DNA of 64,000 nucleotides from Candidatus Latescibacterota bacterium (GTDB lineage: Bacteria > Latescibacterota > UBA2968). The notes beneath the pieces are model-generated. The model saw nothing but the letters and a program-made list of their open reading frames with translations, was not told the origin of the DNA and ran no database searches. Made by a program: the position numbers and the translations under genes. Where the stretch lies: assembly GCA_965204745.1 (NCBI GenBank), contig OZ242010.1, positions 1,728,001 through 1,792,000 on the forward strand. The letters are read 5' to 3'. This document shows positions 1 to 64,000 of this stretch, one piece after another; the stretch's first letter is position 1; each line of letters starts with the position of its first letter.

Positions 1-168
1 ATGGAACGGGAAAACGGCCTCGCCATTACGCACAAGCAGAAGGTGACGGTGGGCGAATTGTCGCACGAGGGATTTGAAATCCTCGAGGGATTGCAAAACG
101 GCGCGCTGGTCGCAACCGCTGGCGTGGGAAGTCTCGCGGATGGGATAACCGTGAAGTTGATGAAATAA
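1..168 (+). CDS. RND efflux periplasmic adaptor, C-terminal part (runs off window)
   Basis: Frame 1 reads ...QKVTVGELSHEGFEILEGLQNGALVATAGVGSLADGITVKLMK*, typical adaptor C-terminus, directly upstream of an AcrB-type permease. Confidence 0.75.
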   Translation: MERENGLAITHKQKVTVGELSHEGFEILEGLQNGALVATAGVGSLADGITVKLMK

Positions 169-181
169 TGGGAAATGCCTC

Positions 182-3100
182 ATGAACATCACTGAGTTTG
201 CAACGAAAAATAACGTGGTCACCTTGTCCTTGTTGTTCGTGCTCTCCGTAGCAGGGCTTTCCGCTTTCGGAGGCCTGCCGCGGGATGATATGCCGCCGTT
301 TCTGGTTCGCGTTGCCAGCGTCGTGACCACCTTTCCGGGCGCTAGCCCAGAGCGCATGGAATTGCTCATTTCCGATAAAATCGAAGAGGTGTGTCAGGAA
401 GTGCCAGAGGTGGATTACGTCCAGAGTGAAAATCGCACGGGCGTCTCGGTCGTCACGATCCACATCAAGAATAGCGCGCGCGATCTCCGGCCCATTTTTG
501 ACAAATTGCGCCGAAAAGTCGATGCGGTCCGCCCCCAGTTGCCCTCGGGCGTGACGAGCTTGAGTTTCAATGACGAGGGGTTGGCAGATGTTTACGGCAT
601 CGTTCTCGGGCTCACGGCAGAGGGTTTTACATACGCCGAATTAAAAGAAGCAGCGGACGCCATCCGCGACGATCTCATCAAATTGCCAAATGCGGCAAAA
701 ATAAAAATCGTGGGTACGCGTGAGGAGCGCGTCTATCTCGATTGCGACAATGCACATCTGGCAAAATTAGGACTTACGCAACAAAACCTAAAAAATATCA
801 TCGCCAGTACCAATGTCGTTTTCTCCGGAGGCGACATCGAAGTCGGCGATGAGCGCATTATTTTGGAACCCACGGGAAATTTTGATCGCCTAGAGGACAT
901 CGAAAAGATCATCGTTTCCTCCGAAGGAGGCGAATTGTTGTTTCTAGGCGACATCGTCAATATTTACCGCGGCTATGTCGAACCGCAAAAATCGAGTGTA
1001 CGCATCGATGGGGTGCCGGGATTGGGCATCGGTGTCAATCTGAAAAAGGGGGGCAATATTATTGAATTGGGACGAGAAATCGATGCGCGTCTCGACTATT
1101 ACCAGACCGTTTTTCCCTGGGGCTTCCAAATCGTCAGGGCGGCTTCGCAGGACGAGGTCGTGGATAAATCCGTGCAAAACTTCCTCGGAAATCTCTATCA
1201 GGCCGTGGGCGTGGTGCTCCTCGTCATGTTGCTCTTTCTCGGCTTGCGAACGGGTTTGATCGTGGCTTCGCTGATCCCGATGGCGATTGCCTTCGCACTT
1301 TTATTGATGTCGCTCTTCGGCTTGGGACTAAACCAGGTGTCATTGGCCTCCTTGATCATCGCCCTCGGTATGCTAGTAGATAACGCCATCGTCGTTGCCG
1401 AATCCATTATGGTCAAAATGGAGAAGGGCGAGAAAGCCATCGATGCGGCCATCGCCTCTGCCAAAGAGTTATTTCTGCCCCTGCTCATATCTTCATTGAC
1501 GACCTCGGCCGCATTTCTCGCTTTCTATTTGGCAAAGTCGTCGATGGGCGAAATTATGGGCGAATTATTCTTGGTGGTCAGCTTCGCGCTCCTGTCTTCC
1601 TGGCTCCTCTCGATGACATTGATACCGCTTTTGTGTCTTTATTTTTTGAAAGTCCAGCCAAGGGCGGAACGCGCAAAGCCGAATGGCTTGCAGGTATTTT
1701 ACGAGAAACTTTTGGCGATCAACCTGCGACATCCCTTCCTGTTTCTGATCGGTGTGGTCGCGGTCTTCGCGGTCGCCTTGTGGTCGTTTCGCTTTGTTTC
1801 CTTTATCTTTTTTCCCGATAGCCAACGCGCCTTGGTGACGGTTACCGTGGATTTGCCCCTAGGCACCACTATCGGCAAAACAGAAGAGGTCGTCACCACT
1901 ATCGAAAACTACGTCGCCGAGGACCTGTTGGTGGGGGAAGGCCGCGCGGAAGGCGTGGTTTCGTTTTCTTCGTACATCGGCGAGGGGGCGCCCAAATACG
2001 ACTTGGGCTACACCGCGCCAGAAGCCCTGCCCAGTTCTGCCCATATCTTGCTGAACACCAGTTCCTCGGCGATCAATCAGCATGTGATCGATTCGGTTGA
2101 CGACTTCATTTTTCAAAACCTGCCAGAGGCAAAGGGCAAGGTGAAGCGATTATCCGGCGGCGGGGGCGGCGACAATGCCATCGAAGTTCGCATTTCCGGA
2201 GATGACCCCGAGATCCTCTACCGCCGAGTGGCGGAAATCAAGGCCAAATTGCACGGGATTGAGGGCACAAAAAATATTCGCGACAGTTGGGGGCCGCGCA
2301 CAAAAAAATTCGTCGTGGCTATCGATCAGCGCAGGGCGCGGCTCGCAGGTGTGACGAGTCAAGACATCGCCGTGTCTTTGCAAACCGGGTTGAATGGGTT
2401 GCAAACCGGGCAATTTCGAGAGGGCGATAAAATTATCCCCATCGTGATGCGAAATGATCAGACGGACGATCAACGCATTCAGTTCTTGGAAAGCATGGCG
2501 GTGTACGCGCAACAAAGCGGCAAGAACGTGCCCCTCAAGCAAGTTGCGGATCTGAAGATCGAATGGCAGGCTGCAAAAATTTTGCGGCGCGATCTGACCC
2601 GGACGATTTCGGTTACGAGTGGCTTAAAATCCGGATATACCGCGGCGGAGATCATGGCGCACCTGACGCCGTGGTTGGCAGAGCAACGAAAAACGTGGCC
2701 TTCCGGCTATGCGTATAAATTGGGAGGGGAAGCGGAAGATAGCGCGAAAAATATCGGCGCGATAGTGGCCCATCTGCCCCTGTCATTTTTTATCATCGTG
2801 CTCTTGCTCATCGGTCAATTTAATTCCATCCGCAAACCCCTGATCATTTTGTTGACGATCCCCTTGGGCTCAATCGGCGTGATCTTTGGGTTGTTGCTCA
2901 CCGGCTCTCCTTTTGGCTTTATGCCATTTTTGGGGGTCATCGCCCTCGCCGGCATCGTGATCAACAATGCCATCGTTTTGATCGACCGCATTCAAATCGA
3001 AATGACCGCGTTTCATCGCGCACTCCAAGAGGCGATAGTGGCGGCGGCCCAACAGCGGTTCCGCCCCATTATGCTCACGACAGCGACCACGACTTTGGGG

Positions 3101-3238
3101 CTTATTCCGCTGTGGATCGGCGGCGGCGTCATCTGGGCGCCGATGGCGATTGCGATTATATTTGGCTTGCTCTTTGCCACGGTTTTAACCTTGTTGGTCG
3201 TCCCCGTGATGTACAAGCTCTTTTTTTACGAACGCTGA
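182..3238 (+). CDS. RND efflux permease, AcrB/AcrD/AcrF family
   Basis: 1018 aa; FPGASPE, ALGMLVDNAIVV, GIVINNAIVLID, RFRPIMLTT motifs; two hydrophobic helix bundles. Confidence 0.95.
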   Translation: MNITEFATKNNVVTLSLLFVLSVAGLSAFGGLPRDDMPPFLVRVASVVTTFPGASPERMELLISDKIEEVCQEVPEVDYVQSENRTGVSVVTIHIKNSARDLRPIFDKLRRKVDAVRPQLPSGVTSLSFNDEGLADVYGIVLGLTAEGFTYAELKEAADAIRDDLIKLPNAAKIKIVGTREERVYLDCDNAHLAKLGLTQQNLKNIIASTNVVFSGGDIEVGDERIILEPTGNFDRLEDIEKIIVSSEGGELLFLGDIVNIYRGYVEPQKSSVRIDGVPGLGIGVNLKKGGNIIELGREIDARLDYYQTVFPWGFQIVRAASQDEVVDKSVQNFLGNLYQAVGVVLLVMLLFLGLRTGLIVASLIPMAIAFALLLMSLFGLGLNQVSLASLIIALGMLVDNAIVVAESIMVKMEKGEKAIDAAIASAKELFLPLLISSLTTSAAFLAFYLAKSSMGEIMGELFLVVSFALLSSWLLSMTLIPLLCLYFLKVQPRAERAKPNGLQVFYEKLLAINLRHPFLFLIGVVAVFAVALWSFRFVSFIFFPDSQRALVTVTVDLPLGTTIGKTEEVVTTIENYVAEDLLVGEGRAEGVVSFSSYIGEGAPKYDLGYTAPEALPSSAHILLNTSSSAINQHVIDSVDDFIFQNLPEAKGKVKRLSGGGGGDNAIEVRISGDDPEILYRRVAEIKAKLHGIEGTKNIRDSWGPRTKKFVVAIDQRRARLAGVTSQDIAVSLQTGLNGLQTGQFREGDKIIPIVMRNDQTDDQRIQFLESMAVYAQQSGKNVPLKQVADLKIEWQAAKILRRDLTRTISVTSGLKSGYTAAEIMAHLTPWLAEQRKTWPSGYAYKLGGEAEDSAKNIGAIVAHLPLSFFIIVLLLIGQFNSIRKPLIILLTIPLGSIGVIFGLLLTGSPFGFMPFLGVIALAGIVINNAIVLIDRIQIEMTAFHRALQEAIVAAAQQRFRPIMLTTATTTLGLIPLWIGGGVIWAPMAIAIIFGLLFATVLTLLVVPVMYKLFFYER

Positions 3239-3258
3239 CCTATATTTGGAAAAAAAAT

Positions 3259-3294
3259 AAAAACGCCCGGTCGTTGTGCGACTGGGCGTTTTTT
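3259..3294. terminator. Bidirectional intrinsic terminator
   Basis: AAAAACGCCCGGTCG-ttgtg-CGACTGGGCGTTTTTT between convergent genes. Confidence 0.85.
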
Positions 3295-3311
3295 GTTGGG
3301 CGGTTGCCTGG

Positions 3312-5447
3312 TCACGCAGGGCGTTCTGCTGGAGGGACAAAAAAGTCGGGGATGGCGACGGGTTCTCCGAGAGACAGGCGAATGAGCGCGTCGTGCATGC
3401 AGAAGGAGGATCCATCGGCGCAGGACGCGACGCGGCGGTATGAACCGTCGGGCATCAGGGCGTGCGATTTGACATTGTCGGCGAAACAGGCGCCGAGGAG
3501 TTCGGATTTGATCCGGGCGATCAGGTCGGGGTCTTCGATGGGGCAGAGGGTTTCCACGCGGCGGCGCAAATTTCGCGGCATCCAATCCGCGCTGCCGATG
3601 TACACGTCCGGATGGCGGTTATTTTCAAAGTAGTAGATGCGGCTGTGTTCCAAAAACCGGCCGATGATGCTGCGTACTCGGATGTTGTCGCTGATGCCGG
3701 GAACGCCCGGCCGCAGGCAGCAGATCCCGCGCACGATGAGGTCGATTTGCACGTCGTTTTGAGAGGCGCGGTACAGGGCGCGAATCACTTTGGGGTCTTG
3801 GAGTGCGTTCATTTTGGCGACGATGCGGGCGGGCCGTCCCTCGCGCGCATGGGCGATTTCGCGGTCGATTTTTTCTAGGATGGCGGGAAGCATGGTGTGG
3901 GGCGCGATGAGAAATTTGCCGACTTGGGGGTGCGCGGATTGCGTGGTGAGCAGGTTGAAGACCTCGGCCACGTCTCGCGCGATGTCTTCGCGCGCGGTGA
4001 ACAGGCCCAAGTCCGTGTAGAGGCGGGCCGTTGTGGGATTGTAATTGCCCGTGCCGATGTGGGCGTAGCGGCGCAGGCCATCGTTGGATTCGCGCCTGAC
4101 CAGCAGCGAGAGTTTGCAGTGGGTTTTGAGGCCGACGACCCCATAGACGACGCAGACCCCCGCATCTTGTAGGCGGCGCGCCCAGCGGATGTTGGATTCC
4201 TCGTCAAACCGCGCTTTGAGTTCGACGACCACGGTGACTTCTTTGCCCGCCTCGGCAGCGCGGATCAACGCATCGATCACGGGCGAGTCTTCGCTGGTGC
4301 GATAGAGCGTTTGTTTGATCGCCAACACATCGGGATCGGTCGCCGCGGAATTGACGAATTGGACGACGGGCGTGAACGCATCGTAGGGATGGTGGAGCAA
4401 CATGTCTTTTTGTTTGATCTGGTTGAAGAGCGTCTCGAGTTCGTCATACGCGTGATCGGGCGGGCGATAGGGTGGATATTTCAAATCGGGCCTAGGGGTC
4501 GCGCTGTAGAGCCCCATCAAGCGGTTGAGATTCACGGGCCCGTTGACCTGATAAATCTGGTTGTTTTTGAGGTTGTAGGTCGATTGCAGGCGTTTGACGA
4601 GCGCGGGGTTGGCATCGGCTTCGATTTCGAGGCGGACCGTGTCGCCTTTGCGCCGGTTTTGAAGTTCGTCTTGAATGGCGAGCAACAAGTCGTCTGCGGC
4701 TTCTTCGTCCAAGTACAGGTCGCTGTTTCGGGTGATGCGAAACGCCGCCGTGTCGAGAATTTGGTAGCCTCGGAACAGTTCGGGAATGTGCGCTTGGACG
4801 ATGTCGGCGAGGAAGACAAAGTCGATGCGCGGGCTGTCTTCTTCGCGAGGCAAGCGGATCAGGCGGGGCAACAAGCGGGGCACTTGCACGACGCCGAGCA
4901 GGGTTTCACCTTCGCGGCTTTTGAGCAAGAGGGCAATGCACAGGGCTTTGTTGATCAAGCGCGGCAGGGGATGGGCGGGGCTGATGGTGAGCGGGGTTAA
5001 GACGGGGTAGAGTTCGGCGTGGCAATAGTCGTCGAGAAAGGCTTTTTCGCGGTTGGAGAGCGTGTCTATGGTGCGGATGTGGACATCGGCGTCGCGCAGG
5101 GCGGGCAGGAGTTCGCCGTTCCAACAGGCGTATTGCTCATCGACCATGCGGTGGGCTTCTTTTGCGATAGTCGCGATTTGTTCTTCGGGCAAAAGGCCAT
5201 CGGGGCCGTAGTCGGAGATGCCGGCTTCGACTTGCTGGAGCAGGCCGGCGACGCGCACTTCGAAGAACTCGTCGAGGTTGTTGGCGACAATGCCGAGAAA
5301 TTTGACCCGTTCCAGCAGGGGATTTTGCGTGGTGCGGGCCTCTTGCAAGACGCGCTGATTAAACCGCAACCACGAAAGTTCGCGATTAAAATAGAGTTTG
5401 GCATCGCCGAGGTTCATCACACACTCCGGGGGAAGGAACGATGGCAT
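3312..5447 (-). CDS. ppk1: Polyphosphate kinase 1 (true start possibly 5417)
   Basis: FNRELSWLRFNQRVL, LLHHPY, AIKQTLYRT, ELKARFDEESNI, KTHCK, GTGNYN, FLEHSR, SADWMPRNL. Confidence 0.97.
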   Translation of the reverse strand: MPSFLPPECVMNLGDAKLYFNRELSWLRFNQRVLQEARTTQNPLLERVKFLGIVANNLDEFFEVRVAGLLQQVEAGISDYGPDGLLPEEQIATIAKEAHRMVDEQYACWNGELLPALRDADVHIRTIDTLSNREKAFLDDYCHAELYPVLTPLTISPAHPLPRLINKALCIALLLKSREGETLLGVVQVPRLLPRLIRLPREEDSPRIDFVFLADIVQAHIPELFRGYQILDTAAFRITRNSDLYLDEEAADDLLLAIQDELQNRRKGDTVRLEIEADANPALVKRLQSTYNLKNNQIYQVNGPVNLNRLMGLYSATPRPDLKYPPYRPPDHAYDELETLFNQIKQKDMLLHHPYDAFTPVVQFVNSAATDPDVLAIKQTLYRTSEDSPVIDALIRAAEAGKEVTVVVELKARFDEESNIRWARRLQDAGVCVVYGVVGLKTHCKLSLLVRRESNDGLRRYAHIGTGNYNPTTARLYTDLGLFTAREDIARDVAEVFNLLTTQSAHPQVGKFLIAPHTMLPAILEKIDREIAHAREGRPARIVAKMNALQDPKVIRALYRASQNDVQIDLIVRGICCLRPGVPGISDNIRVRSIIGRFLEHSRIYYFENNRHPDVYIGSADWMPRNLRRRVETLCPIEDPDLIARIKSELLGACFADNVKSHALMPDGSYRRVASCADGSSFCMHDALIRLSLGEPVAIPDFFVPPAERPA

Positions 5448-5589
5448 TGCACAAAATGTCGCTTATCATGCGATGCAAAGCGAAAAAAAAGAAAAGTTCG
5501 CAGGGCGAAAGGCCGTTTAAGCCCTTATCTCCCCGCTAAAATCGGGGTTTTCAAAATGGCTTTTTTGCATAAATAGCTAAAGCCTGCTG

Positions 5590-5780
5590 TTTGGGGGTTG
5601 CAAAAAGACAGGTTCCTTCGTAGCTTGGGCATCTCTGTCACCGCAACAAATCACCCCTTCTCACCCGGAACCTGTCATGCCCAAGATAGCCTCTTTCAAG
5701 ACCTCCGTCAAGTCCCCTCGTCGTCTTCGGGACGAACTTCGCCACATTTATGCAACAACGCCCCTCGACATTCTCATCTC
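5590..5780 (+). mobile_element. Possible IS left-end remnant
   Basis: TTGCAA(5598)-17 bp-TAGCTT(5621); 10-bp inverted repeat GACAGGTTCC (5607-5616)/GGAACCTGTC (5667-5676) abutting ATG 5677; short ORF only, no family assignable. Confidence 0.3.
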
Positions 5781-5831
5781 CCAACGCATCTAGCAGTGCC
5801 GTCGTGCGATAGCTTGCTTCTTGTATCTCGC

Positions 5832-5860
5832 TTGACTTTAATAAACGAAACTGTTACAAT
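5832..5860 (+). promoter_or_regulatory. Sigma70-type promoter for uppS operon
   Basis: TTGACT-17 bp-TACAAT with extended TGn. Confidence 0.7.
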
Positions 5861-5922
5861 TTCACAACATTTTTTGCGATGGCTTATCGGCCATTTTTTG
5901 TTGCTTTGAGGTTTCAATTTTT

Positions 5923-6753
5923 ATGGATATGGCAGATACACTTCTAAATGACGCACGCAGTTGTACGGCACTTCAGGCCGAGCTAAAAGCGCGGGGGAAT
6001 TTGCCGCAGCACATTGCGATTATTATGGATGGCAATGGGCGATGGGCGCAACAGCGGGATTTGCGCCGCACGGATGGGCACAGGTCCGCCCGCGAAACCG
6101 TGCGCGATATCGTGCGGGCCTGCGGCGAACTCGAAATCGATATCCTGACCCTGTTCACATTTGGCACGGACAACTGGCGGCGGCCCTGGACAGAGGTGTT
6201 GTCCCTGATGCAGTTGTTGCGCGATTGTTCATATCAAGAACTCGACGAGTTGCAGGAAAACGACGTGCGCCTGATCACCACCGGCGATACCGGGCGGCTG
6301 GTCAAGCACTCGCGTGAGGCACTGGAAAAGGCCATTTGCCAAACAGCTAATAACAGCGGGCTGACGCTCAATTTGGTGCTGAGTTACGATGGCAAAAGCG
6401 ATATTCTGCAAGCCGTGCAAAGCATAGCCCGAGATGTGGCGCAGGGGCGGGTTTCCGCAGATGAGATCGATGCCGAGGCGGTTGCCCAACGCCTGTACAC
6501 GGGGTGCTTGCCCGATCCGGATTTGCTGATTCGCACGAGCGGGGAAGTTCGGTTGAGCAATTTCATGCTGTGGCAATGCGCGTACACGGAGTTTTGGTTC
6601 ACCGACGTGCTGTGGCCCGATTTTAAGCGCGAGCATCTGTACGAGGCGATTCGCAGTTATCAAAATCGAGAACGGCGGTTTGGCAAAACCGGGTTGCAGT
6701 TGCGCGCGGAAATGCGGGCAAAAAAGGCCAATGGGGCCGTGGTCAGCGATTAG
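5923..6753 (+). CDS. uppS: Undecaprenyl diphosphate synthase
   Basis: HIAIIMDGNGRWA, PDPDLLIRTSGEVRLSNFMLWQ, RRFG; conserved synteny. Confidence 0.95.
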   Translation: MDMADTLLNDARSCTALQAELKARGNLPQHIAIIMDGNGRWAQQRDLRRTDGHRSARETVRDIVRACGELEIDILTLFTFGTDNWRRPWTEVLSLMQLLRDCSYQELDELQENDVRLITTGDTGRLVKHSREALEKAICQTANNSGLTLNLVLSYDGKSDILQAVQSIARDVAQGRVSADEIDAEAVAQRLYTGCLPDPDLLIRTSGEVRLSNFMLWQCAYTEFWFTDVLWPDFKREHLYEAIRSYQNRERRFGKTGLQLRAEMRAKKANGAVVSD

Positions 6754-6816
6754 CGGGCCGTCCGCCCCGAGATACAAAACCCGTAGGTACCCGTTCTCTT
6801 CGCCCAGGGAGGGGCT

Positions 6817-7614
6817 GTGGCAAAGTCCAATCTGGTTCAGCGCGTGTTGGCGGCAGCGGTTTTTGGGCCGGTTTTGTCGGTGCTGTTCTGGGTGGGGGGC
6901 TATGGGTTGTTCGCGCTGTGGTGCGGGGTGATTTGCATAGGCGTCTGGGAGTTTTACCGACTGTTGTGTGGCAAGGGGTTGAAGCCCCGCATGGTCTTTG
7001 GCATGATTGCAACGCTCGCGTGGTGTGCGTTGGCGTTTTGGGTCGGGTTGGATGCGTTCGCGCTGTTTTTTTTGATCGTATTTTTATCGCTGTTTTGCCT
7101 GGCCCTGTTCGACCCCTCGGATTACCGGTTGCACAATGCGGGGGGCACGCTTTTGGGAGTGTTGTATGTCGGGTTCTTGGGCAGTTTTGTGCTGTTGGTG
7201 CGCGAGGCGTTGCCCGCGCCAGAACGAGGCCCGGGGGCAGTGCTCATTTTGCTTGGGATTTGGGCCAATGATGTGATGGCCTATTTTTTTGGGCGGTGGT
7301 TTGGCCGCTGGCATCCCTTTCCCCGCATCAGCCCGGGCAAGACCGAGGCGGGATTTATCGGCGGGGTGTTGTCCGCACTGCTGGTCGTGGGGGTTGGCGC
7401 GCATCTCTTTGGTTCGTTCAATGCGTCGCAAAGCCTCTGTCTCGGCCTGATCATCGGCATTGGCGCGTCATTGGGCGATCTCGTGGAATCCATGATCAAG
7501 CGCGCAATGGATGTCAAAGACACGTCGGAACTGATCCCCGGGCACGGCGGGGTGCTGGATCGGTTTGACAGTTTGTTTTTCGTTTTTCCACTCGTTTATC
7601 TCTATTTGCTATGA
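6817..7614 (+). CDS. cdsA: Phosphatidate cytidylyltransferase
   Basis: ISPGKT, GDLVESMIKR, KDTSELIPGHGGVLDRFDS. Confidence 0.95.
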   Translation: MAKSNLVQRVLAAAVFGPVLSVLFWVGGYGLFALWCGVICIGVWEFYRLLCGKGLKPRMVFGMIATLAWCALAFWVGLDAFALFFLIVFLSLFCLALFDPSDYRLHNAGGTLLGVLYVGFLGSFVLLVREALPAPERGPGAVLILLGIWANDVMAYFFGRWFGRWHPFPRISPGKTEAGFIGGVLSALLVVGVGAHLFGSFNASQSLCLGLIIGIGASLGDLVESMIKRAMDVKDTSELIPGHGGVLDRFDSLFFVFPLVYLYLL

Positions 7615-8771
7615 AAAAGCGCGTTGCCCTTTTGGGATCCACAGGCTCTATTGGCACAAATACATTGCGCGTTTTGAAGGGCCTGCCCGACCGATTTGAG
7701 CTGGTGAGTTTGTGCGCGGGCCGCAATGCCGAGTTGCTCTGCGAGCAGGCCGAGCGCTGGCGTCCGAAGCGCGTGTGCATCGACCGAGGCGCGAAAGCCG
7801 TGCGGGCGCGGCTTTCGCCATTGGGCATTGAGGTGCTAGAAGGGCGGGCGGGCATGCGGGAACTCTGTGTTGATTCAGATGTGGATTTGGTGATCAATGG
7901 CTTGGCCGCAGGCGTGGGATTGCGCCCGACATTGGCGGCGGTGCGGGCCGGCAAGGATGTGGCGATAGCCAACAAGGAGACGCTGGTGGTCGCCGGGCAT
8001 CTGGTCACGGCTTGGGCGCGACAGACCGGGGCGACCCTGTTGCCCATCGACAGCGAGATCACGCCCCTGTGGCAGTTGCTGCAAGAGACAGATCGAGACG
8101 ATATCAAGCGCATCGTGTTGCCGGCGTCGGGCGGCCCGTTTTTTGACCACACGCGGGAACAGATGGCCGAGGCGTCGCCCGCTTTGGCCCTCGACCATCC
8201 CACATGGCAGATGGGGCCCAAAATTACGATAGACTCGGCCACGCTGATGAACAAGGGGTTCGAGGTGATTGAGGCGCGGTGGTTTTTGGATTTGCCGGTG
8301 TCCAAGATCGATGTGATTATCCACCGGCAGTCTATCGTGCATTGTTTGGTCGAGTACGCAGATGGCGGGGTGATGGCGCACATGAGCACGCCCGATATGC
8401 AGTTGCCCATTCAGCAAGCGTTGGTACATCCCGAACGGTTGCCCACGCAGGTCGAACCCCTGGACCTGACGCGGGTTCGCACGTTGAGTTTTTTCCCGCC
8501 GGATACCGCGCGTTTTCCCTGCCTGCAACTGGCGTATCGGGCCATTGAACAGGGTGGCACTGCGACTGCGGTGCTCAATGCGGCCAATGAGGTCGCGGTG
8601 TACGCTTTTTTGGATGGGCGCATCGGGTTTCTCGATATTCCGCGCGTGATTGCCCGAGCATTGGACGCGCCAGAGGCCCATCGCGATGCCGATACCCTCG
8701 AGGCGGTTTTTGACGCGGACCGCTGGGGGCGAACGCGCGCCGATGAACTGGTTTGTTCACTCGCGTCATAG
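7611..8771 (+). CDS. dxr: 1-deoxy-D-xylulose 5-phosphate reductoisomerase
   Basis: LLGSTGSIG, ANKETLV, ASGGPF, HPTWQMGPKITIDSATLMNKG, LNAANEVAV. Confidence 0.96.
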   Translation: MKKRVALLGSTGSIGTNTLRVLKGLPDRFELVSLCAGRNAELLCEQAERWRPKRVCIDRGAKAVRARLSPLGIEVLEGRAGMRELCVDSDVDLVINGLAAGVGLRPTLAAVRAGKDVAIANKETLVVAGHLVTAWARQTGATLLPIDSEITPLWQLLQETDRDDIKRIVLPASGGPFFDHTREQMAEASPALALDHPTWQMGPKITIDSATLMNKGFEVIEARWFLDLPVSKIDVIIHRQSIVHCLVEYADGGVMAHMSTPDMQLPIQQALVHPERLPTQVEPLDLTRVRTLSFFPPDTARFPCLQLAYRAIEQGGTATAVLNAANEVAVYAFLDGRIGFLDIPRVIARALDAPEAHRDADTLEAVFDADRWGRTRADELVCSLAS

Positions 8772-8785
8772 AAACGAGGTTTATC

Positions 8786-10078
8786 GTGGATCTGCTCTAT
8801 TTCATCTTTGTGTTGGGCGTGCTGGTGTTTTTTCACGAACTCGGGCACTTTTTGGTGGCGAAAAAAGCGGGCATCCGCGTAGAGGTATTTTCTTTGGGAT
8901 TCCCGCCCAAAGCCGCGGGCATGAAGCTAGGCGAGACCGAGTACTGCCTTTCGTGGTTGCCCTTGGGGGGATACGTCAAGCTGGCGGGCATGGACGATTT
9001 TGGCCGCGAAGAGAGCAGGGGCAAGCCCTGGGAATTTCAGTCAAAGCCGCGCTGGATTCAAATGGCGGTGCTCGTCGCCGGGCCGGTGATGAACTTTATT
9101 TTGGGCTTTGTGCTCTTGCTCATCATGCGGATGGCCGCGGGTGAAGACGCTTTTATGGACGATACGCGCGTGGGCGAGGTGAAGCAGAACTCGCCGTTTT
9201 ACGAGGCCGGGATCAGGCCGGGCGACCGCATCGTGAGCGTGGGCGATACGCAGGTGAGGGACTGGGAGGAAATGACGGATGCGTTTCTCCAGCACGCCGG
9301 CCATGTCGTGTCTGTCGAGGTCGAGCGCGTCCCCGAACTGTTGTCGCTCGCCATCGATTTGAGTTCGCCGCCGCTCGACGGGCCGGGCCTCGGGCATTAT
9401 ATCACCACAGAGGTCGGCGGGGTGTTGCCCGGTACGCCCGCTGCGGAACTCGGCTTGCAACCGGGGGATGTGATCTCGTCGGTCAATGGGGTGAAGGTGG
9501 CGATGTGGTGGGAGATGAGACGCGAGATTTCTTCGCAACCGGGGGTGAATCTGCCCTTGACATGGCAACGCGATGGCGAGGAAATGACCGCGTGGGTGAC
9601 GCCCGCTACCCACACGGTCAATGGCGAGCCCGTGGGGCGCATCGGCGTTGAGCAGGCGGTCAAGCGCAATCCCATTCCCTTTTTGAAAGCCGTGAGCCGT
9701 AGCGCGACAGAAACCGTCAATTTGTCGATGCTGATCGTCAAATTCGTCAAGGGCTTGGTCGTCGGGGAACAATCCAGCCGGGATTTGGCCGGCCCGGTAG
9801 GGATTTTTCAACTGGTAGGACTCAGCGCAGAGCGCGGGTTTTCCTTTTTCCTGAGGTTTATGGCGATACTGAGTATTAACTTGGGCATCGTCAACCTGTT
9901 GCCCATTCCCGCGCTCGATGGCGGCCATCTCACCCTGCTCTCCATCGAAGGCATTACCCGCCGGGATTTGTCTGCGCGCAACAAAATGCGGTTGCAACAG
10001 GTCGGCGTTGCGTTTGTGCTCTTTCTGCTTATCTACGTGACCTTCAACGACATCGGGCGCATTTCCGGGTGGTACTAA
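8786..10078 (+). CDS. rseP: RIP metalloprotease RseP
   Basis: HELGH, PLGGYV, two PDZ-like segments, NLLPIPALDGG; GTG start at 8786 after GAGG. Confidence 0.95.
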   Translation: MDLLYFIFVLGVLVFFHELGHFLVAKKAGIRVEVFSLGFPPKAAGMKLGETEYCLSWLPLGGYVKLAGMDDFGREESRGKPWEFQSKPRWIQMAVLVAGPVMNFILGFVLLLIMRMAAGEDAFMDDTRVGEVKQNSPFYEAGIRPGDRIVSVGDTQVRDWEEMTDAFLQHAGHVVSVEVERVPELLSLAIDLSSPPLDGPGLGHYITTEVGGVLPGTPAAELGLQPGDVISSVNGVKVAMWWEMRREISSQPGVNLPLTWQRDGEEMTAWVTPATHTVNGEPVGRIGVEQAVKRNPIPFLKAVSRSATETVNLSMLIVKFVKGLVVGEQSSRDLAGPVGIFQLVGLSAERGFSFFLRFMAILSINLGIVNLLPIPALDGGHLTLLSIEGITRRDLSARNKMRLQQVGVAFVLFLLIYVTFNDIGRISGWY

Positions 10079-10117
10079 ACCCAAAAGAAAGCGGGAAAAT
10101 CATGACGAGGAATACAC

Positions 10118-11551
10118 ATGTTGAGAAGCCATCCCAAGGCCCCGAAAATTCAGTCTAAACTCGTCACGCTGTTCAACAGGGCAACGCTACCTCTGTTCGT
10201 GATTGCACTGATGTTAGCGGCATTCGCAGGTGGCGTATATGTCACGAGAGAAAAGGTATTTCCGTACTACCTTTTAAGATCTGCCTATTATACCAGTAAA
10301 AGTCTGTTTGAAGTGTCTATGGGTGATAGACCCATATTCTGGAAAATGAAGTTCGTGGATATCAGCCCCGACAGTGTGGCAGCGCGTCGCTTTGAGTTCA
10401 TCGGTGCCGATACCCTCGCCGACCCGATCCTCGTTTTGGGAGGTGCGGATCGTTTTATCGAGTATTGTCCCAACGCCAGCGGGTGCCTCGCGGTCGAGTA
10501 CGGCGGCCGAGGGGAAGTGAGGCATGCCTATCCGTACCGTCCCGAGAGTTTCGAGAACGTGCCCATCAGCGTCGACTTTCCCTATGAGCAGGTACCTGGA
10601 TTCCAGTTTCGTTATTTTACTATATTCAGTGGTATATCCCGGTATTCAAACGGCGACCTGTTGGTTGTTTTTCACTTCGGGCATAGTTTTCCATTCACCG
10701 GTGGCGTGGCACGCGTCAACCGCGATGGTCATGTGATCTGGTACCGCCGGGACTATAGCCATCATGTGCCGTATATAACCGATGGCGATACTGCTCTAGT
10801 CCCAAGCCTGAGGATTGGCGAAGGGCCAAGCGAGTTTATCGGGAGTAAAAATCAAAAGTACTATAATGATTTCGTACACATCATTGACGGGAAAGGGCGG
10901 CTTCTCAAAGCTATTTCCGTACTTGACGCGCTCCTCGAATCCCCGTATGCACCGTCTCTGTATTACACGGATCCTTCTGATCCGACTCACCTCAACTTTG
11001 TCCACAAACTGCGGGAAGATGCCGGTGGTGCGAAGGGCATCGCGCCGGGCGATCTCGTGGTTTCTCTGCGAAACCTAAGCGCGTTCGGCATTCTAGATCG
11101 CAAAAGCCATCAACTAAAAAAGTTTGTGCGCGGCGGGTTCTTTCAGCAGCACAGCGTCACGCATCTCGAAGGATCCAAGTTCCTCATGTTCGACAACTTG
11201 GGTAGCGATGGCGTTCACGGTCCGTCTCGATTGCTCATGGTCGATTTAGCGGATGGCGAGGAGACCACCATTTTCCCAAATGATAGGACTCCTGAACATC
11301 TGCGAGTTCTGTTTAGTCATCGGGGAGGGGATATCTCCATTTCTCCAGACCGCCGGCGGTGCATCGTTATATACCACTACAAAAGGTCCGCGGTTGAAGT
11401 TCGGCTTGCCGACGGTGCGGTGCTCGCCGTGTTCACCAATTTACACGACATGTCGCATGTGAATACGTTGCCCGATGAGAGAAAGACCAAGGCAGTATGG
11501 TACAACTTACACAGCACAAAATATATCGACAGCAATGGAGTGAGCAGATGA
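10118..11551 (+). CDS. Arylsulfotransferase (ASST)-like protein with N-terminal membrane anchor
   Basis: SHH, DPTHLN, LVVSLRNLS, QQHS, LMFDNLG motifs typical of ASST-like propellers. Confidence 0.75.
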   Translation: MLRSHPKAPKIQSKLVTLFNRATLPLFVIALMLAAFAGGVYVTREKVFPYYLLRSAYYTSKSLFEVSMGDRPIFWKMKFVDISPDSVAARRFEFIGADTLADPILVLGGADRFIEYCPNASGCLAVEYGGRGEVRHAYPYRPESFENVPISVDFPYEQVPGFQFRYFTIFSGISRYSNGDLLVVFHFGHSFPFTGGVARVNRDGHVIWYRRDYSHHVPYITDGDTALVPSLRIGEGPSEFIGSKNQKYYNDFVHIIDGKGRLLKAISVLDALLESPYAPSLYYTDPSDPTHLNFVHKLREDAGGAKGIAPGDLVVSLRNLSAFGILDRKSHQLKKFVRGGFFQQHSVTHLEGSKFLMFDNLGSDGVHGPSRLLMVDLADGEETTIFPNDRTPEHLRVLFSHRGGDISISPDRRRCIVIYHYKRSAVEVRLADGAVLAVFTNLHDMSHVNTLPDERKTKAVWYNLHSTKYIDSNGVSR

Positions 11552-11772
11552 TCGTTGAAACGACCGCAAAACTCGCCAGCGGCGACCTGCTTTTGGGCAT
11601 TGCATATATCGGCCTCGGTCCAGGGCTGGCATCTATCGGTGCCTTGCTGGTCGTTGGCGGGGCCGTCATTACCATGCTCGTCGGCCTCGTCTGGTATCCC
11701 GTCAAGCAGGTGCTCCGCAAGTGGCGCGCGCGACGAGCAGACGAGACGCCAGACGACGAGGCGTCTAACTAG
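11548..11772 (+). CDS. Small membrane protein with AYIGLGPG motif
   Basis: ATG overlaps upstream stop (ATGA); 74 aa; hydrophobic helix then basic and acidic tail. Confidence 0.7.
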   Translation: MIVETTAKLASGDLLLGIAYIGLGPGLASIGALLVVGGAVITMLVGLVWYPVKQVLRKWRARRADETPDDEASN

Positions 11773-12050
11773 GTTCTGTTGACATTTACGAGCAAAGCAA
11801 CTGGCTTGAGCGGTTTTGCGAGGGGGACCTACCCCCTAACCCCCTTCCTAAGAGGAAGGGGGAACGGTGATGGGTCTTCCGAGGGATTGCTCGAGAGGTT
11901 TTTTGGGTTCTATGGCGTGATCCATTCGCCCAAAGCCATCAAAGGAGCTTTACTCCCCTTTCCTCGTAGGAAAGGGGCCGGGGGATAGGTCCCCTCGCGC
12001 TTTGCTAATCTGTGCGTAACGTGAAAAAAATGAAATGTCAACACAACCTA
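11770..12050. mobile_element. MITE with 18-bp terminal inverted repeats enclosing a REP-doublet cassette
   Basis: TAGGTTCTGTTGACATTT / AAATGTCAACACAACCTA (17/18, including probable TA duplication); nested palindromes 11818-11998. Confidence 0.8.
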
Positions 12051-12053
12051 ATC

Positions 12054-13148
12054 ATGCAATTCCAAGATCGGTATTCCAAACTGGACCGGTTCCTGCACCA
12101 CTTGGCCTTTTCCGGCATTGAGGTGCAAAAGGCCCTGGCCGATATTGAGGCCCGCCTCTACGCCCGGCGCTTGGGCGGCATCGGGATTGACCGCCCGGTA
12201 TTTATCACCGCGCTTCCGCGGGCGGGCACCACGCTCTTGCTGGAAACGCTTGGTTCGTTGGATATATTCGCCACACATACGTACCGGAACATGCCGTTTT
12301 TGCTCATTCCGCTCCTGTGGGCCGCCCTTTCGCGTCGCTTTCGCGTGTCCGATACGGTTGTCGAGCGCGCTCATGGCGATGGCATGACTATCGGCGCCGA
12401 CAGCGCCGAGGCGTTCGAAGAAGTCGTGTGGCGTGCGTTTTGGCCCGAGAAATACCTCGAGGATCGCATCGCCACATGGACGGCGACCGACGAGAACGTT
12501 CATCGGGAGTTCGAGCCGTTCATCAAAACCCACATGGCGAAGATGATCGCCCTGCGGGCTGTGCAAAAACCGGATGCGGTTCGCTATCTCTCAAAAAACA
12601 ATGCCAATATCGCCCGCCTTCCCAAAATCGCTCGGTTGTTTCCCGATGCGGTCATCCTCGTCCCCTTTCGCAATCCCCTCGACCACGCCGCCTCTCTGTT
12701 GCGGCAACATCTCAACTTCCTGAACATCCACGCCGCCGAGCCTTTTACCCGGCGGTATATGGCGGACATCGGTCATTTCGACTTCGGCGCGAATCTCCGG
12801 CCGATTGATTTTGGTCACTGGTTGAGCCGAGCGTTAAATCCCACACATACCGCGGACTTTTGGCTCGCGTATTGGTGCGCGGCCTACGCGCATATCCTCG
12901 CCAATTCCCATCATAACCTCCTGCTCATCAGCTATGATTCGCTTTGCGCCAATCCCGGCCCTATCCTGCGGCGCATCGGCAACGCGATAGGCATCGATGA
13001 ATCGCCGGAACTGATCGCCCTCGCCGACCGATTCCGCACGCCGACCCGCTACGATGCCGGCGCCCTGAACACCGATCAAAGCCTGCTCGAGATGGCCTCC
13101 GAACTTCACCGTGAATTGCAAACCCGTTCCATTGGGCAGATTGCCTGA
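12054..13148 (+). CDS. PAPS-dependent sulfotransferase family protein
   Basis: PVFITALPRAGTTLL (5'-PSB), PFRNPLDHAASL (3'-PB), LLISYDSLC; ATG just after the MITE. Confidence 0.9.
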   Translation: MQFQDRYSKLDRFLHHLAFSGIEVQKALADIEARLYARRLGGIGIDRPVFITALPRAGTTLLLETLGSLDIFATHTYRNMPFLLIPLLWAALSRRFRVSDTVVERAHGDGMTIGADSAEAFEEVVWRAFWPEKYLEDRIATWTATDENVHREFEPFIKTHMAKMIALRAVQKPDAVRYLSKNNANIARLPKIARLFPDAVILVPFRNPLDHAASLLRQHLNFLNIHAAEPFTRRYMADIGHFDFGANLRPIDFGHWLSRALNPTHTADFWLAYWCAAYAHILANSHHNLLLISYDSLCANPGPILRRIGNAIGIDESPELIALADRFRTPTRYDAGALNTDQSLLEMASELHRELQTRSIGQIA

Positions 13149-13182
13149 CAGATACTGATTTGGGGATTATCGTAAAGCCCGC

Positions 13183-13217
13183 AAGCCCCGCTGGCTTCAG
13201 CGCGGGGATTACGTCAC
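13183..13217 (+). mobile_element. IS200/IS605-type end hairpin remnant
   Basis: AAGCCCCGCTGGCTTCAGCGCGGGGATTACGTCAC resembles IS605 right-end hairpins; no tnpA/tnpB nearby. Confidence 0.45.
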
Positions 13218-13223
13218 TACAAG

Positions 13224-13255
13224 AAAAAAGCCCTCGCGAGATGTGGGGCTTTTTT
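13224..13255 (+). terminator. Intrinsic terminator after sulfotransferase
   Basis: AAAAAAGCCCTCGC-gagat-GTGGGGCTTTTTT. Confidence 0.7.
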
Positions 13256-13274
13256 GTGTACTCCTTTAATACAA

Positions 13275-13604
13275 ATGCGAATTAAGCGTTGAATCTATCG
13301 CGTACTTGTCCTTTCTTGAGGGCGCAACCAATTTCACCCTCAAAGGAAGGAGCACGCGATGGATTGGCAAGATAAACGCATTCACTTGTATGTCTCTATT
13401 TGTCAGCAGTATGACCAAAGCATCTGTGGTTTTATACACAACGCATGAGCAAGAACGACACGCCGGCCTTCACAGATGAAGAAGTGCTGACGATCTCTTT
13501 GTTTGGGATCATGCAACAGCACACGCAGATCATGGCGATTGATACCTATACCAAGGATCATCTTTCCGACTGGTTTCCCAATCTGCCCACTTATGTAGGC
13601 TATC
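13275..13604 (+). pseudogene. Truncated, frameshifted IS982-family copy
   Basis: Begins ATGCGAATTAAG; highly similar to first ~330 bp of the element at 56494; 1-bp deletion (GACCAAAGCAT vs GACCAAAAGCAT). Confidence 0.9.
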
Positions 13605-13802
13605 TACGCCATCGGCTTGCACAAAGTCATCTGTTTTTGTATTCTCTATTGATCCTCGTTGATCGGAAGCCGTTAGAGGCAACCGCTCGCGCATTCGCCT
13701 CTCCGGCGATGAGGTCGTTTATACGAACCGCGGCACCTTTGCTTTGGATCACGTACCCGTGTGGACGATTTCTAATTACGGGCAAGGGCGCAGAGGGAAC
13801 AA

Positions 13803-14678
13803 ATGCAAAAAGAAAATCAGCCACTCGCAGAGGTGTTCGGCCATTTGCCGACAGATTTTAGCGCGAAAGCAACGCGCTACCGGAAGAATAAACTCTGTCC
13901 ATTTCCTAATAAAGTGCCCAATTGCACAAAGGATAAGGCAAAAGACCCCCTAGGGATATGTAGCATTTACACCAAAGAAAGCGCAGTCATTACATGCCCC
14001 ATCCGATTTCGAGAAGATTGGCTCGTCGCTGACGATGCAGCGGATTTCTTCTTTCCAGAGGGAACGACTTGGACTTCATTGACCGAAGTCAGATTGACCG
14101 ATTTTGATGGTAAGTCTGCCGGGAATATCGACATGGTATTGGTTGCTTACGACCACGCGGGAAGAGTATATGACTTTGGCTCGTTAGAGATTCAAGCCGT
14201 TTATATTTCTGGAAACGTAAGAAATCCATTTATGCATTACATGGCGGATTGCAAAGCGAATGCCTCAATGGACTGGACAGATCAACCGAACTATCCTCGT
14301 CCCGATTTTCTATCATCATCTCGAAAACGTTTAGCTCCTCAACTGATGTTTAAGGGGGGTATTTTTCATGCGTGGAACAAGAAAATGGCAGTCGCTTTAG
14401 ACAGTTCCTTTTACGATACCCTCCCCGACCTCAGAGAGACGTCAAAATCTGAGGCTGAAGTCGCGTGGCTTGTATATGACCTCGTTCTCGACGCTACAGC
14501 CACAAGATACAACCTAAAAAGAACCAAAGTCGTTTACACAAAATTCTCAGACGCTTTGAATGCGATAACGCGCCCAAAAGTTGGAAGGATCGCAGATTTC
14601 ATGAAATTACTTCAGTCAAAGGTAGATGAGAAACAGGAATTGCCACCGACAAATAGAACGATTGAAAACCCATTTTGA
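13803..14678 (+). CDS. NotI-family restriction endonuclease
   Basis: Four Cys (CPF..CTKDK..GICS..TCPIRF), GNIDMVL, LEIQAVYISG, RPDFLSSSRKRLAPQL. Confidence 0.8.
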   Translation: MQKENQPLAEVFGHLPTDFSAKATRYRKNKLCPFPNKVPNCTKDKAKDPLGICSIYTKESAVITCPIRFREDWLVADDAADFFFPEGTTWTSLTEVRLTDFDGKSAGNIDMVLVAYDHAGRVYDFGSLEIQAVYISGNVRNPFMHYMADCKANASMDWTDQPNYPRPDFLSSSRKRLAPQLMFKGGIFHAWNKKMAVALDSSFYDTLPDLRETSKSEAEVAWLVYDLVLDATATRYNLKRTKVVYTKFSDALNAITRPKVGRIADFMKLLQSKVDEKQELPPTNRTIENPF

Positions 14679-15664
14679 AAGGTAGTCACATGCAAAAATT
14701 GCTGTTTGGTGACGCTGAATTTAAGTCTTCCAGTGTAGGTAAAAAAGACTCCTTAAAGGCGGTCAATGTCGCATCTGTTCCCCAGCGCAGTCCATTTCGA
14801 TATCCCGGTGGTAAGACATGGTTTGTTCCCCGTCTGCGAGAGTGGCTTTACGGGTACGCAAAGCACAACGCCGGTAAACGTCCTCGGCTGATGGTAGAGC
14901 CTTTTGCCGGAGGCGGTATCAGTTCTTTAACAGCGATTTTTGAGAATTTAGTTGAAGCATCGTTGCTGGTTGAGCTCGATTCGGAGGTCGCGGCTGTATG
15001 GCAAACAATTATTGACGGTGAAGCAGAGTGGCTTGCTGAGAGAATACTAAACTTTGAAATGTCGAAGGACAACGCCATTGCGGAGATCGATACAAAGAGG
15101 AGATTAACCAAAGAAAAAGCGTTTCAAACCATCGTAAAAAACAGGATGTCTCACGGTGGCATTTTGGCGGCGGGCGCCGGCTTTCTGAAGCATGGGGAAT
15201 CGGGCAAAGGCGTGCTTTCTCGCTGGTATCCCACAACGCTTGCCAAGCGTCTGCGAGCCATTCATCTGGTGCGAGACAAATTGCGTTTTGAGCACGGAGA
15301 CGCATTTCGCGTATTGGAACGATATCGGGATGATGGGGATATCGTATTTTTTCTCGATCCCCCCTATACCGCTGGTGGCAAGAAAGCGGGAAATCGGCTT
15401 TATACCCACTTTGAATTAGACCACAAAGCTCTTTTTTTGGCGTGTCAAAAGATAAAAGGCGATTTTATCATGACTTATGACAATGCAGACGAAGTGAGAG
15501 AACTCGCGCGAAAGCACGGGTTTATGGCTAAGCCGATCCCCATGAAAAATACGCACCACGCGGCAATGACGGAACTCGTCATTGGAAGAGACTTGGCGTG
15601 GATGAATGGCATTGACCGCGTGTTGGAGGCGCAGGCGGAAGACAAAAGCCGAAACGAGAAATGA
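14675..15664 (+). CDS. Dam/D12-class DNA adenine methyltransferase
   Basis: SPFRYPGGK, EPFAGG, FLDPPY; start may be ATG 14690. Confidence 0.9.
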   Translation: MKGSHMQKLLFGDAEFKSSSVGKKDSLKAVNVASVPQRSPFRYPGGKTWFVPRLREWLYGYAKHNAGKRPRLMVEPFAGGGISSLTAIFENLVEASLLVELDSEVAAVWQTIIDGEAEWLAERILNFEMSKDNAIAEIDTKRRLTKEKAFQTIVKNRMSHGGILAAGAGFLKHGESGKGVLSRWYPTTLAKRLRAIHLVRDKLRFEHGDAFRVLERYRDDGDIVFFLDPPYTAGGKKAGNRLYTHFELDHKALFLACQKIKGDFIMTYDNADEVRELARKHGFMAKPIPMKNTHHAAMTELVIGRDLAWMNGIDRVLEAQAEDKSRNEK

Positions 15665-15745
15665 TGATGAGCACCAAAGTGTTGGACACGCCAACCATCT
15701 CGTGTGCGTTGCGCTTCGCAAAAACAATAAAACCAGGATCCATCG

Positions 15746-16756
15746 ATGTCCACGCTCCTCGACACCTTGCAACGCCCCATCCGCGACCTTCGCATTTCCG
15801 TCACGGACAGGTGCAATTTTCGTTGCCCGTATTGCATGCCCGCCGAGATTTTTGGGGAAAAGTACGAATTTCTGCCCAAAGCCGATATTCTCACCTTTGA
15901 AGAAATCGTCCGGCTCGCCAAAATTTTTATCGCGCTCGGCGTGACCAAAATCCGCATCACCGGCGGCGAACCCCTGCTGCGTCGGGATCTCGAGACCCTC
16001 ATCGCGGACCTGTCGCGCCTCGATGGGGTTGGCGACCTCACTTTGACGACCAATGGATATCTCCTCGCCGACAAAGCGCGGGCACTCAAGGACGCGGGGT
16101 TGCACAGGCTCACCGTGAGTTTGGATGCGATTGACGAGCAGACCTTTGATCGCATGAGCGGGCGCACGCATGGCACAGAGCGCGTGCTCAACGGCATTCG
16201 CGTTGCTGAACGACTGGGCTTTTACCCCCTCAAAATTAACGCGGTCGTTCAAAAGGGGATCAACGACCATCTCGTCGTCGATCTCGCGCAACACTTCCAC
16301 GGCACCGGGCATATCCTGCGGTTTATCGAATTTATGGACGTGGGCAATCGCAACAAGTGGAACATGGCGCAGGTCGTCCCGGCCGCCGAGATCATCGACC
16401 GCATTCACGCGGTTTTGCCCCTCGAACCGATAGCGCCCAACTACATGGGCGAAGTGGCAAGACGCTATCGCTATGTCGATGGCGGCGGCGAAATCGGCCT
16501 CATCTCCTCTGTCACGCAGCCCTTTTGCGGCGACTGCACGCGCGCACGCCTATCCACCGATGGCAAGTTGTACACCTGCCTGTTCGCCTCAAAGGGAACG
16601 GATTTGCGCGATGATTTGCGCTACGGCGCATCTGATGCAGCGTTGCGCGACAAGATTATCCACACCTGGACGCACCGCAATGACCGCTATTCGGAAACCC
16701 GCTTTGCCCACACCCCCGAAGCGCGCAAAATTGAAATGTATCAAATTGGGGGCTGA
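15746..16756 (+). CDS. moaA: GTP 3',8-cyclase MoaA
   Basis: [29 protein letters not shown]-terminal IGG. Confidence 0.97.
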
Positions 16757-16895
16757 GAGCGCGAGACCAAAAAGGCGAAAGTCATGATCCTCGGGCCGAG
16801 CGACACAGAGAACGCAAGGCAATACAGTTGATGGCTGACTTCACTGCACTCACGTCCGTATATTCTCACGCATTACTTCAGGCGGGGCGGTGGGG

Positions 16896-16915
16896 ACTGA
16901 CCACTGACCACTGAC
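16896..16915 (+). repeat. Short ACTGACC heptamer tract (~3 units)
   Basis: GGGG-ACTGACC-ACTGACC-ACTGAC. Confidence 0.7.
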
Positions 16916-17017
16916 TCTCACCGTATTATTTGCCTTGACAAATCCCCGTAATACCCTAAGTTTCACAATCGTTTTTCATCTTCTCACTCCACACCCTCTC
17001 AACACAGGTGGTACATT

Positions 17018-19240
17018 ATGAGCGCGAGTTGGAAAGAAGTATTGCGCGATCTGATCCCGGAAGACTTGGGGGCTGAAATCGACACGTTTGAAGCGCAGAT
17101 CGAGCAGAAGAAGCAGGGAAAAATTGATGACCGGGTCTTTGCCGAAACCCGGCTTCGGCGCGGCGTGTACGGCCAGCGTTACGACAATGGGCAACGCTTT
17201 GACGGTCAGATAACCAAAATGTTGCGCTATCCCAGCGGCGACCTCCTCAAAGGGCCGGACACGGTTTGGGACGCGCCGGGAATGCAGCGCATCAAAATTC
17301 CGTTCGGCGGGTTGACAGCCGATCAAATGGATGCGTTGGCCGATGTGGCCGAGGAGTATTCCGATGGCATTTTGCACATCACCACGCGGCAAGACATTCA
17401 ACTCCACTACGTACACATCGAAGACACCCCCGACCTCATGCGCCGCCTCGCTGCTGTGGGTATCACCACCCGCGAAGCCTGTGGCAACAGCATCCGCAAT
17501 GTCACGGCTTGTCCGCTTTCGGGCGTGTGCCAAACCGAGACATTTGACGTGACCCCGTATTCCCATGCCCTCGCCCAATTCTTGCTCGGGCATCCGGATT
17601 GTCAGGACTTTGGTCGCAAATTCAAAATCGCCTTTTCGGGATGCGCGCACGAAGCCTGTGGCCTGACCAGCATGCACGACATGGGCATGATCGCACGCAT
17701 CGAAGATGGCGAGCGCGGGTTTGAGACCTATGTCGGCGGTGGTTTGGGCGCCGTGCCCCATCAGGCCAAGCTCTACTCGGAATTTCTGCCTCCCGAAGAA
17801 CTCTTGCCCACGGCGCAGGCCATTTGCCGGGTTTTTGCGCGCTTGGGCGAAAAACAAAACCGGGCGCGGGCGCGCATCAAATTCCTCGTCGCCAAACTCG
17901 GCATTGAAGAGTTTATTCGGCTGGTCAAAGAAGAACGCAAAATCCTGCCCAAAGACCCGGCGTGGACCGCCTATCTCGACGACTTGGACGCCTATCGCGA
18001 AGAACCCCTCAAAATTGCCGCGCCCCTCAACGGCGTTGCGCGTCCCGAAGGATTCGATGCGTGGGCAGAAACCAACATCTACAAACAACGCCAACCGGGG
18101 TATGTCGCGGCAACGATATGCCTGCCCTTGGGCGATCTCACGTCCGAGCAGACGCGAAACCTGGCCGATGTCGCGCGCAAATACGTCAAAGACACCATTC
18201 GCACGACCGTTGAGCAAAACATCATCTTGCGCTGGGTCAGCGAATCCGATGTCATTTCCCTGTACCGCGACCTGCAAGCACTCGGCTTGGCCGAAGCGGG
18301 GGCGGGCACGATTGTCGACGTCACGGCTTGCCCGGGCACAGACACCTGCAAACTGGGCATTTCCTCGTCTCGCGGGCTGGCTGCGGAATTGCGAACGCAA
18401 CTGGCGGAAAAAAATCTCCAACTCGCCGACGCCATCAAAAACTTCCGCATCAAAATCAGCGGTTGTTTCAATTCATGTGGGCAACACCACGTCGCGGATT
18501 TGGGTTTTTACGGCAACAGCCGCAAGATCAACGGCTATACCGTGCCGCATTTCCAAGTGGTGCTCGGCGGGCAATGGACGGAAAACGCGGCGTCTTACGG
18601 CTTGGCTATGGGCGCAGTGCCGTCCAAAAATATCCCGGCCGTGATCGAGCGCATCACCGGGCATTACATTGCAAACCGCGAACCGGATGAGAGTTTCCAA
18701 GCCTATATTCAGCGCATCGGGAAGAAAGAGGTCAAGGACCTGCTTCAGGGTCTCACGCAAGTGCCCGCGCACGAGATCGATTCCTCGTTCTACACGGATT
18801 GGGGCGATATCCGCGAATTTACCCTCGGCGATATGGGCAAAGGCGAATGCGCGGGCGAGGTGGTTTCGCTGGTGCAATTCGAGCTTTCCGGCTGTGAGAC
18901 CGAGGCGTTTGAAGCACAGATTCACTTGGACGAGGGCGACTATGAAGCCGCGTACAAGACCGCGGTTGGCGCGATGTTGCACGCGGCCAAGGCCCTGGTC
19001 AAAACCCAATTTCTCGACGTGCCCGAAGATGCCATTGTCGAAGAATTTCGCACGCGCTTTTGCGACACCGAGTTGTTCTACAACAAATTTGCCGGCGCGA
19101 AATTCGCCAATTATCTCTTTCGCGTTCACGCAGAAACCATCCCCGAATACACCCGCGACGCGGCCCATCAGGTCATTGAAGAAGCCCAACTCTTCATCGA
19201 AGAAGCCTACGCCTGCTACGGTCAGATGAATGTGGTGTGA
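17018..19240 (+). CDS. Ferredoxin-dependent nitrite/sulfite reductase with C-terminal extension
   Basis: HITTRQDIQ, RKFKIAFSGC, TACPGTDTC and ISGCFNSCG siroheme/4Fe-4S motifs. Confidence 0.9.
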   Translation: MSASWKEVLRDLIPEDLGAEIDTFEAQIEQKKQGKIDDRVFAETRLRRGVYGQRYDNGQRFDGQITKMLRYPSGDLLKGPDTVWDAPGMQRIKIPFGGLTADQMDALADVAEEYSDGILHITTRQDIQLHYVHIEDTPDLMRRLAAVGITTREACGNSIRNVTACPLSGVCQTETFDVTPYSHALAQFLLGHPDCQDFGRKFKIAFSGCAHEACGLTSMHDMGMIARIEDGERGFETYVGGGLGAVPHQAKLYSEFLPPEELLPTAQAICRVFARLGEKQNRARARIKFLVAKLGIEEFIRLVKEERKILPKDPAWTAYLDDLDAYREEPLKIAAPLNGVARPEGFDAWAETNIYKQRQPGYVAATICLPLGDLTSEQTRNLADVARKYVKDTIRTTVEQNIILRWVSESDVISLYRDLQALGLAEAGAGTIVDVTACPGTDTCKLGISSSRGLAAELRTQLAEKNLQLADAIKNFRIKISGCFNSCGQHHVADLGFYGNSRKINGYTVPHFQVVLGGQWTENAASYGLAMGAVPSKNIPAVIERITGHYIANREPDESFQAYIQRIGKKEVKDLLQGLTQVPAHEIDSSFYTDWGDIREFTLGDMGKGECAGEVVSLVQFELSGCETEAFEAQIHLDEGDYEAAYKTAVGAMLHAAKALVKTQFLDVPEDAIVEEFRTRFCDTELFYNKFAGAKFANYLFRVHAETIPEYTRDAAHQVIEEAQLFIEEAYACYGQMNVV

Positions 19241-19249
19241 GAGGGTAAA

Positions 19250-19454
19250 GGCAAGACGGGAGAGGTAAGACGGGAGAGGTAAGACGGGAGAGGTAAGACG
19301 GGAGAGGTAAGACGGGAGAGGTAAGACGGGAGAGGTAAGACGGGAGAGGTAAGACGGGAGAGGTAAGACGGGAGAGGTAAGACGGGAGAGGTAAGACGGG
19401 AGAGGTAAGACGGGAGAGGTAAGACGGGAGAGGTAAGACGGGAGAGGTAAGACG
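19250..19454 (+). repeat. 14-mer tandem repeat (GGTAAGACGGGAGA)
   Basis: One variant unit at 19250, 13 exact units 19264-19445, partial unit to 19454; fills almost the whole intergenic gap. Confidence 0.97.
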
Positions 19455-19455
19455 T

Positions 19456-20025
19456 ATGCCGACTCATAAAATCAGCGTCAAATTGTATTTTGATCGGGGG
19501 CAGGAAATCGCGCCTGAGATTTGGTTCAAAATTTTCAACAACTGGATTTCCGCGCACGATGGGTCAGACGTGTTGCTCGACGTGGCCGATTACAGCCATG
19601 TGCCCAATGGCCCGGTCACCCTGCTCATCGGTCACGAATACGACATCAGCATTGACGACTCGGACGCAAAGCGCGGCCTGCTCTACAACCGCAAGCGACC
19701 CGGCGGCGATGGTTTTGCACAACAGTTGACCGCTGTGGTGCGCGCAACTTGTGAAACGTGCCGCCGCCTCGAGGCAGAAGAAGATGTGGTTTTTCGCGGC
19801 GATGAACTTCGGATCATCCTCAACGACCGCCTCGACGCGCCCAATACCGAAGCCACGCACGAGGCCATTCAAGGCGATCTCGACGCGCTGTCGCGCCAGC
19901 TTTACAACGGTGCGGAAGTGGCTGTTGCGCGGCGAACAGACGCCAAGCAGCGGTTCACGCTAGACCTACGCGCCGAGGGCGACTGGCCCATCGAAACACT
20001 CCTCAAAAACCTGGCCGAAAAGTAA
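19456..20025 (+). CDS. Hypothetical protein
   Basis: 189 aa with normal composition; LLDVADYSHVPNGPVTLLIGHE; SD supplied by the upstream repeat. Confidence 0.75.
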   Translation: MPTHKISVKLYFDRGQEIAPEIWFKIFNNWISAHDGSDVLLDVADYSHVPNGPVTLLIGHEYDISIDDSDAKRGLLYNRKRPGGDGFAQQLTAVVRATCETCRRLEAEEDVVFRGDELRIILNDRLDAPNTEATHEAIQGDLDALSRQLYNGAEVAVARRTDAKQRFTLDLRAEGDWPIETLLKNLAEK

Positions 20026-20072
20026 AATTTCTTCTTTTGCACGCCTGCAAACATAAAGTCAACTTACAAACC

Positions 20073-20100
20073 TTGACAAACTCGACCAAATAAGTATATT
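20073..20100 (+). promoter_or_regulatory. Possible sigma70 promoter for ferredoxin/gltB
   Basis: TTGACA-16 bp-TATATT. Confidence 0.5.
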
Positions 20101-20149
20101 TGGCGAAACCAACGCCGGTTCGGAACAACTGCAAGGAAAGGGGAAAAAA

Positions 20150-20413
20150 ATGGCCTATATCATCGCCGAGCCATGCATCGACGTCATGGACAAGGCCTGC
20201 GTGGAAGTCTGCCCGGTGGATTGCATCTACGAACCCGATGCGACCAATTTGCCGGAAGACGAACGCCTCAACATGCTCTACATCCATCCCGAAGAATGCA
20301 TCGACTGCGGTGCCTGCGAGCCAGAATGCCCGGTCGAGGCGATTTTCGCAGAAGAAGACACGCCCGAAGAATGGACGGAGTACATCGAAATCAATGCAGT
20401 CGCTTTTGAGTAG
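20150..20413 (+). CDS. 7Fe-type ferredoxin
   Basis: [19 protein letters not shown] and [16 protein letters not shown]. Confidence 0.93.
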
Positions 20414-20499
20414 CGTCTGAATTGCAACAACCGGTTTTCAAATGCCAGGGCCGGCCTCGGTTCTGGCATTTTCGCGCCATGCGATTGAGGAAGAGAGTT

Positions 20500-23400
20500 A
20501 TGGCATACCCCCGCAAGCACGGTCTTTACAATCCCAAATACGAACGCGACGCCTGTGGCATTGGCTTTGTCGTAAATATCAAGGGCGAAAAATCCAACCA
20601 GATCATCCAAATGGCCCTCGAATCCCTGGTCTGCCTCGACCATCGCGGCGCGCGCGGCGCCGAAGCCAACACGGGCGACGGCGCGGGCGTGTTGATGCAA
20701 CTGCCGCATCGGTTCTTTGAACGCGCCTGCAAGGGCATCGACCTGCCAGCCCCTGGGCACTACGGCGTGGGCATGATTTTTATGACCGATCACGCGGATC
20801 GATCTCTCCGCCAAAAAACCCGGCAACTGATCGAGGACATCGTCACAGAAGAAGGGCAGGAGGTTCTAGGCTGGCGCGAGGTGCCCACGCACAACGCCTC
20901 TTTGGGGCTTACGGCGCTGTCTTGCGAACCGGTGGTTTGGCAAATTTTCGTCGGGCGCAGCGCGGCCCTGCCCGACCCGATGGCCTTTGAGCGCAAGTTG
21001 TACGCGATTCGCAAGCGCGCGACCAATGCCATTCGCTACAATGGGCACGACGAGAATTTCTACATCTCCAGTTTGTCGTCTCGCACCATAGTGTACAAGG
21101 GCATGCTCACGCCCAGGCAAGTGGCCGAATTTTATTCGGACCTGCGCGATCCCCTCATGGAAGCCGCGATTGTGCTCGTACATTCCCGGTTTTCCACCAA
21201 CACCTTTCCCTCCTGGGAGCGGTCACACCCCTATCGCTACCTCATTCACAACGGCGAAATCAACACGCTGCGCGGCAATCAAAATTGGATGAAAACCCGG
21301 CAAGCGATGCTGGCATCCGAGCTTTGGGGAGACGACTTAAAAAAGATATTCCCCATTTTGTACGAAGATGGATCGGATTCCGCGATTTTCGACAACTGCT
21401 TTGAATTTCTGTCCCTGTCCGGGCGGTCGATGGCACACGCCGCCGCGATGATGATTCCCGAACCATGGGAAAAGCACGAGAGCATGAGCCCCGAAAGGCG
21501 CGCTTTTTACGAGTACCATTCTTGTCTGATGGAGCCGTGGGATGGCCCGGCGTCGATTGGCTTTACCGATGGCGAAGTGGTGGGCGCGTGTCTCGACCGC
21601 AATGGGTTGCGCCCCTCGCGCTATTACATCACCAAAGACGACTTGCTCATCCTCAGTTCCGAAGCCGGGGTTTGCGAGTTGGCGCCCGAGCGCGTCGCGT
21701 ACAAGGGCCGGTTGCAACCCGGACGCATTCTCCTCGTGGATACGACACAGGGCCGCGTGATCTCCGATAGCGAAGTCAAAGATGAGATGGTTTTCGCGCA
21801 TCCCTACCAGCAGTGGCTCGACCAGCATCTCATTTCGCTTACAGACCTGCCCGCAGTCGCGCCCATCGCCCCGCCTACAAACCACGCCGAGGTGCTTACG
21901 CGGCAACAGGCGTTTGGGTACACGTTTGAAGACCTCAAAATTTTTGTCGGCCCCATGTCCAAAATCGGGCGCGACCCGGTCGGGTCGATGGGCAATGACG
22001 CGCCCTTGGCCGCGTTGTCCAACAAGGCCCATCTGCTCTACAACTACTTCAAACAACTCTTTGCCCAAGTAACCAATCCGCCGCTCGATCCTCTCAAAGA
22101 AGAGGTGATCACCTCGGCCGACGCCACCATTGGCCCAGAGCGCAATCTGCTCGTTCCCGAACCGGAAAGCTGCCGGCAAATCCACCTCGATACGCCCATC
22201 CTGACCGATGAAGAACTCGAGCGGTTGCGCCGCGTGGATCGCCCGGGCCTCAAAGCCACGACGATTCCCATGCTCTTTGACGCGGCTGATGGGGATCTCG
22301 AAAAGGCGATAGACGACTTGTATGCAAAAGCCGACAACGCCATTGACGCCGGTTATACCATCCTCATTCTTTCGGACCGCGGCGTGGATGAAAAGCACGC
22401 GCCCATTCCCGCGCTTTTGGCGATGAGCGGCCTCCACCACCATCTCATCCGAGAGGGCAAGCGCACCAAAGTGGGCATTGCCCTCGAAACGGGCGAACCC
22501 CGCGAAGTACATCACTTCTGCTTGCTCATCGGGTACGGCGCGCAGGCCATCAACCCCTATATGGCTTACGAGAGCTTGGCGGATATGATCAACGAACAGC
22601 AGTTGACCGATATTTCCTATCCCGATGCGGTCAAAGGGTATGTCAAATCCGCGACCAAAGGCGTGGTCAAGGTGATGGCAAAAATGGGCATTTCCACCAT
22701 CAAGTCCTATCGGGGGGCGCAAATTTTTGAAGCCGTGGGGATTTCAAAACGGGTGATCGACAAATACTTTACGTGGACGGACTCGCGCATAGATGGCATT
22801 GGTCTCGACATCATCGCACGAGAAGCCCTGATGCGGCATCGCGTCGCCTATCCCGCAATATCGGTCAATGGCAGTACCCTCGACGTGGGCGGTCATTTTC
22901 AGTGGCGGCAGGACGGGGAATACCACCTGTTTAATCCCCTCACGATTCACAAACTCCAGCACGCCACGCGCACCGATAATTACGACGTGTACAGAGAATA
23001 CGCGGCCCTGATCGATGAACAGGACAAAAATTTGGCGACGTTGCGCGGGTTGATGGATTTCAACTACGCCAGCGACCCCATTCCCCTTGATGAAGTCGAA
23101 CCCGTGGAGGAGATCACCAAACGCTTTAAGTCCGGGGCCATGTCCTACGGGTCCATATCCAAAGAAGCGCACGAGGCCCTCGCCATAGCGATGAACCGCC
23201 TAGGCGGCAAGAGCAATACCGGCGAGGGCGGCGAAGACCCTGCACGCTATGTCCTCGAACCCAATGGCGATTCCAAAAACAGCGCGATCAAGCAAGTGGC
23301 TTCCGGGCGGTTTGGCGTGACGAGCAATTATTTGGTCAATGCCCGCGAATTGCAGATCAAAATGGCGCAGGGCGCCAAGCCGGGCGAAGGCGGCGAGTTG

Positions 23401-25062
23401 CCCGGCAACAAGGTGTATCCGTGGATCGCCCGCGTTCGGCACGCGACCCCGGGCGTGGAACTCATCTCGCCGCCGCCGCATCACGATATTTATTCTATCG
23501 AGGATTTGGCACAACTCATTCACGACCTCAAAAATGCCAACCACCACGCTCGGATTAACGTCAAGTTGGTCGCTGAAATCAATGTGGGCATTGTCGCGGC
23601 GGGCGTGTCCAAGGGCCACGGCGATGTGGTGCTCATCTCTGGCCTTGACGGGGGCACGGGCGCGTCGCCGCAAACGAGCATCAAACACGCGGGCCTGCCG
23701 TGGGAACTCGGCGTTGCCGAAACCCACCAGACGCTCGTGCTCAACAATTTGAGATCGCGCATTGTGGTCGAAACCGACGGGCAACTCAAAACCGGGCGCG
23801 ACGTGGTGATCGCCGCGTTGCTCGGCGCCGAGGAATTTGGCTTTGCCACCACCGCGCTCGTGGCGATGGGGTGCATTATGATGCGCGTTTGCCACCTCGA
23901 TACGTGCCCGGTGGGCGTTGCCACGCAACATCCCGAACTCCGCAAGAAGTTTATGGGCGATCCCGACTATGTCGTCAATTTCCTGCGTTTCATCGCACGG
24001 GACATGCGCGAAATTATGGCGCGGCTCGGCATTCGCACGGTCGATGAACTCATCGGGCGCACGGACCTGCTCCACCAAGCAAAAACCGATCACTGGAAGG
24101 CCAAGAGCCTGGACCTGTCTCCCATTTTGGAAAAAGTGGATGCCAGCGACGACATCGGTCGCTATTGCCAGATCGAACAGGATCACGGCCTCGAACACGC
24201 GCTAGACAATCAGGTGTTGCTCGACGTTTGCAAACCCGCCCTCAAAGATGGCAGCAAGGTGCGCGCTACATTCGACATCAAAAATACCAACCGCGTGGTG
24301 GGCACGATTCTCGGCAGTGAAATCACGCGCCGGTTCGGCCCGGATGGCCTGCCCGAAGATACCATCGACATCGCGTTTGAGGGATCCGCCGGGCAATCCT
24401 TTGCGGCTTTTACGCCGCCCGGTATCACCTTTCGCCTCGAAGGCGACGCCAACGACTATTTTGGCAAGGGCCTGTGCGGCAGCAAGTTGATCGTCTATCC
24501 GCGCAGGGGATCGACCTTTGTGGCCGAAGACAATATCATCATCGGCAATGTCTCTTTTTACGGCGCGACCAACGGGCAAGCCTTTATCCGCGGTCAGGCC
24601 GGCGAACGCTTCTGCGTCCGCAACTCGGGTGTGCGCGCTGTTGTGGAAGGCATAGGCGACCACGGGTGCGAATACATGACGGGCGGGATGGCGGTTATTC
24701 TGGGCAAGACCGGGCGCAATTTTGCCGCAGGCATGTCCGGGGGCATTGCGTATGTGCTCGACGAAGAGGGCGATTTCCACACGCGCTGCAACCCCGAACT
24801 CGTGGATCTCGAATCCGTCGAAAGCGACGCAGACGTGGAAGACCTCAACCACATGATCGCCCAACACGCCGAATACACGCAAAGCCGCGTGGCACAACGC
24901 ATCCTCGCCCACTGGGAGGACGCATTGCCCAAATTCGTCAAAGTTTTCCCCAAGCCCTACAAGCGCATTCTCTCGGCTTATGAAATCGCACAACGAGCGG
25001 GCTTGGAAGGCGAAGACGCATGGCTGGAAGCCTTCCGCCGCGGCGTGGAAGTCGAGGCGTAA
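20500..25062 (+). CDS. gltB: Glutamate synthase large subunit
   Basis: [54 protein letters not shown] domain. Confidence 0.98.
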
Positions 25063-25292
25063 GAGGTAAGAGGTAAGAGGTAAGAGGTAAGACGTAAGAG
25101 GTAAGAGGTAAGAGGTAAGACGTGATAGCCACAAAAGGCACAAAAGGCACAAAAGGCACAAAAGGCACAAAAGACATGTGCTGAGTGGAAGTTGAGGCGT
25201 GAAAGGAAAGAGGTAAGACGTGATAGCCACAAAAGGCACGAGCGGGGTACAACTGGCAACAGCCAGTTCAAAGGCACAAAAGACATGTGCTG
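25059..25292 (+). repeat. Composite tract: GTAAGA(G/C)x9, CACAAAAGGx4-5, copy of gltB 3' end, partial second copy of the block
   Basis: Heptamers 25059-25121; nonamers 25130-25174; 25185-25202 matches gltB 25045-25062 at 16/18. Confidence 0.9.
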
Positions 25293-25394
25293 AAGTGTGT
25301 TATTCAATCAGGCAAAGCGAGAGTCGTAGGGGCGATGCCCCCGTGCTCGCCTCTATATGGAACGCACATAAACTTGCCCAAACGAGGTATCCAC

Positions 25395-26303
25395 ATGGGA
25401 AAATACGATACGATAGCCAAACATTTGGTTGCGGCCTACCCCATCGACTTCGTCTGTCTCGCACTGGAACGGGAGGATGTCGAATTCCGCGCAATCATCG
25501 AAACCGAACTCCCCAAGGTTGAAACGCGCCTAACCGATAGCCTGATTCTCGTGCGGATTGGTGGCGAGGAGGCCTTGGTGCATACGGAATTTCAGACCAC
25601 GGATGGCAAGGATATCCCGATCCGCATGGCCAGTTACACCATCCGGCTCATTGAATACTATGGCCTGCCGGTCTTTCCCCATGTGATCTACTTGCAACCC
25701 GATGCGGGGCGACGCGATGAGGGGATCTACCTCCAGGAGCATCCCGATTACCCAGTGCTAGTGCGCTACAAGGTGATTCGGTTGAGTGAAATTGAGGAGC
25801 GAGGTATTCTTGAAGGCGGTCAGCCGGGCTTGCTTCCTTACGCGCCGTTGATGAAGCGTCCTTCGGGGATGGGTTCCGAAGCCTGGTTGCGCCAGTGCAT
25901 TCGCAGGACCAAGGCGTTAGATCGGACAGGCGACTTTGACTTTTTGGGCAGTTTGGCGGTCTTGAGTGGGCTGGCTTATGAACAGGCCACCATCAAGCGA
26001 ATTCTTTCTCAGGAGGGTCTTATGGACGCGATTATGCGTGAATCATCGTTTGCCCAATACCTCAAGGAACAGGGCATTGAGCAGGGCAGAGAAGAAGGGG
26101 GCCGAGAGCGCGCTGTTGAAGACATCCTCGATGTGCTGGAGATTCGCTTTGATCCGGGCATTGCGGGTCAGTTCGCCGGTCGCATTCGGGCCATTGACGA
26201 TTTGCAACGACTCAAGCAGTTGCATCGTTCGGCAGTGCAAGTGAACGATCCGGAGGCATTTCAGCATTTGTTGAATACGGGCCTTGACGCGAGTTCCCGA
26301 TGA
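25395..26303 (+). CDS. Rpn-like PD-(D/E)XK nuclease/putative transposase
   Basis: KYDTIAKHL, RLTDSL, VHTEFQT, IRMASY, C-terminal EQGIEQGREEG; GAGGT SD before ATG. Confidence 0.8.
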   Translation: MGKYDTIAKHLVAAYPIDFVCLALEREDVEFRAIIETELPKVETRLTDSLILVRIGGEEALVHTEFQTTDGKDIPIRMASYTIRLIEYYGLPVFPHVIYLQPDAGRRDEGIYLQEHPDYPVLVRYKVIRLSEIEERGILEGGQPGLLPYAPLMKRPSGMGSEAWLRQCIRRTKALDRTGDFDFLGSLAVLSGLAYEQATIKRILSQEGLMDAIMRESSFAQYLKEQGIEQGREEGGRERAVEDILDVLEIRFDPGIAGQFAGRIRAIDDLQRLKQLHRSAVQVNDPEAFQHLLNTGLDASSR

Positions 26304-26502
26304 ATGACGCGAGAGGATATGGCGTCGTGGCGGTTGCTGAGGAGATCACAAAATGTCTGAAAGCGCTATTTCGACTTGGCGTTTGCACCGCACATGGGGC
26401 AGGGTATGGTACCACCGCTCGGGATTTGCGGAACATCGATTGGGACGCCAGATTTGCCGATCAAAACATCTTCGATTCGCCTGACACTTGCGTAAGTCCT
26501 AT

Positions 26503-26544
26503 ACTGACCACTGACCACTGATTACTGACTACTGACCACTGATT
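26503..26544 (+). repeat. ACTGAYY heptamer tract (6 units)
   Basis: ACTGACC ACTGACC ACTGATT ACTGACT ACTGACC ACTGATT before the gltD RBS. Confidence 0.9.
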
Positions 26545-26557
26545 TTAAGGAGCATGT

Positions 26558-28051
<1,494 letters not shown>

Positions 28052-28075
28052 CCTATCGCCATATCAAACCACTGG

Positions 28076-28101
28076 GGCGCAGTGCAAACTGCGCCTTTTT
28101 T
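28076..28101 (+). terminator. Intrinsic terminator after gltD
   Basis: GGCGCAGT-gcaa-ACTGCGCC-TTTTTT. Confidence 0.85.
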
Positions 28102-28237
28102 GTACTCTGACAAATCAACGATTCAGCGAATCGGAGTACAACTGGCCGGTGAACGGACTTGAAAGGCAACCCGTTGTACCCCATCCTCATGCCAGTTCAT
28201 CAACGAGATGCGTCGGGTTTTGGGTTGTTGGGCGGGG

Positions 28238-28346
28238 ACTGACCACTGACCACTGACCACTGACCACTGACCACTGACCACTGACCACTGACCACTGACC
28301 ACTGACCACTGACCACTGACCACTGACCACTGACCACTGACCACTG
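28238..28346 (+). repeat. (ACTGACC)x15 tandem repeat
   Basis: 15 exact units 28238-28342 plus ACTG. Confidence 0.97.
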
Positions 28347-28369
28347 CTGTGAATGTCAACGAGGTCGCT

Positions 28370-29446
28370 ATGTTCCGCTATTGCTTCATCTTGCTGTTAT
28401 TTACCCCATTTGAAGCCCAGGCATTTGACGATGCCTTGCCCGTGCGCGGGATTACGATTTCAACGCACGGCGGCGGGCGCGATTGGGCGGGCGATGAGAT
28501 GGTTTCCACATTGCGGGATATCAAAATTTTGGGGGCGAATTGGGTGGCGACACATCCCTACGCCGGGATTTCGCAGGATGGATCGGTCGGGTTGCGGCGA
28601 TCTGAAGGGGCGGGCGATTCAGCACCGGCGCACTGGACGCGCCCGATAGTGGAAGCCCATGCACAGGGCTTGAAAATTTGCATCAAGCCGCATCTGGCAT
28701 ACTGGCGGTCGGGATTTGAATGGCGCGGCGAGATCGCATTTCGCACAGCGGAAGAATGGGCGCGCTTTTGGGCGGATTATCGGGCGTGGATCTTATCCGT
28801 GGCCAAAGCCTGCAAAGATGCCGATGCGTTTGTCGTGGGCACGGAATTGGACAAGACCCTGCATTACGAGGCCGAGTGGCGCGCGTTGATTGCGGATGTG
28901 CGAAAGGTGTATGGAGGGCGAATTACGTACGCGGCGAATTGGTCGGATTACGAGCGCGTGCGATTTTGGGATGCGTTGGACGTGATCGGCATTCAGGGCT
29001 ACTTTCCGATTTCCGAAAAAGAACAACCCACCGAGGCGGACCTTCGCGCTGGGTGGGATCGGTTGGTGGAGGAATTGCGCGCTTACGGCGATGAGATGGG
29101 GCGCGACATCGTTTTTACCGAGTTGGGATACAACCAATCGTATCGCACGGCGTCAGAGCCGTGGGCGTATCGCGTGGATGACGATGGCGCACGTCCGTTG
29201 CAAGAGATGTGCTGGCGCATCGCGCTCGAAGCCATTGAAAGCGAACCGCGCCTTGCCGGCGCGTTGCTGTGGAAATGGTTTCCAAACCCGCGCCCCTTTG
29301 GCCGGGATTTCCAACTGGCAACGCCGCGCATTATGCCCATTATCGCCCGCGCCTGGCAAGGCGAAGTGCCTGCCATCACCTTTGACGAAGAGGCGTACCA
29401 ACGCTGGCGCGAAGCGCGAAGACGCAGGCGGTCGAATCGAGACTGA
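28370..29446 (+). CDS. Secreted GH113-like TIM-barrel glycoside hydrolase
   Basis: Signal peptide (AQA); IKPHL, WRGEI, VGTEL, TYAANW, FWDALDVIGIQGYFP, FTELGY. Confidence 0.8.
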   Translation: MFRYCFILLLFTPFEAQAFDDALPVRGITISTHGGGRDWAGDEMVSTLRDIKILGANWVATHPYAGISQDGSVGLRRSEGAGDSAPAHWTRPIVEAHAQGLKICIKPHLAYWRSGFEWRGEIAFRTAEEWARFWADYRAWILSVAKACKDADAFVVGTELDKTLHYEAEWRALIADVRKVYGGRITYAANWSDYERVRFWDALDVIGIQGYFPISEKEQPTEADLRAGWDRLVEELRAYGDEMGRDIVFTELGYNQSYRTASEPWAYRVDDDGARPLQEMCWRIALEAIESEPRLAGALLWKWFPNPRPFGRDFQLATPRIMPIIARAWQGEVPAITFDEEAYQRWREARRRRRSNRD

Positions 29447-29463
29447 ACCAAGCAGATAACTTT

Positions 29464-29718
29464 ATTGATTTTATCATCGAAACGCGCAAACGCACGTCAG
29501 CCTCGCCTACAGGTGTCGTGTGTCTCGAGGTCAAAATCTCCGATAGATGGGATAGGCGTTGGGAACGGCAAATGCGCGATATGAGCCAATCCCCAAAAAT
29601 TCAGGTGGATCGCATGATCGGAATCTACACAGGCGAGCAATCCTATCATTTCGATAGCGTAGATGTGCTGCCCGTCACCGCGTTTTTGCAACACCTGCAC
29701 CAAGGCCAGATCTTTTGA
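29464..29718 (+). pseudogene. 3' remnant of an ATPase-DUF4143-type gene
   Basis: In-frame IDFIIE...VCLEVK nuclease-like motif; no N-terminal part. Confidence 0.55.
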
Positions 29719-30263
29719 GGACGGATAAAATCCTGATCACCTTCAAATAATTGACGTATCGGGAAACTTCTGTTACCTTTGGGTACCGACGCTCGCACCC
29801 GCCTGTTTGACCTGCCTTTGCTGACTGCTCGGCGGAGCGGTTGTGCGGAAACTGACAACTGACAACGGCGTTGCATAAATGTTGTCGTGGCAAAGTTCGT
29901 CCCTTTCCCGCGAGATTTAAGCCCCTCTTTCTCTGGGATAGGACACGGGTTTCGCGATCCTCATCATGCGATTGAGCACCGCACATCCCAACCGCGCTTC
30001 CGTTTCTTGGTTCTCCTGATTTCGCGCACGCAACTGCCGCCCAATGCGTTGTTTGTAGCGGCATAGTTGGGTTTCAACGACCGAGCGACGATGATAGCCA
30101 CGGGTGCGTTTCCACTGTCGGCGGCCTTGACGCCGGATGGCTCGGATGATTTCATCGCGGGCGAGGGGGGTGCCTTCCTGTTTCCATGTTGTTCAATTTT
30201 CGCGTCATGGCGCGGGGGAAGCAGGGGCCGGATGGGGGCTCCTTGTTTGGGGGCGGCGCATGT

Positions 30264-30291
30264 GTTGGGGAGAATAATTATTCGCCCCTAC
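30264..30291. repeat. GTAG-type REP-like palindrome
   Basis: GTTGGGGAGAATAATTATTCGCCCCTAC; weaker relatives near 25326 and 30923. Confidence 0.5.
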
Positions 30292-30295
30292 CTTG

Positions 30296-30872
30296 CGTTT
30301 GTCATAGCCGCCATCTGCGCCCATCATATCACAGGGGCTTGGACTTGATCGAGCAAGGGTTTGACCTGCGAAGCATCATCAACGCTTGCCGAAGTCAGGG
30401 TCTGTGCGACAAGCTCGCCGGTGGCCTCATCGACGCCGATGTGCAATTTGCGCCAAGCAAAAGCCGTGTTGACGCACCTTCCATTCCCCTTCGCCATACC
30501 CTTTCAGGACGGTGGAATCCACCACCAAGTGGATCGGCGCATGACGGGATTGGACAGGTAAATCCACGTTTAAATCGCCCTGTCGCCGGCAGAGGGTCGT
30601 GTGATCGGGCACGCGCAAAGCCACCCCCATCAACGCCAGGATGGACGTGAGAAACCCCTCGGTTTGACGCAGGGGCAAGGCATAGACCAAGCACAACATC
30701 AACGCCGTTTGAATAGCCAAATCTGAAAAGGTGTTTTGCCTCCCCCGTTGCGTTGGCCCTTGATGGTACCAGTCCCGAAGGGCTTGCGGCGTGATCCAAA
30801 ACGTCAGACTGCCCCGCTGCTTGAGACCGGCCTCGTAGGCCGGCCAGTTCCGAACCCGATAGACAGGCTCAT
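30296..30872 (-). pseudogene. Degenerate IS5-family (IS903 group) transposase
   Basis: Fragments RNWPAYEAGLKQRGSLTFWI, LPLRQTEGF, PDHTTLCRR, GEGEWKVRQHG, WRKLHIGVD, ADGGYD across frameshifts. Confidence 0.85.
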
Positions 30873-30996
30873 AGCGACGCGAGCAGGGTCGGGCAGGGGC
30901 TGACCACTAACTACCATCAGCCGTAGGGACAGGCCCCTGCGCTCGACCAAAGATACAAGGGGGATAGGGGGTAGGTCCCAATAATGAGGAGTCATC

Positions 30997-31764
30997 ATGA
31001 ATATTTTAGATCGATTCAACCTGCGCGGGAAAACCGCGTTGGTAACCGGATGCCGTCGCGGGATTGGGCGCGCATTTGCACAGGGGTTGGCCGAGGCAGG
31101 GGCGGATATCGTGGGCGTGAGCGCATCGCTGGCACCGGGCAGTGCGGTGGAAAAAGAGGTCGCAACACTGGGGCGCGGGTTTTTGCCCTACGCATGTGAT
31201 TTTTCTGATCGGGACGCATTGTACGCGTTTATCGCACAGGTGAAAGCAGAGGTCGATCAGATCGACATTTTGATCAACAACGCGGGCACGATTTTGCGGG
31301 AGGCAGCGGTCGATCATCCCGATGACTATTGGGACAACGTGATCGAAGTCAATTTGAACGCGCAATTTGTTCTCGCGCGCGAATTTGGCAAAGAGATGGT
31401 GGCGCGCGGCCGCGGGAAAATCGTTTTCACCGCGTCTCTGCTGAGTTTTCAGGGTGGGATTACCGTGCCGAGCTATGCCGCTGCCAAAGGCGGGATCGCG
31501 ACCTTGACAATGGCCCTTTCAAATGAGTGGGCGAGCACGGGGGTAAATGTCAATGCCATTGCCCCGGGCTATATTGCAACGGACAATACCGAAGCCCTGC
31601 GCGGTGATCCCGTGCGCGCCGAGCAGATTTTGGCGCGCATTCCACAGGGGCGATGGGGGCAACCCGACGACTTAAAAGGCGCGTGTGTGTTTTTGTGTTC
31701 GGACGCGGCCAATTACGTCAATGGCGCGGTTTTGACAGTGGATGGCGGTTGGATGGGGCGGTGA
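30997..31764 (+). CDS. kduD: SDR oxidoreductase, KduD-like
   Basis: TGCRRGIG, INNAG, ASLLSFQGGITVPSYAAAKGG, VNAIAPGYIATDNT, VDGGWMGR. Confidence 0.8.
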   Translation: MNILDRFNLRGKTALVTGCRRGIGRAFAQGLAEAGADIVGVSASLAPGSAVEKEVATLGRGFLPYACDFSDRDALYAFIAQVKAEVDQIDILINNAGTILREAAVDHPDDYWDNVIEVNLNAQFVLAREFGKEMVARGRGKIVFTASLLSFQGGITVPSYAAAKGGIATLTMALSNEWASTGVNVNAIAPGYIATDNTEALRGDPVRAEQILARIPQGRWGQPDDLKGACVFLCSDAANYVNGAVLTVDGGWMGR

Positions 31765-31792
31765 TGTACGACATTTTAAGCGGAGGTGTGCA

Positions 31793-32776
31793 ATGGAATA
31801 CAGGCCGTTTGGCAAGACTGGGTTGGAGGTTTCGGCGATTGGATTTGGATGCTGGGAACTCGGCGGCAGTTATGGGCATTTTGACGAGGGCGAAGTGATC
31901 GCGGCGATTCACAAAGCCATGGATCTGGGGATCAATTGTTTTGATACCGCCGAAGGCTATGGGAGGGGCAAATCCGAAGCCCTGCTCGCGCGAGGCTTGG
32001 GAACGCGGCGCAAAGACGTGATCGTGGTCACAAAGGTCGGCATCGGCTATAAGGATTCCGGGCGGGAGAAAGACCGCGACAGCCGCCGAGAACGGATCAT
32101 GGCGTCTGTGGAAAACAGCTTGCGGTTTTTGAACACGGATTACATCGACGTGTATCTGATCCATTGGCCCGACCGGCACACGCCGTTTGACGAAACCATG
32201 CGCGCGATGGGCGATCTGGTTCAGCAGGGCAAAGCGCGGTTTGTGGGCGTGTCGAATTTCAGGGCGGAAGAGATCGACGCGTGCATGAACACGCGCCGCG
32301 TGGATGTGGGGCAATACGGGTATCACATGTTTGATCGGCGCATGGAAAGAGATGTTTTTCCCTCTTGCGAAGCGCACGGCATCGGCATGATGGGCTACGG
32401 GTCCCTCGCGCACGGCTTGTTGACCGGCGCGTTTGACGAACACACGACATTTGACGCAGGCGATTGGCGATCTCGGGGCGGGTTGTTCAACATGCCGTTG
32501 TTCACAGAAGAGAATTTTCCCCGCAATTTGAAGGTGGTGGAAGCCCTCAAACAGATGGCGGCGGACCGCGGCACAGCAGTGCATCACTTGGCACTGGCGT
32601 GGGTGTTGTCCAACCCGGTGATCAGCACCGCGCTGGTGGGCGTGCGTCAACCAGCCGAAGTCGCGTCAAACATGGGCGCGTTGGAATTGACCTTGTCCGC
32701 AGACGACAAGGCCGCCATAGATGCGGTATTTGAACGATGCGGCGTGGATACGCGCCCGGATATTTGGGTGGAGTAA
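31793..32776 (+). CDS. Aldo/keto reductase
   Basis: IGFGCW, FDTAEGYG, DYIDVYLIHWPD, VGVSNF; GGAGG SD. Confidence 0.93.
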   Translation: MEYRPFGKTGLEVSAIGFGCWELGGSYGHFDEGEVIAAIHKAMDLGINCFDTAEGYGRGKSEALLARGLGTRRKDVIVVTKVGIGYKDSGREKDRDSRRERIMASVENSLRFLNTDYIDVYLIHWPDRHTPFDETMRAMGDLVQQGKARFVGVSNFRAEEIDACMNTRRVDVGQYGYHMFDRRMERDVFPSCEAHGIGMMGYGSLAHGLLTGAFDEHTTFDAGDWRSRGGLFNMPLFTEENFPRNLKVVEALKQMAADRGTAVHHLALAWVLSNPVISTALVGVRQPAEVASNMGALELTLSADDKAAIDAVFERCGVDTRPDIWVE

Positions 32777-32813
32777 AACGACGAAAAAAGGGGCCAAAGT
32801 CCAAGTTCTTTAC

Positions 32814-32842
32814 TTGACATCATCCAAACATGTGACTAAAAT
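32814..32842 (+). promoter_or_regulatory. Sigma70 promoter for HU-family gene
   Basis: TTGACA-17 bp-TAAAAT. Confidence 0.75.
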
Positions 32843-32927
32843 AAAACGAGCCAAACAAACTCTAAACCCACTGCTCTTGATGCGTGGGTATGGAGATCAC
32901 AAACGCCAATTTTATAGGGAGGTAATC

Positions 32928-33257
32928 ATGGCGCGAGCACCAACAGCAGTGCAAGAACGGTGGAACAAGGCCCAAATTATCAGCGAGATCGCAGAAAGCA
33001 CCGGCCTCAGCAAGAGAGATGTGGGCAATGTTCTCGATGAATTGGGGACAGCCATTCACCGGCATATCAAAGCGGATTCTGTGGGCGAGTTTGTGTTGCC
33101 TAGCCTGCTCAAGATCCAAAAGCTCAAAAAGCCGGCTCGCAAAGAGCGGCAGGGCGTCAATCCTTTCACGGGCGAAGCCATCACTATCGCCGCAAAGCCC
33201 GCCTCGTGGGGCGTCAAAATCTCCGCCCTCAAAAAACTGAGAGACATGGCCGAATAA
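32928..33257 (+). CDS. HU-family DNA-binding protein
   Basis: KAQIISEIAESTGLSKRDV, KPARKERQGVNPFTGEAITIAAKPA; GGAGGT SD. Confidence 0.9.
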   Translation: MARAPTAVQERWNKAQIISEIAESTGLSKRDVGNVLDELGTAIHRHIKADSVGEFVLPSLLKIQKLKKPARKERQGVNPFTGEAITIAAKPASWGVKISALKKLRDMAE

Positions 33258-33282
33258 TCGCCACATGGATGGGACAGACGCA

Positions 33283-33315
33283 CAAAAGCCCGGCCTTTTA
33301 AGGTTGGGCTTTTTT
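33283..33315 (+). terminator. Intrinsic terminator after HU gene
   Basis: AAAAGCCCGGCC-ttttaa-GGTTGGGCTTTTTT. Confidence 0.8.
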
Positions 33316-33395
33316 CTTTTCAAAACGTGTAACGAATTGTATATTTTAGCGCAAGTGCGCGAACGGAATGACAACCCCATCGCCAAGGATGCGAA

Positions 33396-34328
33396 ATGCA
33401 ACTAAAGAGAATAGTCGCGATTGTCTTGGTGGTCTTGACAGGTGCGATCACCACAGCCGAAGCCGTTGAGGTCGTTCTCAAATCCGGTCGCGTCGTGCGC
33501 GGCGAGTTGATTCGAGAAACCGCGACCTCGATTACGCTCCAACTGGCTTCCAGCCGAATCGAGATTTCCAAGTTGAGCATCAAAACCATTGACGGACGCT
33601 CCCCATTTGAACCGCGCAGAGCAACGTCCGCAACATCTGCGGACCTGTTCAACAAAGCCGAGGTGCGAATTTCCGCAGGCGAGTTTCTGATGGGCGATAC
33701 CCGTGACAAAAACGCGCCCGTCCACACAGTGCATCTCGACGCGTATTGGATCGACACGCACGAAGTGACCAACGTGCAGTACCGCGAATTTGTGGCGGAT
33801 AGCAAACGCGCGGAGCCCCGCTATTGGCAGGACGAAAAATACAACAAACCCGATCAGCCCGTCGTTGGGATCTCGTGGGAAGACGCGGATGCGTATTGTG
33901 CGTGGAAGGGCAAACGCCTGCCCACCGAAGCCGAATGGGAGCGCGCGGCCCGAGGCACGCACAGCCAGCTCTATCCATGGGGCGACCGGTTTGACGCCAC
34001 GCGCACCAACACCCGCGAAGCCCGAACCCGCCGCCCCCTTCCCGTGGGCGCGTTTCCGGAAGGCGCGACCAGCGAGGGCCTGCTCGATATGTCGGGCAAT
34101 GTGTGGGAATGGTGCTGGGATTGGTATGACGAATCCTATTATCGCATGTCCCCGCTTCGCAATCCCACCGGGCCGGAAACCGGAAAAAAGCGCGTCATCC
34201 GTGGCGGAGGCTGGAGCGCGCCGCAGATTCACATGGCGAAACGCAGGGGGGAAAAGCCGGATAAGACCTATCCCTCGCTGGGCTTTCGGTGTGCGCGATC
34301 AGATGGCAAAGGCGAGGGTAAAAGGTGA
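33396..34328 (+). CDS. Secreted FGE-sulfatase (SUMF1) domain protein
   Basis: Signal peptide; HEVTN, RLPTEAEWERAARG, YPWG, DMSGNVWEW, LGFRC. Confidence 0.9.
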   Translation: MQLKRIVAIVLVVLTGAITTAEAVEVVLKSGRVVRGELIRETATSITLQLASSRIEISKLSIKTIDGRSPFEPRRATSATSADLFNKAEVRISAGEFLMGDTRDKNAPVHTVHLDAYWIDTHEVTNVQYREFVADSKRAEPRYWQDEKYNKPDQPVVGISWEDADAYCAWKGKRLPTEAEWERAARGTHSQLYPWGDRFDATRTNTREARTRRPLPVGAFPEGATSEGLLDMSGNVWEWCWDWYDESYYRMSPLRNPTGPETGKKRVIRGGGWSAPQIHMAKRRGEKPDKTYPSLGFRCARSDGKGEGKR

Positions 34329-34549
34329 GAGGTGAGACGGGATTTTAGCCACAAAAGGCACAAAAGGCACAAAAGGTGAGACGGGAGAGGTAAGAGGCGA
34401 GAGGTAAGAGGCAAGAGGTAAGAGGCGAGAGGCGAGAGGCGAGAGGCGAGAGGCGAGAGGCGAGAGGTAAGAGGTAAGAGGCGAGAGGCGAGAGGCGAGA
34501 GGCGAGAGGCGAGAGGCGAGAGGCGAGAGGCGAGAGGCGAGAAGGCCAC
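34324..34549 (+). repeat. Composite purine-rich tract: GTGAGA(G/C), CACAAAAGGx3, ~22 G(T/C)(A/G)AGAG heptamers
   Basis: Begins at the upstream stop codon; ends GAGAAGGCCAC. Confidence 0.95.
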
Positions 34550-34638
34550 CCAACCCCAAAAGCGGATCGCGGATGAAATGCGAAATGTAGGGATAGGCTC
34601 CTGTGCTTGGTAAAAAGAGACGCGAAAGGAAGATAAAT

Positions 34639-35067
34639 ATGCGGATAGAGACCCACGAGCGGCTGGTCCGTGATGACCCGATTGAGCGGAGTTCCAATCG
34701 CGCCTTTGGCGTTGTGTTCACCGTTTTGTTCGTTGTTATTGGGCTGTTTCCGTTGCTCAATGGCACGTCGCCCCGCTATTGGTCGCTCGGCGTCGCCGGT
34801 GCCATCCTCATCGTGGCACTCGTCAAAGCGGACTGGTTGGCGCCGTTTAACAAGGTCTGGTTCAAGTTCGGCTTGCTCCTCCACCGCATTGTCAGCCCGA
34901 TAGTTTTGGCCCTGTTGTTCTACGCCGTGGTTGTGCCCACGGGGCTGATCATGCGCGCTTTGGGCAAAGACCTGTTGTGTTTGCAGTACGACCGCGAGGC
35001 CGAGAGTTACTGGATCCATCGCCATCCCCCCGGCCCGAATCCCGAATCCCTGAAAAACCAGTTTTGA
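34639..35067 (+). CDS. SxtJ-family membrane protein
   Basis: SNRAFG, APFNKVWFKFGLLLHRIVSPIVLALLFY..PTGLIMRALGKDLL, SYW, NQF end. Confidence 0.85.
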   Translation: MRIETHERLVRDDPIERSSNRAFGVVFTVLFVVIGLFPLLNGTSPRYWSLGVAGAILIVALVKADWLAPFNKVWFKFGLLLHRIVSPIVLALLFYAVVVPTGLIMRALGKDLLCLQYDREAESYWIHRHPPGPNPESLKNQF

Positions 35068-35075
35068 GGTTTGTC

Positions 35076-35225
35076 ATGTCCTTTCTCCGCGAACTTTGGC
35101 AATTTATGCGCGTCCGCAAAAAGTATTGGCTGTTTCCCATCATCGTCATGATGCTCGTGCTTGGCGGGCTTATCGTGCTGAGTCAAAGCAGCGCAGTCGC
35201 GCCGATGATCTACACGATTTTTTGA
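35076..35225 (+). CDS. DUF5989/SxtK-like small membrane protein
   Basis: MSFLRELWQFMRVRKKYWLFP...SAVAPMIYTIF, 49 aa. Confidence 0.85.
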   Translation: MSFLRELWQFMRVRKKYWLFPIIVMMLVLGGLIVLSQSSAVAPMIYTIF

Positions 35226-35228
35226 GCT

Positions 35229-37055
35229 ATGAAAATTCTCGGTATCTCCGCGTTCTACCACGACAGCGCCGCGGCCCTCGTAGATGACGGGCGAATTGTC
35301 GCCGCCGCGCAAGAAGAGCGGTTCACGCGCGAGAAGCACGACTCGGGCTATCCGACCAACGCTGTCGCTTACTGTCTCGATCAAGCCGGCATCGCGCTCG
35401 GTGAGATCGACCAGATCGCGTTCTACGACAAGCCCTTCCTCAAATTCGAGCGGTTGCTCGAAACCTACATCGCGTTCGCGCCGCGCGGGTTCCGCTCCTT
35501 CTACATGGCAGTTCCCGTGTGGATCAGGGAAAAGTTGTTTCAAAAAGACCTGTTGCGCCGGGAACTAAAAAAACGCGCCCCAGACGTGGATTGGAACGCC
35601 AAGTTGCTGTTCGCCGAACACCACCAATCGCACGCTGCGAGCGCGTTTTATCCGTCTCCCTTCCGAGACGCGGTCGTTTTAACCATGGACGGGGTCGGCG
35701 AGTGGGCCACCACCTCTGTGGGCATTGGTTGCGGCAACGAGTTGGAGATGACGCGAGAGATTCACTTCCCCCATTCCCTGGGGTTGCTCTACTCGGCGTT
35801 CACGTTTTACACGGGCTTCAAGGTCAATTCCGGCGAATACAAGGTGATGGGCCTCGCGCCTTATGGCGATCCGAAATACGCCTCGACCATTCTCGACCAT
35901 CTGATCGACTTGAAGCAGGACGGCACGTTCCGCCTGGACCTCTCCTATTTTGACTACTGCACCGGGCTAAAGATGACGAATGGCAAGTTCGACTCGCTAT
36001 TTGGCGGCCCGCCGCGCAAGCTAGATGAGCCGCTGACGCAACAGCACATGGATTTGGCGGCCTCCGTACAAGCCGTAGTCGAAAAAGCGGTATTGCGCTT
36101 GACCCGCTCATTGCGGGATGAGACCGGCATCCCCTATCTGTGTCTCGCGGGGGGTGTCGCGCTCAACTGCGTCGCCAATGGCAAGGTGCTGCGGGATGGG
36201 CGGTTTGAGGATATCTGGATTCAGCCGGCAGCCGGCGACGCAGGCGGTGCGTTGGGCGCCGCGTTGGCGGCGAGTCATCGCCTATTCGATGCGCCGCGTT
36301 ATTGTGAAGTTGGCGATGCTATGCGCGGCGCCTTGCTCGGTCCCGCATTTGATCAAGCCGCGATTCGCCACGCCCTCGACTCGGCCGGCGCGCACTACGA
36401 GGTGCTATCGGATAAGGCGTTGATCGACGCCACCGTGTCCGCGTTGGCGGATGGCAAGGCCGTGGGCTGGTTTCAGGGCCGGATGGAATTTGGCCCGCGC
36501 GCCCTCGGCAACCGGTCAATTTTGGCAGATGCGCGTTTGCCCACCATGCAAAAGACGCTCAACCTCAAGGTCAAGCACCGCGAATCCTTTCGCCCGTTCG
36601 CACCGAGCGTGCTGCGAGAGGATGTGTCGGATTGGTTCGATCTCGCGTGCGACAGCCCCTATATGTTGCTCGTGGCAGATGTGACGTCCAAACGGCGCAA
36701 GCGCGTGGCTGAAACGCTTTTCGGCATCGACCGCCTAAACGCACCGCACTCGGACATTCCCGCAGTGACGCATGTGGATTACTCGGCCCGCATCCAGACG
36801 GTCCATCGCGAGACCAACCCCCGCTACCACGCGCTACTCAAAGCGTTCAAGGCGAAAACCGATTGCCCGGTCATCGTGAACACCAGCTTTAACGTGCGCG
36901 GCGAACCCATTGTTTGCACGCCCGCTGACGCCTTCCGCTGTTTCATGGGCACGGACATCGACTGCCTCGCTATCGGCAATTGCTTCTTGGAAAAGGAAGA
37001 TCAGGATCCCTCGCTCAAAATTGAAAATTACGAGGACTCGTTCGAGTTGGATTGA
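35229..37055 (+). CDS. O-carbamoyltransferase (NodU/CmcH/SxtI family)
   Basis: YHDSAAA, AQEERF, EHHQSHAASAF, DGVGE, AGGVALNC, MEFGPRALGNRS, HRESFRPFAP, NTSFNVRGEP. Confidence 0.95.
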   Translation: MKILGISAFYHDSAAALVDDGRIVAAAQEERFTREKHDSGYPTNAVAYCLDQAGIALGEIDQIAFYDKPFLKFERLLETYIAFAPRGFRSFYMAVPVWIREKLFQKDLLRRELKKRAPDVDWNAKLLFAEHHQSHAASAFYPSPFRDAVVLTMDGVGEWATTSVGIGCGNELEMTREIHFPHSLGLLYSAFTFYTGFKVNSGEYKVMGLAPYGDPKYASTILDHLIDLKQDGTFRLDLSYFDYCTGLKMTNGKFDSLFGGPPRKLDEPLTQQHMDLAASVQAVVEKAVLRLTRSLRDETGIPYLCLAGGVALNCVANGKVLRDGRFEDIWIQPAAGDAGGALGAALAASHRLFDAPRYCEVGDAMRGALLGPAFDQAAIRHALDSAGAHYEVLSDKALIDATVSALADGKAVGWFQGRMEFGPRALGNRSILADARLPTMQKTLNLKVKHRESFRPFAPSVLREDVSDWFDLACDSPYMLLVADVTSKRRKRVAETLFGIDRLNAPHSDIPAVTHVDYSARIQTVHRETNPRYHALLKAFKAKTDCPVIVNTSFNVRGEPIVCTPADAFRCFMGTDIDCLAIGNCFLEKEDQDPSLKIENYEDSFELD

Positions 37056-37128
37056 GGCATAAAGACAGAACGCGCAGGCGGGAATGATCGGGAGCAAAAC
37101 ATGACTGCCAGAAAGGAAGAGATACATC

Positions 37129-38427
37129 ATGGCAGACTCCGAAACGCACGGCTTAAAAACGCCTCTGAGAAAAACCCGTCGTGTACTCCGATTGATCGGC
37201 TGGAACCTGTTACTTACGCTCGCGGGCTTGGCTTTGATCGCGCTGACTGGGGAAGTCTATCTCCGGCTGAAAAGGTCGATGATGCCGTTCACCACATGGA
37301 GATATCCCTTACACTTTGTCCCAAAGGTAGGTTTGATACCGAAACCCAACGCCGAGGTGCGCTGGACAAACCATCGTGATTTCTGGACCATCTCTCGAAC
37401 CAACAGCCTCGGGTTTCTCGACCGTGAACCCATCCGTTCTGAACGCGCCGCCGAAAGTTGTCACATCGCGATGATCGGAGATTCGTTCGTCCAAGCCAAA
37501 GAGGTGTCCATCGCCGATAAGTTTCATGTCCGCCTCGAAGAACTCGCCACCCAAGAGTTGCCCCACTTGGACATCACCACGTCGGCATTTGGGATAGGGG
37601 GCATCGGACAGATCAACCAACTGCCGTATTACGATGAATTTGCGCGGCATCTGTCTCCCAAACTCGTCGTGCTCGTTTTTGTTGACAACGACTTCAGGAA
37701 CAACACCCCTATCCTGGCCGCGTTGGATTGGAAAGTCCATCCGGACCGGCAACCATTCGTCACGGCAACAAGAGATGAGAACGGTACTATAAAACTGCGG
37801 CCACCCCACCCGGATTGGCAGAGGTTCCCGAGGTTCCCGAGGTTCATATTGCCCCAAGCCCTTGATAGGCATATCGTTAGGTACCAGCAACATTGGTCCT
37901 ACTTCGTGCAAGAGTTACGCCACAATATATCCGCCTTGTTTCCATCCCAATCTCCTTACCTGACTGCCTGGTTGAAATTATTGAGCGGAGACCCCGCCTA
38001 CGAATCGCTGTTTAATGGAGGGCAACCGAAGACTCTGGCGGATATCCCGCATCAGTTTGAGAAAAAGACTCTGTTGCCCGCCTTTAAGAAAGAGTTGGCG
38101 TTCACGGCTTTTGCCTTGGATCAATTTAAGGAACGCACCGAGCGCGACGGTGCCTCATTGGTCATCTTGGCGAGCTACACCATGGGCACTCGAGGTCATG
38201 CTCCCTTTGGTCACATGAGCGCCTTGACCGAGGTCCGCAACATTCCCGTTATTGACCAGTACGACTATATCCACCGTCAAGGTGCCGATCCTGAAAGAGA
38301 CCCGAGATGGGCAAACGATGGGCACTGGAATGTCGCCGGACATCAATGGGCTGCCGAAGCCCTGCTCGAATATCTCAAGGAAAACCCGGAAATTTGCACT
38401 CGGCCGGCAGACACAAGAGCACCCTGA
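37129..38427 (+). CDS. Membrane-anchored SGNH-family protein, copy 1
   Basis: N-terminal TM; IGDSFV, FVDND, DGHWN. Confidence 0.85.
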   Translation: MADSETHGLKTPLRKTRRVLRLIGWNLLLTLAGLALIALTGEVYLRLKRSMMPFTTWRYPLHFVPKVGLIPKPNAEVRWTNHRDFWTISRTNSLGFLDREPIRSERAAESCHIAMIGDSFVQAKEVSIADKFHVRLEELATQELPHLDITTSAFGIGGIGQINQLPYYDEFARHLSPKLVVLVFVDNDFRNNTPILAALDWKVHPDRQPFVTATRDENGTIKLRPPHPDWQRFPRFPRFILPQALDRHIVRYQQHWSYFVQELRHNISALFPSQSPYLTAWLKLLSGDPAYESLFNGGQPKTLADIPHQFEKKTLLPAFKKELAFTAFALDQFKERTERDGASLVILASYTMGTRGHAPFGHMSALTEVRNIPVIDQYDYIHRQGADPERDPRWANDGHWNVAGHQWAAEALLEYLKENPEICTRPADTRAP

Positions 38428-38482
38428 CACGCCTAAGATAGGGCACGAGACATTGGATGGAAAGAAAAAGGAAAGAAGTATC

Positions 38483-39760
38483 ATGGCAGACTCCGAAACG
38501 CACGGCTTAAAAACGCCTCCAGGAAAAATTCGCCATGTCCTGCGGGTGATCGCCTATAATGTTTTGTTCACGGTTATCGGTCTGGGTTTTATCGCGCTGA
38601 CTGGGGAAGTTTATCTTCGGCTGAAAAGGTCAATGCTTCCGTTCGCTACAGATAGATATCCCTTACACTTTGTCCCAAAGGTAGGTTTGGTGCTGAAACC
38701 CAACACCGAGGTGCGCGCGACAAACCATCGTGATTTCTGGACCATCTCTCGAACCAACAGCCTCGGGTTTCTCGACCGCGAACCCATCGGTTCTGACTGC
38801 GCCGCCGAAAGTTGTCACATCACCATGATCGGCGATTCCTTTGTTTTAGCCGGAGAGGTGCCCATCGCCGATAAGTTTCACGTTCGCCTTGAAGAACTCG
38901 CCGCCCGGCACCTGCCCCACTTGGACATCACCACGTCGGCATTTGGGATAAGGAACACCGGACAGATCAATCAACTGCCGTATTACGATGAATTTGCGCG
39001 GCATCTGTCTCCCAAACTCGTCGTGCTCGTTTTTGTTGACAACGACTTCAGAAACAACTCACCATTCCTGGCCGCGTTGTCGTGGAAAGTCCATCCGGAC
39101 CGGCAACCATTCGTCACGGCAACAAGAGATGAGAACGGTACCATAAAACTGCGACCACCCCACCCGGATTGGCAGAGGTTCCAGAGGTTCATATTGCCCC
39201 AACCCCTTGATAGGCATATCGTTAGGGACCAGCAACATTGGTCCTACTTCGTGCAAGAGTTGCGCCACGATATATCCGCCTTGTTTCCATCCCAATCTCC
39301 TTACCTGACTGCCTGGTTGAAATTATTGAGCGACCACCCCGCCTACGAATCGCTGTTTAATGGAGGGCAACCGAAGACTCTGGCGGATATCCCGCATCAG
39401 TTTGAGAAAAAGACGCTGTTGCCCGCCTTTGAGAAAGAGTTGGCGTTCACGGCCTTTGCCTTGGATCAATTTAAGGAACGCACCGAGCGCGACAAAGCCT
39501 CATTGGTCATCTTGGCGAGCTACACCATGGGCACTCGAGGTCACGGCTACTTTGATCACCTGAGTGCCTTGGCCGAGGTCCGCGGCATTCCCGTTATTGA
39601 CCAGTACGATTATATCCACCGTCAAGGTGCCGATCCTGAAAAAGACCCGAGATGGGCAAACGATTACCACTGGAACATCCAAGGTCATCAATGGGCCGCC
39701 GAAGCCCTGCTTGAATATCTCAAGGAAAACCCGGAAATTTGCAGAAAAAAAACGCCCTGA
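38483..39760 (+). CDS. Membrane-anchored SGNH-family protein, copy 2
   Basis: Paralog; IGDSFV, DYHWN. Confidence 0.85.
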   Translation: MADSETHGLKTPPGKIRHVLRVIAYNVLFTVIGLGFIALTGEVYLRLKRSMLPFATDRYPLHFVPKVGLVLKPNTEVRATNHRDFWTISRTNSLGFLDREPIGSDCAAESCHITMIGDSFVLAGEVPIADKFHVRLEELAARHLPHLDITTSAFGIRNTGQINQLPYYDEFARHLSPKLVVLVFVDNDFRNNSPFLAALSWKVHPDRQPFVTATRDENGTIKLRPPHPDWQRFQRFILPQPLDRHIVRDQQHWSYFVQELRHDISALFPSQSPYLTAWLKLLSDHPAYESLFNGGQPKTLADIPHQFEKKTLLPAFEKELAFTAFALDQFKERTERDKASLVILASYTMGTRGHGYFDHLSALAEVRGIPVIDQYDYIHRQGADPEKDPRWANDYHWNIQGHQWAAEALLEYLKENPEICRKKTP

Positions 39761-39869
39761 CGCATTTTAAGACAGAGCACGGGATGACGGGCAATAGGCA
39801 TAAAGACGGAACGCGCAGGCGGGAATGATCAGGAGCAAAACATGACTGCTAGAAAGGGAGAGATACATC

Positions 39870-41180
39870 ATGGCGGACACGGAGCCAAAAATCACAAATT
39901 CAATAAAAACGATAATTTATCCCCCCAGAAAAATTCGCCGTGTGTTGCGAGTGATCGTCTGTAATGTGTTATTCACGTTTATCGGTCTAGGTCTCATCGC
40001 GCTGACTGGGGAAGTCTATCTCCGGCTGAAAAGGCCAATGATGCCGTTCTCTACATATAGCTATCCCTTACATAGATATCCCTTACACTTTAGCCCAAAG
40101 GTAGGTTTGGTGCTGAAACCCAACGCCGAGTTGCACGCGATAAACCATAGTGATTTCTGGACCATCTCTCGAACCAACAGCCTCGGGTTTCTCGACCGTG
40201 AACCCATCCGTTCTGAACGCGCCGCCGAAAGTTGTCACATCACGATGATCGGCGATTCCTTTGTCCACGCCCAAGAGGTGCCCATCGCCGATAAGTTTCA
40301 CGTCCGCCTCGAAGAACGCGCCGCCCGGCACCTGCCCCACTTGGACATCACCACGTCGGCATTTGGGATAGCGAACACCGGACAGATCAACCAACTGCCG
40401 CTTTACGATGAATTTGCGCGGCATCTGTCTCCCAAACTCGTCGTGCTCGTTTTTGTTAACAACGACTTCAGGAACAACTCACCATTCCTTGCCGCGTTGT
40501 CGTGGGAAGTCCATCCGGACCGGCAACCATTCGTCACGGCAACAAGAGATGAGAACGGTACCATGAAACTGCGACCACCCCACCCGGATTGGCTGAGGTT
40601 CAGATTGTCCCAAGCCCGTGATAGGCATGTCGCTAAGGACCAGTACGTTAGGTCCTACTTCGTGCAAGGGTTACGCCACAATATATCCGCCTTGTTTCCA
40701 TCCCAACAGCCTTTGCCTAACTGGGTGAAACTTTTGAGCGACCACCCCGGCTACGAATCGCTGTTTAATGGATGGCAACCGAAGATTCGGGCGGAGATCC
40801 AGCAGCAGTTTGAGAAAAAGACGCTGTTGCCCGCCTTTGAGAAAGAGTTGGCGTTCACGGCCTTTGCCTTGGATCAATTTAAGGAACGCACCGAGCGCGA
40901 CGGCGCCTCATTGGTCATCTTGGCGAGCTACACCATGGGCACTCGAGGTCATGCTCCCTTTGATCACATGAGTGCTTTAGCCGAGGCCCGCGGCATTCCC
41001 GTTATTGACCAGTACGATTATATCCACCGTCAAGGTGCCGATCCTGAAAGAGACCCGAGATGGACAAACGATTGGCACTGGAATGGCGCCGGACATCAAT
41101 GGGCCGCCGAAGCCCTGCTCGAATATCTCAAGAAAAACCCGGAAATTTGCACTCGGCCGGCGGACAAAGGAACGCCCTGA
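39870..41180 (+). CDS. Membrane-anchored SGNH-family protein, copy 3
   Basis: Paralog; IGDSFV, DWHWN. Confidence 0.85.
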   Translation: MADTEPKITNSIKTIIYPPRKIRRVLRVIVCNVLFTFIGLGLIALTGEVYLRLKRPMMPFSTYSYPLHRYPLHFSPKVGLVLKPNAELHAINHSDFWTISRTNSLGFLDREPIRSERAAESCHITMIGDSFVHAQEVPIADKFHVRLEERAARHLPHLDITTSAFGIANTGQINQLPLYDEFARHLSPKLVVLVFVNNDFRNNSPFLAALSWEVHPDRQPFVTATRDENGTMKLRPPHPDWLRFRLSQARDRHVAKDQYVRSYFVQGLRHNISALFPSQQPLPNWVKLLSDHPGYESLFNGWQPKIRAEIQQQFEKKTLLPAFEKELAFTAFALDQFKERTERDGASLVILASYTMGTRGHAPFDHMSALAEARGIPVIDQYDYIHRQGADPERDPRWTNDWHWNGAGHQWAAEALLEYLKKNPEICTRPADKGTP

Positions 41181-41331
41181 CACGCCTAAGACAGGGCATG
41201 GGATTGACGGGCAATAGGCATAAGCAGGCGGGAAGAAACGCGCACAATCGGCTTCACAAGAAGACAAAGACGCCTTATCGGGCAACGCCGCCCTGGCAAG
41301 CCCTATCAGGCAAACAGAACGAGATTCAGCC

Positions 41332-42882
41332 ATGCACGCACGGCGCAAATTGCCCATCGGCATTCAGACCTTTCGCGAGATTCGCACACAGAACCACTAC
41401 TACGTCGACAAGACCGCCTACATTCGGCGGCTGGTGGACGAAGGCAAGCATTACTTTCTTTCCCGGCCACGGCGGTTTGGCAAAAGCCTGCTGATCGATA
41501 CCCTCAAGGAACTGTTTGAGGGCAACGAGCCGCTGTTTGAGGGGTTGGACATTCATGCGTGCTGGGACTGGTCGGTTCGCTACCCTGTGGTGCGGCTGAG
41601 CTTTGGCGGAGGCGACTTCAAGGTGCCGGGTTACTTACACACGAACCTGATGGCGCAGTTGGACGCCGTCGAACGACAGATGCAAGTGGTTTCCAAATAC
41701 GCCACGGCACCGGAGCGTTTCGGCCATCTCATCGAGATGTTGCACATCCGCGCTGGGCAACCCGTCGCGGTGCTGGTGGACGAATACGACAAGCCGATCT
41801 TAGATGCGCTGGAGCAACCGGCGGTCGCCCGGGACAACCGCGACTTTCTGCGCGGCCTCTATGGCGTCATCAAGGACTGCGACGCGCATGTCAAGTTCAC
41901 CCTGTTGACTGGCGTGAGCAAGTTCTCCAAGGTCAGCCTGTTCTCCGGTCTCAACAATCTCAGGGACATCACCCTCGCTTCGCGCTACTCCGCCTTGTGC
42001 GGCTACACCGATGCGGACCTAGACACGGTATTTGCGCCGGAACTCCCCGGCTTAGACCGAGACGAGATCCGCCGCTGGTACAATGGCTACAACTGGCTGG
42101 GCGAGGAGAAAGTCTATAACCCCTTTGACATCCTCCTGCTCTTCGCCGAGCGCAAATTCGGTGCCTACTGGTTCGAGACCGGCACGCCGGCTTTTCTGCT
42201 CGACATGCTGGTGGCGCGTGGAGTCGGTGCCCTAACACTCGACAACCTGCTCGGCAGTGACGAGTTGCTGTCCGCCTTCGATGTCGATCACATCGCCACC
42301 GAGGCCCTGTTGTTCCAGACCGGCTATCTGACCATCCAAAAGGCAGAAGACCGCGGCGGGCAAATGTTCTACCGGTTGGGCTATCCGAACCGGGAGGTGC
42401 GGCAGAGCCTGAACAGAAGCCTGCTGAACCGCTTGACGGAAAACCCCTCGCGCCAGACCCAGCACAGTGCCCGGTTGTTCGACCTGTTGCTGGTCAACGA
42501 CTTCGCCGGCTTGGAGGCACTGTTCAAGGCTTTCTTCGCCGGCATTCCCTACCAGTGGCACGCGAAGAACAACATCGCCGATTACGAGGGCTATTACGCC
42601 AGCGTGTTCTATTCCTGCTTCGCGTCGCTAGGGTTGGACATCACCGTAGAAGACAGCAGCAGTCATGGTCGTCTGGATATGGCGGTGGTCTTCAACGACA
42701 ACGTGTATTTGTTCGAGTTCAAGGTGGTGGAGAATGCCTCTGTAGGCGCGGGACTGGCGCAGTTGCGGGCGCGAGGTTACGCGGATAAGTATCGGCCTCT
42801 GGGGCATCCGATTCACCTGGTCGGGGTGGCGTTCAGCAAGGCGACCCGCAACGTGGCGGCCTTTGAGGTGGCGCAGGCGTGA
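41332..42882 (+). CDS. AAA-ATPase-like protein with C-terminal PD-(D/E)XK nuclease
   Basis: LPIGIQTF, YYVDKT, RPRRFGKS, LVDEYDKP, GRLDM..FEFK. Confidence 0.9.
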   Translation: MHARRKLPIGIQTFREIRTQNHYYVDKTAYIRRLVDEGKHYFLSRPRRFGKSLLIDTLKELFEGNEPLFEGLDIHACWDWSVRYPVVRLSFGGGDFKVPGYLHTNLMAQLDAVERQMQVVSKYATAPERFGHLIEMLHIRAGQPVAVLVDEYDKPILDALEQPAVARDNRDFLRGLYGVIKDCDAHVKFTLLTGVSKFSKVSLFSGLNNLRDITLASRYSALCGYTDADLDTVFAPELPGLDRDEIRRWYNGYNWLGEEKVYNPFDILLLFAERKFGAYWFETGTPAFLLDMLVARGVGALTLDNLLGSDELLSAFDVDHIATEALLFQTGYLTIQKAEDRGGQMFYRLGYPNREVRQSLNRSLLNRLTENPSRQTQHSARLFDLLLVNDFAGLEALFKAFFAGIPYQWHAKNNIADYEGYYASVFYSCFASLGLDITVEDSSSHGRLDMAVVFNDNVYLFEFKVVENASVGAGLAQLRARGYADKYRPLGHPIHLVGVAFSKATRNVAAFEVAQA

Positions 42883-42967
42883 TCGACCATTGCTTGTTGC
42901 AAAAAGAAGATCAGGATCCCTCGCTCAAAATTGAAAATTACGGGGACTCGTTCGAGTTGGATTGAGG
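42881..42967 (+). repeat. Duplicated 3' end of the carbamoyltransferase gene
   Basis: GAAGATCAGGATCCCTCGCTCAAAATTGAAAATTACG(G/A)GGACTCGTTCGAGTTGGATTGAGG also at ~36996-37057. Confidence 0.9.
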
Positions 42968-43030
42968 AATGCAGACAGAACGCGCAGGCGGGAAGAACAC
43001 GGGCATATTGCAAAAAAGGAAAGAAGTGTC

Positions 43031-44314
43031 ATGGCAGACCCCGAAACACACGGCTTAAAAACGCCTCCAAGAAAAACCCGTCGTGTACTCCGATTGATCG
43101 GATGGAACCTGTTACTTACGCTCGCGAGCTTGGCTTTGATCGCGCTGACCGGAGAAGTCTATCTCCGGCTGAAAAGGTCAATGATGCCGTTCTATATAAA
43201 TAGATATCACTGGCACTTTGTCCCAAAGGTAGGTTTGGTGACGAAACCCAACGCCGAGATGCACATGACAAACCATCGTGATTTCTGGACCATCTCTCGA
43301 ACCAACAGCCTCGGCTTCCTCGACCGCGAACCCATCAGTCCCGAACGCGCCGCCGAAAGTTGTCACATCGCGATGATCGGCGATTCCTTTGTCGAAGCCA
43401 AAGAGGTGTCCATCGACGATAAGTTTCACGTCCGTCTCGAAGAACTCGCCACCCAAGAGTTGCCCCACTTGGACATCACCACGTCGGCATTTGGGATAGG
43501 GGGCATCGGACAGATCAACCAACTGCCGTATTACGATGAATTTGCGCGGCATCTGTCTCCCAAACTCGTCGTGCTCGTTTTTGTTCAAAACGACTTCAGG
43601 AACAACTCCCCTATCCTGACCGCGTTGTGGCGGGCTGTCCATCCGGACCGACAACCATACGTCACGGCGACAAGAGATGAGAACGGTACCATAAAACTGC
43701 GACCACCCCATCCGGATTGGCAGAGGTTCAGATTGCCCCGAGCCCGTGATAGGCATATCGGTCAGGACCAGCACGTTAGGTCCTACTTCGTGCAAGGGTT
43801 ACGCCACAATATATCCGCCTTGTTTCCATCCCAACATCCTTACCTGCTGCCTGACCGGATGAAATTATTGAGCGGACACCCCGGCTACGAATCGCTGTTT
43901 AGTGGATGGCAACCGAAGACTCTGACGGAGATCCATCAGCAGTTTGAGAAAAAGACGCTGTTGCCCGCCTTTGAGAAAGAGTTGGCGTTCACCGCCTTTG
44001 CCTTGGATCAATTTAAGGAACGCACCGAGCGCGACGAAGCCTCATTGGTCATCTTGGCGAGCCACACCATGGGCACTCGAGGTCATGCTCCCTTTGATCA
44101 CATGAGCGCCTTGGCCGAGGTCCGCAACATTCCCGTTATTGACCAGTACGACTACATCCGCCGTCAAGGTGCCGATCCTGAAAGAGACGCGACATGGGCA
44201 AACGATCCGCACTGGAATGTCGCCGGACATCAATGGGCTGCCGAAGCTCTGCTCGAATATCTCAAGGAAAATCCACAAGTTTGTACAAGACCGGCAGATA
44301 TAGGAACGCCCTGA
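43031..44314 (+). CDS. Membrane-anchored SGNH-family protein, copy 4
   Basis: Paralog; IGDSFV, DPHWN. Confidence 0.85.
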   Translation: MADPETHGLKTPPRKTRRVLRLIGWNLLLTLASLALIALTGEVYLRLKRSMMPFYINRYHWHFVPKVGLVTKPNAEMHMTNHRDFWTISRTNSLGFLDREPISPERAAESCHIAMIGDSFVEAKEVSIDDKFHVRLEELATQELPHLDITTSAFGIGGIGQINQLPYYDEFARHLSPKLVVLVFVQNDFRNNSPILTALWRAVHPDRQPYVTATRDENGTIKLRPPHPDWQRFRLPRARDRHIGQDQHVRSYFVQGLRHNISALFPSQHPYLLPDRMKLLSGHPGYESLFSGWQPKTLTEIHQQFEKKTLLPAFEKELAFTAFALDQFKERTERDEASLVILASHTMGTRGHAPFDHMSALAEVRNIPVIDQYDYIRRQGADPERDATWANDPHWNVAGHQWAAEALLEYLKENPQVCTRPADIGTP

Positions 44315-44369
44315 CACGCCTAAGACAGGGCACGAGACATTGGGCAAAAAGAAAAAGGAAAGAAGTATC

Positions 44370-45659
44370 ATGGCAGACTCCGAAACGCACGGCTTAAAAA
44401 CGCCTCTAAAAAAAATCCGCCGTGTCCTGCGAGTGATCGCCTGTAATGTGTTATTCACGTTTATCGGTCTGGGTTTTATCGCGCTGACCGGAGAAGTCTA
44501 TCTCCGGCTGAAAAGGCCAATGATGCCGTTCTCCACAAGGATATATCCCTTGCACTTCGTCCCAAAGGTAGGTTTGATGCTGAAACCCAACGCCGAGGTG
44601 AACTGGACAGACCATAATGATTTCTGGACCATCTCTCGAACCAACAGCCTTGGGTTTCTCGACCGTGAACCCATCCGTTCTGAACGCGCCGCCGAAAGTT
44701 GTCACATCACTATGATCGGCGATTCCTTTGTCTTAGCCAAAGAGATGCCCATCGCCGATAAGTTTCACGTTCGCCTTGAAGAACGCGCCGCCCGGCACCT
44801 GTCCCACTTGGACATCACCACGTCGGCATTTGGGATAGCGAGCACCGGACAGATCAATCAACTGCCGTATTACGATGAATTTGCGCGGCACCTGTCTCCC
44901 AAACTCGTCGTGCTCGTTTTTGTTCAAAACGACTTCAGGAACAACTCCCCTATCCTGACTGGGTTATGGCAGGGAGTCCATCCGGACTGGCAACCATTCG
45001 TCACGGCAACAAGAGCCGAGAACGGTACCATAAAACTGCGACCACCCCGCCTGGATTGGGAGAGATTCAGATTGCCCAGACTACACAAATCCCTCTATGT
45101 GCGTATCGTTGAATACCTGAGTCTGAGTTCCTACTTCGCGCAAGGGTTACGCAACAATATATTCGCCTTGTTTCCATCCCAATATCCTCACCTGACTGAC
45201 CGGGTGAAATTATTGAGCGAACTCCCCGCCTATGAATCGCTGTTTAATGGATGGCAACCGAAGACTCGGGCGGAGATCCAGCAACAGTTTGAGAAAAAGA
45301 CGCTGTTGCCCGCCTTTGAGAAAGAGTTGGCGTTCACGGCCTTTGCCTTGGATCAATTTAAGGAACGCACCGAGCGCGACGGCGCCTCATTGGTCATCTT
45401 GGCGAGCCACACCATGGGCACTCGAGGTCACGGCTACTTTGATCACATGAGTACTTTGGTCGAGGCCCGCGGCATTCCCGTTATTGACCAGTACGACTAC
45501 ATCCGCCGTCAAGGTGCCGACCCTGAAAGAGACGCGACATGGGCAAACGATCAGCACTGGAATGTCCAAGGCCACCAATGGGCTACCGAAGCCCTGCTCG
45601 AATATCTCAAGGAAAATCCACAAGTTTGTACAAGACCGGCAGATATAGGAACGCCCTGA
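44370..45659 (+). CDS. Membrane-anchored SGNH-family protein, copy 5
   Basis: Paralog; IGDSFV, DQHWN. Confidence 0.85.
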   Translation: MADSETHGLKTPLKKIRRVLRVIACNVLFTFIGLGFIALTGEVYLRLKRPMMPFSTRIYPLHFVPKVGLMLKPNAEVNWTDHNDFWTISRTNSLGFLDREPIRSERAAESCHITMIGDSFVLAKEMPIADKFHVRLEERAARHLSHLDITTSAFGIASTGQINQLPYYDEFARHLSPKLVVLVFVQNDFRNNSPILTGLWQGVHPDWQPFVTATRAENGTIKLRPPRLDWERFRLPRLHKSLYVRIVEYLSLSSYFAQGLRNNIFALFPSQYPHLTDRVKLLSELPAYESLFNGWQPKTRAEIQQQFEKKTLLPAFEKELAFTAFALDQFKERTERDGASLVILASHTMGTRGHGYFDHMSTLVEARGIPVIDQYDYIRRQGADPERDATWANDQHWNVQGHQWATEALLEYLKENPQVCTRPADIGTP

Positions 45660-45713
45660 CACGCCTAAGACAGGGCACGAGACATTGGAAGAAAGAAAAA
45701 GGAAAGAAGTATC

Positions 45714-46985
45714 ATGGCAGACTCCGAAACTCACGGCTTAAAAACGCCTCCGAGAAAAACCCGTCGTGTACTCCGATTGATCGGCTGGAACCTGTTACTT
45801 ACGCTCGCGGGCTTGGCTCTGATCGCGCTGACTGGGGAAGTCTATCTCCGGCTGAAAAGGTCAATGATGTCGTTCTATATAAATAGATATCCCTTACACT
45901 TTGTCTCAAAGGTAGGTTTGATGCTGGAACCCAACGCCGAGGTGCGCTCGATAGACCATCGTGAGTTCTGGACCATCTCTCGAACCAACAGCCTCGGCTT
46001 CCTTGACCGCGAACCCATCGGTTCTGACCGCGCCGCCGAAAGTTGTCACATCGCGATGATCGGCGATTCCTTTGTCGAAGCCACCGATGTGCCCATCGCC
46101 GATAAGTTTTACGTCCGTCTCGAAGAACTCGCCGCCCGGCACCTGCCCCACTTGGACATCACCACGTCGGCATTTGGGAAAGGGGGCACCGGACAGATCA
46201 ACCAACTGCCGCTTTACGATGAATTTGCGCGGCGTCTGTCTCCCAAACTCGTCGTACTCGTTTTTGTTGATAACGACTTCAGGAACAACTCACCATTCTT
46301 TGCCGCGTTGTCGTGGAAAGTCCATCCGGACCGGCAACCATTCGTCACGGCAACAAGAGATGAGAACGGTGCCATAAAACTGCGACCACCCCACCCGGAT
46401 TGGCAAGGGTTCAGATCCCAAGCCCCCCCTGATAGGCGTCTCGCTGAGGACCAGCACGTTAGGTCCTACTTCGTGCAAGGGTTACGCTACAATATATCCG
46501 CCTGGTTTCCATCCCAACCTTCTTACCTGCCTAACTGGGTGAAACTTTTGAGCGACCACCCCGCCTATGAATCGCAGTTTAATGGATGGCAACCGAAGAC
46601 TCGGGCGGAGATCCATCAGCAGTTTGAGAAAAAGACACTGTTGCCCGCCTTTGAGAAAGAGTTGGCGTTCACGGCCTTTGCCTTGGATCAATTTAAGGAA
46701 CGCACCGAGCGCGACGAAGCCTCATTGGTCATCTTGGCGAGCTACACCATGGGCACTCGAGGTCACGGCCCCTTTGATCACATGAGTGCTTTGTCCGAGG
46801 TCCGCGGCATTCCCGTTATTGACCAGTACGACTACATCCTCCGTCAAGGTGCCGACCCTGAAAGAGACGCGACATGGGCAAACGATTGGCACTGGAATGT
46901 CGCCGGACATCAATGGGCTGCCGAAGCTCTGCTCGAATATCTCAAGGAAAACCCGGAAATTTGCACACAAGAAAAAACGCCCTGA
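45714..46985 (+). CDS. Membrane-anchored SGNH-family protein, copy 6
   Basis: Paralog; IGDSFV, DWHWN. Confidence 0.85.
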   Translation: MADSETHGLKTPPRKTRRVLRLIGWNLLLTLAGLALIALTGEVYLRLKRSMMSFYINRYPLHFVSKVGLMLEPNAEVRSIDHREFWTISRTNSLGFLDREPIGSDRAAESCHIAMIGDSFVEATDVPIADKFYVRLEELAARHLPHLDITTSAFGKGGTGQINQLPLYDEFARRLSPKLVVLVFVDNDFRNNSPFFAALSWKVHPDRQPFVTATRDENGAIKLRPPHPDWQGFRSQAPPDRRLAEDQHVRSYFVQGLRYNISAWFPSQPSYLPNWVKLLSDHPAYESQFNGWQPKTRAEIHQQFEKKTLLPAFEKELAFTAFALDQFKERTERDEASLVILASYTMGTRGHGPFDHMSALSEVRGIPVIDQYDYILRQGADPERDATWANDWHWNVAGHQWAAEALLEYLKENPEICTQEKTP

Positions 46986-47013
46986 TACCCCGGATGGCGG
47001 AGTGTGGGCGTTT

Positions 47014-47817
47014 TTAGCGGTCATTTGATTTGGCGTCAATCTGATAATGCCCGGTGAGCCAGTGATAGCGAATCAGCAACAGGTCGCGCACCATTCGATA
47101 GGTGTCCCGAAGAAAGTTCACCTTGCTTTCGGCGCGCCAATGCCATTCAATGCCCACTTCTGCGATTGAGAATCCCAAGCGGCGTGCCAGAAACAGCAAT
47201 TCGACATCGAAACAAAAGCCGTCAATCGTCTGCAATGGGAACAACGCTTGCGCCGCACGCGCCGAGAACACCTTGAATCCGCATTGCGTATCGGCGATGC
47301 CCGGCACGGCCAGCAGGCGCACGATAGCGTTGAAAACCCGCCCCCTCAGATGGCGCCTAAGTGGCTCGCCAACGCGCTGCGAGCCGGCGGCTTCTCTGGA
47401 GCCGACGGCGATGTCTGCACCGTCAAACTCGTCCGCAGGCAACAGTCGCGTGAGATGCGCGATGGGCATCGACAGGTCCGCGTCGCATAAGCAGCGGTAT
47501 TGGCCTCGCGCCGAGAGCATCCCATTTCGCACGGCCCAGCCCTTGCCCCGATGCGGCAGGTCGAGCACGCGGAGATTGGCACCGCTTTGATCGGCGATGT
47601 CCTGCGCGACAGCAGCCGTGGCGTCAGCACTGCCATCGTCAGCCACGATGATCTCCCATTCGTAACATTGTCGTTCGAGATAATCGAGAATGGTCGCCAG
47701 CGTATCCGGCAGACGGCTTTCTTCGTTGTAAGCGGGAATGACTATGGAGAGGAATGGATCAGGCGGCGAATGCGACATTGAAAATCTCTGCTGTGCAGGT
47801 GAAAGGTGGGGTTGCAA
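47014..47817 (-). CDS. GT2 glycosyltransferase, polyprenyl-phosphate glucosyltransferase-like (start may be 47778)
   Basis: SIVIPAYNE, DDGS, GKGWAV, DADL, DTQCGFK, FDVELL. Confidence 0.88.
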   Translation of the reverse strand: MQPHLSPAQQRFSMSHSPPDPFLSIVIPAYNEESRLPDTLATILDYLERQCYEWEIIVADDGSADATAAVAQDIADQSGANLRVLDLPHRGKGWAVRNGMLSARGQYRCLCDADLSMPIAHLTRLLPADEFDGADIAVGSREAAGSQRVGEPLRRHLRGRVFNAIVRLLAVPGIADTQCGFKVFSARAAQALFPLQTIDGFCFDVELLFLARRLGFSIAEVGIEWHWRAESKVNFLRDTYRMVRDLLLIRYHWLTGHYQIDAKSNDR

Positions 47818-47853
47818 AGGGTGGGATGATCGTCGTGCAGAACGCCCGCGGGA

Positions 47854-48273
47854 TTAGATGCCGAGGTCATCCAAATCCTCCAGTTCATCCAATCCCTCGT
47901 CTTCGTCCATCAAGGGGTCTATATCTCGAATCACAACGAGAATAGATGCCTGCGGGACGATGACATATTTCTCGCCTTCAAAAGAAATCTCCATCGCGGC
48001 CTTTTGCAAAAACAGGGCAAAATCGCCTTCTTCAACTTGCAGGGGCAAATACCGCGGCTCGCTGGGCGCGTCTTGCCAGGGTTCGTCATCTTCGGGCGTT
48101 TCCGGCAAGGGCAAGCCAGGCCCAGTCGCCAAAATGCGCCCGCCCTGCACATCCTCTTTTTCCATCACGGTCTGCGGCAAATAAAGCCCGACTTTGGTGC
48201 GGTCTTCCAAATCTTCCCGCTGGATCAAAACCCGATCCCCAATCACGATCAACTCTCTGTTGCCCATTCGCAT
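47854..48273 (-). CDS. GroES-family co-chaperonin, orphan
   Basis: IGDRVLI, KVGLYLP, GRILATGPG, PLQVEEGD, GEKYVIV; acidic tail; start uncertain. Confidence 0.8.
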   Translation of the reverse strand: MRMGNRELIVIGDRVLIQREDLEDRTKVGLYLPQTVMEKEDVQGGRILATGPGLPLPETPEDDEPWQDAPSEPRYLPLQVEEGDFALFLQKAAMEISFEGEKYVIVPQASILVVIRDIDPLMDEDEGLDELEDLDDLGI

Positions 48274-48381
48274 TGTGATTTCCCATTTTGTGTGAACGCG
48301 GTCAAACTCATGCGTCAAACGTAAAAAATTATCTCCGAAGTGTCAACAGTCGCGTAAGAGGTAAGATACTCTCTTAAAAGG

Positions 48382-49389
48382 TCAAGGGGTTTTCGGGGTG
48401 ATTCGATAGAATTTTTCGCCCTCAAAATCTTGGTCATGGCGCAACATGCCCCAGATCGAATGGAGCAACTTTCGCATCACCGCAACGATAGCCTGCAAAG
48501 GTTTCTTGCCGCGGGCGATGAGTTGGTCATAGAAGGCTTTGACATGGCCTTCGTGTCTGATGGCCACCCAGGCAGGCATATAGAGGGCATGGCGGAGGTA
48601 CTTATTCCCGGTTTTCGAGATGCGTCTTTGTGGATTGGCGGTTCCGGATTGTTTGGGTTTGGGATCCAGGCCTGCATGTGCGACCCACTGGGGCGGTTGC
48701 ATCTCCTCTGGCAAAAGGGTCAACTCGGCCAAGAGCCGCAAGGCACTCGTTTGCGCGATGCCAGGCGTCGAGCAGAGGCGTTGGTAGGCACGCTTGAGGG
48801 GCTCATCGTGCAAAACGAGATCGAGGGCTTGGCTTTCCAAGTATGCAATCCGGCGTTTGAAGTGTCGAATATTCACCTGAATATCGCGTGCGATGAGACG
48901 TGTGCTGCGGATGTGGTAGCTCTGCGCGTGGTTGCGGCTCTGTTCGCGGATGATCTCCTGCTTGAGTTGGTCAATGCGTCTGGTGAGGGCTTGCAGTTGA
49001 AGCCGTTGCTCGCTCGGCGCTTGCCAAGGCACAAAAGGCATGCGCTCGGCATAGTCGAGGATCAACAACGCATCCTTCGCATCCGTCTTCGCCCGTTGCA
49101 TGCAGGCTTGGGCGTACTTGCTCATCGCTTTGGGATTGACGACCATGACCTTTGTGTGGCGATGCCGATGCAAGGCCAAGGCCACCCCCAAACTGTAAAG
49201 CCCGGTCGCTTCGAGGCACACAGAGACCATGTGCCCGCCCTTCGTGAGCCACTTCAGCAACCGCTTATGCGCTTGGGGATCATTGGCAAAGGTCGCTTGC
49301 ATGACAGCTTGTCCGGGTCTGGACAGGGCAACGGACAACGTGCGGGCACTGACATCAATGCCGGCAAAAGCGGGGTGAGATTTCGACAT
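48382..49389 (-). CDS. IS110 recombinase
   Basis: GIDVS, CLEATG, KTDAKDA (DEDD), QSGT, ISKTGNKYLRHALY, AVMRKL; AGGAGG SD. Confidence 0.95.
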   Translation of the reverse strand: MSKSHPAFAGIDVSARTLSVALSRPGQAVMQATFANDPQAHKRLLKWLTKGGHMVSVCLEATGLYSLGVALALHRHRHTKVMVVNPKAMSKYAQACMQRAKTDAKDALLILDYAERMPFVPWQAPSEQRLQLQALTRRIDQLKQEIIREQSRNHAQSYHIRSTRLIARDIQVNIRHFKRRIAYLESQALDLVLHDEPLKRAYQRLCSTPGIAQTSALRLLAELTLLPEEMQPPQWVAHAGLDPKPKQSGTANPQRRISKTGNKYLRHALYMPAWVAIRHEGHVKAFYDQLIARGKKPLQAIVAVMRKLLHSIWGMLRHDQDFEGEKFYRITPKTP

Positions 49390-49454
49390 GGGGGCCTCCT
49401 GTGATGAGGGGGTTGTAAGGGATCTGGTGCGCGCTCGGGGTCGCGTCCCGACCA

Positions 49455-49642
49455 TTGACGCCAAGTCTACCGGTCTTGTATATGCAGCCTCAAGGGGCTT
49501 AGATACTCTTCGGCATAGACCCGGCGGTCGGGGGGCCTATCTTACCTACAAGGTCATCGCCTTCAAGAGGGGCCGGCCTTCCCCGAGCCGGGCATCAAGA
49601 TGGCTTATCTCGATACGAGGGCGCAACTCCTAATTAACCCTT
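49455..49642 (-). ncRNA. IS110 bridge RNA (boundaries approximate)
   Basis: Guides match the junctions: target 49566-49572 and 49541-49547; donor 49501-49509 and 49475-49481. Confidence 0.8.
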
Positions 49643-49658
49643 ACTTCCAAGATACAAG

Positions 49659-49714
49659 AGGGGAGAGGCGAGAGGCGAGAGGCAAGCGGTAAGAGGCAAG
49701 AGGGAGAAGGCCAC
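49659..49714 (+). repeat. Heptamer tract (IS110 target); continues at 48354-48363
   Basis: GGGAGAG GCGAGAG GCGAGAG GCAAGCG GTAAGAG GCAAGAG ... GAGAAGGCCAC. Confidence 0.85.
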
Positions 49715-49771
49715 ATTGATATTACCGCTTGGTTTGCTGAACGCCGTTCGCCCATTTGGCAGAATAAAATC

Positions 49772-49800
49772 TTGACAAATGACCCAATAAGGCATATTAT
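49772..49800 (+). promoter_or_regulatory. Sigma70 promoter upstream of holB leader
   Basis: TTGACA-17 bp-TATTAT. Confidence 0.75.
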
Positions 49801-50011
49801 TTTGCCCGCGTTGTTTTGGCTTGAGGAGTCGTTCCATGTTGTCTCTCTTTCCCATCCCGCAAATGGCAATGCCCGTCGTTGTACGGGCGATGCCCGTCGT
49901 ACATTTCCCTCGTGGGCGGGAGCATGGATAGCGGATCATTTTGGTCGTTTGACACGTAAAAAGCCGTTGGAATGTTCCGTTCCAGCGGCTTTTCATCATG
50001 GAGATGTTGCG

Positions 50012-51049
50012 TTGAACCGGGTGATTGGACAAGCGCGAGCGGTTCGGGTTTTGACCGACTGGGTCGAAAAAGACCGCATCCCACACGCGCTGTTGTTTTT
50101 GGGCACGTCGGGCACGGGCGCGGTGGCCGCGGCCTTGGATTTTGTGCAGGCATTGCACTGCCGATCCGACGGCGCGGTCGCCTGCGGGCATTGCCCGGCC
50201 TGTCACAAGGTCGAAACGCGCAATCACCCGGACAGCAACATGCTCTTTCCCTTTGCCCGTAGCGTGGAAGAGGACGACATGCAGGCGGCACTCCTCGAAG
50301 TGTGGCAATCGCCATATCACTATTCCCCGCCCGGCGACAACGAGACCATCGCTATCGACTACGTGCGGCAAATGCAGCGGCAGTTCGCCCACAGCGCGTT
50401 TGCAGGCGGCTGGCGCACGGCCCTCGTATTGCACGCGGAGCAGATGCGCGTCGAAGCGGCCAATGCCATGCTAAAAATACTGGAGGAACCGCCGGATCGC
50501 TCCCTGATGATTTTGGTCGCCTCTCCCAAAGACGCGCTGTTGCCCACCATTTTGTCCCGGTGCCAGTTCGTCAAATTTCCCGCGCTGTTGCCCGCCGACA
50601 TCAGCACGGGGTTGGCGGCACAGGGCGTTGACCCAACCACAGCGGATTTTATTGCGCGCACCTGTGGGGGCGATTTTCGGCGCGCAATGGCCATGACAGA
50701 CGGCCATGTTGCAGACCGGCAGGATCGCGCATTTCGGTTTTTGGACGCCTTGCTGTGGGGGCAGGACGAGCGCACGTTTGAAGCCCTGGCAAAACTCGAC
50801 CGGGAAGAGGCGTTGGAGATTTTGGCAGGCGTAGAGGTCTGGCTGCGAGACGCGCTGTTGTTGCAATGCGGCCGCGCAGACGAGATCGCCAATCAGGCGG
50901 ACCGCGTCGAGCGACTGGCAGAGGTTTTCGATCTCGACCACCTCATGGCAGCCGTAAAAAAGATCGAATCCCTGCGCGAAATGAACCACCGCAATGTGAA
51001 TATGAACCTGGGCCTGATCTCGTTTTGGCAACGGATTCGGTCCTTTTGA
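50012..51049 (+). CDS. holB: DNA polymerase III delta-prime subunit (start approximate)
   Basis: IGQ, HALLFLG, CGHCPAC..NHPD, AANAMLKILEEPP, LLPTILSRCQ. Confidence 0.9.
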   Translation: MNRVIGQARAVRVLTDWVEKDRIPHALLFLGTSGTGAVAAALDFVQALHCRSDGAVACGHCPACHKVETRNHPDSNMLFPFARSVEEDDMQAALLEVWQSPYHYSPPGDNETIAIDYVRQMQRQFAHSAFAGGWRTALVLHAEQMRVEAANAMLKILEEPPDRSLMILVASPKDALLPTILSRCQFVKFPALLPADISTGLAAQGVDPTTADFIARTCGGDFRRAMAMTDGHVADRQDRAFRFLDALLWGQDERTFEALAKLDREEALEILAGVEVWLRDALLLQCGRADEIANQADRVERLAEVFDLDHLMAAVKKIESLREMNHRNVNMNLGLISFWQRIRSF

Positions 51050-52948
51050 ATGGATGCGAAAATGGGCACATTTTACATTACGACCCCGATTTACTACGTC
51101 AATGACGAACCCCACATCGGGCATGCGTACACGACGATTATGGCCGACGTGCTGGCGCGTTTTCACCGCTTGGCCGGCGACGAGGTGCTGTTTGTCACCG
51201 GCACGGATGAGCACGGGCAAAAAGTGGATGAGGCCGCCAAAAAACGCGCGTCGTCCCCACAGGCGCATGCCGACGAGATGGTGGTGAGGTTTCGGGATTT
51301 GTGGCAGGTGTTGAACATCTCCAACGACGATTTTATCCGCACGACCGAGGATCGACACAAGCGCGTCGTCAGCGATATTTTGCAGCGCATTTACGACGCG
51401 GGCGAGATTTACGCCGCTGATTACGAGGGTTGGTATTGCATTCCAGACGAGCGGTTTTGGACCGAGCGGGACCTGATAGCCGGCAATTGCCCGGACTGCG
51501 GGCGGCCCACGGTGAAAATATCCGAGAAGAATTACTTTTTCAGAATGAGCGCGTATCAGAGCTGGCTCATCGAGCACATCGAAACGCATCCGGAGTTTAT
51601 CCGCCCGGAAAAGCGGCGCAACGAGATTCTCGGGTTCTTGCGCCAACCCTTGGGCGATTTGTGCATTTCCCGGCCCAAGTCGCGCCTGGGATGGGGCATC
51701 CCGCTGCCATTTGACGCTGAGTACGTGTGCTACGTGTGGTTCGACGCGTTGATCAATTACATCACGGCGCCGGGCTATCTCGCGGATGGTGCGCGGTTTG
51801 AGCACTGGTGGCCCGCGTCTTGCCACTTGATCGGCAAAGACATTTTGACGACCCATTGCGTGTATTGGCCCACCATGCTCAAGGCGATGGGCGCGCCCTT
51901 GCCCGAAACCGTGATGGCGCACGGCTTTTGGCTCGTCGATGAGACCAAGATGGGAAAGTCGTTGGGCAATGCGGTGCGGCCCCTCGATCTGGCGGACAAA
52001 TACGGCGTAGATGCGTTTCGGTACTTTTTGGTGCGCGACATGACGCTGGGGCAAGACAGCGATTTTAGCGAGGTGGCTTTTGTGCAGCGGTACAATACCG
52101 AATTAGCCAATGAGTTGGGCAATTTGCTCAATCGGTCCGTGGTGATGGCTGCGCGCTATTTGGATGGGGTCATCCCGGGCATCGACCGCAACCACGCCGC
52201 GCTCGCCGCATTGAAAGCGCGAACCGCTGAGACCCTCGCCGCGGTGGCCGACGCCATCGACGCGCTGAATCCCAATGCCGCTTTGGACGCGATTTGGCGA
52301 TTGGTGCGCGAGGCCAACCGATTTGTCGAGGTGCAAGCGCCGTGGCATTTGGCGAAGGACGCGAGCAAACGGGCCGAGCTCGAGGTGACCATTTACGCGC
52401 TGCTGGAAACCATGCGGCAATTGTCGGTCTTGTTGTTCCCGGTGATCCCGTCAAAAGCGCGCGAGATTTGGCAACAACTCGGCGCGTCAGGTTCGCCCGA
52501 GGAGATCCATTTAGACGATTTGAAATCATGGGGAGGGCTGGATCCCGATGGCGAGGTCGCGCCCGGAAGTCCGGTTTTCCCGCGGATCGAGGAGGTCGAT
52601 GTGGCAACGGAAAAAGCAACAGAGGACTTGATTTCTTTTTCTGAATTTCAAAAGCTCGATTTGCGCGTGGCAAAAGTCGAAGCCGCGGATCGCGTGGCAG
52701 GCGCGGATCGCTTGTTGCGTTTGCAAATCCGCCTGGGCGATGAGCAACGCCAAATCGTCGCCGGCATCGCCGAACACTACGCGCCAGACGCACTCATCGG
52801 GCGGCAGATCGTGGTGGTCGCCAATTTGCAACCCGCGACCATCCGCGGCGTGGAATCCCAAGGCATGTTGCTGGCCGCCTCCGATGATCGCAACCTCGCA
52901 CTCATCGCACCCGACGGCGAGATCCGCGATGGCACGCAGGTTCGGTAG
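51050..52948 (+). CDS. metG: Methionine--tRNA ligase with C-terminal tRNA-binding domain
   Basis: FYITTPIYYVN, HIGH, GTDEHGQK, YVWFDAL, KMGKS, RGVESQGMLL. Confidence 0.97.
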   Translation: MDAKMGTFYITTPIYYVNDEPHIGHAYTTIMADVLARFHRLAGDEVLFVTGTDEHGQKVDEAAKKRASSPQAHADEMVVRFRDLWQVLNISNDDFIRTTEDRHKRVVSDILQRIYDAGEIYAADYEGWYCIPDERFWTERDLIAGNCPDCGRPTVKISEKNYFFRMSAYQSWLIEHIETHPEFIRPEKRRNEILGFLRQPLGDLCISRPKSRLGWGIPLPFDAEYVCYVWFDALINYITAPGYLADGARFEHWWPASCHLIGKDILTTHCVYWPTMLKAMGAPLPETVMAHGFWLVDETKMGKSLGNAVRPLDLADKYGVDAFRYFLVRDMTLGQDSDFSEVAFVQRYNTELANELGNLLNRSVVMAARYLDGVIPGIDRNHAALAALKARTAETLAAVADAIDALNPNAALDAIWRLVREANRFVEVQAPWHLAKDASKRAELEVTIYALLETMRQLSVLLFPVIPSKAREIWQQLGASGSPEEIHLDDLKSWGGLDPDGEVAPGSPVFPRIEEVDVATEKATEDLISFSEFQKLDLRVAKVEAADRVAGADRLLRLQIRLGDEQRQIVAGIAEHYAPDALIGRQIVVVANLQPATIRGVESQGMLLAASDDRNLALIAPDGEIRDGTQVR

Positions 52949-53137
52949 CAACGATGAGAGGAGCCACAAGAAACACAAAAAGCACAAAAAAGGGCGAGAG
53001 GGGAGGGAGAGAAACACAACGGTGAAGAAGGAATGGGAAGCAATCTACGGGAACAAATACGGTAAATTCGCACGCCCTGCTTGGAATCGCTAGGCAAGCG
53101 GCCGTAAGTATCTCTCCTCAAAAAAAGAGGGAATGAT

Positions 53138-53341
53138 ATGAAACTCAAAGTCGTTATTCACAAAGCAGAAGAAGGCGGGTACTGGGCAGAAGTGCCATCC
53201 CTTGAAGGCTGTGCGACCCAAGGCGAGACATTTGACGAACTCCTCGAAAATATTTACGAAGCGGTTGAGGGATGTTTGTCCGTCGATCTCGAAGATTTCA
53301 AAATCACGCCTCAAGATAAAGTGATGGAGATAGCGGTTTGA
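53138..53341 (+). CDS. hicB: HicB-family antitoxin
   Basis: [25 protein letters not shown]. Confidence 0.9.
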
Positions 53342-53880
53342 AATCTGTGACTGGGAGAGCGTTTTGCCGCTTATTGGAAAATCGGGACTGGCAATGCGAA
53401 TAAAGCGTTGCATCCATTTATTGGGACCTACCCCCCTGGCCCCCCTTCCTGTGAGGAAGGGGGGAATGGCGAGAGGTTGTGCGAGGGGTTTGGGTTTCCA
53501 GAGCGTGATCTATTCGCTCAAAGCCATCAGAACAGCTAGGGAGACAAACCTTCAAAAAGCCATGCGCTCCCCCTTTCCTTGTAGGAAAGGGGGCCGGGGG
53601 GATAGGTCCTACGAGGAAGGGGAAGAACCTCTCTCGTTGCGGAGAGGAGCCGGATGACTCGTCCATGTCTTTGGGCGATTGGTCTCGGCTTGCTTCCTAC
53701 TCGCTTTCTACTCTTAATTCGCATTGGCAATTGAAGCGTATCAAAGGCAGTCATCACATTTATGCTAGATCCGGAAATCCCGCTCGAATCTCAGTGCCCG
53801 TTCACAGCAATAAGACACTTAAGAAAGGCTTGCAAATACACTTTATGAAGATTGCTGGCATCGAGGAAAGTGAATTGTGA
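53338..53880 (+). pseudogene. hicA: HicA-family toxin split by a MITE
   Basis: Removing 53394-53729 gives [68 protein letters not shown]. Confidence 0.9.
53394..53724 (+). mobile_element. Non-autonomous IS982 derivative carrying a REP-doublet cassette
   Basis: Ends ATGCGAATAAAG / CTTAATTCGCAT; TGGCA direct repeats at 53389 and 53725; last ~65 bp match the IS982 3' end. Confidence 0.9.
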
Positions 53881-53931
53881 GGCTATCCCGAAATGAAGCG
53901 ACAACCGTCATCTTGCAATCTCGCCTTTCTT

Positions 53932-53954
53932 CCGCGTAATCCGCGTAATCCGCG
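53932..53954 (+). repeat. Nonamer repeat CCGCGTAAT x2.5
   Basis: CCGCGTAAT CCGCGTAAT CCGCG before tatD. Confidence 0.6.
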
Positions 53955-53968
53955 ATCAGGTTTTCCAC

Positions 53969-54730
53969 ATGCTTATCGACTCACACGCGCATTTGATGTT
54001 TTCGCAATTTAGCGGGGATTTGGACGAGGTGTTCGCTCGGGCACGCGCCGCGGGGGTGGGGCAGATCGTGAATGTGGGCACCAATTTGGAGACGAGCCGC
54101 GCTGCCGTCGCGCTTGCAAATGACCAGGTGTTTGCCACAGCGGGATTTCACCCGGCGGATTCGGCGAAAGCGGATGCGTCATCCCTCGAGAAATTGCCCG
54201 ATCTTTTGGCGCGTCAACAGGTCGTTGCAGTCGGGGAAACCGGGTTGGATTTCTATCGCGATTACGCGCCGCGCGATGTGCAGGAACGGGCGTTTCGGGC
54301 GCATATTCGGCTGGCGTGCGAAATGGGCCTGCCGCTGATCATCCACAGCCGCGCTGCCGAGACCCGCGTGTTGGACATCTTGGCAGAAGAAGGCGCGTCC
54401 CAAGTGGGCGGCGCAATGCACTGTTTTGGCGGGAACGCGGCAGAAGCCCGTCGCGCGGTTGATCTCGATTTTCATCTGGGCTTTGGCGGCATTGTCACGT
54501 TCAAAAACGCGCACGCATTGAAGGTCGCCTTGGGCGTGCCCGTCGATCGGTTGCTGTTGGAAACCGATTGTCCATTTCTGGCACCAGTGCCAAAACGCGG
54601 CAAGCGCAACGAGCCGGCATATGTGCGCTATGTCGCCGAGTGTTTGGCGCGTGCCGGACGCGGGGATTTTGACGCGGTCTGCCGGCAAACGACGCACAAT
54701 GCCCAGACCTTGTTTGGGTTGCCATCGTGA
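53969..54730 (+). CDS. tatD: TatD-family DNase
   Basis: IDSHAHL, GFHP, VGETGLD, IIHSR, HCF, LLETDCPFLAP, RNEP. Confidence 0.95.
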   Translation: MLIDSHAHLMFSQFSGDLDEVFARARAAGVGQIVNVGTNLETSRAAVALANDQVFATAGFHPADSAKADASSLEKLPDLLARQQVVAVGETGLDFYRDYAPRDVQERAFRAHIRLACEMGLPLIIHSRAAETRVLDILAEEGASQVGGAMHCFGGNAAEARRAVDLDFHLGFGGIVTFKNAHALKVALGVPVDRLLLETDCPFLAPVPKRGKRNEPAYVRYVAECLARAGRGDFDAVCRQTTHNAQTLFGLPS

Positions 54731-55491
54731 AATCAAAAAAAAAATTGAGCCAGCATTTTCTCGTCAATGCCGCGTCTGCTACACAGATCGTGGAAGCCGC
54801 GCAAATTGGCAACGAGGACTCGGTCGTAGAAATCGGCCCTGGCCGCGGCGCATTGACAAACCTCTTAGTCGCCCAAGCGAACCGGGTCATCGCCATTGAA
54901 ATCGACGAAAAACTGTGCGACCTGCTCGCCGCGCGATTCGGGTCGCAACTACAACTCGTCCGCAAAGACGTGCGCCAAGTCAATTTGCCCGCGCTCGTGG
55001 AATCCAAAGCAATTCTGGTGGGCAACTTGCCCTATCACCTCACGGGCGCGCTCATCAGGCAGATTACGGATGCGCGCAGGGTTTGGAAACGCGCTGTGAT
55101 CACAGTACAACGCGAAGTCGCACAGCGCATGATCGCACAGCCGGGTAGCAAAACCTACGGCGTGTTGTCTATCGTCACGCAGGTGCGATGCGCGGCAACC
55201 CGGTTATTTGACCTGCCGCCCACGCATTTTTTTCCCGCGCCCAAGGTGCATTCGTCCGTGTTAATGCTGGATTTTCAAGCCCCTTCTGCTTATGATATTG
55301 CAAACGAAAGGCGTTTGTTCGGCATCGTGCGCGCCGCATTTCAGCAACGGCGAAAAATGGTGCGAAATGCACTCGCCCATGTGGTAGATGCCGAGACGCT
55401 GATGGCGGCAGAGGTCGATGGTCGCGCCCGTCCGGAAACCATCTCTATCGCCGGCTATGAACGGATTTGCCGCGCAATGGCAATGCGATAA
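54727..55491 (+). CDS. rsmA: 16S rRNA dimethyltransferase RsmA/KsgA
   Basis: LSQHFL, VEIGPGRGALT, GNLPY, QREVA, FQQRRK, RPET. Confidence 0.95.
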   Translation: MKSKKKLSQHFLVNAASATQIVEAAQIGNEDSVVEIGPGRGALTNLLVAQANRVIAIEIDEKLCDLLAARFGSQLQLVRKDVRQVNLPALVESKAILVGNLPYHLTGALIRQITDARRVWKRAVITVQREVAQRMIAQPGSKTYGVLSIVTQVRCAATRLFDLPPTHFFPAPKVHSSVLMLDFQAPSAYDIANERRLFGIVRAAFQQRRKMVRNALAHVVDAETLMAAEVDGRARPETISIAGYERICRAMAMR

Positions 55492-56493
55492 CTTTTAGAG
55501 AAAAGAGAAAACCCTTGTTGAATATTCGCCTCTACTTGTTCGCAAATGTGATGATGCTGGCCTTGACCGCATGCGGGGGTGAGAAGTACACCTCAGCTTC
55601 GTTCCCCAAGCCTATTCCGGCAACTGAAGGAGCCATTACAGTGACCATCGCCGAGTTCGCGTCTTTGCCCGATATCAGCGACGGTCGAGTAGCGCCGATG
55701 ATGTTGCTCGTCGATGAACCGGGCACGGGCCGCTTGTTTGTGAACGACCAGTCTGGCGTATTGTACAGTGTCAGTTACGACGGGCGCACTGTTGTGCCCT
55801 TTCTCGATCACACTGACGCGCTATGGGGAATCAAGGTACGAAGAAAAAACTCGCATCCACAAGACATACGCGAGTTACGCGGATTTCATAGTTTCGCTTT
55901 CCACCCGCAGTTCGCCGAGGCGAGCACACCGGGGTTCGGTAGGTTCTACACCTTTTTAGAATCGCGCAACGAAACCGATGATCTACTCCTGCTGGAGTGG
56001 ACAGCGGCGGATCCCTACGCCGCGTTCTACGATGGCGGCCCGCCGAGGGAACTCATGCGGAAGCCATGTAAGGATCATTGCTCCGGTATGCTCGGCTTCA
56101 ATCCAAGTGCAACCCCCGGGGATACCGACTTTGGGCTACTTTACATGTCGATAGGTGATGGATTAAACTCAGGTGAAGTTAAACGCAGCCTTGTCTCTCA
56201 AGATCTGAGCGAGATATTCGGCAAGATACTCCGCATTGACCCGCTTGGGTCAAACAGCACCAATGGGCAGTACGGCATTCCCGCGGACAACCCATTTGTC
56301 TCAACGCGCAATGCGCTCGCCGAAATCTACGCCTACGGCATGCGCCACCCGCAACGCTTTGGCTGGGATGTACGAAACGGCAATCTGTTCGTCGCAGACA
56401 TCGGTGAGTACCAGGTTGAGGAGATCAGCCTCGTCCCTGCTGGAGCCAACCTCGGCTGGCCTAATTGGGAGGGGAGTTTTATGCCTGTTGACG

Positions 56494-57477
56494 ATGCGAA
56501 TTAAGAGTTGAATCCATCGCGTACTTGTCTTTTCTTGAGGGCTCAGTCATTTCACCCTTAAAGGAAGGAGCACGCGATGGATTGGCAAGATAAACTCATT
56601 CACTTGTATGTCTATATTTGTCAGCAGTATGACCAAAAGCATCTGTGGTTTTATACACAACGCATGAGCAATAACGATACGCCGACCTTCACAGATGAAG
56701 AAGTGCTGACGATCTATTTGTTTGGGATCATGCAACAGCACACGCAGATCAAGGCGATTTATACCTATACCAAGGATCATCTTTCCGACTGGTTTCCCCA
56801 TCTGCCCACTTATGCAGGCTATATCCAGCGGTTGAACCGCTTGTGTGTGGTCTTCGCGCCATTGATTGAACAAATCCAAAAGGACAGTCCCGCAACCGAT
56901 CTCTCTGAACACACCTACTTGGTGGATTCCATGCCGATTGTCATGGCACAATCGGCACGCAGCGGTCAGGCGTGTGTGGCCGAAGAACAACTGGCCAACA
57001 AAGGCCGCTGCGCTTCCAAAAAGATGTGGTATTACGGCACCAAACTGCACATTGTCGCACAAGACCGTGAGAACGGCCTCCCGAAAGCAGAGTACATCGG
57101 CTTGACAGGTGCAGCAGAGCATGACCTGACCGCTTTGCGACAAGTCTTACCCGTTTTGCGTGATGGACACCTCTACGGCGATAAAATCTACGCCGATCAG
57201 CCCTTAAAAGACACGCTTAGCAAACAGCAGAACCTGATCTTCGAGACGCCGGTGAAGCGCAAGAAGGGACAAGAAAGCCTGACCGAAGCCGAAAAAGACT
57301 ATTCTCGGGCGGTTTCGAGCATACGACAGCCGATTGAGGCCTTGTTCAGTTGGATTGAACGAAAGACGAACATCTCGATGGCGTCTCGGGTACGATCCTA
57401 TGAGGGCTTACTCGTTCATGTCTTTGGGCGATTGACCGCGGCTTGCTTCTTACTCGCTTTCTACTCTTAATTCGCAT
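56494..57477 (+). mobile_element. Complete IS982-family element (984 bp)
   Basis: TIR ATGCGAATTAAGAG/CTCTTAATTCGCAT; TGACG direct repeats at 56489 and 57478. Confidence 0.92.
56577..57470 (+). CDS. IS982-family DDE transposase
   Basis: FTDEEVLTI, LVDSMP, WYYGTKLH, YGDKIY, RQPIEALF. Confidence 0.9.
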   Translation: MDWQDKLIHLYVYICQQYDQKHLWFYTQRMSNNDTPTFTDEEVLTIYLFGIMQQHTQIKAIYTYTKDHLSDWFPHLPTYAGYIQRLNRLCVVFAPLIEQIQKDSPATDLSEHTYLVDSMPIVMAQSARSGQACVAEEQLANKGRCASKKMWYYGTKLHIVAQDRENGLPKAEYIGLTGAAEHDLTALRQVLPVLRDGHLYGDKIYADQPLKDTLSKQQNLIFETPVKRKKGQESLTEAEKDYSRAVSSIRQPIEALFSWIERKTNISMASRVRSYEGLLVHVFGRLTAACFLLAFYS

Positions 57478-58075
57478 TGACGATTGGCGCGACGACTGGC
57501 GCATCATCTTCAGACTGGGCGAGAATGTGGTTCGGGCGATCCGGGAAGGGCACTTTCGGATCCAGCGTCCTTATGATCACCATGTCTTCAGTTACCGTAG
57601 CGACCCCAGCATCACCTATCCCGTTGTCGAGTTTGACCACTATGACCCATTATTAGGAGGAGACAGAGTCGCCATAACCGGTGTCGTCGTTTACCGTCAC
57701 GCTGCGATTCCCCAACTCGAGAACACGGTGCTCTTTGGCGACTTGGTCAGCGGCGAGGTGTTCTATTTTTCTGCGGACGACCTGCCCGAAGGCGGTCAAG
57801 CCGCCATTCGCCGGGTGCGGTTTGAGCATCGGGGCGAAACAAAGACCCTGTTGCAGATGATCCAAGAGAAGAATATCGCGCAGGGACGCGAGCCTGCTCA
57901 CCGTGCGGATATGCGATTCGGCACAGGGCCGAATGGGCAGATATTCTTGCTCAACAAGCAAGACGGGATCATTCGCCGCCTCATGCCGTAGTACCTGGAC
58001 AAAAAAATGGCAGTGATTGCCTACATTTTTGCCGCGTAATGGCGACGCAATAACTTTTAACGAAAGGGAGTTTCG

Positions 58076-58996
58076 ATGCCCATTCCGCAATCGGATAAAA
58101 TTTGGTTCAATGGGAATTTCGTGAATTGGGACGATGCCAAAATTCATGTGCTATCCCATGTGATACACTACGGTTCGAGCGTTTTCGAGGGGATCCGCTG
58201 TTATCAAACGGCGCGAGGGCCGGCGTGTTTCAGGCTTGGGGATCACGTCAACAGGCTTTGCGATTCCGCCAAAATCTACCGCTTGGACATTCCCTACACG
58301 CACGCCCAGCTCGAAGACGCCATTTTGGAGACGATCCGCGTGAACCGGTTGCAAGCGTGTTACGTCCGCCCCGTGGCGTTTCGGGGGTTTGGCGAACTGG
58401 CCGTCAACCCGATGCCCTGCCCTGTGGAAGTGGTGATCGCGGTGTGGGAATGGGGCAAGTACCTCGGCCCCGAGGCATTGGAAAAAGGCGTCTCAGCGCG
58501 CTTCGCGTCGTGGAATCGCTTTGCCCCCAACACCATGCCGTCACTCGCCAAAGTGGCTGCGAATTACATGAACGCCCAGTTAATCAAAATGGAAGCCATG
58601 GCCGATGGGTACGCCGAAGGCATTGCCTTAGACACGCAGGGCTATGTGAGCGAAGGCAGCGGCGAGAACATCTTCATGGTGAAAAACGGGCGGATTTACA
58701 CGCCTTCCACCGAGTCGTCCATCCTGCCCGGCATCACGCGCCACACAGTGATCACACTCGCCCGCGCCTTGGGCTACTCCGTGACGACCCGCCCCATTCC
58801 CCGCGAATCCCTGTACATCGCAGACGAGGTATTTTTCACGGGTAGCGCGGCGGAAATCACCCCGGTCACGGCCATCGACCACATTCCAGTCGGCGGCGGT
58901 GCCCGCGGCGAAATCACGCACCAACTCCAAGAAGCCTTTTTCGAGGTCGTAGAAGGCAGAACAGAAGACAAACACGCCTGGCTGACGTATGTGTAA
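58076..58996 (+). CDS. ilvE: Branched-chain amino acid aminotransferase
   Basis: HYGSSVFEGIR, AKVAANY, EGSGENIF, LPGITR, ADEVFFTGSAAE. Confidence 0.96.
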   Translation: MPIPQSDKIWFNGNFVNWDDAKIHVLSHVIHYGSSVFEGIRCYQTARGPACFRLGDHVNRLCDSAKIYRLDIPYTHAQLEDAILETIRVNRLQACYVRPVAFRGFGELAVNPMPCPVEVVIAVWEWGKYLGPEALEKGVSARFASWNRFAPNTMPSLAKVAANYMNAQLIKMEAMADGYAEGIALDTQGYVSEGSGENIFMVKNGRIYTPSTESSILPGITRHTVITLARALGYSVTTRPIPRESLYIADEVFFTGSAAEITPVTAIDHIPVGGGARGEITHQLQEAFFEVVEGRTEDKHAWLTYV

Positions 58997-59072
58997 CCTG
59001 AAAATCGGCGATCACCGGCGAACTTTACCGCGCAATGACAATGCGATAACTTTTAGCGAAAGGAGAAAACCC

Positions 59073-60560
59073 ATGTCGCATACTCGCCTCTACCTGTTCG
59101 CAAATGTGATGATGCTGGCTTTGACCGCATGCGGGAGTGAGAAGTACTCTCGATATCCGTTCCCTGAGCCTATTCCGGCAACCGAAGGGGCCATTACAGT
59201 GACCACCGCCGAGTTCGCATCCCTGCCCGATATTGACGGTCAGGCGGCGTTGATGATGTTGCTCGTCGATGAGCCGGGCACGGGCCGCTTGTTTGTGAAC
59301 GACCTGTCCGGTGTATTGTACAGCGTCAGTTACGACGGGCGCACTGTTGTGCCCTATCTCGATCACACTGACGCGCTATGGGGACTCGGAGTCAGAAAAC
59401 CTATATTGGAAGCAACTGCTTACCAACCAAGGAGACGAAGAGGATTTCAGAGTTTCGCTTTCCACCCGCAGTTCGCCGAGGTTGGCGCACCGAGGTTCGG
59501 TAAGTTCTACACTTTAGTCGAATTACACAACGAAACCAAGTATCTATCCCTGCTGGAGTGGACAGCGGAGGATCCCTACGCTGCGTTCTACGATGGCGGC
59601 CCGCCGAGGGAAGTCATGCGGAGCGAGCGATTGCCGGGTGATCGTTACTCCGGTATGCTCGGCTTCAATCCAAGTGCAACCCCCGAGGATCCCGACTTTG
59701 GGCTACTTTACTGGTCGATAGGCGGTGGATTAAACGAAGTCTGGTCTCAAGATCTGAGCAATATGTTCGGCAAGATACTCCGCATTGACCCGCTTGGCTC
59801 AAATAGCACCAACGGGCAGTACGGCATTCCCGCGGATAACCCATTTGTCTCAACGCGCAATGCGCTCGCCGAAATCTACGCCTACGGCATGCGCCACCCG
59901 CAACGCTTTGGCTGGGACGTACGAAACGGCAACCTGTTCGTCGCAGACATCGGTGGGGAGTTTGTCGAGGAAATCAGCCTTGTCACTGCTGGAGCCAACC
60001 TCGGCTGGCCTATATGGAGGGGGAGTTTTCTACGTGGTGACGATTGGCGCGACGACTGGCGCATCGTCGTCAGACTGGGCGAGAATGTGGTTCGGGCGAT
60101 CCGGGAAGGGCACTTCCGGATCCACCGTCCTTATGATTACCATGTCATCGATTTGGACAATCCCCGTAGCGACGCCAGCTTCACCTATCCCGTTGTCGAG
60201 TTTGACCACAGGGACCCGCTGTGGGAAACTCAAAGCACTGCCATAACCGGTGTCGTCGTTTACCGTCACGCTGCGATTCCCCAACTCGAGAACACGGTGC
60301 TCTTTGGCGAATTGGTCAGCGGCGAGGTGTTCTATTTTTTTGCGGACGATCTGCCCGAAGGCGGTCAAGCCGCCATTCGCCGGGTGCGGTTTGAGCATCG
60401 GGGCGAAACAAAGACCCTGTTGCAGATGATCCAAGAGAAGAATATCGCGCAGGGACGCGAGCCTACTGACCGTGCGGATCTGCGATTCGGCACAGGGCCG
60501 AATGGGCAGATATTCTTGCTCAACAAGCAAGACGGGATCATTCGCCGCCTCATGCCGTAG
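59073..60560 (+). CDS. GSDH-fold beta-propeller lipoprotein copy 2
   Basis: LTAC lipobox; paralog of copy 1. Confidence 0.85.
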   Translation: MSHTRLYLFANVMMLALTACGSEKYSRYPFPEPIPATEGAITVTTAEFASLPDIDGQAALMMLLVDEPGTGRLFVNDLSGVLYSVSYDGRTVVPYLDHTDALWGLGVRKPILEATAYQPRRRRGFQSFAFHPQFAEVGAPRFGKFYTLVELHNETKYLSLLEWTAEDPYAAFYDGGPPREVMRSERLPGDRYSGMLGFNPSATPEDPDFGLLYWSIGGGLNEVWSQDLSNMFGKILRIDPLGSNSTNGQYGIPADNPFVSTRNALAEIYAYGMRHPQRFGWDVRNGNLFVADIGGEFVEEISLVTAGANLGWPIWRGSFLRGDDWRDDWRIVVRLGENVVRAIREGHFRIHRPYDYHVIDLDNPRSDASFTYPVVEFDHRDPLWETQSTAITGVVVYRHAAIPQLENTVLFGELVSGEVFYFFADDLPEGGQAAIRRVRFEHRGETKTLLQMIQEKNIAQGREPTDRADLRFGTGPNGQIFLLNKQDGIIRRLMP

Positions 60561-60688
60561 CACCTAAAAAAACAAACCGTTTAATACGACCAACTCTTGA
60601 AGGTGACTGGCGAAAAAATGGCAATGATTGCCTACATTTTTGCCGCGCAATGGCAATGCGATAACTTTTAGCAAAAGAAAGAAAACCC

Positions 60689-62260
60689 TTGTTGAATATT
60701 CGTCTCTACTTGTTAGCAAATATGATGATGGCGTGGTCGGCCTTGACCGTGTGCCTTTTGGAGCATCATATCTACATCCCCAAAGATCCGTCTGATGGTT
60801 ATAGGTTTGTCATCTCTCTTGTTAGATATTTATGCCCCCCCCCTCGCCAAGATCCGTTCCCTAAGGCTATTCCGGCAACCGAAGGGGCCATTACAGTGAA
60901 CATCGTCGAGTTCGCATCCCTGCCCGATATCAGCGACGGTCGGGTAGCGCCGATGATGTTGCTCGTCGATGAACCGGGCACGGGCCGCTTGTTTGTGAAC
61001 GACCAGTCCGGCGTATTGTACAGCATCAGTTACGACGGGCGCACTGTTGTGCCCTATCTCGATCACACTGACGCGCTATGGGGAATCGAGGTGCGAAGAA
61101 AAAACCTTTGGCCCAGAGACAAACGCGAGTTACGCGGGTTTCATAGTTTCGCCTTCCATCCGCAGTTCGCCGAGGCGGGCACACCGGGGTTCGGTAGGTT
61201 CTACACCTTTGTCGAATCGCGCAACGAAACCGATGATCTACTCCTGCTGGAGTGGACAGCGGCGGATCCCTACGCCGCGTTCTACGATGGCGGCCCGCCG
61301 AGGGAACTCATGCGGAAGCCATGTGTTAAGGATCATTGCTCTGGTATGCTCGGCTTCAATCCAAGTGCAACCCCCGGGGATACTGACTTTGGGCTACTTT
61401 ACATGTCGATAGGCGATGGATTAAACGCAGCCTGGTCTCAAGATCTGAGCAATCTATTTGGCAAGATACTCCGCATTGACCCGCTTGGGTCAAACAGCAC
61501 CAATGGGCAGTACGGCATTCCCGCGGACAACCCATTTGTCTCAGCGCGCAATGCGCTCGGCGAAATCTACGCCTACGGCATGCGCCACCCGCAACGCTTT
61601 GGCTGGGATGTACGAAACGGCAACCTGTTCGTCGCAGACATCGGTGAGTACCAGGTTGAGGAGATTAGCCTCGTCCCTGCTGGGGCCAACCTCGGCTGGC
61701 CTAATTGGGAGGGGAGTTTTCTGCTTTTTGACGACTGGCGCGACGACTGGCGCATCATCTTCAGACTGGTCAGAAATGTGGATTGGGCAATCCGGGGGGA
61801 ATGGCCCTGGGCCTTCGGAGATATCTCGCCTGAGGACCACCCTGTCTTGAGTTTGGACAATCTCCGTAGCGACGCCAGCATCACCTATCCCGTTGTCGAG
61901 TTTGACCACAAGGATCCGCTGTTGGGGAGAAGAAGAGTTGCTATAACCGGTGTCGTGGTTTACCGTCACGCTGCGATTCCCCAACTCGAGAACACGGTGC
62001 TCTTTGGCGACTTGGTCAGCGGCGAGGTGTTCTATTTTTCTGCGGACGACCTGCCCGAAGGTGGTCAAGCCGCCATTCGCCGGGTGCGGTTTGAGCATCG
62101 GGGCGAAACAAAGACCCTGTTGCAGATGATCCAAGAGATGAATATCGCGCAGGGACGCGAGCCTGCTCACCGTGCGGATATGCGATTCGGCACCGGGCCG
62201 AATGGGCAGATATTCTTGCTCAACAAGCAAGACGGGATCATTCGCCGCCTCATGCCGTAG
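60689..62260 (+). CDS. GSDH-fold beta-propeller protein copy 3, altered N-terminus
   Basis: Paralog; lipobox changed to LTVC with an extra N-terminal insert. Confidence 0.85.
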   Translation: MLNIRLYLLANMMMAWSALTVCLLEHHIYIPKDPSDGYRFVISLVRYLCPPPRQDPFPKAIPATEGAITVNIVEFASLPDISDGRVAPMMLLVDEPGTGRLFVNDQSGVLYSISYDGRTVVPYLDHTDALWGIEVRRKNLWPRDKRELRGFHSFAFHPQFAEAGTPGFGRFYTFVESRNETDDLLLLEWTAADPYAAFYDGGPPRELMRKPCVKDHCSGMLGFNPSATPGDTDFGLLYMSIGDGLNAAWSQDLSNLFGKILRIDPLGSNSTNGQYGIPADNPFVSARNALGEIYAYGMRHPQRFGWDVRNGNLFVADIGEYQVEEISLVPAGANLGWPNWEGSFLLFDDWRDDWRIIFRLVRNVDWAIRGEWPWAFGDISPEDHPVLSLDNLRSDASITYPVVEFDHKDPLLGRRRVAITGVVVYRHAAIPQLENTVLFGDLVSGEVFYFSADDLPEGGQAAIRRVRFEHRGETKTLLQMIQEMNIAQGREPAHRADMRFGTGPNGQIFLLNKQDGIIRRLMP

Positions 62261-62384
62261 TACCTGAAAAAAAATCGCTCAATGCGGCCTCCTCCTGAAG
62301 GCGAACAAAAAAAATGGCAGTGATTGCCTACATTTTTGCCGCACAATAGCAATGCGATAACTTTTAGCGAAAGGAAGAAAACCC

Positions 62385-63839
62385 TTGTTGAATATTCGCC
62401 TCTACCTGTTCGCAAATGTGATGATGCTGGCTTTGACCGCATGCGGTGGTGGGAGTGGGCGAGAAGATCTGTTCCCTGAGCCTATTCCAGCAACCGAAGG
62501 GGCCATTACAGTGAACATCGCCGAGTTCGCATCCCTGCCCGATATTGACGGTCAGGCGGCGTTGATGATGTTGCTCGTCGATGAACCGGGTACGGGTCGC
62601 TTGTTTGTGAACGACCAGTCTGGCGTATTGTACAGCGTCAGTTATGACGGGCGCACTGTTGTGCCCTATCTCGATCTTGACGCCTTGGGTAGCGCTGTTC
62701 CGACCATATTGCATAGTTTCGCTTTCCACCCGCAGTTCGCCGAGGCTGGCACTCCGGGGTTCGGCAAGTTCTACACCTTGGTCATATTCGAGACCCCCGT
62801 CGAAAAGCCCAACCGAACCATAATCTTGCATCAGTTGTCCATTCTGGAGTGGACAGCGGAGGATCCCTACGCCGCGTTCTACGATGGCGGCCCGCCGAGG
62901 GAAGTCATGCGGAAACCACCGGATATGTGGTCCGGTATGCTCGGTTTCAATCCAAGTGCAACCCCCGGGGATACCGACTTTGGGCTACTTTACATGTCGA
63001 TAGGCGTTGTATACAACAAAGACCGGGCACAAGACCTGAGCAATATACTCGGCAAGATACTCCGCATTGACCCCCTTGGGTCAAACAGCACCAACGGGCA
63101 GTACGGCATTCCCGCGGACAACCCATTTGTCTCAACGCGCAATGCGCTCGCCGAAATCTACGCCTACGGCATGCGCAACCCGCAACGCTTTGGCTGGGAT
63201 GTACGAAACGGCAACCTGTTCGTCGCAGACATCGGTAAACATCATGTTGAGGAGATCAACCTCGTCTCTGCTGGGGCCAACCTCGGCTGGCCTAATTGGG
63301 AGGGGAGTTTTCCTTGGGTTGACGACTGGCGCGACGACTGGCGCATCGTCGTCGGACTGGGCGAGAATGTGGTTCGGGCAATCCGGGAAGGGCACTTTCG
63401 GATCCAGCGTCCTTATGATCACCATGTTTTCAGTTTAGACAACCCCCGTAGCGACTCCAGCATCACCTATCCCGTTGTCGAGTTTGACCACCATGACCCA
63501 TTATTAGGAGAGAGAGTCGCCATAACCGGTGTCGTCGTTTACCGTCACGCTGCGATTCCCCAACTCGAGAACACGGTGCTCTTTGGCGACTTGGTCAGCG
63601 GCGAGGTGTTCTATTTTTCTGCGGACGACCTGCCCGAAGGCGGTCAAGCAGGCATTCGCCGGGTGCGGTTTGAGCATCGGGGCGAAACAAAGACCCTGTT
63701 GCAGATGATTCAAGAGAAGAATATCGCGCAGGGACGCGAGCCTGCTCACCGTGCGGATATGCGATTCGGCACCGGGCCGAATGGGCAGATATTCTTGCTC
63801 AACAAGCGAGATGGGATCATTCGCCGCCTCATGCCGTAG
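62385..63839 (+). CDS. GSDH-fold beta-propeller lipoprotein copy 4
   Basis: LTAC lipobox; YGMRNPQRF. Confidence 0.85.
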   Translation: MLNIRLYLFANVMMLALTACGGGSGREDLFPEPIPATEGAITVNIAEFASLPDIDGQAALMMLLVDEPGTGRLFVNDQSGVLYSVSYDGRTVVPYLDLDALGSAVPTILHSFAFHPQFAEAGTPGFGKFYTLVIFETPVEKPNRTIILHQLSILEWTAEDPYAAFYDGGPPREVMRKPPDMWSGMLGFNPSATPGDTDFGLLYMSIGVVYNKDRAQDLSNILGKILRIDPLGSNSTNGQYGIPADNPFVSTRNALAEIYAYGMRNPQRFGWDVRNGNLFVADIGKHHVEEINLVSAGANLGWPNWEGSFPWVDDWRDDWRIVVGLGENVVRAIREGHFRIQRPYDHHVFSLDNPRSDSSITYPVVEFDHHDPLLGERVAITGVVVYRHAAIPQLENTVLFGDLVSGEVFYFSADDLPEGGQAGIRRVRFEHRGETKTLLQMIQEKNIAQGREPAHRADMRFGTGPNGQIFLLNKRDGIIRRLMP

Positions 63840-63871
63840 CAGGTTCAACGACAAATAGAAAGCGAATGGCG

Positions 63872-64000
63872 ATGAAAAACAAAAAAATCGCTGTAATTGG
63901 CGCGGGCAACATGGGCGGCGCGTTGATGGCCGGATGGATTCGGTCCAAACAAATCGCCCCCGAAAACATCACCGCAGTCGATCTCATCGCCGACGTGTTG
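63872..64000 (+). CDS. proC: Pyrroline-5-carboxylate reductase, N-terminus (runs off window)
   Basis: MKNKKIAVIGAGNMGGALMAGW...APENITAVD. Confidence 0.8.
   Translation, partial: MKNKKIAVIGAGNMGGALMAGWIRSKQIAPENITAVDLIADVL

Follow-up and report, generated by a model that had tools for sequence, protein, structure and literature searches.

Saxitoxin clusters share with the locus analysed here a set of four genes, coding for a carbamoyltransferase, SxtJ, a membrane protein of ~50 aa and a GDSL/SGNH protein of ~426 aa. In PMC2679770, sxtI, sxtJ, sxtK and sxtL measure 1839, 405, 165 and 1281 bp, against 1827, 465, 153 and 1272–1311 bp here, and the four genes share one phyletic pattern according to PMC2684587. 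A decarbamoylase role of SxtL has been put forward as a proposal only (PMC2885083, PMC2679770); the SxtL literature among the matches listed likewise comprises pathway proposals only, our literature search found nothing on the DUF5989 family, and no work on such arrays was among the best matches listed. A second relative, CgnD (PDB 8a2n), is the hydrolase that frees the crocagin core of its leader peptide; it possesses a Ser/His/Asp triad and is encoded in a cluster that, as here, also holds a carbamoyltransferase (PMC10070186).

Among better known enzymes, Escherichia coli TesA/TAP and the carbohydrate esterases have the core fold and blocks I (GDS), II (Gly) and III (N-D) in common with the array proteins, whose block V, by contrast with canonical SGNH hydrolases, reads D-x-H-W. 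Glycan O-acyltransferase systems contain periplasmic SGNH-like domains (OafB, PatB, AlgX/AlgJ) that work with membrane partners. These partners are of the AT3 or MBOAT type, whereas the array has neither and is instead accompanied by a carbamoyltransferase module. The D-x-H-W motif resembles that of AlgX/AlgJ, although the order of motifs in the array is canonical, unlike that in AlgX.

Organization of the locus

The window, that is, the whole stretch of 64,000 nucleotides analysed, holds within positions 37129–46985 six open reading frames for SGNH paralogs, all on the same strand and all open, with products of 423–436 aa and 86–91% nucleotide identity. All 6 SGNH matches of a search across the genome (one contig of 5,482,115 bases) fall inside the array, so that these are the only copies. 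On the plus strand, S1 (37129..38427, 432 aa), S2 (38483..39760, 425 aa) and S3 (39870..41180, 436 aa, with two small N-terminal insertions) are followed by S4 (43031..44314, 427 aa), S5 (44370..45659, 429 aa) and S6 (45714..46985, 423 aa). The array is split between S3 and S4 by a plus-strand gene, absent from the preliminary description, with AAA-ATPase_like and PDDEXK_9 domains (41332..42882; Pfam 3.3e-64 and 7e-20), and 5′ of S4 lies a remnant of a carbamoyltransferase 3′ end (42879..42962, plus strand) with 79% identity to residues 581–608 of the full-length protein. The splitting gene belongs to a multi-copy family with seven close copies in the genome, and metagenome contigs show a depth spike at it; the source organism is present in sponge metagenome runs. 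Convergent with the array is a family-2 glycosyltransferase gene (47014..47817, minus strand; Pfam Glycos_transf_2, 1.4e-30), a neighbour also found by tblastn in the related genome L022 (12851–13648, minus strand).

Upstream of the array, the operon begins with a gene for a small membrane protein of the SxtJ family (34603..35067, plus strand; Pfam PF19588, E 1.3e-6, 29.5 bits against a cut-off of 24.4), which is kept across phyla with a mean column identity of 71% (15 sequences). It is followed, on the same strand, by a gene for a 50-aa DUF5989 protein with one predicted membrane helix (35073..35225; Pfam PF19451, E 2.8e-26; mean column identity 85%, 15 sequences), equivalent to sxtK in position and size, and by one for a NodU/CmcH-type carbamoyltransferase of 608 aa (35229..37055; Pfam Carbam_trans_N 1.5e-108, Carbam_trans_C 1.9e-75). 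The SGNH array is probably co-transcribed with these three genes. Synteny of the carbamoyltransferase module with SGNH genes is conserved in other genomes: a near-full carbamoyltransferase gene is present in 19 of the 63 loci from other genomes, accompanied in 17 of these 19 by those for SxtJ and DUF5989, and 10 further loci retain only the carbamoyltransferase 3′ end, ~80 nt before the SGNH start.

The resemblance to the saxitoxin genes has its bounds. The order here is J-K-I-L rather than sxtI-J-K-L, saxitoxin clusters carry one sxtL each whereas this locus carries six diversified copies, and no other sxt core gene was among the Pfam matches of the window ORFs scanned. SxtL (426 aa) and the array proteins (423–436 aa) are matched by size and gene context only, and on this analogy the array genes probably correspond to the GDSL-lipase gene sxtL. 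Of 10 clusters looked up for names, 8 were unnamed and 2 were called ‘hypothetical protein’.

Fold and catalytic motifs

The AF2 model of S1 (pLDDT 81.8) has the three-layer α/β/α SGNH fold, with a Foldseek probability of 1.0 to TesA and other SGNH enzymes and esterases (target-normalised TM 0.66–0.71), and it is at the level of this model that the SGNH fold of the array proteins is shown. The best structural match among the entries listed is CgnD (8a2n; VIA Z 17.9, rmsd 3.6, 234 aligned residues), ahead of the next 49 listed, with VIA Z of 11.4–13.1; the structures matched include PatB (7trr, Z 11.4). The CgnD match also covers the N-terminal β part (residues 57–416 of the S1 model), at 17% identity, and no sequence-level PDB match was found for the array protein. 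CgnD is soluble and has Asp325 and His328 in a D-x-x-H arrangement, whereas the array proteins have D-x-H and are predicted to be membrane-anchored; neither CgnB/E-type binding proteins nor a dioxygenase were among the Pfam matches of the window ORFs scanned. To the core fold the model adds an N-terminal membrane helix, the β part and a helical insertion of roughly 100 residues; model confidence is low in the ‘lid’ region 243–281. In each of the six copies, the Pfam families Lipase_GDSL and Lipase_GDSL_2 stay below their gathering scores (17.0–27.3 bits against 23.6 and 32.9); many homologs carry a precomputed PF13472 match, and 2 of the 120 homologs listed carry one to PF16822 (ALGX).

As had been claimed, the catalytic S, D and H are retained, with GDS, N-D and D-x-H conserved in 6 of 6 copies. 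In S1, GDS lies at 37477–37485, the block from G155 to G160 at 37591–37608, D-N-D at 37684–37692 and D-G-H at 38317–38325; the last of these motifs is D-Y-H in S2 (39662–39670), D-W-H in S3 (41070–41078), D-P-H in S4 (44204–44212), D-Q-H in S5 (45549–45557) and D-W-H in S6 (46884–46892), all on the plus strand. Across 124 family genes, G117, S119 and H399 are each present in 124, and the oxyanion-hole residues of blocks II and III, G155, G160 and N187, in 122 each, whereas D397 occurs in 112 and is replaced by N in 11. With its D397-x-H399 spacing in place of the canonical D-x-x-H, block V is a variant of the motif and not a loss of it. Cysteines are equally constant (C111 in 124/124, C423 in 123/124). 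In the family, the segment ahead of the membrane helix has a net charge of +3.9 and the one behind it +0.5, and the predicted topology suggests that the array proteins are extracytoplasmic and membrane-anchored. They are probably serine esterases or transferases of the SGNH fold, with either hydrolysis or transfer, of a carbamoyl or an acyl group, as the predicted chemistry.

Variation and mosaicism among the six copies

The preliminary description had listed residues changing beside the motifs in S1 to S6, and these lists proved exact: Q/L/H/E/L/E after GDSFV and K/G/Q/K/K/T two further on, IGGI/IRNT/IANT/IGGI/IAST/KGGT after FG, D/D/N/Q/Q/D before ND, and the codons GGG/TAC/TGG/CCG/CAG/TGG for the x of D-x-H. 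The whole-codon changes are likewise real, with 22 codons in which every position varies, where 6.1 ± 2.3 would be expected (none of 5000 shuffles attains 22), while variable nucleotides are spread nearly evenly over the codon positions (103/84/124). However, the proposed hypervariability beside the catalytic residues does not amount to a concentration of variation at the motifs, as variation runs throughout the window copies. Residues vary in 149 of the 421 ungapped columns; 12 columns hold at least 4 residues, of which 3 (S1 positions 122, 124 and 398) lie beside catalytic residues and the other 9 in the N-terminal β part and the 200–290 region. Over the whole gene, none of the 15 window pairs attains a dN/dS of 1 (0.39–0.70), and sliding windows around GDS and DxH give 0.33–0.44.

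Gene conversion has turned the six copies into mosaics: 7 of the 15 pairs exceed a GENECONV-like permutation test at p<0.005, and the nearest paralog switches along the length of the gene. The copies would have arisen by tandem and block duplication, and exchange of segments by gene conversion would be continuing among them. Such exchange accounts for the long stretches of identical DNA that had been described, the longest runs of which measure 57–150 nt. The carbamoyltransferase remnant (42879–42962), supported by DNA alignment of the upstream regions, still precedes S4 and marks a duplicated or transferred block. Other assemblies, many with titles that describe one-contig chromosomes, contain tandem arrays of 2–9 copies at 28 loci, and array genes reach up to 97% nucleotide identity between phyla.

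Diversifying selection across genomes

Selection was tested on 14 disjoint gene clusters from other genomes, with the window left out, at the eight sites named beforehand (122, 124, 156, 157, 158, 159, 186 and 398 in S1 numbering). Pooled over these sites, omega is 1.61 (bootstrap over clusters, 1.32–1.88) and exceeds 1 in 12 of the 14 clusters, so that the expectation of dN/dS above 1 is borne out for the group but not for sites 122 and 159, where omega is below 1. Tree-free counts give 13 sites at q<0.05; with a local synonymous-rate correction, 8 sites remain at q<0.05 (157, 124, 398, 158, 57, 82, 59 and 156), with omega of 2.0–2.9; support is weaker at site 186 (omega 1.69, q 0.3). For sites 124, 157, 186 and 398, the result is matched by a codon-model likelihood grid, and a mixture permitting omega>1 gains 447 in 2dlnL without the window and 135.6 on the window alone, although the likelihood analysis assumes a single tree for each cluster despite evident recombination, so that its positives may be inflated. 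Selected sites recur in 10–12 of the 14 independent clusters, and the nonsynonymous count at the catalytic residues is 0. In the window alone, omega at the eight sites is 2.8, but these sites were chosen for being variable; tree-free counting finds no single site at q<0.05 there, and the single-tree likelihood test gives 17 sites, a number that recombination can inflate.

The adjacent carbamoyltransferase gene provides a negative control: counted in the same way, it has an omega of 0.21, and none of its 608 sites attains q<0.05. Within arrays, SGNH dN/dS is 0.45–0.90 (23 arrays with dS<0.45), against 0.12–0.29 for the carbamoyltransferase. When the sites are cross-validated, the 20 best from one half have an omega of ~1.4 against the gene-wide synonymous rate but only 0.86–1.14 against their own synonymous counts, and, for this reason, much of the signal in the 200–310 ‘lid’ fits near-neutral evolution or local divergence. 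Sites 57, 59 and 82 of the N-terminal β part score as high as those flanking the motifs; positive selection thus extends beyond the motif flanks. The signature formed by sites 124, 156, 157, 158, 186 and 398 is identical in 0 of 143 within-array pairs, whereas random sets of six columns leave on average 29.4 of 128 pairs identical, with a minimum of 1 (3000 draws). Overall, diversifying selection is supported at most of the named sites and recurs in other genomes, as the preliminary description had proposed, but it is not confined to the motifs. Judged by chain adjacency to the catalytic residues and by SGNH topology, the selected motif-flank sites would line the substrate pocket. As for variable surface modification, which had also been proposed, the data extend as far as a predicted extracytoplasmic, membrane-anchored enzyme with links to a carbamoyltransferase module.

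Relaxed purifying selection after duplication, whereby redundant copies drift, constraint persists on the catalytic residues alone and the variable sites are unconstrained loop residues, would explain the whole-gene dN/dS of 0.39–0.70, the higher values in younger arrays (0.64–0.88 at dS ~0.03–0.12), the low model confidence of the lid 243–281 with its omega of ~1.0–1.2, and the fall of the cross-validated top sites to omega ~1 against their own synonymous counts. Neutral sites, however, cannot pass omega 1, and because the least constrained lid stays at ~1, the motif-site values of 2.0–2.9 (eight sites at q<0.05 after local correction) stand above a neutral-like baseline. Moreover, the same sites recur in 10–12 of 14 independent clusters, the six window frames are open, 124 of 135 extracted family ORFs are near full length, and no signature is shared by any of the 143 within-array pairs. 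We consider this explanation unlikely.

Escape from inhibitors through changes in the active-site cleft has been proposed for some defence enzymes, and an arms race, in which the surround of the active site changes to evade an inhibitor or binding protein of a host or competitor, would fit selection centred on positions beside the catalytic residues and on surface loops, the presence of the organism in sponge metagenome runs, and the passage of genes between phyla at up to 97% nucleotide identity, expected under habitat-specific pressure. We know of no inhibitor of the array enzymes, however, and the protein appears to be anchored in the cell's own envelope rather than secreted. Divergent copies kept side by side with no duplicated signature fit a division of labour better, which makes an arms race a rather improbable explanation.

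An assembly artefact, in which collapsed or chimeric repeats mimic paralogs, finds some footing in short-read contigs of public runs, which fragment inside the array with no piece listed spanning it, but is highly improbable given that the genome is a single 5,482,115-base contig, that copies 9–14% different in DNA are easily resolved, that pieces 95–100% alike cover 30 of 30 bins (four runs, four studies) and that tandem arrays of 2–9 copies occur in 28 loci of other assemblies. Targeted mutagenesis, for example by a diversity-generating retroelement, could produce codon-clumped variation (22 triple-variable codons against 6.1 expected), but can practically be dismissed, as no reverse-transcriptase match was found among the window ORFs scanned with Pfam (12 at E<=0.01; 35 at E<=1e-5), site-398 codons use all four bases rather than showing adenine-specific changes, the variable sites are spread over 1.2 kb instead of one template-sized tract, and variation at these sites is shared by dozens of genomes from different phyla.

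Discussion

We propose, with a probability of roughly 0.6, that the array encodes six non-redundant versions of an extracytoplasmic, membrane-anchored SGNH enzyme that were duplicated, gene-converted and selected apart to form a specificity repertoire. Against homogenising conversion, positive selection would repeatedly swap residues wedged between the invariant catalytic ones, namely, the x of D-x-H, the residues between G155 and G160 and the S+5 position after GDS, with weaker replacement at the x before N-D and replacements also in loops of the N-terminal β part. Replacement at these positions would give every copy a different surround of the same Ser/His machinery. Most likely, the copies thereby differ in the substrates or acceptors that they recognise and form a specificity repertoire for ester or carbamoyl groups, which would be handled together with the carbamoyltransferase module. 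More tentatively, and with odds that we consider to be against it, the SGNH genes could be horizontally shared cassettes that use the carbamoyltransferase 3′ tail as a recombination anchor and are stacked behind the module across unrelated bacteria, with their surrounds kept unique, yielding an open-ended (de)carbamoylating or (de)acylating repertoire.

To our knowledge, positive selection on residues embedded in catalytic motifs is uncommon among bacterial enzymes. In the present case, tandem arrays from many phyla repeatedly show it, and the adjacent gene serves as a clean negative control. The findings single out a family yet to be characterised, together with a four-gene module familiar only from the unexplained sxtI-J-K-L part of saxitoxin clusters, as being under constant pressure for specificity, and the near identity of copies from different phyla suggests active gene exchange. 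If the genes are indeed shared as cassettes, they would constitute a community-wide repertoire directed at molecules of a host or of neighbours and would resemble, at the level of enzymes, the gene families that encode variable receptors. For the family itself, positions 124, 156–158, 186, 398, 57, 59 and 82 offer handles on what these enzymes act on.

The SGNH array and its genomic neighbourhood

The six SGNH paralogs are intact open frames on the forward strand, encoding products of 423-436 aa: S1 (37129-38427), S2 (38483-39760), S3 (39870-41180), S4 (43031-44314), S5 (44370-45659) and S6 (45714-46985). The array, which is split after S3 by an AAA-ATPase_like/PDDEXK_9 gene (41332-42882), holds the only copies of the SGNH family in the genome, a single contig of 5,482,115 bases. 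Directly upstream is a set of three genes, hereafter the module: one of the SxtJ family (34603-35067), one for a DUF5989 protein (35073-35225) and one for a NodU/CmcH-type carbamoyltransferase (35229-37055). Downstream, a family-2 glycosyltransferase gene is convergent with the array. A remnant of the carbamoyltransferase 3′ end precedes S4 (42879-42962), of the same kind as at other loci, and such scars before SGNH starts indicate that the duplicated or transferred unit begins within the 3′ end of the carbamoyltransferase gene. Scans for promoters and terminators returned fewer matches than in shuffled sequence.

Several other features of the region deserve mention. A 7-nt tandem repeat of 24 copies (34374-34542) between an FGE-sulfatase gene and the SxtJ gene was considered as a phase switch and set aside: the genome holds 92 such heptamer arrays with at least six perfect copies, so that the repeat is a general trait of the genome and is not specific to the operon. 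The AAA-ATPase_like/PDDEXK_9 gene has six further copies in the genome at 75-80% identity, some in tandem (for example, G000:C1 3580634-3587227, 4900687-4904002 and 4805467-4807002), and shows a depth spike of more than 10-fold in sponge metagenome contigs. Genes for sulfur-group enzymes, namely, arylsulfotransferase-like, sulfotransferase and FGE-sulfatase-family proteins, lie near the module (10118-13148 and 33396-34328), and in a related genome an apparent adenylylsulfate kinase gene, judged by eye, is directly upstream of SxtJ (L022, 2100-2730). The window further contains four tandem GSDH-domain (glucose/sorbosone dehydrogenase) paralogs (55467-63839), partly parted by a DDE transposase gene (56577-57470), and a NotI-like restriction endonuclease with a D12-class adenine methyltransferase (13803-15664) within a segment of low GC content (0.46-0.50 vs ~0.56).

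Mosaic variation among the six copies

The residues and codons that the preliminary description listed for the six paralogs are exact in every case. The copies share 86.1-91.1% DNA identity, with 311 polymorphic sites among 1263 ungapped positions. The closest paralog switches from segment to segment, and in 7 of the 15 pairs the longest concordant polymorphic run exceeds that in 2000 permutations (p<0.005), so that S1-S6 are mosaics, as expected from gene conversion. The variable nucleotides are spread almost evenly over the 3 codon positions (103/84/124), which is unusual under ordinary purifying selection, and 22 codons vary at all 3 positions, where 6.1 ± 2.3 would be expected. By the Nei-Gojobori method, whole-gene dN/dS ranges over 0.39-0.70 in the 15 pairs; it is only 0.33-0.44 in the alignment segments containing the GDS and D-x-H motifs, because there the hot codons are averaged with invariant motif residues. 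Residues differ in 149 of 421 columns. Twelve columns hold at least 4 different residues, and only 3 of these flank catalytic residues. Thus, "hypervariable beside the catalytic residues" holds as a description, but from six sequences alone these positions are indistinguishable from the remainder of the gene.

The first 45 codons (37129-37260 and equivalents), which encode the N-terminus with its membrane helix, exist in two old types: one is shared by S1/S4/S6 and the other by S2/S3/S5, with a synonymous difference of 0.31-0.39. The 5′ intergenic junctions partition otherwise, into S1/S3/S4 and S2/S5/S6.

Probable positive selection beside the catalytic residues in other arrays

Six sequences cannot carry site tests, and arrays from other genomes were therefore taken as independent replicates. 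After removal of 11 of 135 ORF matches as partial, 124 near-full-length genes were codon-aligned. Within-array dN/dS is 0.45-0.90 in 23 arrays with mean dS below 0.45 (5 of the 28 arrays, at or above this value, were omitted), compared with 0.12-0.29 for neighbouring carbamoyltransferase genes at comparable dS. In the protein tree, about 40 genes from at least 19 loci of several phyla are intermixed, so the genes were regrouped into 15 disjoint clusters, a grouping that excludes 26 of the 124 as singletons. Given the recombination, the counting of changes avoided phylogenetic trees: within each group, a minimum spanning tree was drawn over the distinct codons of every column, and its steps, split into synonymous and nonsynonymous, were compared with the expectation from the synonymous rate of the group.

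With the window's own cluster excluded, 13 sites (numbered after S1) reach q<0.05 over the remaining 14 clusters, including 398, 157, 124 and 158. The preliminary description had proposed diversifying selection at eight positions (122, 124, 156-159, 186 and 398); dN/dS above 1 is borne out for the set as a whole, with a pooled omega of 1.61 (1.32-1.88 by bootstrap over clusters) and values above 1 in 12 of these 14 clusters, but not for 122 and 159, which fall below 1. The catalytic residues show zero nonsynonymous changes. The same counting applied to 17 carbamoyltransferase genes as a negative control gave an omega of 0.21 and none of 608 sites at q<0.05. The six-residue signature 124/156/157/158/186/398 is identical in none of 143 within-array pairs; random six-column sets left 29.4 of 128 pairs identical on average, and the lowest count over 3000 draws was 1.

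The relaxed-constraint alternative, under which these codons would be merely released from purifying selection, has to be weighed against the behaviour of the synonymous sites. When the data were halved for cross-validation, the 20 best-scoring sites from one half had an omega of ~1.4 in the other half if the gene-wide synonymous rate was used, but only 0.86-1.14 against their own synonymous counts, which speaks against a simple reading. Synonymous counts are also raised in 191-210, 231-250 and 301-320; with a local synonymous rate (±10 codons), the signal in these segments falls to ~1.4-1.8 and none is significant except 304. Eight sites, 157, 124, 398, 158, 57, 82, 59 and 156, retain q<0.05 after this correction, with omega 2.0-2.9, and site 186 is weaker (omega 1.69, q 0.3). 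Likelihoods were also computed on a GY94-type grid with a single FastTree topology for each cluster and the synonymous rate held fixed (kappa 3.04, M0 omega 0.43). Allowing omega above 1 was favoured, with 2dlnL of 447 when the window was left out, 277 when the large mixed cluster was omitted as well and 135.6 for the window alone. The sites flagged are 124, 157, 186 and 398 in the independent data; in the window they are 122, 124, 186 and 398. Single trees may inflate this test where recombination has occurred, and we therefore weight the counts more heavily. On balance, selection at these sites is probably positive, and relaxed constraint is an unlikely source of the pattern.

Protein family and location of the high-omega sites

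Pfam gave GDSL matches for S1-S6, all sub-threshold; NCBIfam yielded nothing useful (a weak LA_2490 match, 19 bits vs a cut-off of 325), and no PDB sequence matched the profile of the family at E≤1. Among 10 clusters of relatives whose names were looked up, 8 were nameless and 2 were labelled "hypothetical protein"; a plasmid homolog, with the carbamoyltransferase absent nearby, is annotated merely as "SGNH/GDSL hydrolase family protein". An AlphaFold model built from 66 relatives (pLDDT 81.8, pTM 0.80) comprises a long N-terminal helix, a small beta part (61-90), an alpha/beta core that Foldseek grouped with SGNH hydrolases, and a poorly predicted helical insertion (~236-310). The best structural match to the model is CgnD (8a2n), with a VIA-align Z of 17.9 vs 11.4-13.1 for the other 49 entries listed. 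CgnD, an enzyme of crocagin biosynthesis, resembles esterases but hydrolyses a peptide bond, and its triad is Asp325/His328/Ser79 (PMC10070186). Unlike the canonical SGNH D-x-x-H, block V of the family reads D-x-H. All 124 family genes encode S119, H399, W400 and G117. N187 is kept in 122 of them and D397 in 112, with Asn at the latter position in 11 others, and C111 and C423 are invariant or almost so. Net charge in these genes is +3.9 before the hydrophobic helix and +0.5 after it, from which we infer an N-in, C-out membrane anchor that would place the catalytic domain (about residues 51-432) outside the cytoplasm. Prediction of a complex of SxtJ, DUF5989 and SGNH proteins (score 0.07, mark 0.32) is uninformative in either direction.

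Many relatives (among them P0042, P0047 and P0056) carry an extra C-terminal domain of ~130 aa, without a Pfam match, behind a proline-rich linker (for instance, L030 9429-9740, L034 9408-9755 and L081 3702-4784). This domain occurs twice in P0056, also ends larger proteins and stands in tandem alone, and is missing from S1-S6.

Site 398 separates the catalytic Asp from the catalytic His, 186 occupies the x position of the G-x-N-D-type block, 156-158 lie between the two conserved glycines of the oxyanion loop, and 124 is 5 residues beyond the nucleophile. By chain geometry, 398, 186 and 156-158 must be within a few angstroms of catalytic residues, and these positions, together with 124, are all placed by the model in loops at the C-terminal ends of the core strands, the active-site face of SGNH enzymes. 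The same face would change if the enzymes were escaping an inhibitor aimed at the active site, an explanation to which we assign a rather low probability. Targeted mutagenesis of these codons is highly improbable, with all four bases used in the changes and a reverse transcriptase not seen among the window ORFs scanned.

Distribution, metagenomic occurrence and possible transfer of the module

A word-indexed search found 2211 relatives among 8000 candidates scored, and an exhaustive profile search 380 representative clusters at E≤1e-30. The family is present in 1 of 20 other genomes of the genus, there in many copies. Scanning one genome per species revealed 63 loci, in MAGs titled Latescibacterota, Nitrospirales, Pseudomonadales, other Gammaproteobacteria, Alphaproteobacteria, Binatia, Entotheonella, Bryobacterales, Vicinamibacterales, Terriglobia, Chloroflexota, Caldilineaceae and Longimicrobiales, phylum assignments following these record titles and our own grouping. 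At 28 loci the SGNH genes are tandem, with 2 to 9 copies each. A near-full carbamoyltransferase gene lies just upstream at 19 of the 63 loci, joined by SxtJ and DUF5989 at 17 of those; at 10 further loci, only its last 40-130 codons are found, ending ~80 nt before the SGNH start. The flanks of six arrays without the carbamoyltransferase show no common partner.

The layout and gene sizes of sxtI, sxtJ, sxtK and sxtL in saxitoxin clusters match those of the four-gene unit in the window; these sxt genes share one phyletic pattern (PMC2684587), and SxtL (ABI75102) is a GDSL lipase for which a decarbamoylase role has been proposed (PMC2679770, PMC2885083). By context and size, the array proteins are putative SxtL homologs; other sxt core genes were not seen among the window ORFs scanned.

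SGNH genes reach 97% nucleotide identity between Nitrospirales and Gammaproteobacteria and 96% between Vicinamibacterales and Pseudomonadales, and the carbamoyltransferase genes beside such SGNH genes show cross-phylum dS down to 0.1-0.2, which suggests recent transfer of the whole module across phyla. Three locus pairs (L031/L037, L054/L038 and L032/L034) have SGNH genes 95-97% identical in DNA between MAGs titled as different phyla.

The window's array is present in runs labelled sponge metagenome, among 15 runs from 7 studies, and pieces 95-100% alike cover 30 of 30 bins in four runs from four studies; the comparison involves short assembly contigs, and none of the pieces listed spans the array. 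We consider it most improbable that the array is an assembly artefact. In run X2 a single contig differs at S5 codon 122 (TT>GA), and in run X1 one differs at S6 codon 158 (G>A). Low-depth contigs of run X7 (2.7-2.8) contain the joints 41204>39785, from the S3 end back to its own upstream region, and 42905>36996, from the AAA gene end to the carbamoyltransferase tail before S1. These differences and joints may represent strain or structural variants (array copy number or conversion) or paralog cross-mapping, and carry no evidential weight.

Implications

Positive selection on duplicated enzymes is already known in kind. Its focus on positions within catalytic motifs, its repeated occurrence in tandem arrays of different phyla and its connection with an uncharacterised sxtIJKL-type module appear to be undescribed in the main texts of the literature searched. 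We propose, with a probability of roughly 0.6 for the scenario as a whole, that the array was built by duplication and block duplication, that gene conversion would hold most of the sequence alike, and that positive selection would repeatedly swap residues around an unchanged Ser/His machinery, leaving every copy distinct. The likeliest outcome would be distinct substrate or acceptor specificities of an extracytoplasmic esterase or transferase partnering the carbamoyltransferase module.

Follow-up and report, generated by a model that had tools for sequence, protein, structure and literature searches.

We find that window positions 48364-49658 on the minus strand read as an insertion sequence of the IS110 group, 1.29 kb in length (the window being the whole stretch of 64,000 nucleotides that was analyzed). 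The account that we favor, with a probability of about 0.9, is that this is a recently active element whose DEDD/Ser bridge recombinase is served by a bridge RNA encoded in the left end, and that this RNA aims the element at one junction between heptamer variants. The occupancy of potential insertion sites in the genome tracks their complementarity to the guides, and the guides co-vary with the natural target.

Anatomy of the element

The left junction reads ...CTCCCCT-CT|TGTAT, with the core CT at 49658-49657 and the element beginning at 49656, and the right junction reads ...AGAGTAT|CT-TACCT, with the last base of the element at 48366 and the core at 48365-48364. A preliminary description had proposed both junctions along with four guide strings, and every coordinate was borne out on the minus strand (Table 1). 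The same description held that the flanks fall into 7-bp phase once the element is removed. Indeed, a single 7-bp register continues through the restored site, and TRF reports a period-7 array at 49657-49707. Two other tracts of the window, previously called near-matches, are also CT-phased heptamer arrays, and they miss the guides by 2 positions (25059-25120) or by 1-3 positions (34374-34542). At 267 nt, the left non-coding end is far longer than the 16-nt right end, as in the IS110 group, whose members have a left non-coding end much longer than the right according to the available text of PMC11208160.

The gene between these ends is preceded by AGGAGG at 49400-49395, upstream of the ATG, and its 335-aa product matches PF01548 (E 1.2e-24) and PF02371 (E 4.8e-20). 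Matches to proteins of known structure include ISCro4 (E 7.6e-40) and IS621 (E 5.8e-36). An N-terminal DEDD RuvC-like domain is present, in which D12, E60, D103 and D106 align with D11, E60, D102 and D105 of IS621, and a C-terminal Tnp domain carries S248-G249 in alignment with S241-G242 of IS621, the catalytic serine and the glycine that follows it. Judged from its sequence, the protein is a DEDD/Ser recombinase homologous to those of IS621 and ISCro4.

Table 1. Features of the element and its flanks, with positions in the window, listed in minus-strand order.
Feature	Positions	Strand	Basis or remark
Left flank	49659..49714	-	CT-phased heptamer array; its end, CTCCCCT, is the left target half (LT)
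Left CT core dinucleotide	49657..49658	-	Copy flanks
Left non-coding end, 267 nt, encoding the putative bridge RNA	49390..49656	-	Sequence, fold, alignment consensus
TATCTT, -10-like hexamer at the outer edge of the left end	49649..49654	-	Sequence
Putative bridge RNA core, closing stem GCUCGG/CCGAGC	49433..49588	-	Alignment consensus pairs 70-75 with 224-229
Putative target-binding stem-loop, outer stem GGCC/GGCC, inner hairpin AAGG/CCUU	49534..49578	-	Helices 1 and 2, 95-100% of cells paired
Left target guide CCCCUCU	49566..49572	-	Same sense as left flank plus core; would pair with the bottom strand
Right target guide AGGUAAG	49541..49547	-	Complementary to CT-TACCT, top strand
Putative donor-binding stem-loop: long stem, internal loop, inner hairpin AGCC/GGCU	49447..49532	-	Helices 3-5
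Left donor guide AGAGUAUCU (DNA string AGAGTATCT)	49501..49509	-	Same letters as the final 7 nt of the element followed by the core
Right donor guide AUACAAG	49475..49481	-	Complementary to CT-TGTAT, made up of the core and the initial 5 nt of the element
Recombinase gene, 335 aa	48382..49389	-	Pfam and PDB matches
TTGACC, -35-like hexamer overlapping the TGA stop	48380..48385	-	Sequence
Right non-coding end, 16 nt past the stop	48366..48381	-	Terminates in the left donor half AGAGTAT
Right CT core	48364..48365	-	Copy flanks
Right flank	48354..48363	-	Right target half (RT) TACCT, followed by CTTAC

A putative bridge RNA in the left end

When folded as a single sequence, the 267-nt left end yields a z score of -2.59. 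The consensus fold of the left ends comprises two stem-loops with internal loops, the target loop first and the donor loop second, and the four guide strings lie in these internal loops. In the predicted consensus structure 95.6% of cells are paired, versus 22-50% with the partners slid, and the observed values are reached by 0-1 of 500 shuffles, all counted on the same related, and hence non-independent, sequences from which the structure was derived. Pairs that changed on both sides number 6 of 32, and five of these six reside in the donor-binding stem-loop. A search of positions 48000-50000 against Rfam 15 at E values up to 1 returned only a chance match to mir-223 (E 0.59, at 17 bits where the gathering score is 57), and therefore the RNA is assigned by its layout rather than by a curated model.

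The guides are the most variable columns of the alignment. The left donor guide is constant in 14 of the 15 aligned rows, and the right element end reads AGAGTAT-CT in 74 of 76 elements. A full match of the right donor guide is found in 50 of 51 copies from the same genome, and relatives in genomes G016 and G018 carry AGACAAG with one mismatch; one mismatch also occurs in the left donor guide of a single variant copy (v5). The left target guide varies together with the flank in this variant copy, in a subfamily of 89% identity, and in G016 and G018. By our own arithmetic, the joint expectation for three specified 7-mers and one 9-mer within 267 nt is about 1e-8 or less. Furthermore, the same guide matches recur with altered letters across eight guide classes, which makes a chance coincidence of the guide strings unlikely.

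All four strings obey the IS621 strand rule as it is described in the available text of PMC11208160. The dinucleotide AU after the right target guide supplies candidate handshake bases that could pair with donor A6-T7, and the A after the right donor guide could pair with target T7. Position 7 is T in donor and target alike, and so the base that follows each right guide would be able to pair with it in either DNA. Cognate handshake pairing is thus also possible; such cognate pairing locks IS621, according to the portion of PMC11208158 at hand.

Copies of the element and their natural targets

The genome holds 52 full-length copies, of which 51 entered the copy analysis. Thirty of the 51 are identical over the entire element, and the 335-aa open reading frame is intact in 50; the element has been recently active. 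CT is present at both junctions in every one of these copies (51/51) and in all 25 relatives in G016 and G018. No further flanking duplication is apparent, and the uninterrupted 12-mer target is found five times with a single CT. Copies at unrelated sites had been named beforehand as evidence that would count against guided insertion, and yet all 51 share the same kind of flank.

The preliminary description had also suggested that simple-sequence repeats serve as safe landing sites, and the distribution of the copies fits this suggestion. Runs of at least three CT-phased heptamers surround 50 of the 51 copies. According to a crude home-made gene finder, whose predicted genes cover 78% of the genome, both flanks are gene-free in 40 of 51 copies and both lie in genes in none, with no copy inside a gene.

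The match between guides and flanks is evident within individual guide classes. Among the 45 copies of the main class, the left flank is CCCCT-CT in 41, and the right flank is TACCT in 24 and TGCCT in 17. The lone copy with guides UCCCUCU and AGGUGAG sits at TCCCT-CT | CT-CACCT, and the five copies of the 89% subfamily, whose guides are CGCCUCU or UGCCUCU together with AAGUAAG, sit at CGCCT, CACCT or TACCT-CT | CT-TACTT (4 of 5). Over eight guide classes from three genomes, cognate guides match their flanks at 8.66 of 10 non-core positions (n=76) versus 5.87 of 10 for non-cognate combinations (n=532), and in seven of the eight classes no other guide fits better than the cognate one. Cognate fits are weaker in G016 and G018, at 7.1-8.5 of 10. 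The agreement of right guide and flank extends to two more distant relatives: it is seen in all 3 copies in G030 and at all 7 positions in L056.

It might be argued that the four strings function as DNA, either as subterminal protein-binding repeats or as target copies read by the transposase, and that no bridge RNA exists. At the DNA level, the strings do repeat the ends and flanks, in direct or inverted orientation. We consider this very improbable for three reasons. First, the protein is homologous to enzymes proven to be RNA-guided, as reported in the available text of PMC11208160 and PMC11208158. Second, the strings occupy internal loops of conserved stems that show compensatory changes. 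Third, the tolerated target variants coincide exactly with those that an RNA guide would bind through a G:U or U:G wobble: TGCCT in the case of AGGUAAG, and CACCT or TACCT where the left guide contains G.

Counts of filled and free sites bear on another explanation, in which the heptamer arrays determine site choice through an unusual DNA structure or easy melting, and the guide matches are secondary or coincidental. The location of 50 of 51 copies in arrays would be expected on these grounds, and a structural layer of target recognition has been reported for ISPpu10 in a preprint abstract. In contrast, the perfect site CCCCT-CT-TACCT, which is rare, is filled 20 times and free 5 times (80% filled), and abundant array junctions are unused. 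Specifically, TGCCT-CT-TGCCT is filled 0 times and free 241 times, and three other abundant heptamer junctions give 0 filled against 117, 73 and 45 free. Sites that differ from the perfect one by a single U:G wobble are filled 17 times and free 65 times, and those with two distal mismatches are filled 4 times and free 83 times. Moreover, all 7 copies of the G016 relative, whose guides are different, lie outside arrays. We regard site choice by array structure as equally improbable to a role for the strings as DNA.

Least probable of all is that duplication or recombination of repeat-rich DNA, rather than transposition, spread the copies and left them as fossils: repetitive flanks could favor ectopic recombination, but the sequence past the heptamers differs from copy to copy, the identical copies, intact frames and base-exact boundaries speak against it, and the same intergenic region is free of the element in relatives G015, G005 and G003.

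A proposed transposition cycle

If the element is an active, RNA-guided member of the IS110 group, then by homology with IS621 it would depart from its site as a circle, with the right and left ends (RE and LE) brought together across one CT core. The joined TTGACC and TATCTT hexamers would then form a promoter that drives transcription of the bridge RNA. In the first loop of this RNA, CCCCUCU and AGGUAAG would pair with the target CCCCT-CT-TACCT, and in the second loop AGAGUAUCU and AUACAAG would pair with the joined ends AGAGTAT-CT-TGTAT. The recombinase would exchange strands at CT, giving insertion without duplication. The programmed target would be one junction between two CT-phased heptamer variants, and because this junction is intergenic, copies could accumulate without breaking genes. 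RNA production, circle formation, junction promoter activity and the chemistry are all inferred.

The spacing of 18 nt claimed earlier for the two hexamers agrees with our count across the predicted RE-LE junction. The spacing would be 17 nt with the 13 genomic right ends that have one T fewer (full and partial copies taken together), and also in G016 and G018. TTGACC or TTGAAC is kept at the same place in G016, G018 and L056. A promoter scan of the integrated copy found no promoter-like site upstream of the putative RNA. Among the 24 listed runs none is of RNA. The contigs of four runs (X1, X2, X5 and X6), to which rare forms would be invisible, contain no RE-LE circle joint.

One contig of 278 nt from run X6, at a depth of 14, follows the groES-like side up to 48361 and then continues with 20 letters of heptamers in place of the element. 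This contig offers a weak hint of an element-free allele.

Hairpin modules and heptamer arrays

About 150 short modules, most of which have a hairpin, begin with the same 10-mer as the element, made up of the core and the element's first 8 nt. In G016 such modules often end in ..CAT-CT, and are thus flanked by CT like the element. The 10-mer is amplified (212-294 copies) only in the three genomes with the element and its close relatives, and not in company with a relative of 54% identity. This co-occurrence may reflect one event, since G000, G016 and G018 are mutually closest kin as judged by one protein (85-87% versus 76-79%). A second IS110 enzyme was considered as the mover of the modules and was set aside, because all 57 PF01548 matches in the genome, compared by eye, fall within full or partial copies of the element.

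The string AGAGTATCT occurs 116 times in the genome. The longer GAGTATCT occurs 184 times, with 55 occurrences after the left-donor-guide context, 55 after the right-end context, and the remaining 74 in scattered contexts versus about 122 expected by chance. The right end of the element is therefore not shared by the modules. With regard to the arrays, G016 has the element and no 4-unit CT arrays, and ACTGACN arrays are present in genomes without the element.

We can imagine that the bridge recombinase and its RNA help to build or move the mosaic intergenic repeats, such that the modules would be non-autonomous elements or solo half-sites for the donor loop and the arrays a crossover ladder. 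This speculation is rather unlikely to be correct. If it were, a CT every 7 bp would provide a ladder of crossover points for expanding, shrinking or inverting arrays.

The favored account of a guided, recently active element has other implications. One genome would serve as a natural specificity profile of a bridge system, with 51 analyzed insertions and four guide variants, in which wobble is tolerated at defined positions, two distal mismatches are occupied at about 5%, and the perfect site is near saturation. IS110 elements could evidently be programmed onto simple-sequence repeats besides REP hairpins, and sister lineages appear to re-aim the same scaffold, either at other heptamer variants or at a site that is not a repeat. 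Tool builders would gain a compact orthologue whose target guides measure 7+7 nt. For genome biology, the heptamer and mosaic repeats of a sponge-associated lineage, so far unexplained, would be connected with a recombinase that is guided by RNA.

Comparison with known systems

In the literature that we surveyed, no paper links IS110 elements or bridge RNAs to heptamers or other tandem simple-sequence targets; the supplementary tables of PMC11208160, with thousands of orthologues and targets, may include cases. Membership in the IS1111 group was also considered. This group shares the recombinase family, and bridge RNAs are predicted there as well, but in its members the right end is long and holds the RNA, and subterminal inverted repeats measuring 7-17 bp are present (available text of PMC11208160). 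The 16-nt right end and the guides in the left end do not fit this assignment. An IS110 gene from an E. coli plasmid, found by tblastn of plasmids, was dropped as a DNA comparator for IS621; its ends are unlike those of the element, and its identity as IS621 was not established.

Among solved homologues the ISCro4 transposase (PDB 9T56) scores best, with the E value given above extending over residues 7-326 in a comparison made by protein alone. ISPpu9 and ISPpu10 of Pseudomonas putida, IS110-family elements that target REP or another conserved intergenic repeat, likewise have many copies in one intergenic repeat. As far as the available sources describe them, these elements target palindromes or single conserved sequences, not tandem simple-sequence arrays of the kind used here.

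A close parallel is IS621 of E. coli (PDB 8WT6), as the preliminary description had recognized: the account of IS621 in the available text of PMC11208160 is matched in recombinase family, element layout, core and strand rule, and also in the logic that links guide to target. The two share the domain pair and the catalytic D, E, D, D and S-G residues, a long left end with the target loop ahead of the donor loop, and a CT core. According to the same text, the 5' sides of the guides pair with the bottom strand and the 3' sides with the top strand, core included, and the corresponding pairings are predicted for our element. Both elements aim at repeated intergenic sequence. The commonest natural target of IS621 is, in the text available, one wobble off the perfect complement, and here this is true of the free sites. 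The further claim that the donors are similar stands for A6, T7, C8, T9, T10 and T12, which are identical, and is limited to the positions named in the available text of PMC11208158, to which the comparison was confined.

There are differences as well. Protein identity is about one third in an alignment judged by eye. Both target guides are 7 nt long here, whereas in IS621 the left one has 9 nt and the right one 4 (available text of PMC11208160). A tandem-heptamer junction is targeted instead of a REP hairpin, the element is present in 52 copies in an uncultured Latescibacterota bacterium, and its handshake bases would pair with cognate DNA too. The mechanism is already known, and the new details are the heptamer-repeat class of target and the clear matching of natural guides to natural targets.

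A young IS110-group element with a readable putative bridge RNA

The element, an insertion sequence on the minus strand of the window, is a young, multi-copy member of the IS110 group, and it carries a readable putative bridge RNA that appears to be aimed at a single junction of an intergenic, CT-phased heptamer repeat. It exhibits all the defining features that can be tested by sequence alone. A domain search of its 335-residue protein returned PF01548 (E 1.2e-24) and PF02371 (E 4.8e-20), and a search of solved structures returned the ISCro4 (E 7.6e-40) and IS621 (E 5.8e-36) transposases, with matches spanning nearly the whole protein. IS621 is the bridge-RNA element of E. coli that we use as reference, and its catalytic residues, according to PMC11208158, are D11, E60, D102, D105 and S241. 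In our alignment, where the numbering of the PDB chain is shifted by two residues, protein residues D12, E60, D103, D106 and S248-G249 lie opposite IS621 D11, E60, D102, D105 and S241-G242.

Coordinates of the element and its parts in the window
Feature	Position	Strand	Remark
Element, 1291 bp	49656-48366	minus	sequence reading
CT left of element	49658-49657	minus	sequence reading
CT right of element	48365-48364	minus	sequence reading
Non-coding left end, 267 nt	starts 49656	minus	precedes ORF
ORF, 335 aa	49389-48382	minus	AGGAGG upstream
Non-coding right end, 16 nt after stop	ends 48366	minus	sequence reading

The preliminary description had proposed that the left end encodes a bridge RNA with four guide strings. 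Read on the minus strand, all four strings and both junctions are as it claimed, and its interpretation holds. The arrangement of the strings obeys the IS621 rule. As set out in PMC11208160, the first internal loop specifies the target (here the flanks around one CT) and the second the donor (the joined element ends), the 3' side of a guide is complementary to the top strand, and the core is part of every guide.

Guide strings of the putative bridge RNA
Guide	Sequence	Relation to the junctions
Left target	CCCCUCU	same as left flank plus core
Right target	AGGUAAG	complement of CT-TACCT
Left donor	AGAGUAUCU	same as final 7 nt of element plus core
Right donor	AUACAAG	complement of CT-TGTAT

Copies throughout the genome share one kind of flank

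The window is contained in a single 5.48-Mb contig (C1), in which blastn located 52 full-length copies; 11 further matches are shorter and partial. Identity to the query is at least 98.7% in 37 copies, 94-96% in 10 and about 89% in five. All copies were anchored except C1:602733, whose left tip is divergent and which is left out of later counts. CT is present at both junctions of all 51 anchored copies. The preliminary description had named the flanks of other copies as a check on its reading; all 51 are of the same kind, and none lies at an unrelated site. Thirty copies are identical over the whole element, 50 of the 51 keep the 335-residue ORF, and every one of the 57 genomic PF01548 matches falls, as compared by eye, inside the coordinate ranges of element copies.

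Of the analysed copies, 34 are in minus and 17 in plus orientation. At C1:1121582-1124187, a main-subfamily copy and a copy from the 96% subfamily form a direct tandem with only CT-TACCT-CT between them, the younger having inserted at the heptamer adjoining the left junction of the older. A 212-bp derivative (C1:2972633-2972844) consists of the left end up to and including the right donor guide, followed immediately by the terminal bases of the right end; the recombinase gene is missing and most of the putative RNA is retained.

Guides and flanks vary together

The left ends of the 51 copies comprise nine sequence variants. The one copy with a UCCCUCU / AGGUGAG loop is located at TCCCT-CT | CT-CACCT. 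In the 89% subfamily the guides are CGCCUCU (four copies) or UGCCUCU (one), each with AAGUAAG; the left flanks are CGCCT-CT (three), CACCT-CT (one) and TACCT-CT (one), and the right flank is CT-TACTT in four of five.

We retrieved 26 related loci: seven in G016 and 18 in G018, which are two separate Latescibacteria MAG chromosomes, and one on a Gemmatimonadota contig, where the right guide fits at 7/7 positions. In G018, guides CGCCUCU / GGGAG are paired with CGCCT, CACCT, TGCCT or TACCT-CT | CT-CCCGT at 14 of 18 loci, and in G016, UCCYCCU / AGAAAAG or AGGAAAG are paired with pyrimidine-rich left flanks | CT-TTTCT at six of seven. Over 76 elements, cognate guides and flanks match at 8.66 of 10 non-core positions, versus 5.87 of 10 for all non-cognate pairings (n=532), and the cognate guide is the best or equal-best fit in seven of eight classes, the exception having one member.

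A more distant element (54% identical) in a further related genome, G030, has a right guide that fits the right flank in three of three copies and a left guide that fits in two. At these loci (L093-L095) the left guide ends in AU, and two of the three left junctions read ..AT|TGTAT, so that the core of this element may be AT, or its register ambiguous. An AT core is also tolerated by IS621, according to PMC11208158.

The element discriminates among heptamer junctions

Sites filled and free for the main guide class (CCCCUCU / AGGUAAG; 45 copies)
Junction	Filled	Free	Relation to guide
CCCCT-CT-TACCT	20	5	perfect match
CCCCT-CT-TGCCT	17	65	one U:G wobble
TACCT-CT-TACCT	4	83	two distal mismatches
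TGCCT-CT-TGCCT	0	241	
CACCT-CT-CACCT	0	117	
CGCCT-CT-CGCCT	0	73	
CCCCT-CT-CCCCT	0	45	

Because of these counts, we conclude that the element picks the junction spelled by its loop rather than heptamers as such; the variants it accepts are those that an RNA guide would tolerate.

Across the genome, TRF reports 1195 period-7 rows, which can overlap and sum to 42,366 bp, in two classes, ACTGACN and CT-phased CTNNNNT. Fifty of the 51 copies lie in runs of at least three CT-phased units, and 46 in runs of at least four. By a crude codon-bias gene finder (3278 genes called, 78% of the genome covered), both 30-bp flanks are gene-free in 40 of 51 copies, one is mostly covered in four and both are covered in none. 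The ACTGACN class, found genome-wide and at window 16896-16915, 26503-26542 and 28238-28346, is not a target of the element.

Both classes of array are lineage-specific expansions. Four-unit CT arrays number 515 in the own genome (G000), 209 in G018 and at most two in the other 29 genomes, G016 included; element copies lie in CT-phased runs at 15 of 18 loci in G018 and at none of seven in G016. Four-unit ACTGACN matches are distributed unlike the CT arrays, with 904 in G000, none in G018 and 15-45 in G001, G008, G009 and G016. The window copy lies between divergent groES-like and holB-like genes, which in three related genomes (G015, G005 and G003; L067-L069) are adjacent across a short spacer that holds neither heptamers nor element. 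The array hosting this copy was itself gained by this lineage. The counterpart of window 48319-48363 and 49659-49771 contains other repeats in G016 and G018.

Nine-base repeats (CACAAAAGG, plus strand; window 25130-25173 and 34350-34376) and fixed linkers adjoin the heptamer arrays of window 25059-25120 and 34374-34542. Several small modules together make up these intergenic repeats, which are mosaics and may loosely resemble mosaic REP elements in E. coli.

Hairpin modules share the left tip of the element

In a set of 31 genomes (the own one, 18 from the genus and 12 from the order), the protein is found at E <=1e-20 in G000, G016, G018 and G030; by one protein, the first three are mutual closest kin. 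Sequencing runs containing the stretch are labelled as sponge or marine metagenomes or with coded organism names, and those listed include no RNA run. A 10-mer composed of CT and the first 8 nt of the element occurs 211 times in G000 versus ~6 expected; 56 occurrences are element left ends, 89 are followed by a GC-rich, conserved hairpin module and 16 head a second module. In the comparison across genomes, counts are 212 in G000, 242 in G016 and 294 in G018; the 28 remaining genomes have 1-56 each, and a reversed-pattern control gives 0-9. Non-element sites number about 150 (for example, C1:747868 and C1:1404320) and also occur in G016 (L097-L126) and G018 (flanks, L038-L054).

The hairpin module exhibits compensatory differences between G000 and G018, and in G016 it frequently ends in ..CAT-CT, which places CT on both sides, as in the element. 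In G000 the module lacks the right end of the element, and PF01548 matches across that genome reveal no second IS110 enzyme. Possible identities for the module are a non-autonomous element and a solo half-site.

Predicted fold, candidate promoter and comparison with IS621

As a single sequence, the left end folds slightly better than shuffled versions (z = -2.59), 2 of 200 of which equal it. In the predicted consensus of 15 left ends, a closing stem encloses the target stem-loop and a donor stem-loop that is long, and within each of the two an inner hairpin parts the guide strings. In a 10-row alignment that includes G030, a hand-written 32-pair structure, derived from these same related rows, pairs 95.6% of cells versus 22-50% when slid; both sides are changed in six pairs, and the observed values are reached by 0-1 of 500 shuffles. 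These statistics are supportive of the putative bridge RNA, with rows that are not independent. An Rfam search returned no match for the left-end RNA.

The -35-like hexamer TTGACC and the stop codon overlap, and the -10-like TATCTT is at the tip of the left end; joining the ends over one CT would space them by 18 nt, or by 17 nt at 13 genomic right-end occurrences (full and partial copies) with one T fewer, and likewise by 17 nt for the corresponding hexamers in G016 and G018. We saw no promoter-like site upstream of the putative RNA in the integrated copy. This arrangement fits the picture for IS621, whose promoter, according to PMC11208160, is reconstituted on the circle.

Under the handshake model, AU located 3' of the right target guide could pair with donor positions 6-7 (AT), and A located 3' of the right donor guide could pair with target T7. 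Since T7 is common to donor and target, cognate pairing is also possible there; such pairing blocks IS621, as stated in PMC11208158.

The mechanism is of a known kind; the novelty lies in the target class and in how unusually cleanly the natural insertions record guide-programmed specificity. The element further resembles IS621 in the wobble between guide and natural targets, as PMC11208160 describes a comparable wobble between the encoded target of IS621 and its commonest natural target.

Follow-up and report, generated by a model that had tools for sequence, protein, structure and literature searches.

Known proteins with the six-bladed GSDH/sGDH-type propeller are sugar oxidases that depend on a cofactor and, among animals, HHIP, a decoy for Hedgehog. 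Soluble PQQ aldose or glucose dehydrogenases of this type include the enzymes of Pyrobaculum (3A9G), Thermus (2ISM) and Acinetobacter (sGDH, 1C9U) and E. coli Asd/YliI (2G8S). Members of the GSDH family are able to use external PQQ, and E. coli Asd works with PQQ from outside. A canonical family, whose members have about 470 residues and carry the source label 'PQQ-dependent sugar dehydrogenase', occurs in Acidobacteriota, Gemmatimonadota, Binatota and Pseudomonadota; as far as the returned names tell, none of its members has been characterised. The fungal AA12 PQQ dehydrogenases (TrAA12, CcPDH) come from eukaryotes and in many cases carry additional cytochrome and CBM domains, and the excerpts of the AA12 literature at hand describe no tandem diversified paralogs. 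HHIP carries EGF repeats and an N-terminal cysteine-rich domain, and the available part of a study of its architecture places the ligand loop in blade 3 (PMC8660895). A search of one literature collection returned no paper joining PQQ-dependent sugar dehydrogenases with sponge symbionts or a PQQ propeller with a pseudoenzyme; the one paper on sponge Latescibacterota that mentions PQQ presents, in its accessible portion, PQQ repeats as eukaryote-like domains, which are a different family.

Here, we describe four paralogs of this propeller type, arranged in tandem (55515-63839) in a window of 64,000 nucleotides, the whole stretch of DNA analysed, from a sponge-associated bacterium of the Latescibacterota. 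In contrast to the 340-residue soluble dehydrogenases, the window proteins are about 140 residues longer, possess a 32-residue helix insert in the connection of strands 4C and 4D, start with a lipobox rather than a plain signal peptide and form a tandem set whose members diverge from one another on the face of the pocket; the catalytic His is absent from copies 2 and 4, and Asn229 is replaced by His in copies 1-3. They share 52-60% full-length identity with the canonical family, whose bottom loops and core are almost identical to those of the window clade, but canonical members contain NHNGG, ADGGSGGDP, RNP and QNI and lack the lipobox Cys and the insert. The HHIP propeller ties with the enzymes in structural score against the modelled window protein; however, the window propellers vary in many loops, whereas HHIP has its ligand loop in blade 3, and HHIP is not the ancestor of the window clade in the tree. 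The likeness to HHIP is one of fold and loss of enzymology, not of membership.

We tentatively read the array, with a probability of roughly 45%, as a small set of propellers anchored in the envelope that differ in the ligands or substrates they accept; copy 3, and copy 1 before its disruption, would be altered dehydrogenases and copies 2 and 4 non-catalytic binders. The analysis demonstrates the anatomy of the array, the fold, where the variation lies, selection on the scaffold, the mosaicism and the phyletic pattern; lipidation, use of a cofactor, the ligands and selection for the diversity are inferences. It would be a clear bacterial case of a propeller whose cofactor face alone was rebuilt and then diversified among tandem copies, with a membrane anchor and a new helix gained. 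Should the copies differ in their ligands or sugars, they would let one follow, in a compact experiment of nature, how the pocket of an enzyme acquires a new specificity or goes out of use, and would provide a pointer to what this uncultured sponge-associated bacterium senses or eats; should they be inert, they would record an acquired enzyme decaying face-first.

Organisation of the propeller locus

The locus contains the following features.

55460..55514, + strand: leader upstream of copy 1, about 55 nt, defined by DNA alignments as TTTG, 19 nt, TAACTTTT, AAAGAG/AAAGGAG and the start codon
55515..56495, + strand: copy 1, 5' part; 327 codons; signal peptide with lipobox LTAC; blades 1-4; PF07995 74.3 bits
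56496..57476, + strand: IS982-family insertion sequence of 981 bp, transposase ORF 56577-57470; interrupts copy 1 after codon 327
57485..57991, + strand: copy 1, 3' part; 168 codons and stop; remainder of the clade-specific insert and blades 4D-6
58009..58021, + strand: GC hairpin GGCAGTGATTGCC with T-run, a terminator-like trailer; repeated at 60620-60632 and 62316-62328
58076..58996, + strand: ilvE (branched-chain amino acid aminotransferase); NF005146, 442.6 bits
59073..60560, + strand: copy 2; ATG-initiated ORF of 495 codons plus stop; RHP; longest loop 1 of the set; PF07995 82.1 bits
60689..62260, + strand: copy 3; TTG-initiated ORF of 523 codons plus stop; RHP; PF07995 86.9 bits
62385..63839, + strand: copy 4; TTG-initiated ORF of 484 codons plus stop; RNP; PF07995 99.7 bits

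The preliminary description of this DNA had reported an array of four propellers; the number of copies is correct, but it had overlooked that ilvE, a housekeeping gene outside the propeller family, sits inside the array between copies 1 and 2, and that copy 1 is split. Copies 2, 3 and 4 are intact, with neither stops nor frameshifts, whereas an active element of the IS982 family has recently disabled copy 1. The transposase scores 147.8 bits against NF033520 (cut-off 130), the ends of the element, GCGAATTAAGAG / CTCTTAATTCGC, are terminal inverted repeats as in the IS982 family, and the target duplication TTGACGAT is found at 56488-56495 and 57477-57484. Removal of the element and of one target copy restores the reading frame of copy 1. 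The genome holds 15 full-length copies of the element; among the matches listed, five, including the one in the window, are 100% identical. A join of 56495 to 57485, as expected of an empty site, was found in no contig of other samples, a set of contigs that is unable to show absence. The loss of one of four copies counts against reading the array as a specificity repertoire.

Each copy has its own leader with a ribosome-binding site. The leader of copy 1 recurs upstream of ilvE and of copies 2-4, and a search of the genome found it in these five places only; the sister genome G018 has it in front of ilvE, but not in front of the GSDH gene. A joint from 55493 to 59059 (X5; side 30, depth 4.4) falls within the leader, which occurs several times, and is probably an artefact of this repetition. 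The trailer is recognised by its conservation across three units, as the consensus scan for terminators yielded no excess over shuffles (9 sites versus 9.8 expected). A scan for Sigma-70 promoters returned 2 sites versus 5.2 expected, and no Rfam family reached its gathering score between 52000 and 64000.

The lipobox consensus is [LVI][ASTVI][GAS]C. Judged by eye, LTAC at residues 17-20 of copies 1, 2 and 4 fits anchoring of these proteins in the envelope by a lipidation that we infer. In copy 3, the lipobox is changed to LTVC and followed by an extra stretch of 75 nt encoding a 25-residue linker.

Fold, active site and the variable face

All four copies exceed the gathering cut-off of 25 bits for PF07995 (GSDH, glucose/sorbosone dehydrogenase), the match covering profile positions 125-222/223 of 332 in each case; the 3' fragment of copy 1 alone has no Pfam match. 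Searched against Pfam, the window proteins yield GSDH only, and neither EGF nor CRD modules are found. Scores for TIGR03606 (sGDH-B type, non_repeat_PQQ) are 33.1-42.6 bits, far under the cut-off of 434.55. AlphaFold2 models of copy 2 (m9bffeabb933c; pLDDT 77.7, pTM 0.81) and copy 4 (mc07cc11ccfb0; pLDDT 71.6, pTM 0.76) predict a six-bladed beta-propeller that is superposable on solved members of the GSDH/sGDH structural family, so that profile scores and structural match agree with the GSDH fold proposed at the outset. Positions of the pocket are as follows.

56076-56078, + strand: His144-equivalent codon of copy 1, His
59643-59645, + strand: His144 equivalent of copy 2, Arg
61334-61336, + strand: His codon of copy 3, inside CVKDHC
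62925-62927, + strand: His144 equivalent of copy 4, Met
59373..59444, + strand: variable loop 1 of copy 2, residues 101-124, connecting blades 1D and 2A
59622..59651, + strand: variable 'His loop' of copy 2 (184-193), linking blades 2D and 3A; aligned to sGDH 139-148
59955..59963, + strand: hypervariable triplet GEF of copy 2, residues 295-297, blade 4B to 4C; aligned to sGDH Pro248-Ser250
60042..60137, + strand: clade-specific insert of copy 2, 32 residues (324-355, DDWRDDWR...), blade 4C to 4D

Active-site residues were mapped through a phmmer alignment of copy 3 with A. calcoaceticus sGDH (5min/1c9u), in which the His of DHCSG aligns to His144, MRHPQ to Arg228-Asn229 and the variable triplet after DIG to Pro248-Ser250; their roles follow the available part of PMC6881810. 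The C-terminal half, in which the PQQ residues of blades 5-6 lie, aligns by sequence to no solved chain, so that the mapping covers the three segments named above. At the position of His144, copies 1 and 3 have His, whereas copy 2 has Arg and copy 4 has Met; the Arg228 equivalent is present in all four copies, and position 229 is Asn in copy 4 only. The loop strings quoted in the preliminary description, all four sets, are present in the translated copies, and the alignment agrees with the loss of His from copies 2 and 4 and the replacement of RNP by RHP in copies 1-3, copy 4 keeping RNP. Its term "eroded catalytic motifs" holds in part: copies 1 and 3 keep the His, and in the clade 14 of 18 members possess the general-base His and all 18 the Arg228 equivalent. 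In the canonical family, the His occurs in 65 of 66 sequences and the Asn in 63 of 66.

In line with these residues, copy 3, and copy 1 before its disruption, is probably a dehydrogenase with an altered pocket that keeps the His/Arg catalytic pair, and copies 2 and 4, having lost the general base, are probably non-catalytic binders or perform other chemistry. The proposal of an enzyme scaffold repurposed as a binding repertoire is favoured by the fold and the single variable face; however, because the His is retained in copies 1 and 3 and the His/Arg pair in much of the clade, some members of the set may equally well be altered enzymes. Nor does a missing His prove inactivity: the accessible portions of two papers report that this residue is absent from over 25% of the AA12 sequences of fungi (PMC6881810) and that CcSDH is PQQ-dependent although several PQQ-binding residues are missing (PMC4133262). 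At the position of Asn229, TrAA12 has Asp and is active (PMC6881810). In the genome, TIGR02111 (pqqC) has no match, the control likewise being without signal in all 14 genomes, and TIGR02109 (pqqE) has radical-SAM matches only, all under the cut-off.

The faces of the propeller were assigned from DSSP strings of the AlphaFold2 models and the propeller topology rule, for the segments other than the 32-residue insert. The variable loops, which might have been scattered, are placed by the models on D-A and B-C loops, that is on one face, and this face carries all three segments aligned to the sGDH active site. Of the 147 columns in D-A/B-C loops, 75 are variable, compared with 15 of 133 columns in the loops opposite and 23 of 145 in the strands. 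Among sites at which at least 90% of 17 canonical relatives agree, copies 2, 3 and 4 retain 40, 41 and 36 of 81, respectively, on the D-A/B-C loops, versus 153, 156 and 152 of 169 elsewhere (Fisher p 2e-12 to 3e-14). In 18 clade members, the top loops have a mean column entropy of 0.91, compared with 0.27 for the bottom loops and 0.20 for the core; the values in 66 canonical sequences are 0.90, 0.77 and 0.62. Loop 1 ranges from 11 to 27 residues among the window copies; in copy 4, it is shorter and the B-C hairpin of blade 2 longer. The triplet, QNI in the canonical family, takes at least 12 different forms among 18 clade members. The insert, missing from the 66 canonical sequences aligned, is predicted to be a helix, with low model confidence. 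A basic, polyanion-binding face was considered and dropped; the top loops of clade members have a median net charge of -1, those of canonical members one of -5, and the pI of whole proteins is about 5.

Origin, selection and alternative readings

The lipoprotein subclade occurs in 2 of the 168 Latescibacterota genomes searched, and of 20 further genomes in the genus, 19 lack the gene. G018 has a single copy between ilvE and proC, and in G001 rsmA-ilvE-proC are contiguous with no gene between. In the tree, the window copies form one clade (SH-aLRT 100), sister to G018 (99), and both nest among sequences of Acidobacteriota, Gemmatimonadota and Binatota. This nesting in a canonical-motif family of other phyla, together with the presence in 2 of 168 genomes, suggests horizontal gain followed by tandem amplification. 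A metagenome scan for DNA of the close clade returned only relatives of about 50% identity, and no conserved neighbour was found among 83 ORFs of 14 canonical-family loci (95 ORFs of 16 loci had been proposed; L010 and L096 were excluded as near-duplicates of L009). Most likely, the horizontal gain of the gene, between ilvE and proC, took place in an ancestor shared by this genome and its sister species. Amplification in this genome would then have involved the leader, the coding sequence and the hairpin trailer as one unit, every copy having taken over the ilvE-type leader. The face that holds PQQ, calcium and sugar in the known enzymes has been rebuilt and is the part in which the copies differ; purifying selection maintains the remainder of the propeller, and gene conversion keeps it uniform.

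The scaffold is under purifying selection, like the adjoining housekeeping genes. Based on five DNA sequences, with an uncertain codon alignment within the indel-rich loops, dN/dS against the G018 ortholog is 0.21-0.29 in the core, 0.18-0.24 in bottom loops and 0.39-0.53 in variable loops; the neighbours ilvE, proC and metG have 0.09, 0.18 and 0.22 at a comparable dS of about 0.5. Between copies, variable loops have 0.28-0.72 (pooled 0.52; six pairs, which are not independent) and whole genes 0.45-0.70. These ratios, a check that the preliminary description had suggested, give no support for diversifying selection, the loops never exceeding 1. Positive selection was considered and dropped, no partition or pair being convincingly above 1; the 49-column insert region of copy 1 versus copy 2 alone is higher (2.49), with very few synonymous sites. 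The same loop ratios are expected from relaxed constraint on a pocket without its old job.

The 38 parsimony-informative nucleotide sites group the copies as 1+3|2+4 (20 sites, codon columns of about 50-330), 1+4|2+3 (10, clustered at columns of about 390-430) or 1+2|3+4 (8). Adjacent sites agree in 26 of 37 cases versus a shuffled mean of 13.9 (p = 2e-4; 10,000 permutations), a clustering that confirms the mosaic segments noted earlier. Among amino-acid-invariant codons, synonymous differences occur at 19 of 70 top-loop columns versus 29 of 231 elsewhere (p = 0.005). Judged from these nucleotide patterns, gene conversion is homogenising the scaffold across copies. The types of paralog are seen again in further samples: database proteins from other contigs match copy 2 (P0009) and copy 3 (P0012), and P0004 combines the N-terminus of copy 3, loop 1 of copy 1 and the C-terminus of copy 4. 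The copy-specific pieces are identical across contigs from four studies; thus, the loops are stable alleles that do not change in real time. Ongoing hypermutation or a diversity-generating mechanism was also rejected, as the differences include indels and all base changes and the pieces are identical across studies.

Next to a mixed repertoire of altered dehydrogenases and binders, it is conceivable but doubtful that the whole clade left catalysis, its members serving as HHIP-like lipoprotein receptors of host or environmental ligands and its recombining paralogs supplying variety. HHIP is a non-enzymatic precedent on the GSDH fold; however, the widespread His and the invariant Arg of the clade are hard to explain without a pocket function akin to the old one, its origin from bacterial relatives and the lack of EGF and CRD modules argue against it, and the face, which has almost no net charge, shows no evident site for polyanions. 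HHIP also keeps the general-base His, according to the accessible part of PMC4133262, so that retention of the His is not decisive. It is tempting to speculate, by analogy and at rather poor odds, that the proteins are a bacterial counterpart of HHIP, a surface receptor family of a sponge symbiont whose diverse ligand face is reshuffled by segmental conversion on a homogenised scaffold, and which may be one of several loop-diversified tandem arrays in the genome.

It is unlikely that all intact copies are working quinoprotein sugar dehydrogenases, with loops that tune the substrate range or are near-neutral and another residue replacing the His in copies 2 and 4. The fold, many pocket positions and the Arg228 equivalent are kept, the scaffold is under purifying selection, AA12 enzymes often lack the His and Asd-like members use outside PQQ; however, the near-invariance of His and Asn in the canonical family implies that these residues matter there, copies 2 and 4 lost the His through different substitutions, at least 40 of 81 conserved face positions are gone and the TIGR03606 scores (33-43 bits) are very low. 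Least probable of all is that acquired genes are decaying in a genome lacking a PQQ supply, with drifting pockets, copies heading to loss and the IS hit as the first casualty, because, although copy 1 is disrupted, the gene is rare in the genus, the ratios between whole copies are 0.45-0.70 and those of the loops are raised though below 1, copies 2-4 are open and each has its own leader with a ribosome-binding site, scaffold dN/dS (0.18-0.29 over a dS of about 0.5) equals that of the adjoining proC and metG, and paralog types with the same loops persist in the contigs of four studies and in database proteins of other contigs.

Organization of the array

As proposed in the preliminary description, four GSDH-fold genes lie between positions 55515 and 63839; an insertion sequence (IS) within copy 1 and an enclosed ilvE gene had been overlooked:

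55515-56495 and 57485-57991, + strand: copy 1, split into a 5' and a 3' piece by the 981-bp element listed next
56496-57476, + strand: IS982-family element that splits copy 1
58076-58996, + strand: ilvE, whose 306-residue product is named branched-chain aminotransferase by NCBIfam
59073-60560, + strand: copy 2
60689-62260, + strand: copy 3
62385-63839, + strand: copy 4
55460-55514, 58022-58075, 59020-59072, 60633-60688 and 62329-62384: shared leader before copy 1, ilvE and copies 2, 3 and 4, respectively

The 5' piece of copy 1 and copies 2-4 match the Pfam profile GSDH (PF07995) with 74.3-99.7 bits (cut-off 25 bits; matched profile positions, 125-222 of 332), and a profile search of the whole genome found no further PF07995 matches elsewhere. 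The array is flanked by housekeeping genes, namely metG, tatD and rsmA upstream and proC and a class-I glutamine amidotransferase gene downstream. The transposase encoded within copy 1 belongs to the IS982 family (147.8 bits, NCBIfam cut-off 130); the element ends in GCGAATTAAGAG and CTCTTAATTCGC, the target TTGACGAT is duplicated on both sides, and the two pieces of copy 1 share a reading frame once the IS is removed. Genome-wide, 46 matches to the element were found, 15 of them full length, and at least five of the matches listed, including the copy 1 insertion, are 100% identical. Because of these full-length and identical copies, the insertion into copy 1 is considered recent; the element is highly active in the source genome. 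A partial copy is located at 13277-13603, and the right IS end alone has many 80-90-bp matches dispersed across the chromosome. In the metG-tatD spacer (53389-53729), a stretch of about 340 bp between the IS-end-like inverted repeats TGGCAATGCGAATAAAGCGT and ACTCTTAATTCGCATTGGCA looks like a MITE-like derivative of the element.

The shared leader of about 55 nt reads TTTG, 19 nt and TAACTTTT, followed by a ribosome-binding site rich in purines and then the start codon; a genome search did not find it beyond the five array and ilvE sites. A short hairpin with a T-run is present downstream of copies 1-3. In G018, a sister Latescibacterota genome with a single ortholog, ilvE is preceded by the same leader, whereas the region upstream of the GSDH gene differs from it; thus, each GSDH copy has taken on the ilvE-type leader. 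The layout TTTG ... TAnnTTTx resembles the Bacteroidota promoter consensus, and if the leader is a promoter of this type, the array and the branched-chain amino acid gene ilvE would be regulated together. Copy 3 carries an extra 6 nt and 75 nt around and downstream of the Cys codon of its putative lipobox (60750-60830), which change LTAC to LTVC and add a 25-residue linker; this variant N-terminus, also found in the database proteins P0004, P0011, P0012 and P0014, may alter anchoring of that paralog.

Relatives, distribution and natural variants

Among 8000 candidates scored in a word-based search, 4323 relatives were found at E <= 0.001. The majority come from a family of proteins about 470 residues long that has no name; its members show 52-60% full-length identity to the window copies and carry the canonical motifs NHNGG, ADGGSGGDP, RNPQRF and DIGQNIVEE, and genome records place it in Acidobacteriota, Gemmatimonadota, Binatota and Pseudomonadota. 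This canonical family (e.g. loci L008-L059 and L086-L165) is very large and highly conserved between phyla, has no conserved neighbours among 83 ORFs of 14 loci and is apparently without any characterised member. Closer still are about 15 database proteins (67-86% identity to the window copies), which share six traits with these copies: a putative lipobox with Cys, a loop 1 that is long and variable, the loss of a 13-residue blade 2 loop, HxSG where the canonical family has HNGG, RHP where it has RNP, and a 32-residue insert starting DDWRDDWR. The window array belongs to a known family and is not a new kind of system; an envelope anchor is plausible for its products.

The subclade is present in one of 20 other genomes of the genus and in two of 168 genomes of a phylum sample, source genome included; 13 more sample genomes possess only distant GSDH matches (E ~1e-21 to 1e-24). 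The nearest genome is the Candidatus Latescibacterota MAG G018, whose one copy is flanked by ilvE and proC, and in another genome, G001, rsmA, ilvE and proC are contiguous and the GSDH gene is absent. A tree of 41 rows was built without L057, L058, L062, L074 and L083, whose ORF calls were truncated or too long; in it, the three intact copies of the window form one clade (SH-aLRT 100) with G018 as sister (99), and both are nested within sequences of other phyla. We read this as a single horizontal gain that would pre-date the split of the source and G018 species, with amplification in the source genome afterwards.

Eight sequencing runs each contain at least half of the sampled words; four of these are labelled sponge metagenome and stem from one study, and the rest carry coded names. 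In four runs, each from a different study, contigs contain copy-specific pieces with zero differences from the window, so the paralog types are stable alleles; a piece of copy 4 (62717-62890) was found in contigs of three of these runs. Database proteins recombine the same segments in other ways: P0004 combines the copy-3 N-terminus with loop 1 of copy 1 and a copy-4-type C-terminal part, which fits exchange among paralogs within the population.

Variation on the former cofactor face

AlphaFold2 models of copy 2 (pLDDT 77.7, pTM 0.81, 84 aligned sequences) and copy 4 (pLDDT 71.6, pTM 0.76, 32 sequences) agree on 24 strands in six blades, in which the N-terminal strand completes blade 6. Residues were classified by DSSP string into top loops (D-A and B-C), bottom loops (A-B and C-D), core strands and, separately, the 4C-4D insert. 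The loop strings quoted in the preliminary description are all present in the alignment, and the check that it proposed, whether the variable loops share one face, came out positive: in the predicted structures, variation is concentrated on the former cofactor face, and the top face holds all three segments aligned to the active site of Acinetobacter calcoaceticus soluble glucose dehydrogenase (sGDH).

Variable columns in the four copies; mean entropy in 18 clade members and in 66 canonical sequences
Top loops: 75/147; 0.91; 0.90
Bottom loops: 15/133; 0.27; 0.77
Core: 23/145; 0.20; 0.62
Insert region: 29/49; 0.85; 0.62

Taking the positions with at least 90% conservation among 17 canonical rows, losses likewise concentrate on the top face: copies 2, 3 and 4 keep 40/81, 41/81 and 36/81 of them there versus 153/169, 156/169 and 152/169 elsewhere (Fisher p from 2e-12 to 3e-14), and the G018 ortholog keeps 47/81 versus 149/169 (p = 2e-7). 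The clade-defining insert (copy 2 residues 324-355, window 60042-60137) has the duplicated DDWRDDWR at its start, shows variability of its own in the copy-3 type and, at low confidence, is predicted to fold as an amphipathic helix within the 4C-4D connection. In sGDH, the 4CD loop is the dimer interface.

dN/dS against G018
GSDH, whole gene: 0.32-0.35 (dS ~0.5)
GSDH, core: 0.21-0.29
GSDH, bottom loops: 0.18-0.24
GSDH, top loops: 0.39-0.53
ilvE: 0.09 (dS 0.52)
proC: 0.18 (dS 0.47)
metG: 0.22 (dS 0.23)

The constraint on the GSDH scaffold equals that of neighbouring genes. Between copies, dN and dS are 0.209 and 0.405 in top loops, 0.031 and 0.119 in bottom loops and 0.035 and 0.075 in the core; dN/dS does not exceed 1 in any loop partition, and positive selection is not demonstrated. 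Among codons whose amino acid is invariant in the four copies, synonymous differences occur in 19/70 top-loop codons versus 29/231 elsewhere (p = 0.005). The mosaic segments noted earlier are real, with 38 informative nucleotide sites: 20 support 1+3|2+4 (codon columns ~50-330), ten support 1+4|2+3 (clustered at ~390-430) and eight support 1+2|3+4, and adjacent sites are concordant in 26 of 37 cases versus 13.9 after shuffling (p = 2e-4). Both the clustering and the higher synonymous divergence of the top loops fit a model in which gene conversion would homogenise the scaffold while older diverged islands persist at the pocket loops. Since conversion of this kind homogenises paralogs, the tree gives no dates for the window-copy duplications.

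Catalytic residues and possible roles

In phmmer alignments of copy 3 with sGDH, the His of DHCSG corresponds to His144, MRHPQ to Arg228-Asn229 and the triplet after DIG to Pro248-Ser250. According to an excerpt of PMC6881810, the general base is probably His144, and Arg228 and Asn229 lie around the ketones of PQQ. The His is retained in copies 1 and 3 and, as had been noted, replaced in copies 2 (Arg) and 4 (Met); the Asn229 equivalent is His in the RHP of copies 1-3 and Asn in copy 4. Erosion of the catalytic motifs, as first described, holds only in part: the base His is present in 14/18 members (missing from copy 2, its identical database twin, copy 4 and P0007) and the Arg228 equivalent in 18/18. 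As P0002 has a copy-2-like loop yet keeps the His, copy 2 seems to have lost it recently. The post-DIG triplet has at least 12 states in the 18 clade members versus QNI in the canonical family.

The earlier view of an enzyme scaffold repurposed as an envelope repertoire stands as far as variation on one former cofactor face of a selected scaffold is concerned; a loss of catalysis is shown only in that two copies have lost the base, and a binding role would be putative. We favour a repertoire of mixed specificity, with a probability of roughly 0.45. A purely binding, HHIP-like family is less probable, as the clade widely retains His and Arg; animal HHIP, not a bacterial enzyme, is the best PDB sequence match of the family profile (E 7e-16). 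That all copies are fully active enzymes is more doubtful still, with the base gone from two of them; nevertheless, the general-base His is often missing from fungal AA12 enzymes (excerpt of PMC6881810) and CcSDH is PQQ-dependent although several classical PQQ ligands are missing (excerpt of PMC4133262), so that, together with the retention in the clade, motif loss alone is no proof of inactivity. Plain decay of acquired genes is the least probable explanation, given scaffold dN/dS values on par with those of neighbouring genes.

In the copy 1/3 type, the His is flanked by two Cys (C-K-D-H-C, 56067-56081; C-V-K-D-H-C, 61322-61339), a pattern that most of the clade members with two Cys have and that the canonical family (median Cys 0) lacks. 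At the former active centre, the two Cys could act as a disulfide staple or contribute to a new metal site.
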